Source: an uncultured Methanosarcinales archaeon
Lineage (GTDB): Archaea > Nanobdellota > Nanobdellia > Woesearchaeales > UBA525
DNA: 34,172 bases
Assembly: GCA_964540015.1 (NCBI GenBank)
Contig: CAZIKW010000002.1
Location: forward strand, 1 to 34,172
Reading direction: 5' to 3'
Shown: piece by piece, positions 1 to 34,172 of the stretch
Numbering within the stretch: the stretch's first letter is position 1
Layout: each line of letters starts with the position of its first letter
Made by a program: the position numbers and the translations under genes
The notes under the pieces: generated by a model
Told to the model about the DNA's origin: nothing
What the model saw: only the letters and a program-made list of their open reading frames with translations
Database searches by the model: none

Positions 1-29
1 TTTTAAGCACCAGAACCGGAAAGCAGGGT

Positions 30-713
30 ATGCGCCTCGACCTCACGCACACGCCATCCGCACCGACAGTCATCGTCGGCGTTCCCGGACTGGGGTTGGT
101 CGGCCCGATCGTCGTCGAGTTTCTCGTCGAGCACCTCAAGACCGAGCCGATAGGCACCTTCACGTACGATGAATTGCCGCCGACCGTCGCTATCCACAAG
201 GGCAAGCTCGTGCATCCGATGAGCGCGCACTACAGCAAAGAGAAGAACCTGTTGTTGCTCTACACTATTTTGAATCCTGGCGGTAATGAGTGGGCGCTCG
301 CGCACGAGATCGCACGTGTGGCGAAGCAGGTGAATGCAAAGGAAGTCATCGCGATCGATGCGGCGAACGCGGTCGGCGCGGAAGGGGAGAGCGTGTTCTC
401 GTTCGGGAACGCCGCGCTCTTGAAATTAGGCGCGCAGTCGATGGATGAAAGCGTCATCGGCGGGACGACCGGTGCATTGCTGGTTTCTCACCCGACCACG
501 TGCGTGTTCGCGAGCGCGCATCAGGAATTGCAAGACGCGAAAGCGGCCGCTGGCGTCGTGCAACTCTTGGACAAGCACCTCACGTTAGGCGTCGATTACC
601 ATCCGCTGCTCGAGCAGGCAGAGCACTTCGAGCAGAAGCTCAAAGGCTTGATCGCGCAAGGCAAGAAGTTGACGCAGGCGAAAGAGGATAGGGATTTAAG
701 CTACCTCGGCTGA
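30..713 (+). CDS. PAC2-family (COG1938-type) proteasome assembly chaperone-like protein
   Basis: 227-aa ORF. The N-terminal 'PTVIVGVPGLGLVG' strand-loop and overall length and layout resemble archaeal PAC2/PbaA-like proteins. Recognised by eye only. Confidence 0.65.
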   Translation: MRLDLTHTPSAPTVIVGVPGLGLVGPIVVEFLVEHLKTEPIGTFTYDELPPTVAIHKGKLVHPMSAHYSKEKNLLLLYTILNPGGNEWALAHEIARVAKQVNAKEVIAIDAANAVGAEGESVFSFGNAALLKLGAQSMDESVIGGTTGALLVSHPTTCVFASAHQELQDAKAAAGVVQLLDKHLTLGVDYHPLLEQAEHFEQKLKGLIAQGKKLTQAKEDRDLSYLG

Positions 714-728
714 CACGCAGCAACCGTC

Positions 729-1289
729 ATGGATCCCTTCACCGCAGCATTCCACGAGAGTATCGATGAGAAACAACTGCGTGAGCTCTACAAAATCGTT
801 TCTGATATCGGTTGCGAAGAGATCTTCCTCATGGGCGGGATGGTATATCGGAACATCATACAGACGATGTATGGCAAGAAATGCCCCGATGTGGATTTCG
901 ATTTCATCGTCGATACACTTCCTGAACCGCTGCAGATTCCCGGTTGGACGGTTACGAAAAATCGGTTCGGGAGTCCGAAGCTATCACGAGACGGTACATT
1001 CGTCGACATCTCGCCGTTACGAACCATGCCCTCGATAGTGCGTAAAGGGTGGCAACCGACGATAGAGAACCATCTTCTCGGGTCGCCGTTGAAACTGCAA
1101 TCGATGGTGTACTCCTTCACGCAAGATCTCGTTATCGGAGAAATAGGCAAACAAGCAATACTGGATCGTACAGTATCCGTGCATGACAAGAGCGAAGCGG
1201 AGAATGCCGCGATGAAGAAAGGGCTTTCTCTTCATGACTTCATCAAACAAAAAGCGCAAAGCGTTGGGTTCACGCCAAGTTACGACTGA
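729..1289 (+). CDS. Small nucleotidyltransferase-fold protein (Pol-beta superfamily-like)
   Basis: 186-aa ORF with 'LMGGMVYRN' followed by 'PDVDFDFIV' (G[GS]...DxD NTase signature, laid out like the head domain of CCA-adding/poly(A) polymerase enzymes). Its 3' end overlaps the convergent Lrp gene by 20 nt. Confidence 0.5.
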   Translation: MDPFTAAFHESIDEKQLRELYKIVSDIGCEEIFLMGGMVYRNIIQTMYGKKCPDVDFDFIVDTLPEPLQIPGWTVTKNRFGSPKLSRDGTFVDISPLRTMPSIVRKGWQPTIENHLLGSPLKLQSMVYSFTQDLVIGEIGKQAILDRTVSVHDKSEAENAAMKKGLSLHDFIKQKAQSVGFTPSYD

Positions 1290-2259
1290 GCACTGCTGCA
1301 GCACGATCGCGCAACACCGGTATCAGGTTCGCGGGCAGCGGCTCCACCTTGAAGTAATCGGCCGCTTGCAGTATCTCGACGCGCGCGGCGGCATCACGTT
1401 CTGCGATACGGCTCGTGAACGCGAACAACGGTCGTTGGTCCGGCGGCATATAGAACATGAACAATCCGTCGTGCGTCTCGTAGATGAAACCACTGTAGGG
1501 GTCTGAACGTAAGTACGGAATCATCGATTTCTTTGAGGACGGCGAGAGCTGCAGCTTCACGAAATAGACGAGCATGCCCATCTTGAAGACATTGATGCCG
1601 TAACGGAATTTCAGTATCACGCCGGATTGCTGCAGCGCCGCAATCCGAAGGCGTACGGAGTTCCTGTCGATGCCGGTTCGTTCGGCGATCTGCGAGAACG
1701 TGCTAAGAGGGTTCTCCGCGAGGTGGGCGAGGAGTTTGTAGTCGGACGGCCGTAGCGCTATCGATCCGCGTTCGGGGAGCGGAATCGGCCGCAGATCGAG
1801 ATGGTACGGGTTGTAATCGTCGGGGATGAATCGCGTGATACCATGCACGGTGAAATGCGCGTCCGCGAGATGGTCTTTGCAGAACGCATCCAAATCAGCC
1901 GTGCTGACGATAAGGAGGTATTGGTTGCGGCTGAGGATACGGAAGTACATGATGAGCGCCGGGTTCTCAAGGAGCGCATCGGCGGCTTCTTGCTCCAGGC
2001 GCTCCACAAGAATGACGGCGTTCTGGAATCCGAGCATGACCAAGTCGAGGTTCATGGCTGGCGAGAGGATCTCCGTTAGCAGCCTGCGCACCTTGTAATG
2101 CACCCGCTCAGGCGAGATGCGAAGGGATTTCGCGAGCTTGCGCTGCGGCATACGCAAGTCTTGCGACAGGTGATAGATGAGCTTCTTATCGTAGATATCG
2201 AGCTTGATCGGTGTCGACGTGTTTTTCGCGATGACGACCATTTTATCGTACAAATGCAT
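1270..2259 (-). CDS. Tandem (duplicated) Lrp/AsnC-type HTH transcriptional regulator
   Basis: 329-aa ORF with two HTH segments ('DKKLIYHLSQDLRMPQRKLAKSLRISPERVHYKVRRL' and 'DYKLLAHLAENPLSTFSQIAERTGIDRNSVRLRIAALQ'), each followed by a RAM-like region. The TATA-like 'TTTATAAG' (complement of 2263-2270) is only a few nt from the 2259 ATG, so the in-frame Met at 2241 (MVVIAKN...) may be the leaderless start. Confidence 0.7.
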   Translation of the reverse strand: MHLYDKMVVIAKNTSTPIKLDIYDKKLIYHLSQDLRMPQRKLAKSLRISPERVHYKVRRLLTEILSPAMNLDLVMLGFQNAVILVERLEQEAADALLENPALIMYFRILSRNQYLLIVSTADLDAFCKDHLADAHFTVHGITRFIPDDYNPYHLDLRPIPLPERGSIALRPSDYKLLAHLAENPLSTFSQIAERTGIDRNSVRLRIAALQQSGVILKFRYGINVFKMGMLVYFVKLQLSPSSKKSMIPYLRSDPYSGFIYETHDGLFMFYMPPDQRPLFAFTSRIAERDAAARVEILQAADYFKVEPLPANLIPVLRDRAAAVLSRNLA

Positions 2260-2303
2260 ATTTACTTATAAATATGCCTGCAAATATGAAGATTTACAGT
2301 AAG

Positions 2304-2311
2304 ATAATATA
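2304..2311 (+). promoter_or_regulatory. TATA-like box upstream of the small repeat ORF / radical-SAM gene
   Basis: 'ATAATATA' in the only A/T-rich stretch of the divergent intergenic region, about 30-40 nt upstream of GTG 2340 / ATG 2349. Confidence 0.4.
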
Positions 2312-2348
2312 ACTTCTTGAAAGCACTCCTTCTTGTCAGGTGATACAC

Positions 2349-2612
2349 ATGCCAACGACGAACAACGGGTCCAGAGGCGTTCCCCGCTACGAATGCACGG
2401 GCGCGAACAACGGATCCTTCGGAATGCCCCGCCACGATACCGCGGGCGCAAATACCGGATCCTCAGGAGTGCCGCGCAAGCCGACAGAGGAGTCCTCTGA
2501 GAACGCACACGCGTCACCGCTTGAGACCACGGTCGAACGCGAGAGTGTCCGACGCGATGCTACGCGCGATTCCACGACCGTTTACGGCGAACCAACGCGC
2601 AAGTACGAGTAA
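2349..2612 (+). CDS. Small ORF (87 aa) with three tandem 15-aa repeats N-x-G-S-x-G-[VM]-P-R; candidate precursor peptide or orphan protein
   Basis: ATG 2349 (alternative GTG 2340) to TAA 2610-2612. Third-position GC is high, as in neighbouring genes. The repeat copies differ by synonymous changes at conserved Gly and Pro codons (GGG/GGA/GGA, GGC/GGA/GGA, CCC/CCC/CCG). It ends 37 nt before the radical-SAM start, which has its own GGGGG ribosome-binding site. Confidence 0.35.
   Translation: MPTTNNGSRGVPRYECTGANNGSFGMPRHDTAGANTGSSGVPRKPTEESSENAHASPLETTVERESVRRDATRDSTTVYGEPTRKYE
2361..2495 (+). repeat. Degenerate 45-bp tandem repeat, about 2.6-3 copies
   Basis: Copies at 2361-2405, 2406-2450 and 2451-2495. 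By hand alignment, copy 1 vs copy 2 matches at 32/45 positions, and copy 2 vs copy 3 matches at 21 of the first 27 positions before decaying. Confidence 0.8.
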
Positions 2613-2649
2613 ATCCTTCTTTTCTTCATATCACATAGGGGGTTGAACG

Positions 2650-3846
2650 ATGCGCGAGACCACACAGAATGCTGCCGCGACGTGGCTTGCTGCCATACCA
2701 GAACTCGCAAAGCAAGAGCGTGTGACATCAACCGATATCGACGAGTGCATCGAGAACTTCTCACACAGCCTATTGCAGAAGGAACCGCCGCAGCTCGTCA
2801 ATGCGCTTCTTGAGCGCGCGTGCAATCTCCAATGCACGCACTGCCTGCTTCCTGCGCATGCGGGAACGACGAGCATCTCAAAAGCAGCAGGGCTTGATCG
2901 CATCCTCGAGAATCTCGTGACGCAACTCGGCGAAGTACCCGCCACGGGCAACGGGTGGGCTCCTGCATTCCTGCACGAAGGGCGCATCGTGCGACCGTGG
3001 CATCTCGAAGTCATGGCGCGGCTCAAGGAATCCGCTCCGAAGGTCACGTACGGTCTTATCGATAACGGCTCCTATACGCAACTCTTGCGGGAGTTTTCCC
3101 GATATCGCATCCAGCTCGATTGGCTCGACATCTCCTGCGACGGCACGCGCGAAAGCCATAACGCGCAGCGTGATCCTCGCGGAACATCGTACGATGCAGT
3201 ATTGAATGGCCTCGCGCACGCGAGAGAGATCGTGAAACCGCAAGGTAGGGTAACCTCACTTATGACGCTCACCTCACTCAACTATGCCGATATCCCCGCG
3301 GTCGCGGAGACACTTCTCGGCTGCTCGCTCGTCGATGAGTTGCATGTCACCACGATGAGCCCGAAACTCACCGTGAATTACACGATCGATCTGGAGCAAC
3401 GGCAAGTCGCAACGGCGTTCGAAGATGTCGTGAAGCTCTCACGCGAGCAACGCGTGTATTTCCGCCTATACAACACGAAGCATCTCGGATATATCGCCAA
3501 GCACGTTGGGCAAACGGCGATGCAGACGGCGTTCACGAAGGCCACTGCCTATGACCACGGCATCATCGGCCTCCCTATCGAAGGCATGGTTGTGTACTAC
3601 GCACCGAGCAGCCTCTGGCCAGCGGAAGGCATTTTCGTCGACGTGAACGGTGCGCAGCGCGTCGCGTACGCGCAAGGCAACACGCTCGCGCAACTGGAAG
3701 ACCCCGTGCACGAGACGTATACGGTGCAGCAACTGACGCCGAACAGTTCTCTGATGGACGCGCACACCGCGAGCGTGCGGCAGTGGGCAAATCATTTCAT
3801 GAAGGGTTTTGTCAAGCAGGAAATAGCAATCTTGGCGGGGATTTGA
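2650..3846 (+). CDS. Radical SAM enzyme (no obvious SPASM/B12 domain)
   Basis: 398 aa. 'ERACNLQCTHCLL' contains the CX3CX2C radical-SAM cluster motif about 60 aa from the N terminus. 'GGGGG' lies 7 nt upstream of the ATG. Confidence 0.8.
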   Translation: MRETTQNAAATWLAAIPELAKQERVTSTDIDECIENFSHSLLQKEPPQLVNALLERACNLQCTHCLLPAHAGTTSISKAAGLDRILENLVTQLGEVPATGNGWAPAFLHEGRIVRPWHLEVMARLKESAPKVTYGLIDNGSYTQLLREFSRYRIQLDWLDISCDGTRESHNAQRDPRGTSYDAVLNGLAHAREIVKPQGRVTSLMTLTSLNYADIPAVAETLLGCSLVDELHVTTMSPKLTVNYTIDLEQRQVATAFEDVVKLSREQRVYFRLYNTKHLGYIAKHVGQTAMQTAFTKATAYDHGIIGLPIEGMVVYYAPSSLWPAEGIFVDVNGAQRVAYAQGNTLAQLEDPVHETYTVQQLTPNSSLMDAHTASVRQWANHFMKGFVKQEIAILAGI

Positions 3847-3897
3847 GGTACCGGGGTTAACAGCGCGTGGTGAGATACACCACCAACACTCATCATA

Positions 3898-3905
3898 TTT
3901 ATATA
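3898..3905 (+). promoter_or_regulatory. TATA box for the Nudix gene (leaderless arrangement)
   Basis: 'TTTATATA' centred about 28 nt upstream of ATG 3929. Confidence 0.55.
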
Positions 3906-3928
3906 CGAAACCCGACTGCCATCACGTT

Positions 3929-4399
3929 ATGAAAAACCGTATCCGCGTTGGCGTTTTTCTCTTCAAAGACCACAAGGTATTGCTCATCAAACACGTCAAT
4001 CCCGAAACGGGCGAGACGTGGTGGGTCCCTCCGGGCGGCGGTATCCAGGGGGCAGAAAGCATCTTTGAAGCCGCGAAGCGCGAAGCGAAGGAAGAAGCGA
4101 ACCTCGATATCGAGACGGGCAAGGTCTGCTACGTCCGTCAATTCATCTACGAAGAGTTCGACCAGAACAATGCCGATTTCTATATCACGGCCAAAGTCGT
4201 CGGCGGAGACGAGCACATCGGGAATCTCAAGGGAATGGGCGGCGACGAGCACTTCATCAAGGAGCTCAAATATTTCTCGCAAAAGGAAATCGCGGACATC
4301 ACTGTCTATCCATCCGTACTACGCGACATCGTCTGGCAAGATCTCGCGAAAGGATTCCCGGAACTGAAATTCCTCGGCGTACAGGCACAGGGCGATTAG
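3929..4399 (+). CDS. Nudix hydrolase
   Basis: 156 aa. Canonical Nudix box 'GGGIQGAESIFEAAKREAKEEANL' (GX5EX7REUXEEXGU). Confidence 0.85.
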   Translation: MKNRIRVGVFLFKDHKVLLIKHVNPETGETWWVPPGGGIQGAESIFEAAKREAKEEANLDIETGKVCYVRQFIYEEFDQNNADFYITAKVVGGDEHIGNLKGMGGDEHFIKELKYFSQKEIADITVYPSVLRDIVWQDLAKGFPELKFLGVQAQGD

Positions 4400-5004
4400 C
4401 GCTGCAATACGAACGCCAGGAATTGGTATCCGTCGATATCGAATTGCGATTGGAGACGTTGCCACTCGCTCGGTTCGTGATGGAAGCCGAATTCATCAAC
4501 GATACGCGCTACTGGTGAGAGGATGTTTCGCCATTTCCGCGCAGTCAGGAATCGCTCGTCACCGTAGGTGCGTTGATCATCGCGATACTGGCGCGACGGA
4601 ATAGAGACGATGACTGTCTGCGCCACACGCAACTGCTCGCGAGCATACACGCGGATACGGTCATCACTGAAGTGCTCGAGAACGCCGTTACTGAAGCTGA
4701 CATCGAAGGTATCTGCGGGGAACGGCAACGCCCCTATATCGCTGACGATTGCAGGAATACCGATGACGTGCTTCGCGAGCAATACGGTGCGATGGTCGCT
4801 ATCAACGCCCAACGCCGGTATTCCTTGTGCTTGTAGGAACGCGATCGACGTCCCCGTGCCGCATCCCGCTTCAAGTACAAGCCCGTTGTTTTGGTGCTCC
4901 ATCACTTTCTCCAAGAGTGGCAGCTTGTACGTCGTTTTCTCCCGTATGATCTGCGACACACTGCGGTCGAGCAAATAGCTCTCATGGATAGTGGACCAGT
5001 TCAT
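4396..5004 (-). CDS. Class I SAM-dependent methyltransferase
   Basis: 'VLEAGCGTGTS' SAM-binding motif I and 'NGVLEHF' post-II motif. The start at 5004 (MNWSTIH...) forms an ATGA overlap with the upstream kinase stop. The ORF track's 5019 start is an in-frame alternative. Confidence 0.85.
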   Translation of the reverse strand: MNWSTIHESYLLDRSVSQIIREKTTYKLPLLEKVMEHQNNGLVLEAGCGTGTSIAFLQAQGIPALGVDSDHRTVLLAKHVIGIPAIVSDIGALPFPADTFDVSFSNGVLEHFSDDRIRVYAREQLRVAQTVIVSIPSRQYRDDQRTYGDERFLTARKWRNILSPVARIVDEFGFHHEPSEWQRLQSQFDIDGYQFLAFVLQR

Positions 5005-5585
5005 CGGAGCACCATACAAACGGCAGATATCACGTCGACTGATCCCGTATCCACAATCGCCAACGCTTGCTCGAGAACACGGTCTGCATCCTGTGAAGCG
5101 TCGATCATGGAGAGAGGTACACGTTCAGCGAGTCGACCATAGAACTCATTCACCGCGTTCACGTAGGTCACATCGTAAAAAATCGCTGCAGTGCCTTTTG
5201 GAGTTTCCCGCTCGCCACGCAATGCTCGTCGTCTCACCAGCTCGCTTCCACCAACAAGCACGATCCTACACGGTGGACTGATGGGATTGCTCGTTTGCAG
5301 CCAATCGGAAAATGGGCGTCGCATATCCTCGAGACCACACGCGTGTGCCGCGTACGTATGCGCGGCAAGAGAAAGGATGCTACGATCCAGCACCGCATCA
5401 TGCACCACGGTTTTAGCGCGGCGGAGCTCAGCGTCGAGATAGGCCTCGTGGATTTCCCAAACTGATCCTACGCGTTCACGCACGAACGCGCTATGCTCAG
5501 GTACGAATACGTATCCTTTCCGACCAGCCAGCGCGCGCGCAAGGGTCGTTTTTCCTGTATAGACATTACCGTCGATCGAGATCAT
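5001..5585 (-). CDS. P-loop nucleoside/nucleotide kinase-like protein (dNK/dTMP-kinase fold)
   Basis: 'ISIDGNVYTGKTTLARAL' Walker A at the N terminus and 'LDRS' (equivalent of the ERS motif of deoxynucleoside kinases). The start at 5585 forms an ATGA overlap with the stop of the upstream radical-SAM gene. Confidence 0.65.
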   Translation of the reverse strand: MISIDGNVYTGKTTLARALAGRKGYVFVPEHSAFVRERVGSVWEIHEAYLDAELRRAKTVVHDAVLDRSILSLAAHTYAAHACGLEDMRRPFSDWLQTSNPISPPCRIVLVGGSELVRRRALRGERETPKGTAAIFYDVTYVNAVNEFYGRLAERVPLSMIDASQDADRVLEQALAIVDTGSVDVISAVCMVLR

Positions 5586-6436
5586 AGGGCGAGCTTGCAC
5601 CTCTTGCAAATCTCCGGCGAGGGCGTGTTAAGGTCGTACACGGCTGTTCTCGCCGCCGTATATTCTGGAGACCACCAGATATCCGCAAGCGACTGCTGTG
5701 TCGCATTGCCGAGGATTTGCGTCTTTCGCCAATCTTGGCAGCACAAGATAGCGTTGCCATCGACATCGATATGCATGCGCTCGATCGGGCGATGCTGCTC
5801 GCAACCGCGCGTTTTCGGTTTCCACGTGGCATTCGTGTATTTATCGACATTCCCGGCGCGATCGAGGAACCCCCAGTGATGGAATATGATGCCGTTCTGC
5901 TTGCAGTAACTTGTCGCCGCCTCGACCTCTTGCGCAGACGCGGCCGGATGATCGATCATGATAAGGCTGAGATCGCCCACCGACCGACGGAACGCATCGT
6001 CATGGACGGTCTCCTCCAAGCGTCGCCAAGCGCGTTCCCAGTTCAATCCGGGCATAACGGACTCGTACGACGATTTCGTAAAACCGAAGAAGCTCATGCG
6101 GAAATCGTTAATCGCCAGATCCGTTATTTGTTGTCGCTTCTTCTCTGTGAAAGGAGAGAGATTCGTGGATATTTCTATCATCGAGGATGGATATAACTCG
6201 CGTATGGAGCGCACTATCTCTGGGAAGCGCGGATCAAGGAACGGCTCGTTATTGAGATATGGGATAATCCGTTCAATGCCACCGAGTTGCGATAGGATGT
6301 GTTCCAATAGTCCGGCATCCATGAGTTTCGTTCCGTACTCCGCCGCCACATCCGGATGCGGACAGATGGTGCACGCGGCATTGCAATGGCTCGCCGTCTG
6401 GATCTCTATTGCTCGAGGTCGCGGAGGAACGTTCAT
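5582..6436 (-). CDS. Radical SAM enzyme with C-terminal twitch/partial-SPASM-like Cys motif
   Basis: 284 aa. 'SHCNAACTICPH' (CX3CX2C) and 'LNNEPFLD' (GGEP-like). The C terminus has 'C-X14-G-X4-CC' plus 'CKRC'. ATGA overlap with the upstream B12-rSAM stop (6433-6436). Confidence 0.8.
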   Translation of the reverse strand: MNVPPRPRAIEIQTASHCNAACTICPHPDVAAEYGTKLMDAGLLEHILSQLGGIERIIPYLNNEPFLDPRFPEIVRSIRELYPSSMIEISTNLSPFTEKKRQQITDLAINDFRMSFFGFTKSSYESVMPGLNWERAWRRLEETVHDDAFRRSVGDLSLIMIDHPAASAQEVEAATSYCKQNGIIFHHWGFLDRAGNVDKYTNATWKPKTRGCEQHRPIERMHIDVDGNAILCCQDWRKTQILGNATQQSLADIWWSPEYTAARTAVYDLNTPSPEICKRCKLAL

Positions 6437-8055
6437 TCGATCCCCTCCTTGCCCGTGAACACTTCCCGGATAGGTCGGCTACCGCATACTTTCGTGATAT
6501 CATCGACGAGCATGCCCCATATCACCGCGAGTTCAGCGCCATGGTCAGCAAGCACCCTATCGTGTTTCCTGAACGCCTCGAGGATCATTTCCGGGTCTGC
6601 TCCGCTTGCCGCCGCATCATACGCATCGATAAGTGCAGCATACACGAGCTCATCCGTGCGCGCATACATTTCGTCGAAGCGGGCAGCGAGCGCCTTGACC
6701 TCCTCGGTATGCTGCGGGCAAGCGCGTTGCGCGATCGTAGTGAGGAGCCGCCCGCTGACGCAATGATATTCGAGGAAATATCCTTTTGATGTTTCGAAGA
6801 ACGTGCGAACGGCATTGAAGAGCGCTTCTGTATCTGCATGCTTCCAGGAGTAGCCGTAAATCAGATCCCGGTACGTCGTACCCCACACCATGCCGGTGGC
6901 TTTGAGGTCTTCAAGCAGGCGAGAGCCAGGGACAAGCCTGGGCGCCTCGATGAGGACGCCGAGCCGGCACAGCTTCTGGATGGAGTGGAGATACTCGATA
7001 TTGCGGCGGATATCCTTCAAAGGCGCCGTCGGTTCGAACGTGATAAAACCGAGGTGGACATTTACACCGTGCTCGTGTAATGTTGTCCACGTCCTGTCAG
7101 CCATGGACGGGGTAATCATCTTATTGAACGTGACTAGACTATCTTGCGCGTTATTTTCCACACCCAAAAATACCCTGACTAGTCCTGCACGCACCAGCAA
7201 GTCCAGAAGCTCTGGGGAAGGGAACGGGTTACAGCGCAAGTAGACATAGAAATGAATATCGAGCTTCCGTTCAAGCAATTCTTCGCAGATCTGACGTATA
7301 CGTTCATCGTCAAAGGGACCAGACCAGAACATCGGATCATTGAAAATAAAGAGCGTTTTCCCGTACCGTTCCTTGATCTGCTGCACCTCATCAACAAGAT
7401 GCTTCGCGCTGCGCACGGGCCGTCGCGTACCTCTCTGCTGAGCGTGATATATGGGGACATGGCAGAAGCTACAATTGAACATGCAGCCGCGCGACGCCTC
7501 GATATTGACATACCCTACCTTCTCCTTCTCCTCGATATCGCGTGCGGGGAACGGCATATCATCAGGTAGCGTCGCCATCATGCGTTTCCCCGTGTCAACA
7601 ATTTCTCCCGATGGCATACGCCAGAGCCCACCCACACAGTTCGCATCCCACGCCAGTGCCGCATCCATGGAAGCGAGAAGCTCGCACGCCGTCTCTTCCG
7701 GATACCCATACAGGATCCCATCGAGCCATTCCTGTTCCGCGAGAATACCTTGCGCGTTCATGCTCGCGAACGGTCCGCACAAAAAGACACGTTTCACCGC
7801 ACCATGCGCCTTCGCGGCTCGGAGAAGCGGGAGCAACTCCGCGTAATCCTTGAAGTTCGGCTTCGCGATAATGATGTCCGGCGATCCCCGTACGATATTT
7901 TTTGCGCTATCGAGCGCACCGCGTTCAAGGAGACACTGCTCGACAGCATAGTTCGCTTGTCGTAGGAACGCCGCCACATATCCCATCGTCAGGGACGCCG
8001 CCGATTGGGAGTAGAGCGTGCGATAGAACACGAGCTTAACGCGTAACAAGAGCAT
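6433..8055 (-). CDS. B12-binding-domain (class B-like) radical SAM enzyme
   Basis: About 540 aa. The N-terminal ~170 aa form a Rossmann-like region typical of cobalamin-binding rSAMs, followed by 'EASRGCMFNCSFCHV' (CX3CX2C). GGAGGTG lies directly upstream of ATG 8055. The exact start is uncertain (GTG 8058, ATG 8055 or TTG 8049). The 5' end overlaps the GT2 3' end. Confidence 0.85.
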   Translation of the reverse strand: MLLLRVKLVFYRTLYSQSAASLTMGYVAAFLRQANYAVEQCLLERGALDSAKNIVRGSPDIIIAKPNFKDYAELLPLLRAAKAHGAVKRVFLCGPFASMNAQGILAEQEWLDGILYGYPEETACELLASMDAALAWDANCVGGLWRMPSGEIVDTGKRMMATLPDDMPFPARDIEEKEKVGYVNIEASRGCMFNCSFCHVPIYHAQQRGTRRPVRSAKHLVDEVQQIKERYGKTLFIFNDPMFWSGPFDDERIRQICEELLERKLDIHFYVYLRCNPFPSPELLDLLVRAGLVRVFLGVENNAQDSLVTFNKMITPSMADRTWTTLHEHGVNVHLGFITFEPTAPLKDIRRNIEYLHSIQKLCRLGVLIEAPRLVPGSRLLEDLKATGMVWGTTYRDLIYGYSWKHADTEALFNAVRTFFETSKGYFLEYHCVSGRLLTTIAQRACPQHTEEVKALAARFDEMYARTDELVYAALIDAYDAAASGADPEMILEAFRKHDRVLADHGAELAVIWGMLVDDITKVCGSRPIREVFTGKEGIE

Positions 8056-9271
8056 CACCTCCAGGAGTGCGTTGTTTTTTTAGCGATCTACCAGTCAGGG
8101 CACGCCATACGAGGCGACCAAGAGCGTGATACGCCGCGAGGCCATGAATCAGGTAGAAGAGCGGTGCGCCGATAAGCCCGCTCCAAAAGACCGATGATCG
8201 TTTCGCCATCGTTCGCCATGCCATCTCGTTGAGAAGTGGTAAGTAGAGGATAGTGGTGAGGATAGCCAGAGATATTGTTGTTTTTCCCGAAAATACGAAT
8301 GCGGCAACAAGCAAGGTGGGGCCCATAATCCAATAGAGTGCGTGGCTCAGTAATTGCATACTACGCAGAAAGGCTTTCGCTCTATGTCCGTGCTTCGCCG
8401 CAACGATACGGTAATAGCGCGGCGCTTCTAAGGGGCCAAAATACCAATTGCTTTGCTGGAGGAAGAGCCCACGAACCGTTCCTGCGGTTTCTGCTTGGTC
8501 AAAGCAAGGGAGAGGATGGATAGGAATATTCAGAACGTTGAGGGCGAGACCGAAAATCGCATCCTCATTATGCATGTTTTCTCGGAACCCTCCGACGATA
8601 TCGTATACTTCGCGCGTAAAGAACAGACCGTGACCAATACAGTAATTCATGGACTTCCATCGAGTGAACTGATCTAGCGCGTGAGGGATTTCAAAACCCA
8701 CGCTCCAACGATTTTGCCACGCGGCGGCAGAAGCGAGAATAAGACCGCGTATACTCTTTGCGGGATGCAATCCTCGAGAGTAATCTCCGTATTGCTGACA
8801 AACACGAGCTCCTGTGCGAACGAGACCAGCGACATATCGCAACGTTCGCGGGTCCGGTCGGCTATCCGCATTGTACACGCCAAACACGTGTTTTGGAGGT
8901 TTGTTGAGCGTGCGAACCGCATAATTGAGCTGATGCGCCATTTTCGTCCCCGTGCCCGAATAGTGGAGGTGCTTCACTCGCCGATGCCGTCGTGCCAAAG
9001 CCCGGGCGATTGTCAGGGTGGTGATTTTCCCTTTCGGCTCTCGCGCGGTCGTTACCAGAACAATTTTGGCACTTGGGAAGTGCTCAAGAAAATAGGTTAC
9101 CGTTGCCTCTAATCGGGCAGTTTCTTCCAGGCACGGAATAAGTAATGTGCATGCTATCGGCCTGTCAGATGCGTGTTTTTGCGCGAGCCATCGTTTGGTG
9201 CGCCCTATCTTCCACATCCAATGAAGACCAACCGCAAGAAAGCCGACACAGAGGAGAGTGGTGATGATCAT
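8036..9271 (-). CDS. Membrane glycosyltransferase family 2, processive-type (QxxRW)
   Basis: 411 aa. N-terminal TM helix, 'YNADSRPD' (DxD-like), 'NEDAIFG' (ED) and 'WQNRW' (QxxRW motif of processive beta-glycosyltransferases), plus C-terminal TM helices. ATGA overlap with the upstream kinase stop (9268-9271). Confidence 0.8.
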   Translation of the reverse strand: MIITTLLCVGFLAVGLHWMWKIGRTKRWLAQKHASDRPIACTLLIPCLEETARLEATVTYFLEHFPSAKIVLVTTAREPKGKITTLTIARALARRHRRVKHLHYSGTGTKMAHQLNYAVRTLNKPPKHVFGVYNADSRPDPRTLRYVAGLVRTGARVCQQYGDYSRGLHPAKSIRGLILASAAAWQNRWSVGFEIPHALDQFTRWKSMNYCIGHGLFFTREVYDIVGGFRENMHNEDAIFGLALNVLNIPIHPLPCFDQAETAGTVRGLFLQQSNWYFGPLEAPRYYRIVAAKHGHRAKAFLRSMQLLSHALYWIMGPTLLVAAFVFSGKTTISLAILTTILYLPLLNEMAWRTMAKRSSVFWSGLIGAPLFYLIHGLAAYHALGRLVWRALTGRSLKKQRTPGGDALVTR

Positions 9272-9870
9272 TGTCGTTCCATAATGTGCGCGTACGCAAT
9301 CGTTTTCACTTCTTTCGGGGTCAGATGCGTCGTATCGATATGGAGGTAGTTGGGTGAGATGGAAACGAGACCGGAAATGCGCGCATCCATCTGCTCAATG
9401 ATGTGTGTAGGCTCAAGAGGGTGGCTTGAACGATTTCTTTGCCGGATGCGCTCAAGGCGCACGGCTCGATCGGCAGACAGAAAGATGGGGATGTCAAAGT
9501 GGTACAACTCCGGTTCGTGCGCAACGAGACGTTCAGCGACGTCAGGCATACCGTGAGTTTCACAAAACGCAATGACCCGTTCCCAATACGTATCCTGTAG
9601 AAGAAATTGCGGCACGTCGGCGATATGAGGATGGTACTCTTTTGCGTCTCTGAGGTATGCGTCCACCAGGAGATAATTCGCGTCTTGCTGGCGGCTTACG
9701 TCACCGCTCGCGAGCATTTTGAGCGCGGTGCGCATTTCGACCGTCTTACTGAGATCGAACTTATTGCGAAAGGGGATTCCATCCTCTGAAAGCAGATCGT
9801 AGAGATTGTCGATAAGCGTCGTCTTTCCGGCACACGCGGTGCCGGTGATGAGGACGCTGACAAGCGGCAT
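9268..9870 (-). CDS. P-loop kinase-like protein (second dNK/NMP-kinase-fold gene)
   Basis: 200 aa. 'VLITGTACAGKTTLIDNL' Walker A at the N terminus and a 'RLERIRQR' lid-like basic segment. First gene of the minus-strand operon. Confidence 0.6.
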   Translation of the reverse strand: MPLVSVLITGTACAGKTTLIDNLYDLLSEDGIPFRNKFDLSKTVEMRTALKMLASGDVSRQQDANYLLVDAYLRDAKEYHPHIADVPQFLLQDTYWERVIAFCETHGMPDVAERLVAHEPELYHFDIPIFLSADRAVRLERIRQRNRSSHPLEPTHIIEQMDARISGLVSISPNYLHIDTTHLTPKEVKTIAYAHIMERQ

Positions 9871-9890
9871 ACGACAGGGGTTGAGGCGCG

Positions 9891-9899
9891 ATTAATATA
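9891..9899 (-). promoter_or_regulatory. TATA box for the minus-strand six-gene operon
   Basis: Complement reads 'TATATTAAT', centred about 25 nt upstream of ATG 9870. Confidence 0.5.
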
Positions 9900-9930
9900 C
9901 ACTGCTATTCCTGGGGAAAGACAACATTCT

Positions 9931-9938
9931 TTTTATAT
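9931..9938 (+). promoter_or_regulatory. TATA box for the K+ channel gene
   Basis: 'TTTTATAT' centred about 28 nt upstream of ATG 9963. Confidence 0.55.
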
Positions 9939-9962
9939 GGCCGTCCACCACCATTCATACAC

Positions 9963-10766
9963 ATGCCCCACTGGCGAGAACGGCTGCACACCGTCGTGTT
10001 CGAGGCGGACACCACTGCCGGCAAGACATTCGATATCGTCGTTATCGCAAGCATCCTTCTGAGTGTCCTCGCCGTGATGCTCGAGACGGTGCCATCGATA
10101 CGCGATGGGCCGTACGGCCACACCCTCATTCTTGTCGAATGGTCGTTCACGATCCTCTTCACTATCGAGTACCTGCTGCGCCTGATTGCCGTGAAACAGC
10201 CGATCCAGTACGCGCTCAGCTTCTATGGCCTCGTGGATCTCTTCGCGATCCTGCCCACGTATCTGAGCCCCTTAAGCCCAAACGCACCAGCATTCCTCGT
10301 GCTGCGTATGTTGCGCCTGATGCGATTGTTCCGGGTGTTTAAGCTAGGTAAATACGTCCTCGCCGCCCACGCGCTCGGTCACGCGCTACGCGAGAGCCGG
10401 CGGAAGATTCTCGTGTTCCTGCTCGGCGTGATCGCTATTACGACGGTCAGCGGCGCGATGATGTATCTCGCTGAAGGCCAACAACCTGGCTTTGACAGTT
10501 TGCCCGAGAGCATGTACTGGGCGATCGTCACGCTCACGACCGTTGGTTTCGGAGATGTCGTGCCCGTGACCACACTCGGAAAAGTCCTCGCTTCACTCCT
10601 GATGATTTTCGGGTTCGGTGTGATAGCGGTGCCGACAGGCATCGTTTCAGCCGAGCTCGCGCGCGCTGATATGCGCCGCCTCACCACGCAAGCATGTCGT
10701 GCGTGTATGAGTGGCGATCACGCGCATGATGCGGCATTCTGTCGTCGTTGCGGCGAGAAATTGTAA
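9963..10766 (+). CDS. Voltage-gated-type K+ channel (6TM) with C-terminal zinc-ribbon
   Basis: 'TLTTVGFGDV' K+ selectivity filter. S4-like 'LRMLRLMRLFRVFKLGK' with a basic residue every third position. C-terminal 'CRAC...CRRC'. Confidence 0.85.
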   Translation: MPHWRERLHTVVFEADTTAGKTFDIVVIASILLSVLAVMLETVPSIRDGPYGHTLILVEWSFTILFTIEYLLRLIAVKQPIQYALSFYGLVDLFAILPTYLSPLSPNAPAFLVLRMLRLMRLFRVFKLGKYVLAAHALGHALRESRRKILVFLLGVIAITTVSGAMMYLAEGQQPGFDSLPESMYWAIVTLTTVGFGDVVPVTTLGKVLASLLMIFGFGVIAVPTGIVSAELARADMRRLTTQACRACMSGDHAHDAAFCRRCGEKL

Positions 10767-10775
10767 GAAGAAGCA

Positions 10776-11753
10776 TTATACGCGCTTCATCCAGGCGTAG
10801 ACTGACGGCCACGCATCCATATCGATGCGATGTGCTTGGTGCGTGAGCTCGTACGTGCCCGGCGGTACGTTGACGACGGTCGTGAAGGGATCTTCGAGGA
10901 CTTGCTTGAGGAAATCGTTATCTTTCTGCGCGAGAGTATCTTGATCTGCGACGGAATACCACCACAAGCCCGTGCAGATGGAACCGACTTGACGAGCTCG
11001 CGCACCTGTCGTCGGATCTCGTAGCGTTTTTCCTTCGCTCTGACCGATCAAAATCGTGTCGCTTCCTTTATGCTGGAAAATACCAGGGCAGCTGTTGCCG
11101 ACAAATCCGTGGAGCATACCTTGCGCGGCATAAAACGCCGACCACTCAAAGACACCCAGGTCAGTATCGAGGCCATGAGTCTCCACCATTTGTTCAGGGA
11201 AAAAATCCGTAAGATCATCTCGCATCACGAGCTTTCCTGACGGGCATTCGAGCCGGAATACGAATGGCGGCATGCCGTCCGGATATGGGCAAGGAGCATC
11301 CGAGAACTCAAGAGCATTGCGCTCCTTGTTGAGCGCGTAGGAAATGACACGGAACGTCTGACCGTCCGTACGAAGAGCGAATTGATTTCCGCAGTCTTTG
11401 CAAGAGTGATGGAGTGGGAGATCGACAGGGTGCTCTAAAGGAGTGTTCGATTCTACGGCATTCGCGAGTTCGGGCACCCGTCCTGAGTTGCGAATGGAGT
11501 TATGGACACTCTCAGCATCAAGATAGAATCCGTAATCACGGACGTACTTGAACGCCGTTGTCGCTGAAGAACGCAAATGACCGTTCCAATCGATGGGGAT
11601 TTTCCCTTCGCGGATCTGATGGTATAACTGATCGGCGAGTTGGAAAGCAGCAAGATGCTCTTTGTAGTTCGGGCTAACCGAGCGCGAAAGTTTTTCGAGC
11701 TCCGCTTTGGGAAGTTGGCGTAGCTTTTCGACAAGCTCATCCGCGAAGTCCAT
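10776..11753 (-). CDS. Hypothetical protein (no recognisable family)
   Basis: Long ORF with coding-like composition. 'TTATAAAT' (complement of 11779-11786) lies about 26-33 nt upstream of ATG 11753 (MDFADELVEKL...), which favours that start over GTG 11771. Confidence 0.6.
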   Translation of the reverse strand: MDFADELVEKLRQLPKAELEKLSRSVSPNYKEHLAAFQLADQLYHQIREGKIPIDWNGHLRSSATTAFKYVRDYGFYLDAESVHNSIRNSGRVPELANAVESNTPLEHPVDLPLHHSCKDCGNQFALRTDGQTFRVISYALNKERNALEFSDAPCPYPDGMPPFVFRLECPSGKLVMRDDLTDFFPEQMVETHGLDTDLGVFEWSAFYAAQGMLHGFVGNSCPGIFQHKGSDTILIGQSEGKTLRDPTTGARARQVGSICTGLWWYSVADQDTLAQKDNDFLKQVLEDPFTTVVNVPPGTYELTHQAHRIDMDAWPSVYAWMKRV

Positions 11754-11916
11754 ATCGACGATAGAGGTCACGCGTCATTTATAAGGGTTGTTACTGAACA
11801 GGGGTGTCTTTGTTATCGACGGGGCGGCCACGAGTTTCTTCAACGAAAAGACCCACCACGTTTCGTGGCAGTCCACAGTACTTTTCTCCGTGCCGCCCCG
11901 TGTTCAATCTTCACAA

Positions 11917-12261
11917 CTACCCCTGCGGCGTCCAAACAAGCGTCCCTTCGAGCTTTTGCAGCTGACCCTTGCCATTGAAACGGTAACCCCAGAAACTACC
12001 GGCGTTATCGCCTTCAAGCGAACCGAAGCAGATATCACCTTTCACCTTGTGATTGCACAGTATCTTGGTGAATGCTGGATTGTTGTCGAGGTAGTCCATG
12101 TGCTCGGCATGATCCGCATTGAAGGACAACTTGTGCTTTTAGGCGACGTCCTCCTCCTCGTACCACACTTCGCCCTCGTACGCCTGTGCTTTGAACAAGT
12201 CGCTGATGCACTTCTTTGACACCGTGACGGTGTTGACGATATTCTCAATAGACCAGCCCAT
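11917..12261 (-). pseudogene. ORF interrupted by an in-frame TAA (40 codons + stop + 73 codons); pseudogene, assembly error, or two small genes
   Basis: ATG 12261-12259 is preceded by 'GAGAGGTGGGGG'. I checked the reading frame codon by codon down to TAA (12141-12139). The same frame continues into track ORF 11917..12129, whose 'M' is a TTG codon. Confidence 0.35.
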
Positions 12262-12349
12262 AAGGAAACCCGCCCCCACCTCTCACAGCCAGCTGCATTG
12301 AGATGTTTAAGGCAGTTTCGGTCTTGGGGAAAGAAAAAAGGAAAGAAAC

Positions 12350-12421
12350 AGCGCCCGCCCAGATTTGAACTGGGGAATGATCGCTCTGCAGGCGATTGCC
12401 TTACCGCTTGGCTACGGGCGC
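12350..12421 (-). tRNA. tRNA-Cys (GCA)
   Basis: Hand-folded 72-nt cloverleaf: acceptor GCGCCCG/CGGGCGC, anticodon stem ATCGC/GCGAT with loop CTGCAGA, T arm CCCAG-TTCAAAT-CTGGG, discriminator U. No CCA is encoded. Confidence 0.9.
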
Positions 12422-12453
12422 GCTATAATTAGGAGACGGAACCCCGACGGTCC

Positions 12454-12460
12454 TTTAAAA
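12454..12460 (-). promoter_or_regulatory. TATA box upstream of tRNA-Cys
   Basis: Complement reads 'TTTTAAA', about 36 nt upstream of the mature 5' end. Confidence 0.5.
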
Positions 12461-12630
12461 GAGTTTCCCAGGCGAATCCCTAGAGTGTTCACTCCCGCGG
12501 ACCGCTGCAGGCGATACTGTTCACGACGGGTTTCGGAATACCGCACAGTCGGTGTAACCGACACGGCATCCTCAGAGGGAAAGCCAAGGCAAGTGAGTAT
12601 GCTGTGCGTGGCAGCCTACAGATTTCTCGA

Positions 12631-12705
12631 CGGACCCGAGGAGATTCGAACTCCCGACCTACGCCTTAGAAGGGCGTCGCTCTATCCAAGCTGAGCTACG
12701 AGTCC
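12631..12705 (-). tRNA. tRNA-Arg (UCU)
   Basis: Hand-folded 75-nt cloverleaf: acceptor GGACTCG/CGGGTCC (one G-U pair), D arm GCTC-AGCTTGGATA-GAGC, anticodon stem ACGCC/GGCGT with loop CTTCTAA, T arm GGGAG-TTCGAAT-CTCCT, discriminator G. No CCA is encoded. Confidence 0.9.
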
Positions 12706-12733
12706 AGGTTGGGGATGAGCACCCGAACAGTGC

Positions 12734-12740
12734 TTTTAAA
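12734..12740 (-). promoter_or_regulatory. TATA box upstream of tRNA-Arg
   Basis: Complement reads 'TTTAAAA', about 32 nt upstream of the tRNA 5' end. Confidence 0.5.
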
Positions 12741-12793
12741 CATTCCCGTGATGTGCCAAGAACGCCGCTTCCCGACGGATTCCATGGAGAGGT

Positions 12794-12802
12794 CTTTTAA
12801 AT
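12794..12802 (+). promoter_or_regulatory. TATA box for the 12825 gene
   Basis: 'CTTTTAAAT' centred about 27 nt upstream of ATG 12825. Confidence 0.5.
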
Positions 12803-12824
12803 CGTTCTTTGCGCAGGTGCGCGC

Positions 12825-13463
12825 ATGAATCAGTGGGAGGTTCGTTGGCGTACTCCAACGCAGGCTGTCGTCACGCTTGACGATATCCAGTCTCTCCCGC
12901 TCCAAAAGCGTCCTGCAGTCGTGCTACCGCTGCTCACGAATATCAAGACCGCGACTGCCGAGATCGATGCACTCGCGAAAACATTCCCTGAAATCATCCT
13001 GTCGATCGATGGCGCTGTGCCAAACGACCCGTACATGAGCCAACTCCTCCTCTATGCCCGACGCGGCTACGCGATACGCGACGATGAGGGTACCCATTTC
13101 GTGCGGTTCGGTGTGCGAAACGAAGGCAACTGGACCCCAGAGCAAGCGTGCCAACTCCTCACACGCATCAATCTCACGGTCGGAAACAACGGCATCATCG
13201 AGCAATTCTTTCCATCGGATTTCGCGGCGCGGCTTGTAGCACGTCGCCTTCAGAACGATCCATGGCTTGATGCAGCAAAGAACTACCGCACCAACAAAGG
13301 ATTACGCATCTATACCCCGATAACCGCGCACACGCGCGCTATCGAAGCGATGATCTCGCTCTCCGACGGCATCGTGCTTGAGCCTGGGATGCGACCGGAA
13401 CCCGATGTCAACGCCGTATGGCGTGGCACGGTCACGAGGACCTCCTACGGCGGCGAGCGATAA
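12825..13463 (+). CDS. Hypothetical protein (no recognisable family)
   Basis: 212-aa ORF with a TATA box at leaderless distance. No motif recognised. Confidence 0.55.
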   Translation: MNQWEVRWRTPTQAVVTLDDIQSLPLQKRPAVVLPLLTNIKTATAEIDALAKTFPEIILSIDGAVPNDPYMSQLLLYARRGYAIRDDEGTHFVRFGVRNEGNWTPEQACQLLTRINLTVGNNGIIEQFFPSDFAARLVARRLQNDPWLDAAKNYRTNKGLRIYTPITAHTRAIEAMISLSDGIVLEPGMRPEPDVNAVWRGTVTRTSYGGER

Positions 13464-13498
13464 TCCGACGGATTGCTTGGGAAGCAACACGTCGATCG

Positions 13499-14968
13499 TC
13501 AAGACCGCAAGTAGTCGATAACCAAACGAACGCCGAACGCGGTGCCTTCGTTCTTTCTCGCGAGGAATCGCTCACGAACGTCCGCATACGCGACACCAGC
13601 GATATCGAGGTGCGCCCACGGTACCGTGCCTGTGAATTGCTTGAGTAAAGCGGCAGCAGCTGACGCGCCCGCCATCTTGGGCATCCCCATGTTGCGATAG
13701 TCAGCGATGTGACTGTCGATATCACGGTCGTGCTCGTCCCATAAGGGAAGTTGCCATACGCGCTCGCCGGAGCGCTCACCTGATACACGGATAGCATCAA
13801 TTAATTCTTGGTTCGTGCCGAGGATACCTGCGGCATTGTCACCCAAAGCGACGACACATGCACCAGTCAACGTCGCGAGGCTGATCATCTGATCGGGTTT
13901 CAAGGTCGACGCGTGATAGAGCGCATCGGACAAGACCACACGGCCTTCCGCATCCGTGTTGTCGATCTCGATCGTCTTTCCTGATTTCGTCCGTACCACG
14001 TCGCCAGGTTTGAATGCGCCGCCCGAGACCATGTTCTCCGCGAGCGCCATGATGCCGATGATACGCACCGGCAACCGCAAGCGCGATGCTGCACGCACGA
14101 TACCAAGCGTCGCAGCGGCGCCGGACATATCGAATTTCATCTGCCACATCTTGTCGCTCGGTTTGAGCGAGTAGCCGCCCGTATCGAACGTGATGCCTTT
14201 GCCGACGATCGCGATCGTACGCTTCGCCCCTTTTGGCGCATACTCAAGCGTGACGAGACGCGGTTCAGCATCGCTACCTTTGCCGACGCTCAGGATCCCT
14301 CCCCAGCCGCCTTTCTCAAGCGCGCGTTTGTCGAGCACACTGATGCCGAGCTTCTCCTGCTTTGCTATCCGCATCGCCGCGTCCGCGAACATCGCAGGCG
14401 TCAAGTCGACACTCGGCGTGTTCTGCAAGTCGCGCACGAGAGCGCACGTCTCAGAGAGGATGATACCTGCGTCAAAACCGTTGCGCGCAGCCATGCCGGT
14501 ACGGTCGGAGATGATGGCGATACTGTCGATCTCCTTGCGCTTGTCCGCATCGACGGTTTTGTACGCGAAGTGCGTGTACGTCCCTGCAGCAGCGCCTTCC
14601 GTGACCGCCTGCGCCGCTTCTGCCGCGTCGAGTTCTTGCGGCACTTCAAACGCAATGGTTTTCGCGCCGACGTCGCGCAGACGGGATGCGGCGCCGTACG
14701 CGGCGGTGCGCATGCGGTGCGCCGTGACCGCGTCGCGCTTCCCTAAGCCCGCGAGGATGTAGAATCGTGGTGTGCCGTCAGCGACGATGGTGAGGAACTG
14801 CTCTCTCTTTCCTTCGAACTCCTTGCGTGAGCGCGCAAGGGAAATATCACGGCCGCATTTCTGCGCGAATCGCGCTTCCGCATCGCTGCGCTCTTCGTAT
14901 GTGAAGATGACGACCGCATCGGTCTTGTGCGTGAAGATATCGGAACTCGCGAAAGAGAATTGTGCCAT
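13499..14968 (-). CDS. pepA: Leucyl aminopeptidase (M17 family)
   Basis: 'NTDAEGRVVL' M17 signature, 'VGKGITFDTGGYSLKP', and the C-terminal catalytic domain layout. The start at 14968 (MAQFSF...) is preceded by 'GGTGG'. The track's 15028 start is an upstream in-frame alternative. Confidence 0.9.
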   Translation of the reverse strand: MAQFSFASSDIFTHKTDAVVIFTYEERSDAEARFAQKCGRDISLARSRKEFEGKREQFLTIVADGTPRFYILAGLGKRDAVTAHRMRTAAYGAASRLRDVGAKTIAFEVPQELDAAEAAQAVTEGAAAGTYTHFAYKTVDADKRKEIDSIAIISDRTGMAARNGFDAGIILSETCALVRDLQNTPSVDLTPAMFADAAMRIAKQEKLGISVLDKRALEKGGWGGILSVGKGSDAEPRLVTLEYAPKGAKRTIAIVGKGITFDTGGYSLKPSDKMWQMKFDMSGAAATLGIVRAASRLRLPVRIIGIMALAENMVSGGAFKPGDVVRTKSGKTIEIDNTDAEGRVVLSDALYHASTLKPDQMISLATLTGACVVALGDNAAGILGTNQELIDAIRVSGERSGERVWQLPLWDEHDRDIDSHIADYRNMGMPKMAGASAAAALLKQFTGTVPWAHLDIAGVAYADVRERFLARKNEGTAFGVRLVIDYLRS

Positions 14969-15002
14969 TGCGTACCACCTACGCAAATCGGCCGGGCAGG
15001 CG

Positions 15003-15011
15003 CTTATAAAT
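15003..15011. promoter_or_regulatory. Shared near-palindromic TATA element between divergent pepA and HAD genes
   Basis: 'CTTATAAAT' lies between ATG 14968 (-) and ATG 15064 (+). Both genes then have GGTGG-type ribosome-binding sites. Confidence 0.45.
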
Positions 15012-15063
15012 CTTTGCGGAAGCTTCAAAAGAGGCAGCCAAATGCTGACGTGCGGTGGTAGGT

Positions 15064-15891
15064 ATGGCAGAGCATTTCATCATCGATTTCGACGGAACAC
15101 TGACGAACACAGAGCTCGAGGCGAAGCCATGCGTCGACGCGTTCCCCGATATCCTGTCACAGAAAATAAGCCAACCACGTATCGTCATCGACGCATTGGC
15201 AGCGCGATTCAGCGCACAAGTCGCGCAGGACCCGACAAGCGGATGGATGAACGACGGAAAGATCGTCGCTCCTGCAGTGGTGGATCCATACGTATTCGCA
15301 ACGACCGTGTACGGCAAGGTATACGAGGAGTTGTGCGGATCACAAGGGCGTGATGCGACGCTCGCCGATGTCTTCAAAGAGGCGTATCCGAAATCCACAA
15401 CAGCGTTCCATCCCGGCGCGGACGGGTTCTTACGCGAGCTTTCGGATCAGTATGAAGCAGTCATCGTCACCAATTCAGCAACTGATGCAGTGCAGCGAAA
15501 GCAGGAGCAATTGCTCGGCCGCGGATGCCTCCTCCAGTGCGTTCGAGTGCTTGGTAACGCGAAGAAGTACGTGATCGATGACACGTGGGACGCGATCCCG
15601 GAAACGATCACGCTCAAGGACGCTCCACGACCGACATTTTTACGACGGAAGAAATACGCCGATGTCATCGCGAGCCTCAACTGGGATCCCGCGCAAACAA
15701 CGGTTATCGGTGATGTGTACGAACTCGATCTCGCGATGCCGGAACAACTGGGATACAAGACCATTCACCTCGTAAACGAGCGAACGCCCCAGTGGGAATT
15801 GACGCATGAAGCGGCTGGTCGATACGTCGCGCACGGATACGATGATGCACTGCGGCACATCTTCGGTATGCGGATCAAGTCACTCGGATAG
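15064..15891 (+). CDS. HAD-superfamily hydrolase
   Basis: 'IIDFDGTLTN' (motif I, DxDxT), 'VTNS' (motif II) and 'GDVYELD' (motif IV). ATG 15064 is preceded by GGTGG. Confidence 0.8.
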   Translation: MAEHFIIDFDGTLTNTELEAKPCVDAFPDILSQKISQPRIVIDALAARFSAQVAQDPTSGWMNDGKIVAPAVVDPYVFATTVYGKVYEELCGSQGRDATLADVFKEAYPKSTTAFHPGADGFLRELSDQYEAVIVTNSATDAVQRKQEQLLGRGCLLQCVRVLGNAKKYVIDDTWDAIPETITLKDAPRPTFLRRKKYADVIASLNWDPAQTTVIGDVYELDLAMPEQLGYKTIHLVNERTPQWELTHEAAGRYVAHGYDDALRHIFGMRIKSLG

Positions 15892-15935
15892 TAAGAGGTA
15901 TCCCCAATCCCCAATCGCATCTATCGACGGAATAG

Positions 15936-15943
15936 TTTATAAA
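15936..15943 (+). promoter_or_regulatory. TATA box for the ABC transporter operon
   Basis: 'TTTATAAA' centred about 26 nt upstream of ATG 15966. Confidence 0.55.
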
Positions 15944-15965
15944 CCGATTTCCGGAAGGGAATACG

Positions 15966-16949
15966 ATGGACGCCATCGCCGTCAAGGATCTCTCGAAGAT
16001 ATTCCGTACGAAGATCAAGGAGCCAGGTCTTCGCGGCAGCGTCAAGAGCTTGTTCTCCCCCGTATACCGCGAGACGCGCGCCGTCGATGGCATATCATTC
16101 TCCATTCCCAAAGGGCAGCTCGTCGGGTTCATCGGGCCTAACGGCGCGGGCAAGAGCACGACGCTCAAAATCCTCACCGGCATCCTCTTCCCGACGAGCG
16201 GTGACGCGGACATCGTAGGCATGGTGCCATGGAAGGCGAGAAAGAAACTCGCGTACAAGATCGGCACGGTCTTCGGCCAGCGCTCGCAGCTATGGATGCA
16301 TCTGCCGGCGCAGGATTCCTTCGATCTGTTCGCTGCCATCTACGACCTTGAGGAAAACGACTACCGCAAGCGATTGCAAGGCCTCATCGAAGCGTTCGAT
16401 ATCAAGGAATTCCTCGACGTGCCGGTGCGCAAGCTCTCGCTGGGCCAACGCATGCGCTGCGAGCTCGTCGCTGCGCTGCTCCACAGGCCCGAGATCCTGT
16501 ACCTCGACGAACCGAGCATCGGCCTTGACATCCTCGCGAAAAAAGCGCTGCGCGAGCACATCCTGCGCATCAACAAAGAAGAGGGCGTCACCGTCCTGTT
16601 CACGAGCCATGATATGAGCGATATCGAAACGGTATGCGAACGCGTCATCGTGATCAATCACGGCAAGATCGTCCATGATTCGAGCGTGGAGGACATGCGC
16701 AAGCAATACCTGCGGCGTAAGCTCGTCTCGATCGCGTTAAGCAAACCGGCTGCGCCGCCAAAGCTCAAAGGCGTCACGGTGCTGCCTTCGGGGAAAGGAG
16801 AGCTCAAACTCGCGGTCGACATCCAGCAAGCGGATCTGAAGAAAGTGCTCTCGCACATCGCTGAGCAGTACACAGTCCAGGATATCGATATCGCTGATCC
16901 GCCAATTGAGGAAATCATCGAGGCCATGTACATGAGGCCGAACGCATGA
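15966..16949 (+). CDS. ABC transporter ATP-binding protein (ABC-2 type, COG4586-like)
   Basis: Walker A 'GPNGAGKST', signature 'LSLGQRMR' and Walker B 'ILYLDEPS'. A C-terminal extension is present. Confidence 0.9.
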   Translation: MDAIAVKDLSKIFRTKIKEPGLRGSVKSLFSPVYRETRAVDGISFSIPKGQLVGFIGPNGAGKSTTLKILTGILFPTSGDADIVGMVPWKARKKLAYKIGTVFGQRSQLWMHLPAQDSFDLFAAIYDLEENDYRKRLQGLIEAFDIKEFLDVPVRKLSLGQRMRCELVAALLHRPEILYLDEPSIGLDILAKKALREHILRINKEEGVTVLFTSHDMSDIETVCERVIVINHGKIVHDSSVEDMRKQYLRRKLVSIALSKPAAPPKLKGVTVLPSGKGELKLAVDIQQADLKKVLSHIAEQYTVQDIDIADPPIEEIIEAMYMRPNA

Positions 16950-17728
16950 ACGCCTATCTGGCGCACTTCCGCACCACCGTCAAGGAAGATGTGCGTTACC
17001 TGTTCACGGATACGTTCCTCGGATGCTTCGCCGTCATCGGATTCATCGTCCTCATGCTCTTATTTTGGGCAGCGACAGGCCAAACGCTCTTCTTTGGCCT
17101 CTACACGTGGCCGATGATGGTGTGGTACGTCATCATCGTTGAGGTCATACTCAATGGACCACCGGATACGATCAAGATCGTGAACGCGCACATCCAGGAG
17201 GGGACGATCGTCACGATGCTCACGAAACCGCTCCATTACCTACCGACGATGGTCGCGATGCATATGGGCAAGACGCTCGTGACCATACCCGTCATGATAC
17301 TGATGACCGCGCCGATCGGGCTGTTTTTGGTCGGGACGGCGGGGCTTTCCCTCGGAGGCATTGCGTTCGGCGCCCTCGCCGCGCTGCTTGGCATCCTTAT
17401 CGATTTCATGCTCTCGCTGTGCATCGCGCTGATCGCATTTTGGACCGAGGACTCGACTCCGTATCGCTGGGTATACGGCAAGATCCTCTTCCTTTTCGGC
17501 GGCCTCATCTTCCCTCTCGATGTACTGCCCTCTGGGCTTGCCGCGATCGCGAAATTGCTGCCGCCGGCGTACATCCTCTACCATCCTGCCCGCCTCGCGG
17601 TCGATTTCTCGTGGAGCATGCTCGGGAGCGTGCTTATCGGCCAGATAGCATACCTCGTCGCGCTGTGCGCGCTCGCCATCTTCATCTATCGTCTCGGCAT
17701 CCGCAAGGTGAGTATCAATGGGGGCTAG
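16946..17728 (+). CDS. ABC-2 family transporter permease
   Basis: 260-aa polytopic membrane protein. ATGA overlap with the ATPase stop. Confidence 0.7.
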   Translation: MNAYLAHFRTTVKEDVRYLFTDTFLGCFAVIGFIVLMLLFWAATGQTLFFGLYTWPMMVWYVIIVEVILNGPPDTIKIVNAHIQEGTIVTMLTKPLHYLPTMVAMHMGKTLVTIPVMILMTAPIGLFLVGTAGLSLGGIAFGALAALLGILIDFMLSLCIALIAFWTEDSTPYRWVYGKILFLFGGLIFPLDVLPSGLAAIAKLLPPAYILYHPARLAVDFSWSMLGSVLIGQIAYLVALCALAIFIYRLGIRKVSINGG

Positions 17729-18497
17729 GCATTATTGGCGCGTGTTTCGCACGTACATGTCGTTGCACGTGAAGACGGCGATGGAATACCGCGCGAATTT
17801 CTTCGCGCAGGCCGGCTTCATGCTCGCGAACGACCTGCTGTGGATCGTCATTTGGTATTACCTCTTCTTATCGTTCGGGACGGTGAACGGCTATGGTTCG
17901 ACGGAAGCCATCGTGGTCTACGCGATCGCATGTCTGGCTATTGGGCTCGGACGCGTCTTTTTGGGCAATACCGAGCGCCTCAACGAAGTGATCATGGAAG
18001 GGAAGCTCGATTACTACCTCAGCCTCCCGATAGATGAGCTCTTTCATGCAGCAGTCGGGCGCTCGCCAGCGCACGCGATCGGCGACGTCGCGTTCGGCGT
18101 GCTCGTCCTCGGTTTCGCAGGCCCCAAATGGCTCGTGTTGGGCCTCGCGTTCTCGCTGCTCGCCGCGATCGTATACGTGAGTCTCATAACGATAGGCGAG
18201 TGCGTCGCCTTCGTGGTCGAACGGCCGAACGCCGTCGCGAAATCGCTGCGCATGCTCACCATGGGCTTCGCCACGTGGCCCATCGATGTGTTCTCTCCTG
18301 GGCCGCGGCTCGTGCTATATATCATCCCTATCGCATTCATCGGGATGGTGCCCTACAAGCTCTTCGCGGGGTTCACCCTGGCGCAGTTTGGTTTGCTCGT
18401 TGGGGTCGCGGTCGTGCTCGCCACGATCGCGTGGGCGGTATTCCGGGCAGGTCTCCGACGCTACGAGAGCGGCAATCTTATCGTTACCCGCGGCTAG
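17718..18497 (+). CDS. ABC-2 family transporter permease (second subunit)
   Basis: 259-aa polytopic membrane protein overlapping the previous permease by 11 nt. The ATPase plus two permeases match the COG4586/4587/3694 operon pattern. Confidence 0.7.
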   Translation: MGARHYWRVFRTYMSLHVKTAMEYRANFFAQAGFMLANDLLWIVIWYYLFLSFGTVNGYGSTEAIVVYAIACLAIGLGRVFLGNTERLNEVIMEGKLDYYLSLPIDELFHAAVGRSPAHAIGDVAFGVLVLGFAGPKWLVLGLAFSLLAAIVYVSLITIGECVAFVVERPNAVAKSLRMLTMGFATWPIDVFSPGPRLVLYIIPIAFIGMVPYKLFAGFTLAQFGLLVGVAVVLATIAWAVFRAGLRRYESGNLIVTRG

Positions 18498-18499
18498 AA

Positions 18500-19489
18500 C
18501 TAGTACCCTATCTCGACCTTTTCGCCGTTGTCGATCTTCTGGATGCGCTCGTATGCGGAGAACGCCGCGATCGCGCCTTCGGATGCGCCTGTGAGTGCCT
18601 GCTTGTATCGTCGGTTGCCGACATCGCCCGCAGCGTAGACACCGCCGACATTCGTTTTCGATTCCCCGTCGATGATGATCTCCTGGTGGCTGTTGAGCGC
18701 AACGCCGATCTGCGCCGCGAGCTCGCTTTGGATCAGGTGTCCTATCTCAACGAACAATCCTTCGATGGGGAGGATGTCAGAACCATTGAACGGCTTGGAC
18801 AATCGCGCGCCCGTCACACCCGTCTCGCCGAGGACTTCCAGCACTTCCGTGTCGTACACGAGCGTCACTTTCGGGTTTTGCTCTAAGCGCTGGATATTGA
18901 TCGGTTCCGCGCGCATCTTCTCTTTGCGCACGATGATGTGCACGTGCGATGCGAATTGCGACACGAGTTGCCCGGCCTGCGCCGCGCTGTCGCCGCCGCC
19001 GACGATAGCTACCGGGATATTCTTGAAGAACGCGGCATCGCACGTCGCGCAGTAGGAGACGCCGCGGCCGGAAAGCTTCTCTTCGTTCTTCGCGCCGAGC
19101 TTCTTGTGCTTCGTGCCCATCGTCAAAATAACCGTGCGCGCACGAATCGTCTTCTTGTTGCCGACCGCATCTTCCGCGTGCAGGGTGAAGACCGTCTTCG
19201 CCGGATCATCGCCATGCGCGCGTTCGATGCGGTGTACCCACGATTCCTCGAATGGGATCTTGAGGTTGTCGCAGTGCGCCTTGAACTGCATCATGAGATC
19301 GAGACCCGGGATGCTCGCAAATCCGGGATAGTTCTCGACGTTGTGCGATTCGTTCAGGAGCCCACCCACGACTTGGCCGATGATGAGGGTTTTTAGGCCG
19401 AAGCGCGCCGCGTAGATACCCGCCGCCATGCCCGCCGACCCAGCGCCGACGATGACGGTATCCCAAAGGGTGTCGTGATGCGTGCTCAT
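18500..19489 (-). CDS. trxB: Thioredoxin-disulfide reductase
   Basis: 'VIVGAGSAGMAAGIYAAR' FAD-binding motif, redox-active 'CATCDA', and 'VAIVGGGDSA' NAD(P)H-binding motif. Confidence 0.9.
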   Translation of the reverse strand: MSTHHDTLWDTVIVGAGSAGMAAGIYAARFGLKTLIIGQVVGGLLNESHNVENYPGFASIPGLDLMMQFKAHCDNLKIPFEESWVHRIERAHGDDPAKTVFTLHAEDAVGNKKTIRARTVILTMGTKHKKLGAKNEEKLSGRGVSYCATCDAAFFKNIPVAIVGGGDSAAQAGQLVSQFASHVHIIVRKEKMRAEPINIQRLEQNPKVTLVYDTEVLEVLGETGVTGARLSKPFNGSDILPIEGLFVEIGHLIQSELAAQIGVALNSHQEIIIDGESKTNVGGVYAAGDVGNRRYKQALTGASEGAIAAFSAYERIQKIDNGEKVEIGY

Positions 19490-19528
19490 ATCCCAAAAGG
19501 CGAGCAGGAGCGGTTCTTAAAGGTTGCT

Positions 19529-20887
19529 TCAGGCTGCGCGCAGACGAGGCATATCGCCGGTGAAATGCTCATGACGCAATTCGATACCTTTGAAGAGCTC
19601 GCGCTGGATGTACGCAGTGCATTGGCGGGCGTAGATGAGTTGCTCCACCAAGTATTTCGCATCCTCGCGGTATTTGGGTACGCCGATACCGTGCTCCTTG
19701 CGGAGTCTCTTGTCGAGCTCCTCTTTGGTGAGGACGATGCCTTCATGGTAGCGGATCGCGTTCTTGTAATTGAAGCGGACGATCTTGACGAAGAACTCGA
19801 AAAGGTTCTTGTTCAGGAGCTGCTCCGGTTTGTGCAGGAAGTTCGCGACAGCGTCAGCGGTCGTTTTCGCCTTCACATACGATTGGCTGATGCCGCGCTC
19901 CGTATTCTCACGGGGAGAGGTGATGGGAAAGGTGAGCGAACCATGGATGATCTTCATCTTCGTGCGGAACTCTTCGCTATCATCGAGGAAGCGCATGTAA
20001 TCGCTGAGCATCTTCCCTTCTGATGGGAAGAGCAGGATGCCGAGGTGCTTGCCTTCAGTGTGGATCCGACCGGTGGAGAGGTCATATTTCGGTTTCGTCG
20101 CCCGCAACGCGGTATACGCTGAATCCAAATCACGAACGACGACCCAGTTATCGTAATCATCGTACTTCTCGATATCGTCCGTCTGCGTACTTGACCCGTA
20201 CACGCCGATAGCGACGAGGTTATCCCCGAGCGCCTCGCGCATCCAATCGCGGTAGCCGAACTTGACACGCTCCGACGGCGTCAATCGCTCTTCGAGCGTC
20301 ACCGTTGGTACAGGCGACAGCGGCCATTCAATGCCATTATACAACCCTATCATCTCGCGCTTGAAGCCGATTAGGATATCATCAATACGATCCTCAGTGT
20401 ATGGGGCGAAATCATGTGCGCTAAAATCCGTGTGGATGCCGATACCAGCGCTCAAACCGCCGATACGTAACAGTGTGCGGATCTTGCTTGTCGCCGTGTC
20501 CATCGTGCGCCTGCTATGGATGATCGCAGCGTCAGTGGTGCTCACACGCGATTGAAGCTCCGTTTGGATTTGGAGCATACGAGCGTAGGGGCTGACAGAG
20601 ATGTCAGGGAAGAGGTTCGGGAAAAGGGATGCGATACGATGGAAGGTGCTCGGAAGGCCGTGGCGCATACCGGTGAGTTCATCGAGCGTGTATTGGAAGA
20701 GCACATACTGCTCGCCGAACATCCTGTCGACGTCGTGGAAGAATGCAGCGCTCGGGATATCTTTCGTGATGAACGTGAGCGTGCGGTCGCGTGTTTCATT
20801 CTCAGGCAAGCCGGGATAGCGCGTGTACTCTCCTTCGGCGACTCCGAGTACGCTATCATCGGTTGCGAACGGCACTTTCGACTGCAT
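19529..20887 (-). CDS. Uncharacterised 452-aa protein with a central minimal nucleotidyltransferase (Pol-beta fold) signature
   Basis: 'LVAIGVYGSSTQTDDIEKYDDYDNWVVV' fits the hG[GS]-x9-13-D-x-D NTase motif. The N-terminal ~220 aa and the C-terminal helical region were not recognised. Confidence 0.5.
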   Translation of the reverse strand: MQSKVPFATDDSVLGVAEGEYTRYPGLPENETRDRTLTFITKDIPSAAFFHDVDRMFGEQYVLFQYTLDELTGMRHGLPSTFHRIASLFPNLFPDISVSPYARMLQIQTELQSRVSTTDAAIIHSRRTMDTATSKIRTLLRIGGLSAGIGIHTDFSAHDFAPYTEDRIDDILIGFKREMIGLYNGIEWPLSPVPTVTLEERLTPSERVKFGYRDWMREALGDNLVAIGVYGSSTQTDDIEKYDDYDNWVVVRDLDSAYTALRATKPKYDLSTGRIHTEGKHLGILLFPSEGKMLSDYMRFLDDSEEFRTKMKIIHGSLTFPITSPRENTERGISQSYVKAKTTADAVANFLHKPEQLLNKNLFEFFVKIVRFNYKNAIRYHEGIVLTKEELDKRLRKEHGIGVPKYREDAKYLVEQLIYARQCTAYIQRELFKGIELRHEHFTGDMPRLRAA

Positions 20888-20932
20888 AGGAGTGACCCGC
20901 TAGGAAGGGTTGATAAGGATTGCGGCCCCATG

Positions 20933-20942
20933 ATTTATATAT
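20933..20942 (+). promoter_or_regulatory. TATA box for the MarC-family gene
   Basis: 'ATTTATATAT' centred about 27 nt upstream of ATG 20964. Confidence 0.55.
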
Positions 20943-20963
20943 CTCCGACCAGGAAAAAACAGC

Positions 20964-21554
20964 ATGTCCGAGATCCTGCATGCGCTGCACGCGTTCTTCT
21001 TGCTCTTTATCATCATGGATCCGATAGCGGCATTGCCGGTGTTCTTACGTATCACGGACCGTTTCACGCCAAAACGTCGCATCCAAAGCGCGAATCGAGC
21101 GATCCGTTTTAGCGCGGCATTGCTGCTGCTCATCCTCGTGTTTGGCGATAAGCTCCTCGCGCTCTTTGGTATCACGTTCGACGCGTTTCGCATCGCGGGT
21201 GGTATCGTGCTCTTGATCCTCGGCGTCACCTATTTGTTCCACATCCCCTTGGGGCGCGAGAAGGCGTACGCGACCGACATCCTCGTGCCGTTCGCGATGC
21301 CCCTCATCGTCGGCCCGGGCGTCATGACGACCACAATCCTGATGCACGGATGGTACGGCTTCATGCCGACCTTCATCGGCGCGGCGCTCGCGCTGCTCAC
21401 GTGCTATATCGTGCTACGCTTCGCGAACCCTATCTCAACACGCATCGGGCCGCAGGGAATCGAAGTCACGACGCGCCTGATGGGACTCATCCTGCTCGCG
21501 TTCGCGGTGCAGATGATGCGTGATGGCGTCGCCGGATTTATCGCAGGCGTATAA
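20964..21554 (+). CDS. MarC-family (UPF0056) integral membrane protein
   Basis: 196 aa with about 6 TM helices. N-terminal 'FFLLFIIMDPIAALPVF' is typical of the MarC family. Confidence 0.75.
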   Translation: MSEILHALHAFFLLFIIMDPIAALPVFLRITDRFTPKRRIQSANRAIRFSAALLLLILVFGDKLLALFGITFDAFRIAGGIVLLILGVTYLFHIPLGREKAYATDILVPFAMPLIVGPGVMTTTILMHGWYGFMPTFIGAALALLTCYIVLRFANPISTRIGPQGIEVTTRLMGLILLAFAVQMMRDGVAGFIAGV

Positions 21555-21555
21555 C

Positions 21556-22401
21556 TCAACGCTTAAAGGTCGCAAGGAGCGCGCGGTGATCGGAACCAGG
21601 CAAGTCAAGCACTCTGCCAACGACAGGTTTCGCGCCGCACGCGAGCGCTTGATCCACATACGCGGGGAATGGCCGTCGCTCCTCTCGCCATGGATCGCGA
21701 TAACCGCGCGCGTTCCACAGTTCTCGTGCGGGCTCGTGAAAGAATGGTTGCCAGATTACATTTGCATCCATCCCCAAAAGCGACACCGGTGCGTCCCGTG
21801 CTGCGACAGCGTCAAGGGCAGGTGCGAGCTGGTGCGCGCGGAGCGTGGGCCGGCACAGCAGATCGAGATGGGCGCAGCTGGCATCAACACCGGGCGCGAT
21901 AGCTGCGATGATGGCATTACGGCGCAGCACATGCGAGGATCCGTGATAGTTCCACGTCGCTACGGGCAGGTCGATGACCTGGACGTCGGTAAGGAGATGC
22001 GGGGAGAGAAGCGCATTTCCCCAGCTCTTCTCGTATGCTTCGCCCTGCACGCCTTCGTAATTGTCCGGCGCGAACGCGATGTGATAGCTTTTGAGCCGCT
22101 CGTGGAGGAGGAGTTCGTAGGGGACTTCTTGGAGCGCGAGCACGTCCGCTCCATAATCAGACAAGATGGTCTCGATGCCATCCACGATTAATTCCGGTTT
22201 ACGCCCTTCATAGACGTTCCAGGTGCCAAGTGAAAACTGCTCACCCATCGTCTGCGTTCCTTTGCCCACCACACGCTGGAGATTCCTCGATGGACGAAAT
22301 GCATCGTCTGGCTGCTCGCGCACAGGGGTCGTGCGCACAGAGGCTGCAAGCAAGCATGCGACGCCGTATGCCTTGTCGAGCGCAACTGGGAGCTTGACCA
22401 T
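21556..22401 (-). CDS. Endonuclease/exonuclease/phosphatase (EEP) family protein
   Basis: 'LGTWNVYEG', 'LALQEV', 'GMDANV' and C-terminal 'GSDHRALLATF' EEP motifs. 'TTTTAA' (complement, about 22423-22428) supports the 22401 start. Met 22248 is an in-frame alternative. Confidence 0.8.
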   Translation of the reverse strand: MVKLPVALDKAYGVACLLAASVRTTPVREQPDDAFRPSRNLQRVVGKGTQTMGEQFSLGTWNVYEGRKPELIVDGIETILSDYGADVLALQEVPYELLLHERLKSYHIAFAPDNYEGVQGEAYEKSWGNALLSPHLLTDVQVIDLPVATWNYHGSSHVLRRNAIIAAIAPGVDASCAHLDLLCRPTLRAHQLAPALDAVAARDAPVSLLGMDANVIWQPFFHEPARELWNARGYRDPWREERRPFPAYVDQALACGAKPVVGRVLDLPGSDHRALLATFKR

Positions 22402-22461
22402 CGCGCTAGGAGTCGAGAATCAGTTAAAACAGTTGCGGAATCATAGGAGAGAAAGGGACCC

Positions 22462-22467
22462 AAAAAA
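22462..22467 (-). terminator. Oligo-T tract downstream of the small lipoprotein gene
   Basis: The minus strand reads 'CCTCCTTTTTTGGG', starting about 17 nt after the stop at 22484. Archaeal terminators are typically oligo-T tracts. Confidence 0.35.
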
Positions 22468-22483
22468 GGAGGGAAAGGAGGAA

Positions 22484-22708
22484 TTACTCGAACGCTGCGA
22501 GATCGGAGTCGAGCGAATCCAGGTCGGAATCACTGCTCGCCGTCTCTGTGTTCGAGAGGCCGTCGTCGTACGAGTCGACCGGGTCGGCCGTTGCGTCTTG
22601 CGCTGCCGGAGTGCCGCTTGGGGGGAGCGGGGTTTCCTCGCGCGGTTGCGCGCAACCGATGGCGATGACTGCCACTACGAACAGTGCGAAAAGGATGGAC
22701 GATTTCAC
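22484..22708 (-). CDS. Small acidic putative lipoprotein
   Basis: 74 aa. Signal peptide 'MKSSILFALFVVAVIAIGC' with a lipobox-like AIGC, followed by a D/E/S-rich tail. The GTG start forms a GTGA overlap with the stop of the upstream gene. Confidence 0.5.
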   Translation of the reverse strand: MKSSILFALFVVAVIAIGCAQPREETPLPPSGTPAAQDATADPVDSYDDGLSNTETASSDSDLDSLDSDLAAFE

Positions 22709-24159
22709 GTGTTCACCCCCACAGCCACTGCGGTGTCGATGGCGATGCTATCCTCGTCGCTGTCGTCCAGGTCAGACGGGCTGTCGTTGCCACTATCATC
22801 TGACTCCGTACTGTCGTTGAGGTCTGACGGGCTGTCATTGCCTGAATCATCCGTCTCGGCGCTATCGTCCACGTCTGATACGCTGTCATTGCCGGAGTCG
22901 TCAACCTCTGCAGTCGCTGCATCTTCAACCGATGCGCTCGCCTTCGCGTCCGCGCTGATCGCGGCTGTCACATCGGCGAATACCAACTCATCCGAGGCAC
23001 GGATGAGGCGCACGATCGCGCGCACGTTCTCGCGTGCGGCGGCGAGCTCCTTGCGGGCACTCTCGAGGCCGCTGTTCGCGATGCGGATGCGCGCGTTCGC
23101 GTCGCTTTCATTCGTCACATCACCAATACCGTCGACGTATTCGGTCTGGGTGTCGACCGAGATGTCGGCCGCAGTCTCGATATGCGTGCGGAACGTGGCA
23201 AGCTGCGTATCGAGCTCAGTCACGTCCTTGCCGTCCGCTTTGAGCTTATCGCGCGCTGCGGTGAATCGGTCTTCCATCGCGTTCACGTGGTCGAGGAATT
23301 CTCCGAAGCGACCGATGCGCAGGAGGCCTTCCGCGAGCTTGATGCGCACGTGGGCGACCTTCCATGCTGCACGGAGGTCGGCTGCGAGCTCTTTCGTCGT
23401 GTTGAGGTCCTTCTCATCGGACGCGTCGATCTGGGTCTGCAATTCCTTGATATCCTCGATGCTGATGTCGAGTTGGGCGATCACCTCGGCAGCAGCGTCG
23501 TCATCGACGTGCTGGTTCGCCTCGAGGCGATCCTTGAGGTTCTCGAGGTGCGCGACGATGCGCGTGGCTGCGTTTCCGAGGAAATTGCTGCCATCAAGCG
23601 AGAGCTCCGCTTTCGCGTCGATGCACGCTTGGGAATCATCATCCTTGCATGCGGAGCGTACACCGCTGCGCGCGTCAAGGAATGCGAGGCGACGTTCCTT
23701 GAGGTCCTCTTTGAGATCCTCGATTCTCGCGCGGCGCGTCTCGATGCGCGTCTCTATCTCGTCACGCTTCTCTTCGAAGCGTTCCTTGATCTCCGTTCGG
23801 CGCTCAAGCGCGTCATCGCGCAACTCATCAAGCTTCACATCCATACGGGTGCGGATCTTGATGCGCTGCTCGGCCATGCGCTCATCGAGCGCGTCCTTCA
23901 TGCGCTCGCGCATCTCTGTTCGCTGCTCGAACGTGCCGTCGCTGCGCTCCTTGAGGCGCTCGCGCAGCTCGATGCGGTTGCCGTCCGCGTCTGTGGTGCG
24001 AATGCGGGTTTCGGAGTCGATTGTTTGGTCCTCGTCTCCGCCGTTGTTATCATCTGCGCTGGAGTCGTCTGAGCCGCTCTCTGCCAGGGCCGCAGGCACT
24101 ATCGCCGCGATCATGAGCAGGGCGCACAGGGCCGCCAGTATCTGCATTGGTCTCATCAT
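22705..24159 (-). CDS. Secreted, highly acidic coiled-coil protein with C-terminal DDSGNDSxSD repeats
   Basis: 484 aa. Signal peptide 'MMRPMQILAALCALLMIAAIVPAALA'. Long E/R/K/D heptad-like stretches. Three 17-aa repeats at the C terminus. Confidence 0.7.
   Translation of the reverse strand: MMRPMQILAALCALLMIAAIVPAALAESGSDDSSADDNNGGDEDQTIDSETRIRTTDADGNRIELRERLKERSDGTFEQRTEMRERMKDALDERMAEQRIKIRTRMDVKLDELRDDALERRTEIKERFEEKRDEIETRIETRRARIEDLKEDLKERRLAFLDARSGVRSACKDDDSQACIDAKAELSLDGSNFLGNAATRIVAHLENLKDRLEANQHVDDDAAAEVIAQLDISIEDIKELQTQIDASDEKDLNTTKELAADLRAAWKVAHVRIKLAEGLLRIGRFGEFLDHVNAMEDRFTAARDKLKADGKDVTELDTQLATFRTHIETAADISVDTQTEYVDGIGDVTNESDANARIRIANSGLESARKELAAARENVRAIVRLIRASDELVFADVTAAISADAKASASVEDAATAEVDDSGNDSVSDVDDSAETDDSGNDSPSDLNDSTESDDSGNDSPSDLDDSDEDSIAIDTAVAVGVNT
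22771..22923 (-). repeat. 51-bp tandem repeat x3 inside the acidic protein gene
   Basis: Plus-strand units start at 22771 (gtcagacgggctgtcgttgcc...), 22822 (gtctgacgggctgtcattgcc...) and 22873 (gtctgatacgctgtcattgcc...). Confidence 0.8.
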
Positions 24160-24387
24160 GCACCTTCCCGGGCTCCCAGGCGTCCTGGTCCCCGTATTGC
24201 GAAACCGCTACGGCGCCGGTTCTTTATAAGCATACTTTCATGGAAAGGGTGTTTAAAGGTTCATGAGAGCGAATAAACTTCTTAGAAAGTTCAAGGAACT
24301 TCATAATACGAATAAGGAACTAATGTATTCTTCTCTTTCCTCTTTTCGCCACATCAAAGAAAAACCGCCTCCCAAACGGAAGGAACC

Positions 24388-24396
24388 CATAAATAG
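24388..24396 (+). promoter_or_regulatory. TATA box for the membrane wHTH gene
   Basis: 'CATAAATAG' centred about 28 nt upstream of ATG 24420. Confidence 0.5.
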
Positions 24397-24419
24397 CGGG
24401 GACGTACGGGAAGAGGCAT

Positions 24420-25112
24420 ATGCGTACGTTTGCTATCCTGCTTCTGCTGCTCCTCTTACCGCTCGGTGCGTTCGGGGCGACCCTGTCCGGGACCGCATAC
24501 ACGCAGAATTTCGCGGTCGCGCAGTACACGATATTGACCATCAATACGACGCCCGAGCAGCGCGTGATCTTGGAGGATGGGACGTACAACCTCACCGTCC
24601 CGCCCGGCACGTACGTCTTGCGCGCGTCGCTGCGCCAGAGCGGGCACGTGTACGAGGATGAGGTCGTGGTGCGCGCGGTGGACGAGCGCGAGTACGCCTA
24701 TGACCTTATCCTGTTTCGCACGGATGCGGTGATCGAGGATGAGGAGGATCCGACGGCAGGCTTGGAGTTCCCGGAAGACGAGATCGCGGATAGCTCACGC
24801 GTGCGCGAATACCTCCTGGGCGGCAGCCTGCTCTTACTCCTACTTGCCGGCATCGGCTATTTCGGTCCGCGCACGTGGTGGAAGCGAGAAGCAAAGGCGG
24901 TCAAGAGCTCCGTACCTGCAGGCCTCCCATCTGATCTCTCGGAAGCGCTCGCAGCTTTGAAAGCCGAAGGCGGCCGTGCGACGCAGAAGGACCTCAGGAA
25001 GCGCTTGCCCTACAGCGAGGCGAAAGTGAGCATGATGCTCGCCGACCTCGAAGCACGAGGGCTCGTGAAACGCATCAAGCAAGGCCGAGCGAACCTCATC
25101 GTGCTGAAGTAG
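24420..25112 (+). CDS. Membrane-anchored winged-helix protein: signal peptide, CarboxypepD_reg-like extracellular domain, TM helix, cytoplasmic wHTH (COG2512-like)
   Basis: 'MRTFAILLLLLLLPLGAFG' signal peptide, 'DGTYNLTVPPGTYVLRA' beta-sandwich motif, TM helix 'LLGGSLLLLLLAGIGYF', and C-terminal 'ATQKDLRKRLPYSEAKVSMMLADLEARGLVKR' wHTH. Confidence 0.7.
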   Translation: MRTFAILLLLLLLPLGAFGATLSGTAYTQNFAVAQYTILTINTTPEQRVILEDGTYNLTVPPGTYVLRASLRQSGHVYEDEVVVRAVDEREYAYDLILFRTDAVIEDEEDPTAGLEFPEDEIADSSRVREYLLGGSLLLLLLAGIGYFGPRTWWKREAKAVKSSVPAGLPSDLSEALAALKAEGGRATQKDLRKRLPYSEAKVSMMLADLEARGLVKRIKQGRANLIVLK

Positions 25113-25160
25113 GGCGGAAAGCCGTTTTTTGGCAGTTATGACCTATAGGCGGCAGAACAA

Positions 25161-25168
25161 TTAAATAG
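25161..25168 (+). promoter_or_regulatory. TATA-like box of the NAD operon (a second copy 'TAAATAG' lies at 25190-25196)
   Basis: 'TTAAATAG' and a repeated 'TAAATAG' flank the 21-bp palindrome. The first candidate starts are GTG 25228 and ATG 25246. Confidence 0.45.
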
Positions 25169-25171
25169 TAG

Positions 25172-25192
25172 TTAGTGTATACTACACACTAA
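25172..25192. promoter_or_regulatory. 21-bp palindrome TTAGTGT-N7-ACACTAA, candidate NrtR operator
   Basis: Perfect 7-bp inverted arms (25172-25178 and 25186-25192) sit between the two TATA-like boxes of the NAD operon promoter, and an NrtR-like regulator is encoded at 32715. Confidence 0.45.
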
Positions 25193-25245
25193 ATAGAACC
25201 AAACCACACGAAATTACCGAACAGTAAGTGTACAAACAACACAAA

Positions 25246-25566
25246 ATGAGGCGAACACCAATGGCCATCACCCCCACCCAAGCAAAACGCCAAGCCACCC
25301 CCGACGAACAGACCCTCAAGAATCTCGAAAAGCGCATCGACGAAACACTCGTGCGCGCCCTGCGCTCGGGCACGACACCCACCTATGACACGGAAGGCAT
25401 GGACGTCGCCACCCGCACCGCACTCGCCCGCCGCTATCAAACGGCAGGATGGGACGTACGCCACATCAATGATCAACACGACGGCAACTACCTGACGTTC
25501 AAGGAACAGCAAGAGTACTACGACCCGCGAGACAACTTCGGCGGTTACAACTTCATGGACCGGTGA
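25246..25566 (+). CDS. Small hypothetical protein, first gene of the NAD operon
   Basis: About 106 aa (alternative starts GTG 25228 and ATG 25261). Its stop overlaps the GTG 25563 / ATG 25572 start region of pncB. No motif recognised. Confidence 0.45.
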   Translation: MRRTPMAITPTQAKRQATPDEQTLKNLEKRIDETLVRALRSGTTPTYDTEGMDVATRTALARRYQTAGWDVRHINDQHDGNYLTFKEQQEYYDPRDNFGGYNFMDR

Positions 25567-25571
25567 ACCAC

Positions 25572-27011
25572 ATGACCCCCTCCCCACTCCTCACCGACCT
25601 GTACCAGCTCACGATGATGGCTGCGTACATCGACAGCGGCAAGGAAAAAGACCGCTCCACGTTCGACCTCTTCGTTCGACGACTGCCCAAGGACTGGGGC
25701 TACCTCGTCGCGGCGGGAGTCGATGAAGCGGTTGATATCGCAACGAATCTCAAATTCAGCGAAGACGACATCTCCTACCTCCGCTCCACAGAGATCTTCA
25801 AAGAACATCATCTCGAGTACTTCCGCAATTTCAAATTCAGCGGTGAGATCTCGGCAATAGCGGAAGGAACCGCTCTCACCGCCGGTACACCACTGGTGCG
25901 CGTCACGGCGGATCGCGCCCAAGCGCAACTTCTCGAAAGCATCCTTCTCAACACCATAGGATACCAAACCATGGTCGCGTCGAAAGCCAGCCGCGTCGTA
26001 GAAGCGGCGCAAGGGCGCGATGTCATCGATTTCGGCATGCGCCGAGCGCACGGCCACGAAGCGGCGATGTACGCTTCTCGCGCCGCACAAATCGCCGGAT
26101 GCACCGCCACAAGCAATGTGTACGTCGGCAAAATGTACGGCACCCCCATCGGCGGCACGATGGCGCACAGTTTCGTCATGGCATTCCCAGACGAGCTCAC
26201 CGCATTCCGTGCCTTCGTAAAGACGTACACGGACAAACCAACGCTCCTTGTGGACACGTACAACACCAAACGCGGTGTCGCGAACGCCATCATTGTCGCC
26301 AAAGAACTCGCTCAACAAGGAGGCCGCTTAGGCGCTATCCGACTCGACAGCGGCGACCTCGAAGCGCTGGCCAAAGAAGCGCGAGCGGATCTTGACAAGG
26401 CAGGATTATACGACGTCAAGATTGTCGCGAGCGGGGACCTGAACGAATACAAGGTCAAGCGCCTCATCGAAAGCGGCGCACCCATCGACGCATTCGGCGT
26501 CGGCACGGAAATGCTCACCGGCAAACCTGACGCGGCGCTGAGCATCGTCTACAAGCTCGCGGAAGATCCGGCGGGCGGTAAACTGAAACTCGCCGAAGGC
26601 AAGCGCACGTGGCCGGGAAAGAAGCAGGTATGGCGCATCGCGAGCGAACCGGACATCGCTCAACCAACGCGTTCGCTCTACGATCTTCTCGCACTCGAAA
26701 GCGAGGGAATGCCGACAGCGGAGCCGTGCACGTTCGCCACACCGCTCCTGACACAAGTGGTACGCGGCGGTTGGCGCATCACGCCCGCAAGCACGCTTTC
26801 AGAAGCGCGCAAGCGCTGTGCGTCACAGCGCGAACTCTTGCCCGCGAGCTCCTATCGCGAGATGGTAGCGACGCCGTACGAACTGCGCCAATCGCAAGGA
26901 CTCGTCGATCTCACCACCGCGCTCGCAGCCGAACACGAAAACGGCCACGAGCTCACGGCGCAAGAACGCTTCGAGCGGACCATCAAAGCATGGAAGGAGG
27001 GAACCGTATGA
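25572..27011 (+). CDS. pncB: Nicotinate phosphoribosyltransferase
   Basis: N-terminal 'LLTDLYQLTMMAAY' NAPRTase signature and 'GTMAHSFVM'. About 480 aa. GTG 25563 is an in-frame alternative start. Confidence 0.9.
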   Translation: MTPSPLLTDLYQLTMMAAYIDSGKEKDRSTFDLFVRRLPKDWGYLVAAGVDEAVDIATNLKFSEDDISYLRSTEIFKEHHLEYFRNFKFSGEISAIAEGTALTAGTPLVRVTADRAQAQLLESILLNTIGYQTMVASKASRVVEAAQGRDVIDFGMRRAHGHEAAMYASRAAQIAGCTATSNVYVGKMYGTPIGGTMAHSFVMAFPDELTAFRAFVKTYTDKPTLLVDTYNTKRGVANAIIVAKELAQQGGRLGAIRLDSGDLEALAKEARADLDKAGLYDVKIVASGDLNEYKVKRLIESGAPIDAFGVGTEMLTGKPDAALSIVYKLAEDPAGGKLKLAEGKRTWPGKKQVWRIASEPDIAQPTRSLYDLLALESEGMPTAEPCTFATPLLTQVVRGGWRITPASTLSEARKRCASQRELLPASSYREMVATPYELRQSQGLVDLTTALAAEHENGHELTAQERFERTIKAWKEGTV

Positions 27012-27277
27012 CGGAAAATAAAAGCACCATCTATCAAGTCTTCACGGAGGGCGGCACCGAAATATACATCCCACCGAAGTTCCTCGGATACGCAACCGGA
27101 AACCCTGTAGATATCAAACAGTACTACGACAGTGAAAAATTCTACAGTATCGATGTGCAACCCTTAATCGTACCACACATCACACACGAGATAGCGTTGC
27201 AACGCCAGAGCGCCGCTTTGGAATTGCGGACGCTTGAGACGCGCATCCAGGAACTAAAAAAAGAGGTACGACGATGA
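27008..27277 (+). CDS. Small hypothetical protein (89 aa), ATGA-coupled between pncB and pncA
   Basis: ATG 27008 overlaps the pncB stop, and its own stop overlaps ATG 27274. It is the C-terminal part of track ORF 26609..27277. Sequence MTENKSTIYQVF...; the C-terminal segment looks coiled-coil-like. Confidence 0.5.
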   Translation: MTENKSTIYQVFTEGGTEIYIPPKFLGYATGNPVDIKQYYDSEKFYSIDVQPLIVPHITHEIALQRQSAALELRTLETRIQELKKEVRR

Positions 27278-27921
27278 CCAACATCATATTTTGGAACGTC
27301 GATACGCAATACGATTTCATGCGTGACGACGAACGCTACAAAGGAAAGCTCGCAGTCCCGGGCGCGAAAGACATCGAACCGAATCTCGAACGCCTCACCG
27401 CCGCAGCGCGCCAGCACGGCATCAAGGTCATCAACACCGCCGACTGGCACACATTCGCGAGTAAAGAGTTCAGCCAAACACCGGATTACGCCAAGACCTT
27501 CCCACCGCACTGCATCATGCACACACCGGGCGCGAAGTACGTGCCAGCGACGGAACCCCTCAACCCCTACGTCGTCGACTGGCGCGCAAAAGAGATCGAT
27601 GAACGCGAAATCCATGGACGACGAAACATCGTCATCTACAAGGACGCGTTTGACGCGTTTGAAGGAAACCCACACACGAGCGACATCGTACAAAAACTCA
27701 AACCCGACCACGCGGTCGTCTACGGCGTCGCGACCAACTACTGCGTGCAGTACGCGGTGCAAGGATTACTCAAGCGGGGCATCGCGGTCACGGTAGCATC
27801 CGACGCGATCAAAGAGATCCCTAACTGCGACATCTCCTCCTTCATCGATACCGAATGGCGCACGAAAGGCGTGCACCTCGACACAACAGCGGGCATCGAA
27901 CGCATGCTCGCGCACAGGTGA
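27274..27921 (+). CDS. pncA: Nicotinamidase (isochorismatase family)
   Basis: 'FWNVDTQYDF' (catalytic Asp), 'IYKDAFDAF' (Lys) and 'GVATNYCV' (Cys), which together make the triad pattern of nicotinamidase/pyrazinamidase. Confidence 0.85.
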   Translation: MTNIIFWNVDTQYDFMRDDERYKGKLAVPGAKDIEPNLERLTAAARQHGIKVINTADWHTFASKEFSQTPDYAKTFPPHCIMHTPGAKYVPATEPLNPYVVDWRAKEIDEREIHGRRNIVIYKDAFDAFEGNPHTSDIVQKLKPDHAVVYGVATNYCVQYAVQGLLKRGIAVTVASDAIKEIPNCDISSFIDTEWRTKGVHLDTTAGIERMLAHR

Positions 27922-27926
27922 TACCT

Positions 27927-28820
27927 ATGAACCGCATACGACTACCCTACATGGATCCAAGCAGAGTTAGCAGAGAAATCGGCGATTTCGTCGTCGACGC
28001 AGTGACGAAACGCGGTTCGACTGGCTGCGCGATCGGCCTCTCCGGCGGTGTCGACAGCACGACCGTTGCCGCGATCATCAAGAAAGCGTTCGATGAGAAG
28101 AAGAAAGAAGGCGTAGAGCTCGAACTCGTCGGCTACATCTTGCCGAGCTCAACGAATGACCCGGCCGACACGAAAGACGGCACCGCGGTCGCAGAGCGCT
28201 TAGGCATCCGCTACGAGACGCACGCGCTCGAACCGATCCTCGGCGCCTACGCGTCGACGAACAAAGAAGCGATGGAGAACAAGTACGACCGCGGTAACCT
28301 CACCTCACGCGTACGCGCGACCGTGCTCAACACGAAAGCGGCGACAGAACACAAAGTGCTCGCAGGCACAGGCAACCGCGACGAGGATTACGGCATCGGG
28401 TACTATACCCTCTTCGGAGACGGCGCGGTGCACATCAGCCCGATCGGCGGGTTAAGCAAACGGCTCGTGCGAGAGATGGCATCGCATCTCGGCTTTAGCG
28501 ACCTCGCATACCGAGAACCCACGGCGGGGCTCGAACCCGGCCAAACGGATTTCAAAGACCTCGGCTATAAGTACGACATCGTCGAGCTCGTGAGCGAAGG
28601 ATTGGATCAAGGGTTCACACCAACGCAACTCGCCAGCCACGAGCAGGTCGCGCCCTTCATCGTGCAGCAGCAGATCGAATACGCGAGACGATACGGCACA
28701 TCGAAATTCATGCGACCGCTCGACGCGATCGAGGATATCGTGCGGCGCAAGGAAACCGCGAAATATAAAGCTGAACTCATTAGCCCACCGACTCCGCAGA
28801 TCACCCTGGAGTACCGATGA
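27927..28820 (+). CDS. nadE: NH3-dependent NAD+ synthetase
   Basis: 'GLSGGVDSTTVAAI' PP-loop. About 298 aa from ATG 27927. The track's upstream extension from 27855 overlaps pncA. Confidence 0.9.
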   Translation: MNRIRLPYMDPSRVSREIGDFVVDAVTKRGSTGCAIGLSGGVDSTTVAAIIKKAFDEKKKEGVELELVGYILPSSTNDPADTKDGTAVAERLGIRYETHALEPILGAYASTNKEAMENKYDRGNLTSRVRATVLNTKAATEHKVLAGTGNRDEDYGIGYYTLFGDGAVHISPIGGLSKRLVREMASHLGFSDLAYREPTAGLEPGQTDFKDLGYKYDIVELVSEGLDQGFTPTQLASHEQVAPFIVQQQIEYARRYGTSKFMRPLDAIEDIVRRKETAKYKAELISPPTPQITLEYR

Positions 28821-29314
28821 ACCGCACACGCATGACGATGAAGGAATGGGGAGCGCACCGGCGCGCGACGTATGAAGGGCCGCTCGCGGCAACAGACCTC
28901 ATTATCGAGTACCTGCATCCGACGCAAGGAGACGGCATCATCCTTATCGACCGAGGATACGAGCCGCTGGGTCTCGCGTTGCCGGGAGGATTCGCTGAGC
29001 GGATGGCATTGCCGAAAAATGCGGTGAAGGAAGCGAAGGAAGAGACCTCACTTGACGTCTTCCTCTACGAACCGCATCGGCCGTTGTGCGTATTTAGCGA
29101 CCTTGAGCGCGATCCGCGCGAACATGTCATGACACTCGTCTACACAGCGCGCGGCACAGGCGTGCTCAAAGCAGGCGATGACGCGAAACGCGTGTACCAT
29201 TATCCATTGGAGACACTCGCGCAGATACCTGTCGAGCGGTTCGCGTTTCCCGACCACAAAGAAGCAATCGACCTGTACCTCGCATGGCACAAGCGACGAA
29301 CGGGAGGCGACTAG
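28817..29314 (+). CDS. Nudix hydrolase (probable ADP-ribose pyrophosphatase-like) with non-canonical Nudix box
   Basis: 'LPGGFAERMALPKNAVKEAKEETSL' resembles GX5EX7REUXEEXGU, but it has K in place of R and lacks the first Glu at the canonical spacing. ATGA overlap with the nadE stop. Confidence 0.7.
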   Translation: MNRTRMTMKEWGAHRRATYEGPLAATDLIIEYLHPTQGDGIILIDRGYEPLGLALPGGFAERMALPKNAVKEAKEETSLDVFLYEPHRPLCVFSDLERDPREHVMTLVYTARGTGVLKAGDDAKRVYHYPLETLAQIPVERFAFPDHKEAIDLYLAWHKRRTGGD

Positions 29315-29914
29315 ATGCGTTACGGCACGCTTGGCATCATCGGCAAGTTCCAACCGCCAACCATCGGCCATCAATCGCTCCTCGAAGCGGTAGCGAACGC
29401 ATCCAGTCGCATGCGCATCGGCATCGGCAGCGTGAACCGTTACGATGCGCACCGGCCATTCTACCCGGATGAAGTGGAGGATATGCTCACGCTCGCCCTC
29501 AAAGAGACAAGCACACCATACGACATCGTGCGCATCCCCGACTATGGACACAAGACCGGGAATTCCGACGCGTGGGTCGAGCATATGCGACGAGAGTTCC
29601 GCGGCGTCGACGCGCTCGTGAGCGGCAATCCGTATGTCGAGCAATTGCTCGCGCCGCATATGCGCATCGTATCACTGGACGAAATCATCCCATTCGAGCA
29701 TCGTGTAATAGCATCATCGACATCCGTGCGTCAAGCAATCGCGACGAGCGCCGATTGGAAACGATATCTGCAATCAGGTGTTGCCCGATATATCGACGAG
29801 CATACCATCGACGAACGCATCCGCCGAGAGTTCGGCGAAGAATTGCGCTCAACAAACCCCCCACCTATCACGGTCGAGGAAGAAAGGAGACGAATACTCG
29901 GAGCGGCCTCATGA
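29315..29914 (+). CDS. nadM: Nicotinamide-nucleotide adenylyltransferase, archaeal NadM type
   Basis: 'GIIGKFQPPTIGH' matches the G-[RK]-F-Q-P-x-H/T-x-G-H cytidylyltransferase-type motif of archaeal NMNAT. It starts immediately after the Nudix stop. Confidence 0.8.
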   Translation: MRYGTLGIIGKFQPPTIGHQSLLEAVANASSRMRIGIGSVNRYDAHRPFYPDEVEDMLTLALKETSTPYDIVRIPDYGHKTGNSDAWVEHMRREFRGVDALVSGNPYVEQLLAPHMRIVSLDEIIPFEHRVIASSTSVRQAIATSADWKRYLQSGVARYIDEHTIDERIRREFGEELRSTNPPPITVEEERRRILGAAS

Positions 29915-30786
29915 AATACGACACCTTCAGCATTCTCGCCGGTAGCGAGGTATGCAACGCCCGATGCCCCTTTTGCATCTCAAAGATGACACCACCCAAC
30001 GGCGTCACGATGAAGGAGCCGCCCGTGAATTGGAGAAACTTCCGCATCGCGGCAAGCCTCGCGGAACGGCTTGATGTCACGACGGCCATGATCACCGGCA
30101 AGGGTGAGCCAACGCTCTTTCCGGAGCAAGTCACGCGCTATCTCGACGAGCTCAAGAACTATCGCATCCCGATCAAAGAATTGCAAACCAATGGCATCCT
30201 TATCGCGCAGCATCCGGAGAAATATGATGCGCATCTCGATCATTGGTACGAACGCGACCTCGCGACCATCGCCATCTCCGTCGTCCATCATGAAGCGGAA
30301 CGAAACCGAGAGATCTACCTGCCAAACCGCAAAGAGTACATCGATCTTCCCAAGTTGATCGGAAAACTCCACGACAAGAAGTTCAGCGTCCGTCTCGCGA
30401 CCGTCATGGTCAAAGGATATATCGATACGCCGCAAAGCGTCGACGAAATGATTGCGTTCGCGCAGAAGAATGGCGTGGAGCAATTGACGCTCAGACCCGT
30501 GAACGCGCCGGGCGAGAGCCGCGACAGTGGCGTGCTGCAGTGGACGAAGGATCACGTACTCGAGCCTGCGCAGCGCGAAAGCATCCACCAGCATCTCGAG
30601 AACCGTGGCACATTACTGCACAAGCTCCCCTATGGCGCTGCCATCTACGATGTCGACGGCCAGAACGTCTGCCTCACGAATTGCCTCACGCACGATCCGA
30701 CAGCCGAGGACGTCCGTCAATTGATCTTCTTCCCCGACGGCCATCTCCGCTACGATTGGCAATACTCAGGAGCGATACTCTTATGA
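29911..30786 (+). CDS. Radical SAM enzyme (291 aa) of unknown function inside the NAD operon
   Basis: 'SEVCNARCPFCIS' (CX3CX2C) at residues ~15-22, 'ITGKGEPTLF' (GGEP-like) and 'LQTNGILI'. ATGA overlaps at both ends (29911-29914 and 30783-30786). Confidence 0.8.
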   Translation: MKYDTFSILAGSEVCNARCPFCISKMTPPNGVTMKEPPVNWRNFRIAASLAERLDVTTAMITGKGEPTLFPEQVTRYLDELKNYRIPIKELQTNGILIAQHPEKYDAHLDHWYERDLATIAISVVHHEAERNREIYLPNRKEYIDLPKLIGKLHDKKFSVRLATVMVKGYIDTPQSVDEMIAFAQKNGVEQLTLRPVNAPGESRDSGVLQWTKDHVLEPAQRESIHQHLENRGTLLHKLPYGAAIYDVDGQNVCLTNCLTHDPTAEDVRQLIFFPDGHLRYDWQYSGAILL

Positions 30787-31838
30787 CGCGAAGCAATTTA
30801 GAATCCGAAAAGAGAGACAGTGCCATGACCAAACGATACGAAGCGATCCTTGTGGGGGGTCACCTTGGGGATTCGCTCGGCGGCCCAGTAGAGACCTGGT
30901 CCACAGCGGAAATCGAACGGCATTACGGACGCATCGATGACCTTATCGCAGCGACGCTCTACCGCTCTAACGATGGGACTATCATCCCAAGTCACCAAGC
31001 AGCAAATAATTGGCATGCGCAACAACGGCCTGGCGAGCCAAGCGACGACACCATCCTGACACTCGCGGTAGCGCGATCGCTCGTCGATTACGGATACGAT
31101 CTTAACGCTATGGCGCGCGAGCATATCGCAGTCATAGAGCGTCGTCGAAAGCCTGACGGGAGCATTGCTGGCGGTTTCGGTAAGACGACACTGTATGCGA
31201 TCGAACGCCTCGCCAAGGGAGTTTCTCCGCACGAAAGCGGGGTGATCGGCATCGGAAACGCACCACCGATGAAAATGGCCCCTATCGGATTATACGCACA
31301 TGCGACAAGGAGTTATGATGTCAGTCTCGCGTTCGCGCGCGCAGTAGGAACGATGACACACGACCACACACCTTCTATCGCAGCAGGCGTCACACAAGCG
31401 CACGCGATTCACGAGCTGCTCAATGGTAGCGAACGACACGAGTTCCTCGAGGGTATCATGCGCGTAACCCGAGCGGAAGAACAGCGACGAAAGGGAGAGG
31501 ACGCCGAATCCCTCTCTGAACGCCTCACATGGGTCGTCGAGCACCAGGATGCGGATATCGAGGATGCGCTTGGAACCTTGCACAACGACGGGCGAGCGCT
31601 CTGTTCATATCCGTTCACGATCTTCATGCTGCAAAAGCATTGGGATGAACCACTTACAGGCCTCATCGCGACCGTGAATGCGGGAGGAGACGCGGACACG
31701 AACGCATCCATGTACGGCGCTCTCGCAGCCGCGCGCCACGGACGATTCTGGCCTGATGCTTGGGAGAAACAACTCGAAGAAGGATCGCAATGCGTCATGC
31801 TCGCAAGGGAGCTGGCAAAGAGAGGGAGAGATCTATGA
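30783..31838 (+). CDS. ADP-ribosylglycohydrolase (ARH/DraG family)
   Basis: 'GGHLGDSLGGPVE' and 'GGDADTNASMYGALAAA' ARH signatures. ATG 30783 is ATGA-coupled, and ATG 30825 is an in-frame alternative. Confidence 0.85.
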   Translation: MTRSNLESEKRDSAMTKRYEAILVGGHLGDSLGGPVETWSTAEIERHYGRIDDLIAATLYRSNDGTIIPSHQAANNWHAQQRPGEPSDDTILTLAVARSLVDYGYDLNAMAREHIAVIERRRKPDGSIAGGFGKTTLYAIERLAKGVSPHESGVIGIGNAPPMKMAPIGLYAHATRSYDVSLAFARAVGTMTHDHTPSIAAGVTQAHAIHELLNGSERHEFLEGIMRVTRAEEQRRKGEDAESLSERLTWVVEHQDADIEDALGTLHNDGRALCSYPFTIFMLQKHWDEPLTGLIATVNAGGDADTNASMYGALAAARHGRFWPDAWEKQLEEGSQCVMLARELAKRGRDL

Positions 31839-32659
31839 ACGTCCTCGTCATCTACAAGAAAAGCCAATACTCGTTCTATCGCGTCTCTCCCGAAGAAAGC
31901 GTTCGGGCGTTCGCGCAGAGCGATGATCCCGACGCTCAACAGTGGCGCAAAGACCATGTCGTGCACGAAACGTCGCTCAAGCACGTCATCGCAACGCTGG
32001 AGGAGCTCTGCATTACCTTCGATATGATGCATCGTGCGCGGATGGTGGATACGTCGAAGTACGATCTCGTCATCGCCGTCGGCGGAGATGGGACCGTGCT
32101 CGATGCGGGCCATCGTGTGCTGGACACGCCGGTGCTCGGCGTGAACTCGAATCCCGGACCGAGCATCGGGCATTACTGCGCTTGCACGGCCGAGGATTTC
32201 CGTGAAACACTTGATAATCTCGATACACTCCCTCGTAATCGTTTTCCACGCATCGAAGCGGTCATCGACGGGAAAAAGATCCCTGAACTCGCGCTCAACG
32301 AAGCCATGTTCGCGCACCAGAACTTTGTATCGACGACATCCTACAGACTCAACGGTGAACGCCATCGGGACTCAGGGATCGTCGCATGCGCTGCGGGAGG
32401 GAGCACCGCATTCATGAAATTCCAAGGAGGAGAGATCATGCAATTGGATGATGACCGCATCCAGTACAAACTGCACGCCAAAGCCATGAAGACACACTAC
32501 ACCAAAGAGCTGCATATCCGATCACTCACCCGCGAAGGCGTTGTAGCCATCGACGGTGAGCATACCTGCTACCCACTCAGTCTCGGGCAGGAGCTCGTGC
32601 TGCGCCCTGGTCATCCGATTACCATCATCGGCAATGTGAGAGAGCGGTACGGGCAGTGA
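31835..32659 (+). CDS. nadK: NAD kinase
   Basis: 'LVIAVGGDGTVLDAG' GGDGT motif and 'NEAMF'. About 274 aa. ATGA overlap with the ARH stop. Confidence 0.85.
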   Translation: MNVLVIYKKSQYSFYRVSPEESVRAFAQSDDPDAQQWRKDHVVHETSLKHVIATLEELCITFDMMHRARMVDTSKYDLVIAVGGDGTVLDAGHRVLDTPVLGVNSNPGPSIGHYCACTAEDFRETLDNLDTLPRNRFPRIEAVIDGKKIPELALNEAMFAHQNFVSTTSYRLNGERHRDSGIVACAAGGSTAFMKFQGGEIMQLDDDRIQYKLHAKAMKTHYTKELHIRSLTREGVVAIDGEHTCYPLSLGQELVLRPGHPITIIGNVRERYGQ

Positions 32660-32661
32660 GG

Positions 32662-32682
32662 TTCGTGTAGCCTAAGCACAAA
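32662..32682. promoter_or_regulatory. Degenerate copy of the palindrome (TTCGTGT-N7-GCACAAA) upstream of the NrtR-like gene
   Basis: It matches the 25172 site at 6/7 and 5/7 positions in the two arms with identical 7-nt spacing, about 33 nt upstream of ATG 32715. Confidence 0.25.
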
Positions 32683-32714
32683 GTATTTGAAGACCAAAAG
32701 ACAGGTCAAGGCCT

Positions 32715-33395
32715 ATGAAAGGAGCCCCGTACGATCCGAAAAGCGATATCTGGGACCAACGACGCCCCGCCGTAGCGGTCGATGTCGTGCTCCTCTCCAT
32801 CCTCGACGGTCAGCTCCAAATAGCGCTCATCCAACGACAGGACGAACCGTACTTCGGCAAGTACGCGCTTCCTGGCCGTTTCGTGCGCTACGATGAACCT
32901 ATCGAAGTGACGGGGAAGAAAGCGCTCGAAACGAAAGGGAATATCAAGACGGAAGGGATCTATCTCGAACAGCTCGCGACGTTCGGGCAGAACCTGATCC
33001 GCGACACGCGCATCCGCACGATTAGCGTCGTCTACTACGCCCTCGTCCCAAAAGACGTCATCTCGAAGCAAGCTGGGAACGCGTTCCATTGGTTCTCAAC
33101 CGACAAGCTGCCTCCGCTCGCGTTTGATCACAAGGACATCATCATTTCCGCTATCGACCGTATCCGCGCGCGTCTCTTGCGCACCGATATCGTCTTCCAT
33201 TTGCTGCCCGAGGAATTCACCCTCTCGGAATTGCAGCGTACGTGCGAGGTCATCCTGGGCAACGAACTCGACAAACGAAATTTCCGCAAGAAAACCGCGG
33301 AAGTGTACGACCTGAAGGACCTCAAACGGGACCGTCGCATCGGAGCGCACCGTCCCGCACGCCTGTACCGTTTCGTCAAGCTACGTGACGATTAA
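32715..33395 (+). CDS. nrtR: NrtR-like Nudix-related transcriptional regulator (degenerate Nudix domain + C-terminal wHTH)
   Basis: 'LPGRFVRYDEPIEVTGKKALETKG' is a degraded Nudix box. 'LAFDHKDIIISAIDRIRARL' and 'LLPEEFTLSELQRTCEVILGNELDKRNFRKK' match the characteristic C-terminal NrtR wHTH segment. Confidence 0.75.
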   Translation: MKGAPYDPKSDIWDQRRPAVAVDVVLLSILDGQLQIALIQRQDEPYFGKYALPGRFVRYDEPIEVTGKKALETKGNIKTEGIYLEQLATFGQNLIRDTRIRTISVVYYALVPKDVISKQAGNAFHWFSTDKLPPLAFDHKDIIISAIDRIRARLLRTDIVFHLLPEEFTLSELQRTCEVILGNELDKRNFRKKTAEVYDLKDLKRDRRIGAHRPARLYRFVKLRDD

Positions 33396-33453
33396 GGAAT
33401 CTGCAGCAGAAATCTGAGCAAACGGATATAAGGGGACTTCACTTCTCAACGTG

Positions 33454-34172
33454 ATGCATATCGACGACGTCCTGCAAACGCTCAAGCGCAAGCTCGCGAT
33501 CGTCGGGGTTCCTGAACAGCCCATCCGTATCGAAATAGATGAACCAGGGGAATTCTTGGGTCTGGACGCACCGCTCCAGCTGAGCCAGGCCGACGACGCC
33601 ATCATACTGAGCATACGCAATATCACCTCCTATGCGCCAGTGGCTCTCGAGCGCATTCTCGAGCATCGCGCATGCGCGCTCGCAGAGGAGAAACGCACCG
33701 GCCCACTACCGCTATTTGGTTCAGGACATGCCCTCACGCAACTCCTGCACGAGTACATCCATTACGCGTATCTCGAGTACACCGCAGGAAAACGCATGAT
33801 CGGAGAGTTCGGTCAGCACCGCTACGACGACTACCACGACACGTCAGCACCAGGCATATGCGATACCATTCACGAATCGTGGCGACGCCAGAAGAATGAT
33901 GCGCATCGGTTCCAAGCAATTACCTGGTTCCTGCGCGAGCATGCGAAAGATCTGCTTAGCACCTCAGCTCGATTGGCGCCAGCAGTCATCGGTCAGGTGG
34001 TGCCGGCGATGGGCGAGGTATTCGCGTACGTGAAGAATCTCCCCGTGCCCGCGGTCACCAAAGAACGCGAAGCGGCGAATGTCTTGCGAGCGCAATTGAT
34101 TTCGCTCTTGGGCGAGCAGCTTTGGGAGCAGGTCCACCTGCTCAAGAGCTACCAAGAGGGCCGGTTGGTTAT
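33454..34172 (+). CDS. Partial ORF (runs off the window) with HExxH motif, putative zinc metallopeptidase-like protein
   Basis: The frame is open from TGA 33415-33417 to the window end (over 240 codons). ATG 33454 (alternative GTG 33451). 'LLHEYIHYAY' contains HExxH. It is absent from the supplied ORF track because it has no stop in the window. Confidence 0.55.
   Translation, partial: MHIDDVLQTLKRKLAIVGVPEQPIRIEIDEPGEFLGLDAPLQLSQADDAIILSIRNITSYAPVALERILEHRACALAEEKRTGPLPLFGSGHALTQLLHEYIHYAYLEYTAGKRMIGEFGQHRYDDYHDTSAPGICDTIHESWRRQKNDAHRFQAITWFLREHAKDLLSTSARLAPAVIGQVVPAMGEVFAYVKNLPVPAVTKEREAANVLRAQLISLLGEQLWEQVHLLKSYQEGRLV

Follow-up and report, generated by a model that had tools for sequence, protein, structure and literature searches.

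A rare cassette with OxsB-like and BtrN-like radical SAM enzymes, possibly for a remodelled nucleotide, in tiny archaeal and bacterial symbionts

Among the genes flagged in the window (the whole stretch of DNA that was analysed, 34,172 nucleotides), seven make up the cassette proper: six minus-strand genes between 4396 and 9870, and a convergent Nudix gene (3929–4399). The cassette is rare, and is common to tiny symbiotic archaea and bacteria. Our preferred reading, to which we give a little less than an even chance, is that genes 3929–9870 form a horizontally spread cassette yielding a radically remodelled nucleotide. A preliminary description of this DNA recognized no characterised pathway here, and we found none either: every flagged gene scores below the curated NCBIfam equivalog cutoffs, PADLOC matches are weak, and we did not find a published account of the cassette in the literature.

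Neighbouring minus-strand genes (4396–9870, n = 6) overlap by 4–28 nt, and the overlap of all six suggests translational coupling. The reported stop-codon overlap at 4396–4399 is present: the TAG of the Nudix gene is at 4397–4399 and the TAA (reverse complement) of the methyltransferase gene is at 4396–4398. Two putative promoter elements were located from the sequence only: a TATA-like box TATATTAA (9892..9899, minus strand; 22–29 nt upstream of the start codon of kinA), which is a candidate archaeal promoter for the six-gene operon, and a TATA-like ATATTTATATA (3895–3905; 24–34 nt upstream of the Nudix ATG).

Each of the eight domain calls of the preliminary description was recovered in Pfam; its cluster of nine genes, however, does not hold. 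No related locus has a homolog of the plain radical SAM gene (2650–3846, plus strand; Pfam Radical_SAM, 31 bits), which was therefore ruled out as a cassette member; it comes from a different, small family whose genes adjoin wHTH regulators in CPR genomes. The ORF at 2340–2612 is doubtful as a ninth gene, as it has no family match and is mostly a 45-bp tandem repeat. The tandem Lrp/AsnC-type regulator described nearby (1270–2259, minus strand) indeed has two AsnC-type HTH domains (HTH_24/HTH_AsnC in Pfam). In a Woesearchaeota locus (L013, which lacks rSAM1), a strong homolog of it (HMM, 583 bits) immediately precedes the cassette and is co-directional with it. Such a regulator may control the cassette in archaea, but the link is weak (the pairing is met in only two loci).

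We counted partner genes in 25 non-redundant loci, archaeal and bacterial, anchored on the gene for the cobalamin-type radical SAM enzyme (B12-rSAM). The hosts include Woesearchaeota, many Patescibacteria (CPR bacteria), gut Firmicutes, Bacteroidota, Verrucomicrobiota and the cultured Paenibacillus tyrfis. Conservation of the neighbourhood, on which the preliminary description had made its case depend, is strong across archaea and Patescibacteria. The main partners are found in 21–25 of the 25 loci but are essentially absent (roughly 0 out of 41) from control loci with paralogous B12-rSAMs, which puts their adjacency far from chance. CPR and DPANN organisms rely on nucleoside salvage, so genes for dNK, NMP kinase, NDK and Nudix proteins are expected in them, and one could think of accidental adjacency or of housekeeping salvage genes lying beside unrelated radical SAM and GT2 genes. 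This explanation is extremely improbable and already contradicted by the loci: apart from the empty controls, the partners recur in Firmicutes, Bacteroidota, Verrucomicrobiota and Paenibacillus, all with full nucleotide metabolism, they persist through rearranged gene orders and as fusions, and the cassette genes overlap. Bacteroidota and Verrucomicrobiota have a minimal variant (Nudix-kinA-B12-kinB), in which GT2 and the twitch radical SAM gene are replaced by a gene of the beta-RFAP-synthase family (TIGR00144 at 169 bits; the cutoff is 113.5). This family converts PRPP to a ribosyl-5'-phosphate C-glycoside.

The anchor gene (6433..8058, minus strand; Pfam Radical_SAM, 60 bits) encodes an OxsB-like radical SAM protein with a cobalamin-type domain. 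Its Pfam B12-binding match is sub-threshold, but the B12 Rossmann fold is upheld by a structural model (AF2, pLDDT 92.7); the domain order is a Rossmann domain, a radical SAM barrel with C192xxxC196xxC199, and a C-terminal helical bundle. The family profile (A1) has OxsB as its best PDB match (5ul2, 1.4e-23), followed by MgmA (1.7e-12), and Foldseek with the model also found OxsB (5ul4, 3.4e-22, TMq 0.66, 627 columns). By analogy, this kinship suggests that the enzyme may remodel a ring. Full-length orthologs are scarce (only ∼45 clusters among 1.84 billion representatives), and the closest plasmid paralog (32% identity) is within a pseudaminic/nonulosonic-acid sugar cluster. To our knowledge AprD4, which has a similar domain, is reported not to use cobalamin.

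The second radical SAM enzyme (5582..6436, minus strand; Pfam Radical_SAM and SPASM, SPASM 49.7 bits) is found in 22 of the 25 loci, co-varying with GT2. It had been called twitch/SPASM-like, and the Pfam matches agree; a full SPASM domain, however, is not present, as the family alignment (A5) has C18xxxC22xxC25 and only four invariant C-terminal Cys, so the domain is twitch-like. Among PDB entries, its profile matches BtrN best (4m7t, 1.1e-25; the next is YydG, 1.6e-8), which by analogy suggests oxidation of an alcohol to a ketone. The chemistries proposed earlier for the radical SAM enzymes were C-methylation, C–C bond formation or epimerisation.

The cassette encodes two P-loop kinases. The first operon gene, kinA (9268..9870, minus strand; Pfam Thymidylate_kin, 28.9 bits, and AAA_18), encodes an NMP-kinase-like protein, whose profile (A6) matches an archaeal adenylate-kinase-like protein (4cvn, 5e-17), a CMP kinase (3r8c, 1e-11) and TMK (5xbh, 2e-10). 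It has orthologs in 10 of the 25 loci, and in 10 CPR loci (including the rearranged L010 and L016) an NDK gene occupies its slot upstream of GT2. The other kinase gene, kinB (5001..5609, minus strand), is found in 25 out of 25 loci, in some as two to three copies or fused, and in most it is adjacent to the B12-rSAM gene or one gene off; two loci (L007 and L029) have three tandem copies together with IMPase-like and HAD phosphatases. The Pfam match of kinB (dNK/AAA_28) is weak, but its family profile confirms the deoxynucleoside-kinase family, matching Mycoplasma dGK (2jas/2jaq, 6e-9, full length), dNK (8puu/1j90) and NDUFA10; the conserved motifs (A2) are DGNVxxGKT, E38, D75-R76-S77 and the lid residue R128. 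The Nudix pyrophosphohydrolase (3929..4399, plus strand; Pfam NUDIX, 55.7 bits) has orthologs in 21 of the 25 loci (HMM, 150–190 bits), likewise convergent in L001, L003 and L013. The class I SAM methyltransferase encoded by the last operon gene (4396..5019, minus strand; Pfam Methyltransf_25/11) is an accessory member, with orthologs in eight of the 25 loci. A non-orthologous methyltransferase is found at a different position in L003. Four results lend further weight to the nucleoside- or nucleotide-derived intermediate suggested earlier: the dNK and NMP-kinase types, the NDK slot, the OxsB kinship and the beta-RFAP-synthase variant.

The remaining gene (8036..9271, minus strand; Pfam Glyco_tranf_2_3, 35.7 bits) encodes an integral-membrane GT2-like synthase of a narrow family (∼110 matches), with orthologs in 21 of the 25 loci and nearly always linked with a P-loop kinase and the twitch enzyme. 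Its architecture is that of NodC/HAS/BcsA, with a GT-A domain after a single N-terminal TM helix, then two interface helices, and three TM helices at the C-terminus. The AF2 model (pLDDT 93.8) matches BcsA (5ej1, 1e-11), PcManGT (6yv7) and the Chlorella virus hyaluronan synthase (7sp9, TMq 0.64) in Foldseek. The fold thus bears out the processive type proposed earlier, but the QxxRW motif cited for it does not: the canonical site, after N-E-D237 (TED-like), reads Q272-Q-S-N-W276, its Arg not being conserved. Conserved motifs are YNAD136S, WQNRW189 (W185-Q-N-R-W189 is invariant), IGHG215, NED237 and Q272xxxW276.

The substrate, the order of all steps, the product and the biological role are what we infer from the observed folds and families, gene coupling and co-occurrence. 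On the preferred reading, kinB would act on a (deoxy)nucleoside or a nucleoside-like glycoside, phosphorylating its 5'-OH. The OxsB-like enzyme would take a sugar hydrogen from this 5'-phosphate substrate and rearrange or alkylate the sugar ring (the model is OxsB and AlsB acting on dAMP/dATP), and the BtrN-like enzyme would turn a secondary sugar alcohol into a ketone. The methyltransferase, in loci having one, might tailor the product, which kinA (NDK in Patescibacteria) would bring to the di- or triphosphate. The Nudix protein would be the counterpart of OxsA, removing pyrophosphate for product release or detoxification, or to return the NMP to the pathway. GT2 might glycosylate the compound or its carrier and move the compound across the membrane, or else build the glycoside on which the other enzymes act.

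Known nucleoside-analogue pathways make no use of a membrane GT2 of the HAS/NodC type, and this model explains GT2 poorly. It is possible, though unlikely, that the two radical SAM enzymes and the methyltransferase carry out keto formation and C-methylation on an NDP- or NMP-activated sugar, and that GT2 polymerises this sugar or transfers it to the cell surface. Recycling the NDP/NMP freed by the glycosyltransferase could then be all that the NDK and NMP kinases do, with Nudix policing the nucleotide carrier, which would matter in organisms of minimal nucleotide metabolism. The GT2 fold with its TM helices favours such glycan tailoring, as does the kinase or NDK gene that directly precedes GT2 in most loci and also in Serratia (L074); BtrN and AprD4, structural or sequence neighbours, work on carbohydrate or cyclitol rings. 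A Risungbinella locus (L075), lacking B12-rSAM, couples a GT2-like gene and an adjoining twitch radical SAM ortholog (35% identity) to NDP-sugar genes (NTP_transferase, epimerase/dehydratase and SDR) and to ATP-grasp; the NDP-sugar genes and the paralog in the nonulosonic-acid cluster fit nucleotide-sugar rather than nucleotide chemistry. But none of ∼21 window-type loci has a sugar-1-phosphate nucleotidylyltransferase, dehydratase or other sugar-activating enzyme, and the minimal variant retains B12-rSAM, both kinases and Nudix while having the beta-RFAP-synthase-family gene instead of GT2. Moreover, the ubiquitous dNK-family kinase has no role in NDP recycling, and OxsB is nearer than sugar- or peptide-acting B12-rSAMs by 11 orders of magnitude.

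Alternatively, the chemistry of the preferred reading might give a chain-terminating or otherwise toxic nucleotide analogue, resembling those of prokaryotic viperins with kinases, or oxetanocin, for antiviral immunity or for attacking hosts or competitors; we regard this as improbable. The patchy occurrence across domains points to horizontal transfer, and some neighbours would suit such a role: L005 is within an ICE and borders on relaxase and T4CP genes, a TIR-like gene and a methylase-helicase fusion, P2-like tail and lysis genes directly precede L007, and L075 and L003 adjoin an R-M system and a PemK toxin, respectively. The sole PADLOC matches are to PDC-M51 (PDC-M51A/B, a two-gene candidate of a B12-type radical SAM and a kinase) and the viperin-associated kinase VakA, but at no more than 41 bits, and PDC-M51 is itself unvalidated. 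No orthologs were found in 2.9 million IMG/VR contigs, INPHARED phages or PLSDB plasmids, and defence-island context is missing at most CPR and DPANN loci. We know of no nucleotide-based defence system featuring a membrane GT2.

Viperins and PDC-M51 share with the cassette a radical SAM enzyme encoded beside nucleotide kinases; however, the matches to PDC-M51A/B and VakA are far below family level, viperins are not of the cobalamin type, and these systems lack GT2, Nudix and a second radical SAM enzyme, all found in the cassette. NodC, class I hyaluronan synthase and BcsA have, like GT2, a GT-A domain between TM helices, interface helices, and DxD-like (NAD136S) and TED-like (NED237) motifs; GT2 differs by the non-conserved Arg of QxxRW, the extra WQNRW and having only four TM helices. 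BtrN, the 2-deoxy-scyllo-inosamine dehydrogenase of butirosin biosynthesis, is similar to the 5582–6436 protein in size (∼250–290 aa), CxxxCxxC motif and small C-terminal domain with four conserved Cys, but the cassette context, unlike that of BtrN, has no 2-DOS genes and no aminotransferase. Albucidin biosynthesis in Streptomyces (AlsB/AlbB and AlsA/AlbA) also pairs an OxsB-like enzyme with a second radical SAM enzyme, acting on dAMP (PMC13331322, PMC7074753), and the cluster table has a thymidylate-kinase gene nearby (PMC7074753); AlsA, however, is biotin-synthase-like rather than BtrN-like, and that cluster lacks GT2 and Nudix. OxsB of the oxetanocin pathway is the nearest solved relative of the anchor protein by profile and by fold (Rossmann domain, radical SAM barrel and C-terminal helical domain), but the two are only ∼16% identical, the cassette protein lacks the OxsB N-terminal domain, and its cobalamin binding is predicted. 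OxsB, working with the phosphohydrolase OxsA, takes deoxynucleoside 5'-phosphates (dAMP/dADP/dATP; PMC13331322), and in the cassette a dNK-family kinase is usually encoded adjacent to the B12-rSAM. Both systems partner the radical SAM enzyme with a nucleotide phosphohydrolase (Nudix in the cassette, HD in OxsA), but the cassette further comprises two or three dedicated kinases, a BtrN-like enzyme, an optional methyltransferase and a membrane GT2, and it is found in CPR/DPANN and diverse anaerobes, whereas oxetanocin is encoded on a Bacillus plasmid (Bacillus megaterium).

An ORF map combined with Pfam and NCBIfam scans reproduced every domain call made in the preliminary description. On the plus strand there are genes for a plain radical SAM (rSAM) protein (rSAM1, 2650-3846) and a Nudix hydrolase (3929-4399). 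On the minus strand there are genes for a class I methyltransferase (MT, 4396-5019), a P-loop kinase (kinB, 5001-5609), an rSAM protein with a SPASM-type C-terminal domain (twitch rSAM, 5582-6436), an rSAM protein with a B12-type N-terminal domain (B12-rSAM, 6433-8058), a membrane GT2 glycosyltransferase (GT2, 8036-9271) and a TMK-like kinase (kinA, 9268-9870), as well as a tandem AsnC/Lrp regulator (1270-2259). The six minus-strand genes from MT to kinA overlap one another by 4-28 nt, and the stop codons of the two convergent units overlap as had been noticed (Nudix TAG at 4397-4399, MT stop at 4396-4398). TATA-like boxes precede kinA (9892-9899) and the Nudix gene (3895-3905) at archaeal promoter distance and, judged from sequence, are candidate archaeal promoters. 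The unit, described as nine genes between 2340 and 9870, has to be reduced: none of 30 related loci encodes an rSAM1 homolog, elsewhere rSAM1 is never found with the other genes, and the ORF at 2340-2612 was not counted, as it has no family match and consists mainly of a 45-bp tandem repeat. We refer to the genes at 3929-9870 as the cassette. The repeat (2361-2477; 2.6 copies, 73% match) fills the region between the Lrp and rSAM1 genes, and a 90-aa ORF spanning it has no family matches; the repeat could be a set of regulator-binding sites.

Homologs of B12-rSAM (35-57% identity) are found in Woesearchaeota and in many Patescibacteria (CPR), on contigs with the same neighbours. Scanning one genome per species yielded 66 loci, about 23 of which encode full-length family members; the remaining loci, whose B12-rSAM proteins are distant paralogs, provide an internal control. 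Iterated HMMs built from the window proteins were run against the ORFs of every locus. Of the 25 non-redundant family loci, all have kinB, 22 have twitch rSAM, 21 have GT2, 21 have Nudix, 10 have kinA and eight have MT; the few loci without GT2 or twitch rSAM are contig-edge cases or belong to a minimal variant. The same HMMs gave a total of one Nudix match and one SPASM match in 41 control loci. The neighbourhood conservation proposed earlier as a check on the cluster is therefore borne out, with partners that recur in the family loci and are nearly absent from the controls; this recurrence excludes, for practical purposes, a chance adjacency of the cassette genes, which we regard as extremely improbable. 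The linkage of the cassette genes and their family assignments are established. In 10 independent Patescibacteria loci an NDK gene is directly upstream of GT2; the slot it takes in CPR loci is the slot of kinA in archaeal loci, and it is kept also where gene order is rearranged. The orthologous B12-rSAM family is rare (∼45 full-length clusters at 50% identity among 1.84 billion representatives). Its carriers include one cultured strain, Paenibacillus tyrfis Q-3-15 (locus L018), as well as gut Clostridia, Bacilli and Mollicutes-like MAGs, Prolixibacteraceae and Verrucomicrobiae.

The rSAM1 family has 32 proteins; apart from the window protein, a Patescibacteria genome is the only source that is named. 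Three CPR contexts were checked, and in two of them (L077 and L078) rSAM1 directly adjoins a divergent gene for a TrmB-type winged-helix regulator; in the window, rSAM1 and the tandem Lrp gene are divergent; rSAM1 and its regulator look like a separate regulator-plus-rSAM module. A Woesearchaeota locus (L013), in which rSAM1 is absent, has a strong Lrp homolog directly upstream of the cassette, so the tandem Lrp may serve the cassette in archaea (judging from two loci). A 385-aa neighbour in L013 was considered as a possible rSAM1 and turned out to be a PPAT/CoaE fusion. A second nucleotide-related operon of the window (25563-33395, plus strand) encodes NAPRTase, NAD synthase, a radical SAM protein, an ADP-ribosylglycohydrolase and an NrtR-type regulator; its rSAM gene (29572-30786), the fourth of the window, is unrelated to rSAM1, and an rSAM in an NAD-salvage/ADP-ribose operon is unusual. 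Other genes of the window include a PAC2 gene (30-713) and tRNA-Cys(GCA) and tRNA-Arg(TCT) genes (12350-12706, minus strand), 2.5 kb past the cassette. Together with the best homologs, the PAC2 gene hints that the window is of archaeal and probably DPANN origin.

The 6433-8058 protein scores 60 bits with Pfam Radical_SAM and 18 bits with B12-binding (below the cutoff of 32), and the three cysteines of its radical SAM cluster motif (CxxxCxxC; C192, C196 and C199) are invariant among 22 family members. A single-sequence PDB search ranked OxsB and 9ccb, an MCR glutamine methylase, equally. The family profile gave 1.4e-23 for OxsB vs 1.7e-12 for the methylase. A Foldseek search with the AF2 model (pLDDT 92.7; Rossmann domain at 6-130, helical bundle at 408-531) placed OxsB at the top (3.4e-22, TMq 0.66, 627 columns aligned), followed by TsrM, AprD4, MgmA, TokK and CysS, all at 1e-16 or weaker. 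We accepted the link to OxsB because it was set apart from 9ccb both by the family profile and by the fold search; at the level of the predicted fold, B12-rSAM would have OxsB-type Rossmann and C-terminal helical domains. It lacks, however, the extra N-terminal domain of the four-domain OxsB/AlsB architecture: it has 541 aa (vs 744 for OxsB), and the profile alignment starts at OxsB residue 138.

For the twitch rSAM, the top PDB match of the family profile is BtrN (4m7t; 1.1e-25, 93.6 bits), aligned in two stretches of which one is C-terminal (220-284); the runner-up has 1.6e-8. The only invariant cysteines of the C-terminal domain are C212, C232, C277 and C280; the seven-Cys SPASM pattern is not there, and so few cysteines fit a BtrN-like single auxiliary [4Fe-4S] site. 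In sequence the protein is BtrN-like across both the core and the auxiliary-cluster domain. kinB belongs to the deoxynucleoside kinase (dNK/dCK/dGK) family: its profile has full-length matches to deoxyguanosine and deoxynucleoside kinases (2jas/2jaq, 8puu and 1j90), and 19 sequences share P-loop residues G14, G19 and K20, E38, D75-R76-S77 and the lid residue R128, while a single kinB sequence scores 19 bits with Pfam dNK, below the cutoff of 27. The kinA profile finds adenylate-kinase-like proteins of archaea as well as CMP and TMP kinases.

The AF2 model of GT2 (pLDDT 93.8) shows a GT-A domain, two interface helices and four TM helices, one of them N-terminal and the other three C-terminal; Foldseek matches of this model include BcsA (1.3e-11), Chlorella virus hyaluronan synthase (TMq 0.64) and a Pyrobaculum membrane mannosyltransferase. 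GT2 is predicted from this model to share the architecture of processive membrane synthases (BcsA/HAS/NodC/chitin synthase). DxD-like (NAD136S) and TED-like (NED237) motifs are present. The QxxRW motif reported for this protein could not be upheld, nor the full D, DxD, TED, Q(Q/R)xRW signature: the corresponding site is Q272-x-x-x-W276 with a variable Arg position, and an invariant WQNRW motif is specific to this GT2 family. The family is narrow (∼110 database matches, with a sharp cut-off). Two further candidates were set aside: a putative kinase–GT2 fusion (P0202), whose kinase similarity could not be demonstrated, and a divergent GT2-like protein in L081, which adjoins rSAM genes that are not orthologous.

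Gene content varies among the loci. The minimal variant, found in Bacteroidota/Verrucomicrobiota (L005, L019 and L020), has the order Nudix-kinA-B12-rSAM-kinB and then a gene of the beta-RFAP synthase family (169 bits vs the subfamily cutoff of 113.5); both GT2 and the twitch rSAM are absent from it. Enzymes of the beta-RFAP synthase family use PRPP to form a ribosyl-5'-phosphate C-glycoside, and the minimal variant therefore points to a nucleotide-like substrate. Across loci GT2 and the twitch rSAM co-vary, and the cassette looks like two modules: a nucleotide module (B12-rSAM, kinB, kinA or NDK, and Nudix) and a sugar/membrane module (GT2 and twitch rSAM). In gut Firmicutes kinB is larger (∼380 aa). 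L007 and L029 have three tandem kinB copies plus a further P-loop kinase, and IMPase-like and HAD phosphatases; the twitch rSAM, B12-rSAM, GT2 and an HSP70/ASKHA-like gene are also present (L007, 2878-12231), and HSP70-like genes adjoin the cassette in four loci. A Serratia locus (L074) has a P-loop kinase and GT2 followed by an ABC exporter and a PAP2 phosphatase; this kinase was rejected as kinA, the similarity being confined to the P-loop. In Risungbinella (L075), B12-rSAM is absent, and GT2 is accompanied by an ortholog of the twitch rSAM (35% identity) and by genes for NTP_transferase, epimerase/dehydratase, SDR and ATP-grasp proteins. This variant, the fold of GT2, the precedents set by BtrN and AprD4 and a B12-rSAM paralog located in a sugar cluster would all suit tailoring of an NDP-sugar for a surface glycan; but the cassette has no sugar-activating enzyme, its minimal variant does without GT2 and its dNK-type kinase is universal, and we consider this alternative possible though rather unlikely.

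The surroundings of individual loci vary as well. In P. tyrfis the cassette is preceded (3976-10001) by genes for an acyl-CoA-dehydrogenase-like protein, two NTP_transf_5 nucleotidyltransferases, a threonine-aldolase-like PLP enzyme and a 329-aa protein, and followed (15259-16347) by a gene for a 362-aa protein with faint HPr-kinase-like signals; it may be part of a larger biosynthetic cluster. A DrrA-type ABC ATPase and an ABC2_membrane_6 permease are encoded 3 kb downstream of this cassette (18676-20452), and the same pair is found in the window (15966-18497, plus strand), 6 kb from the cassette; the pair may be the product exporter, or a coincidence. In L003, two 369-aa GAPDH genes (3959-5068 and 16185-17294), each after a large minus-strand ORF, flank the cassette and perhaps represent a duplication tied to its insertion; a PemK toxin gene is inside the flanked region. 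In L005 (6844-11224) the minimal variant is within an integrative conjugative element, with a relaxase, T4CP, a group II intron RT, a TIR-like gene and a fused methylase-helicase as neighbours. The L007/L029 cluster directly follows P2-like tail and lysis genes.

Such mobile or defence-like contexts, seen at a few loci, could indicate a function in defence or antagonism, by a chemistry compatible with nucleotide remodelling. PADLOC and PHROGs gave only weak or generic matches to the cassette. The only PADLOC matches of its proteins are weak ones, to PDC-M51A and PDC-M51B (24.8 and 18.7 bits for the window proteins, 40.7 and 28 bits for the best relative, L005) and to VakA. The pVip/viperin models were matched by rSAM1 alone, which is outside the cassette (14-18 bits vs NCBIfam cutoffs of 180-450). 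Against such a function, most CPR loci have no defence context, and viral and plasmid collections hold no orthologs; we regard it as unlikely. A phage origin was rejected on the searches of IMG/VR and INPHARED, which hold no orthologs, and a plasmid origin on that of PLSDB, which yielded only paralogs of 26-32% identity (the context of a Rhizobium paralog was uninformative).

The best-supported analogy for the cassette chemistry is a parallel with oxetanocin and albucidin biosynthesis. In the former, OxsB works with the phosphohydrolase OxsA on dAMP/dADP/dATP; in the latter, AlsB and a second rSAM work on dAMP (PMC13331322, PMC7074753). By this analogy we infer the substrates, the order of steps and the product. 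The dNK-like kinase kinB would make a 5'-monophosphate, whose sugar would be remodelled by the OxsB-like enzyme; the BtrN-like enzyme would then oxidise a ring hydroxyl, MT would tailor the product, kinA or NDK would phosphorylate it further, and the Nudix enzyme would remove pyrophosphate. GT2 might glycosylate and translocate the product, the weakest step of this model, or it might make the glycoside on which the pathway starts; the latter would explain why GT2 and the beta-RFAP-synthase-like gene are mutually exclusive. As a tentative reading, plausible but short of probable, we propose an undescribed pathway found mainly in ultra-small episymbionts (Patescibacteria and Woesearchaeota), which would exchange it with bacteria of gut and sediment. 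OxsB-like and BtrN-like enzymes would build a non-canonical nucleotide, the pathway's own kinases would raise it to the triphosphate and a dedicated NodC/HAS-like membrane enzyme would receive it; the result would be a secreted antimetabolite or a surface glycoconjugate of a new, nucleotide-derived class, used in symbiont–host or virus–host interactions. CPR bacteria and DPANN archaea have small genomes that seldom keep dispensable multi-enzyme pathways, which points to a role for the cassette in their life as symbionts or in resistance to viruses.

The earlier statement that the gene set matches no known pathway stands: none of the genes reaches an NCBIfam equivalog cutoff, the matches (including hopanoid HpnJ/HpnR, BchE, BzaD, ladderane-lipid, MCR-methylase, PhpK and RiPP models) all being below it, and the cassette is therefore outside every rSAM pathway curated in NCBIfam. 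No description of this gene set turned up among curated families, among defence models or in the literature, within a literature coverage that is incomplete and leaves room for an earlier description. The cassette is directly testable, given the cultured carrier P. tyrfis Q-3-15 and a four- or five-gene minimal variant small enough for reconstitution. Oxetanocin A was the lead compound from which antiviral nucleoside drugs were developed; albucidin is a herbicide. Remodelling of the sugar ring of a nucleotide by an OxsB-type enzyme is known from only two natural pathways, those to oxetanocin and to albucidin (PMC13331322). The partners of OxsB/AlsB are the HD-domain phosphohydrolase OxsA and the BioB-like rSAM AlsA, neither of which is found here; the cassette has a Nudix hydrolase and a BtrN-like twitch rSAM instead. 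We rate OxsB-type remodelling of nucleotides as already known, and the partners, the membrane step and the unusual host range as new. Beside the two known pathways, the cassette would be a third and much more widespread OxsB-type branch, with kinases and a membrane partner of its own.

Follow-up and report, generated by a model that had tools for sequence, protein, structure and literature searches.

A compact, unnamed family of radical SAM enzymes (rSAM) appears from sequence comparisons to be a regular, co-regulated member of the NAD salvage clusters of tiny archaea, candidate-phyla bacteria and some large phages. The member studied here is encoded in a window of 34,172 nt (contig CAZIKW010000002.1, positions 1-34,172, forward strand), the whole stretch of DNA that was analysed, within an operon of the order orfL-pncB-orfX-pncA-nadE-nudix-nadM-rSAM-ARH-nadK that is followed by nrtR. 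The presence of rSAM in this NAD operon is far from chance, since the same family recurs in the NAD clusters of dozens of unrelated genomes. None of the papers we found links a radical SAM gene to NAD regulons.

The operon, encoded on the forward strand like nrtR, opens with a 106-aa leader ORF (orfL, 25246-25566). Its stop codon and the GTG at which pncB (25563-27011) begins overlap. The product of pncB is a nicotinate phosphoribosyltransferase with the Pfam domains NAPRTase_N, NAPRTase and NAPRTase_C, and it passes the NCBIfam equivalog cut-off (NF006696, 504.4 bits, cut-off 503; NF009131, 495 bits, cut-off 330). An 89-aa ORF (orfX, 27008-27277) is joined by ATGA overlaps to both pncB and a pncA-like gene (27274-27921) for an isochorismatase-fold hydrolase, or nicotinamidase (PF00857, E 3.8e-20; NF008623, 46 bits, below cut-off); genes 45-55% identical to the latter adjoin pncB in other loci. 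No homologue of orfX was found among all fetched loci, nor one of orfL in other loci with a query sequence that is approximate (one base off). Next come nadE, encoding an NH3-type NAD synthetase (27927-28820; PF02540, E 2.5e-49; TIGR00552, 160.7 bits, cut-off 63.65), and a Nudix hydrolase gene (28817-29314; PF00293, E 9e-7) whose product is probably an ADP-ribose pyrophosphatase. In homologous loci this Nudix domain is often fused to NadM, and NadM-Nudix fusions precede rSAM in loci L170 and L172. The nadM-like gene of the window (29315-29914) encodes a divergent, archaeal-type nicotinamide/nicotinate mononucleotide adenylyltransferase (NF002243, 70.1 bits, and TIGR01527, 51.9 bits, both below cut-off; PF01467, 20.6 against 21).

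The preliminary description of this DNA placed rSAM and an ADP-ribosylglycohydrolase gene, ATGA-coupled, between nadM and nadK, and the overlaps can be read directly: the nadM-like stop TGA (29912-29914) overlaps the rSAM ATG (29911-29913), the rSAM stop (30784-30786) overlaps the ARH ATG (30783-30785), and the ARH stop (31836-31838) overlaps the nadK-like ATG (31835-31837). The rSAM gene thus spans 29911-30786 (291 aa), its assignment to a new NAD-linked family resting on motifs, Pfam, homologues, a structural model and synteny. ARH, of the ARH/DraG superfamily, spans 30783-31838; an alternative in-frame start lies at 30825. The divergent NAD kinase-like gene that follows (31835-32659) matches PF01513 (38.5 bits, cut-off 25.5) and scores 20-41 bits against the NCBIfam NAD kinase equivalogs, all below cut-off, while its homologues in L031 match both NAD_kinase and NAD_kinase_C. 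The names nadM and nadK are thus weakly scored, plausible assignments. The last gene, nrtR (32715-33395), encodes a Nudix-related repressor of transcription that responds to ADP-ribose; it matches PF21906 (E 2.3e-23), contains a Nudix domain and scores 132.8 bits, below cut-off, against NF050029. No canonical NAD step is missing from rSAM-carrying operons, which therefore leave no obvious gap for rSAM to fill.

The protein carries CNARCPFC at residues 15-22 (CX3CX2C) and GKGEP at residues 63-67, and was initially described as a 291-aa enzyme lacking an auxiliary cysteine cluster. A comparison of 25 homologues confirms this: C15-N-A-R-C19-P-F-C22 is invariant, GKGEP is conserved, and the only invariant cysteines are C15, C19, C22 and C254, so that there is no auxiliary cluster. 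The protein matches PF04055 (32.3 bits, cut-off 29.5), and its AF2 model (pLDDT 84.4) has the alternating beta and alpha elements of a partial or full TIM-barrel fold. Foldseek returned 95 PDB matches at E<=0.001, and all 50 that were listed are radical SAM enzymes. As judged from its sequence, rSAM appears to be an intact radical SAM enzyme with one [4Fe-4S] cluster. Its family, compact and unnamed, comprises about 300 clusters at 50% identity (E<=1e-30). Of 1800 homologues, the closest 120 are 56-96% identical to rSAM and 283-363 aa long, nearly all of them about 291 aa, and identity between bacterial and archaeal species representatives is about 50-64%. The family is recognised by the signatures C-[IV]-S-K-M-T and, at the C terminus, FFPDGHLRYDW. 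Every match to the curated family HMMs fell far below its cut-off, and rSAM does not correspond to any known activase or maturase.

The best structural match is MoaA (1tv7/2fb2; Foldseek E 4e-10, TM 0.67-0.70), which acts on a nucleotide ribose and shares with rSAM the N-terminal CX3CX2C motif and a length of about 300 aa. MoaA is also the best NCBIfam match, yet TIGR02666 reaches 35.0 bits against a cut-off of 284.05. Furthermore, MoaA has a second, C-terminal [4Fe-4S] cluster, held by three further cysteines, that binds GTP, whereas rSAM has C254 only, and no moa genes adjoin rSAM, whose context is NAD. JGI pipelines label many homologues 'molybdenum cofactor biosynthesis enzyme MoaA' or 'pyruvate-formate lyase-activating enzyme', and MoaA tops the Foldseek list, but we consider it extremely improbable that these automatic names are correct and that such an enzyme sits in the operon by chance. 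Either identity is contradicted by the HMM scores (35 against 284 bits for TIGR02666, 22.5 against 231.75 for the PflA family TIGR02493), by the missing second cluster that defines MoaA, by the lack of a moa or pfl gene in any neighbourhood seen, and by synteny and operators that in different phyla link the family with NAD genes. The activase NrdG is likewise distant (TIGR02495, 21.5 against 131.15 bits), and no glycyl-radical enzyme was seen in any rSAM neighbourhood examined. A SPASM/twitch cysteine cluster is absent from the C terminus, the protein ending at 291 aa.

Viperin and the prokaryotic viperins (pVip) are like rSAM in their single cluster, their length of about 290 aa, their occurrence in viruses and their fold (TM 0.64; 9dfn, 9dgw). 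The profile matches are weak (PDB profile E 0.014; NF038283, 25.3 against 180 bits; PADLOC pVip, 29.6 bits) and span the common core alone (rSAM residues 13-185), and rSAM differs from viperin in being regulated with NAD salvage genes and in lying outside defence islands. The likeness in fold to MoaA and viperin, both of which act on NTP riboses, amounts to a TM of 0.6-0.7 at 14-19% identity. These two are indeed the closest folds to the model, and at TM 0.64-0.70 the resemblance is generic for the superfamily, as had been suspected from size and motif order. Also among the Foldseek matches are BlsE (7vob) and the RiPP maturases SuiB and SkfB.

Synteny was surveyed by tblastn and ORF clustering in 30 species-representative genomes and 80 metagenome loci. 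The ORFs and labels come from a crude ORF caller and BLAST clusters. Among the well-flanked non-viral loci (flanks of at least 3 kb, n=43), 32 have NAD genes within 6 kb of rSAM; these NAD-linked loci belong to DPANN archaea, CPR, Planctomycetota and Chloroflexi. The neighbours are NrtR/Nudix (23 loci, in a cluster that mixes regulators with Nudix hydrolases), nadE (23), nadK (22), pncB (19), pncA (16), NadR (12) and NadA (11). No NAD gene is nearby in the other 11 of the 43, from Acidobacteriota and some Planctomycetota and Chloroflexi. The immediate neighbour of rSAM varies among nadE, NrtR and nadK: nadK-rSAM pairs occur in L088, L090, L091, L097, L098, L100 and L107, L066 and L067 have the order NadR-like-nadD-nadK-rSAM, and NadA stands between rSAM and NMNAT in L031 (rSAM-NadA-NMNAT) and between rSAM and nadD in L060 (rSAM-NadA-nadD). 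A NAD-related role had been thought refutable by finding the family mostly outside NAD contexts; together with several phages, these cellular loci place it mostly within them.

The same survey extends to viral loci, where rSAM retains the family motifs. It lies among pncA, pncB, nadE or nadD in 7 of 34 viral loci, and the remaining 27 show no NAD gene; on contigs L118, L125, L139, L145 and L157 the family stays beside pncB, pncA, nadE or nadD even at 27% identity. The viral carriers found are all uncultured, mostly very large phage contigs. NAD salvage genes are known from phages, where NAD synthesis genes (NadV with NadM or NadR) presumably counter NAD depletion, in a survey that names no radical SAM enzyme (Iyer et al. 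2022, PMC9503650). The loci described here differ from those NadV phages in that rSAM accompanies the deamidated route, represented by PncA, PncB and in some cases also NadD and NadE.

Predicted NrtR operators upstream of rSAM are evidence that goes beyond the preliminary description. The window operon is headed by the predicted 21-bp motif TTAGTGT-N7-ACACTAA, as a perfect palindrome at 25172-25192 (TTAGTGTATACTACACACTAA) and a tandem site with two mismatches at 25225-25245, just before the first ORF. A weak predicted site with three mismatches (32662-32682) lies 33 nt upstream of nrtR and probably serves its autoregulation; comparable sites abut the nrtR starts in L015, L018, L020, L027, L028, L081 and L083. 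Three sites in the window compare with 0.24 expected, and none of 100 shuffles reached three. Across the non-viral loci (1.33 Mb), exact copies of TAGTGT-N7-ACACTA number 40, and allowing up to one mismatch raises the count to 79 (shuffles, 0-1 and 2-6, respectively), and nearly all predicted sites are intergenic and 5' of NAD genes. A predicted operator lies 10-166 nt 5' of the rSAM start itself in at least 11 other loci, namely L012, L013, L023, L028, L031, L037, L048, L060, L064, L079 and L104; others head rSAM operons without another NAD gene (L006, L054), and in L169 a palindrome with two mismatches lies 12 nt 5' of a stand-alone rSAM. These predicted sites indicate that the rSAM genes are part of the NrtR regulon, through which NAD homeostasis responds to ADP-ribose. 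The match to described NrtR regulons is close: both have a regulator that combines a Nudix domain with a winged helix, 21-bp palindromic operators built around GT-N7-AC, and a matching gene content of pncA, pncB, nadE, nadM, Nudix, pnuC-nadR and nadA (Rodionov et al. 2008, PMC2330246). That work mentions no radical SAM gene, and the regulons described here differ in their hosts, which are DPANN archaea, CPR and other uncultured phyla.

The idea that rSAM and ARH form a functional pair found no support. ARH is found within 6 kb of rSAM in 5 of the 43 loci and, outside the window, is never its immediate downstream neighbour; the usual partner is a PLP enzyme. ARH itself is clearly identified (PF03747, 179.7 bits against 26.2, E 1.3e-52), with 2cwc, MJ1187 (1t5j), ARH3 and DraG as the closest solved structures and a GGDADT metal motif that aligns with 2cwc. 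It scores 63.9 bits against 337.05 for the DraG equivalog TIGR02662, and there is no nitrogenase context. The protein is an ordinary companion in the NrtR regulon, separate from rSAM, and one already known: draG/ARH adjoining nrtR has been described in Streptomyces (PMC2330246).

The PLP enzyme (C3), HisC/CobD-like, is encoded directly 3' of rSAM in 30 loci. Its gene stands beside rSAM, with a 4-nt overlap, in roughly 40% of genomes and is missing in about 60% of loci, and one natural rSAM-PLP enzyme fusion protein was found (P0134). It matches HisC and CobD and retains the PLP Asn, Asp, Tyr, S-x-S-K and Arg residues. The substrates of HisC and CobD are phosphate esters. No such gene occurs in the 34 kb of the window, so the window rSAM would act by itself, or its partner would be encoded elsewhere. 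Two further rSAMs occur in a few genomes, one small and MoaA-like, the other HemN-like and often joined in one protein with a Nudix domain or an entire NrtR. The HemN-like enzyme co-occurs in L170, L006 and L054 and is found in NrtR-PncA(-PncB-Macro) operons; the NAD operon of L170 embeds a cassette of three rSAMs and one PLP enzyme, and the Chloroflexi cassettes of L006 and L054 lie under predicted NrtR boxes. A cultured organism, Anaerobacterium chartisolvens, carries a sister HemN-like::Nudix enzyme. Pairs of an rSAM and a PLP aminotransferase are familiar from sugar-nucleotide pathways (DesII/DesI, BtrN/BtrS, BlsE/BlsH). There too a small rSAM gene adjoins that of a fold-type-I aminotransferase, and radical oxidation or dehydration and transamination occur in sequence; those pairs, however, belong to antibiotic clusters, with NDP-sugars or nucleoside-sugars as substrates, whereas the genes here are under predicted NrtR control. 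At the sequence level rSAM showed no membership of the DesII, BtrN or BlsE type.

As the most likely reading we tentatively propose, at slightly less than even likelihood, that the rSAM of the NrtR regulon performs radical chemistry on a phosphorylated NAD-related metabolite; that its substrate is a pyridine nucleotide or ADP-ribose derivative, as the preliminary description suggested, is plausible. As one ATGA-coupled operon under two predicted NrtR operators, the window genes should be derepressed together, and free ADP-ribose, signalling NAD consumption, would release rSAM along with the Preiss-Handler salvage enzymes. The enzyme would then cleave SAM reductively, and the 5'-deoxyadenosyl radical would take a hydrogen atom from a small, phosphorylated molecule related to NAD, perhaps a nucleotide or ribosyl compound of the NaMN/NaAD/NAD(P)/ADP-ribose class, to give an oxidised or dehydrated (keto or ene) product. 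In roughly 40% of genomes this product may be handed to the HisC/CobD-like PLP enzyme, in the manner of the known pairs of an rSAM and an aminotransferase. ARH would free ADP-ribose from ADP-ribosylated substrates, providing the NrtR ligand and Nudix substrate. A broader proposal is possible though doubtful: rSAM as the core of an undescribed, ADP-ribose-regulated radical branch of NAD metabolism, with the HisC/CobD-like PLP enzyme, HemN-like rSAM and small MoaA-like rSAM as optional partners, which either makes a pyridine precursor anaerobically or turns an NAD- or ADPR-derived nucleotide into a new metabolite or cofactor, and which is common to DPANN archaea, CPR bacteria, several anaerobe-rich phyla and large phages.

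A rival reading, which we regard as somewhat unlikely, is that rSAM works in an unrecognised anaerobic route to a pyridine precursor (nicotinate, quinolinate or an imine/enamine building block), together with the PLP enzyme, the HemN-like rSAM and the small MoaA-like rSAM where present, the product entering through NAPRT (PncB) or NadA. Ring formation is, to our knowledge, the only chemically hard step of NAD metabolism, and it is for hard chemistry that radical SAM enzymes are usually recruited. NAPRT is a constant companion, the three-rSAM and PLP cassette lies inside the L170 NAD operon and is NrtR-boxed in L006 and L054, and an aminotransferase would be a natural way of bringing in the ring nitrogen. 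NadA occurs in 11 of 43 loci with nadB and nadC not recognised beside it, an absence judged within +/-8 kb only; in examples such as L031 and L060 a predicted NrtR box lies between rSAM and NadA. Against such a route, many near-complete NAD operons have rSAM with neither NadA nor the cassette (the window, L016, L020, L025, L027, L172), phages have rSAM with pncA/pncB alone, and rSAM lacks an auxiliary cluster to accept an electron in an oxidation.

Less probable still is that rSAM repairs or remodels a damaged or modified pyridine dinucleotide or ADP-ribose derivative to a salvageable form, be it hydrated or isomerised NAD(P)H or a defence-made NAD/ADPR derivative, and in phages serves counter-defence alongside PncA and PncB. 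In line with this, rSAM is linked in bacteria without nearby salvage genes to the universal end of the pathway (nadD, nadE, nadK; L066/L067 and the nadK-rSAM loci), is present in NAD-rebuilding phages, co-occurs with the ADPR-processing domains ARH, Macro and Nudix, and is placed by predicted operators under ADP-ribose control via NrtR. However, known NAD damage never requires radical chemistry, the stoichiometric cost in SAM would be high, a PLP aminotransferase is an unsuitable partner for simple reversal, and PADLOC yields the weak pVip core match alone (29.6 bits). An activase or maturase that modifies an operon protein or an operon-encoded small peptide is very unlikely. The RiPP maturases in the Foldseek list (SuiB, SkfB), the weak NCBIfam matches to the PflA and NrdG activases (21-22 bits) and the two small ORFs of the window operon (25246-25566 and 27008-27277) would fit it, but rSAM has neither a SPASM/twitch cysteine cluster nor an RRE domain, no glycyl-radical enzyme is nearby, and the small ORFs have no homologue in other loci (the 25246-25566 query being approximate). 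In addition, the partner that is conserved and in some cases fused to rSAM is a PLP enzyme acting on small molecules, and the immediate neighbours of rSAM vary among nadE, NrtR and nadK.

The biosynthesis, salvage and regulation of NAD are regarded as essentially complete maps, and we know of no established step of NAD metabolism that uses radical chemistry. Old, never-resolved reports describe a non-NadAB route to nicotinate in clostridia, for which the radical branch could be a candidate if it builds a precursor. The question can be addressed now through the predicted operators, the fusion proteins and cultured Anaerobacterium chartisolvens with its HemN-like::Nudix enzyme. A strongly conserved rSAM that appears to be co-transcribed and co-regulated with salvage genes in minimal genomes, where little is kept needlessly, implies either that a metabolite related to NAD undergoes a reaction not yet recognised or that NAD precursors have a source not yet recognised. 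Either would alter the metabolic reconstructions of CPR and DPANN symbionts, would give the radical SAM superfamily a new reaction type, and may reveal a further means by which phages restore NAD during infection.

The radical SAM gene (rSAM; 29911-30786) and the ADP-ribosylglycohydrolase gene (ARH; 30783-31838, 351 aa) lie exactly where the preliminary description had placed them, as judged from the DNA and the ORF list, and translation of rSAM gives 291 residues, of which 15-22 read CNARCPFC and 63-67 GKGEP. The ATGA coupling reported there is likewise present at all three junctions, from the nadM-like gene to rSAM (29911-29914), from rSAM to ARH (30783-30786) and from ARH to the nadK-like gene (31835-31838). 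The operon comprises pncB (25563-27011, passing the NCBIfam equivalog cut-off), a pncA-like isochorismatase gene (27274-27921; PF00857), nadE (27927-28820; PF02540, TIGR00552), a Nudix hydrolase gene (28817-29314; PF00293), a divergent, archaeal-type NMN adenylyltransferase gene whose scores fall below the cut-offs (29315-29914), rSAM (PF04055, 32.3 bits against 29.5), ARH (PF03747, 179.7 bits) and a divergent NAD kinase gene (31835-32659; PF01513, 38.5 bits), from which nrtR (32715-33395; PF21906) is separated by a gap of 55 nt. Two small ORFs complete it, one of 106 aa (25246-25566) coupled to pncB by a GTGA overlap, and orfX, of 89 aa (27008-27277), which shares ATGA overlaps with pncB and pncA and has no homologue among the fetched loci. 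An unrelated 35-aa ORF occupies the orfX position, between NAPRT and PncA, in a further NAD operon (L170). Elsewhere in the window are PAC2, TrmB-like and DUF7343 genes, which point to an archaeal genome, and two radical SAM genes unrelated to rSAM, at 2650-3846 (+ strand, 398 aa) and at 6433-8058 (- strand, 541 aa, adjoining a family-2 glycosyltransferase gene at 8036-9271); neither is homologous to two other radical SAM families considered below, the HemN-like proteins and the small MoaA-like C17. Searches of the window found no HemN-like rSAM, C17, NadA, PnuC, NadR or C3, a HisC/CobD-like PLP enzyme.

A perfect 21-bp palindrome, TTAGTGTATACTACACACTAA, lies upstream of the operon at 25172-25192 and shares the GT-N7-AC core reported for operators of NrtR (PMC2330246). 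A tandem site with two mismatches (25225-25245) also precedes the operon and a weak site (32662-32682) lies 5' of nrtR, giving three sites of the type TTAGTGT-N7-ACACTAA in the window where 0.24 would be expected. The rSAM gene of the window is intact, its translation is coupled to that of Preiss-Handler salvage genes, and with them it is predicted to answer to a repressor that responds to ADP-ribose. Non-viral loci totalling 1.33 Mb contain 40 exact copies of the core TAGTGT-N7-ACACTA, and 79 if one mismatch is allowed, compared with 0-1 and 2-6 after shuffling; the 0.79 Mb of viral loci contain none. The predicted operators are nearly all intergenic, just 5' of pncB, pncA, nadE, NadA, PnuC and nrtR, and in eleven loci they stand immediately before rSAM (L012, L013, L023, L028, L031, L037, L048, L060, L064, L079 and L104). 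The rSAM-C3 pairs that they head in L023 and L037 have no further NAD gene in their vicinity. In Chloroflexi L006 and L054 the operon opens with a HemN-like rSAM, goes on to the 291-aa rSAM and has two boxes ahead of it, and a stand-alone archaeal rSAM (L169) carries the symmetric variant TATTGT-N7-ACAATA 12 nt upstream. From operators that stand directly 5' of rSAM genes in these loci, NrtR is predicted to control the family directly in bacteria and archaea alike, and we regard the family's membership of the NAD (NrtR) regulon as highly probable. Conservation of the motif was also observed across DPANN, CPR, Planctomycetota and Chloroflexi loci, which implies one operator type common to archaea and bacteria.

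Co-occurrence with NAD genes, which the preliminary description had seen in a single operon, held up across genomes. The rSAM loci came from species-representative genomes (30 loci, covering Nanoarchaeota, Woesearchaeota, Pacearchaeota, Methanosarcinales bins, Acidobacteriota, Planctomycetota, Chloroflexi, Gammaproteobacteria, Clostridia and Gemmatimonadota), metagenomes (80 loci) and viral contigs (52). ORFs were called for each locus and clustered by BLAST, and the clusters were named from the window proteins and from Pfam and NCBIfam scans of representatives. By tblastn with the window proteins, pncB, pncA, nadE, Nudix, nadM, nadK-like and NrtR genes surround rSAM in most of the archaeal loci and in several from bacteria. 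When each non-viral locus is counted once, and only where both flanks reach 3 kb or more, 32 of 43 have one or more NAD genes no farther than 6 kb from rSAM. With a crude ORF caller and an NrtR/Nudix cluster that mixes regulators with Nudix hydrolases, the individual counts were 23 for NrtR/Nudix, 23 for nadE, 22 for nadK, 19 for pncB, 17 for C3, 16 for pncA, 12 for NadR, 11 for NadA, 8 for PnuC and 5 for ARH. The precomputed Pfam annotation of independent contigs agrees: in Parcubacteria L031 NrtR-NadK is divergent from rSAM-NadA-NMNAT, in L170 NrtR is followed by NAPRT-PncA-NadE-NadM/Nudix-rSAM and further genes, and in Aenigmarchaeota L172 the order is PncA-NadM/Nudix-x-NAPRT-rSAM-C3.

The pairing of rSAM with ARH, for which one earlier suggestion was a modified nucleotide signal with an ADP-ribosyl linkage removed by ARH, is not conserved. 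Since ARH is near rSAM in only those five of 43 loci and never directly downstream elsewhere, the adjacency is a local arrangement and not a module. The protein itself is a generic superfamily member, with an intact GGDADT motif, a score below the DraG equivalog cut-off and, as its nearest solved structures, the Thermus ADP-ribosylglycohydrolase 2cwc, MJ1187, ARH3 and DraG. In Streptomyces, draG beside nrtR has been described as the ADP-ribose side of the regulon (PMC2330246).

Several other features of these loci were recorded. A divergent NadA (quinolinate synthase; 213 bits against a cut-off of 294) with its own NrtR box is found in CPR and DPANN NAD operons (L031 7981-9156, L060, L085, L096, L111, L053 and L043), and neither nadB nor nadC was recognised near it within the fetched +/-7-8 kb. 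A protein of about 285 aa, c16 (L043 943-1815), lies 5' of NadA in some archaeal loci, and one of about 390 aa recurs in CPR NAD operons (L085 6538-7722; also L064, L068, L096 and L111), matches no NCBIfam model and by eye combines an N-terminal nucleoside deoxyribosyltransferase-like part with a C-terminal Nudix part. In Pacearchaeota L030 a 19-residue remnant (8001-8057) is all that is left of the 291-aa rSAM, and C17 (9558-10388) sits between NAPRT and NrtR in its place, suggesting replacement of one radical SAM enzyme by the other. In L172 (10070-12107) the genes that come after rSAM-C3, in the same orientation, encode the alpha and beta E1 subunits of a thiamine-diphosphate-dependent 2-oxoacid dehydrogenase, and an E1_dh gene lies near the NAD operon of L170 (1-533); both may be coincidental. 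A pair of Band_7 (SPFH) genes is directly downstream of rSAM on a toxin-antitoxin-rich Sungbacteria contig (L034-L036, 8069-9966), and another is 3' of a HemN::Nudix operon in Anaerobacterium (L174 12102-14059).

HMM searches did not place rSAM with the small MoaA- or viperin-type enzymes that it had been said to resemble loosely: its NCBIfam scores are far below cut-off for MoaA (35 bits against 284), viperin (25 against 180) and PflA (22.5 against 232). Membership of a curated family was rejected, as all matches in Pfam, NCBIfam, PADLOC and PHROGs are generic or sub-threshold, including a weak pVip match over the core region in PADLOC and only generic radical SAM families in PHROGs. A search of 5.8 billion proteins returned 1800 homologues, and the best 120 of these are nearly all about 291 aa long, are 56-63% identical and are named 'radical SAM protein' or, by pipelines, 'MoaA' or 'PflA'; an exhaustive HMMER search of cluster representatives gave 300 clusters at E<=1e-30. 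By sequence, the proteins form a new, compact family, with a mean column identity of 67% in an alignment of 25 members. In this alignment the invariant cysteines are limited to the three cluster cysteines and C254, indicating that there is no auxiliary cluster, and K25, R42, K64, R133, R161, R269 and R280 are invariant basic residues. The AF2 model (pLDDT 84) is nearest to MoaA (TM 0.70), followed by SuiB and viperin-like enzymes (TM 0.64), with BlsE also among the structural matches. A PDB search with the single protein found no match, and one with the profile found viperin alone (E 0.014).

C3 is the commonest gene immediately downstream of rSAM (30 loci); the two genes share 4 nt in L170, L172 and L173 and are fused in a 666-aa protein (P0134). 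It is a fold-type-I PLP enzyme of 310-360 aa with a weak Pfam Aminotran_1_2 match, in which the PLP-binding Asn, Asp, Tyr, S-x-S-K and Arg are invariant. Profile searches of the PDB found HisC (E 2e-8) and CobD (E 1.5e-7), and CobD, HisC and AspAT match the AF2 model (pLDDT 93.6) equally, at TM ~0.6, so that structure does not narrow its substrate. Its more than 1000 homologues are mostly from DPANN and CPR, and no characterised protein is among them.

In the NAD operon of L170, rSAM-C3 is followed by a HemN-like rSAM and C17 (10001-14005), and this four-gene cassette is conserved between L170, a probable archaeon, and Chloroflexi L006 (6543-10551; 48% identity) and L054 (420-2704; 41%), embedded in or regulated with NAD genes. 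One Woesearchaeota assembly carries rSAM-C3 (L009) and HemN-like-C17 (L176) on different contigs. The HemN-like family has 1100 homologues, and its best NCBIfam match, the 'STM4012 family', is below cut-off. In many of these proteins the C-terminal part is a Nudix domain whose Nudix box is intact, and some include a whole NrtR, with the winged helix as well as Nudix; such joining of enzyme and regulator recalls NadR (P0468, P0454 and P0494, ~660 aa; P0465, P0505 and P0507, ~725 aa; loci L174 and L177). The cultured Anaerobacterium chartisolvens has an NrtR-PncA-NAPRT-Macro-HemN::Nudix operon and another bacterium NrtR-PncA-HemN::Nudix, indicating that rSAM is not the only radical SAM family with ties to NAD and ADP-ribose genes.

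Among viral loci, rSAM lies among pncB, pncA, nadE or nadD in 7 of 34 (including L118, L125, L126, L139, L145 and L157), and even those homologues of only 27% identity preserve the family motifs. A deep phage branch of 24-29% identity (L145, L157, L144, L153, L158 and L164) retains C-x-SKMT, TGKGEP, ELQTNG and DGH-Y-W; the 13-residue insert EKNREIYLPxxK, a conserved feature of the cellular members of the family, is missing from it. The GenBank phage records searched yielded no homologue in cultured phages and matches in two uncultured 735-kb phages only (LR756501 and LR756503, 25% identity). By eye, recurrent neighbours of the viral genes are ordinary phage replication and nucleotide genes and give no functional clue.

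The many conserved basic residues, fold relatives that act on nucleotides, the placement of C3 in a phosphate-ester-handling branch of PLP enzymes and the fusion of a sister rSAM, the HemN-like family, to Nudix together point to a phosphorylated, NAD-related substrate. We tentatively propose that rSAM would abstract a hydrogen from such a small molecule, and that the oxidised or dehydrated product would in many genomes be transaminated by C3, a scheme that we hold as somewhat short of an even prospect. The main competing explanation, that rSAM acts in a route that builds a precursor, is less probable: NadA occurs in rSAM operons with nadB and nadC not recognised within the fetched DNA (+/-8-10 kb), and the cassette of three radical SAM enzymes and a PLP enzyme looks biosynthetic, yet NadA and the cassette are both missing from many complete operons, from the window and from the phages. 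Repair or remodelling of modified dinucleotides by rSAM seems improbable, and modification of a protein or peptide is very improbable; a peptide-maturase role deduced from the small operon ORFs was rejected, as orfX has no homologue in any locus. That the pipeline names MoaA or PflA are correct is scarcely credible.

The NrtR-controlled type of NAD operon and ARH are already known. None of the papers retrieved by full-text search connects a radical SAM enzyme to NrtR, to NAD salvage, to PncA/PncB or to a HemN-Nudix fusion; the 2008 NrtR paper (PMC2330246) and a 2022 survey of viral NAD-ADPr systems (PMC9503650) mention no radical SAM enzyme, and a jumbo-phage listing has an unrelated rSAM and NAPRT far apart (PMC5468394). 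There is an appreciable, though clearly less than even, chance that the finding points to a branch of NAD metabolism of an altogether new category. As members of the NAD regulon, the rSAM family, its PLP partner C3 and the HemN-like::Nudix/NrtR fusions appear to be undescribed.
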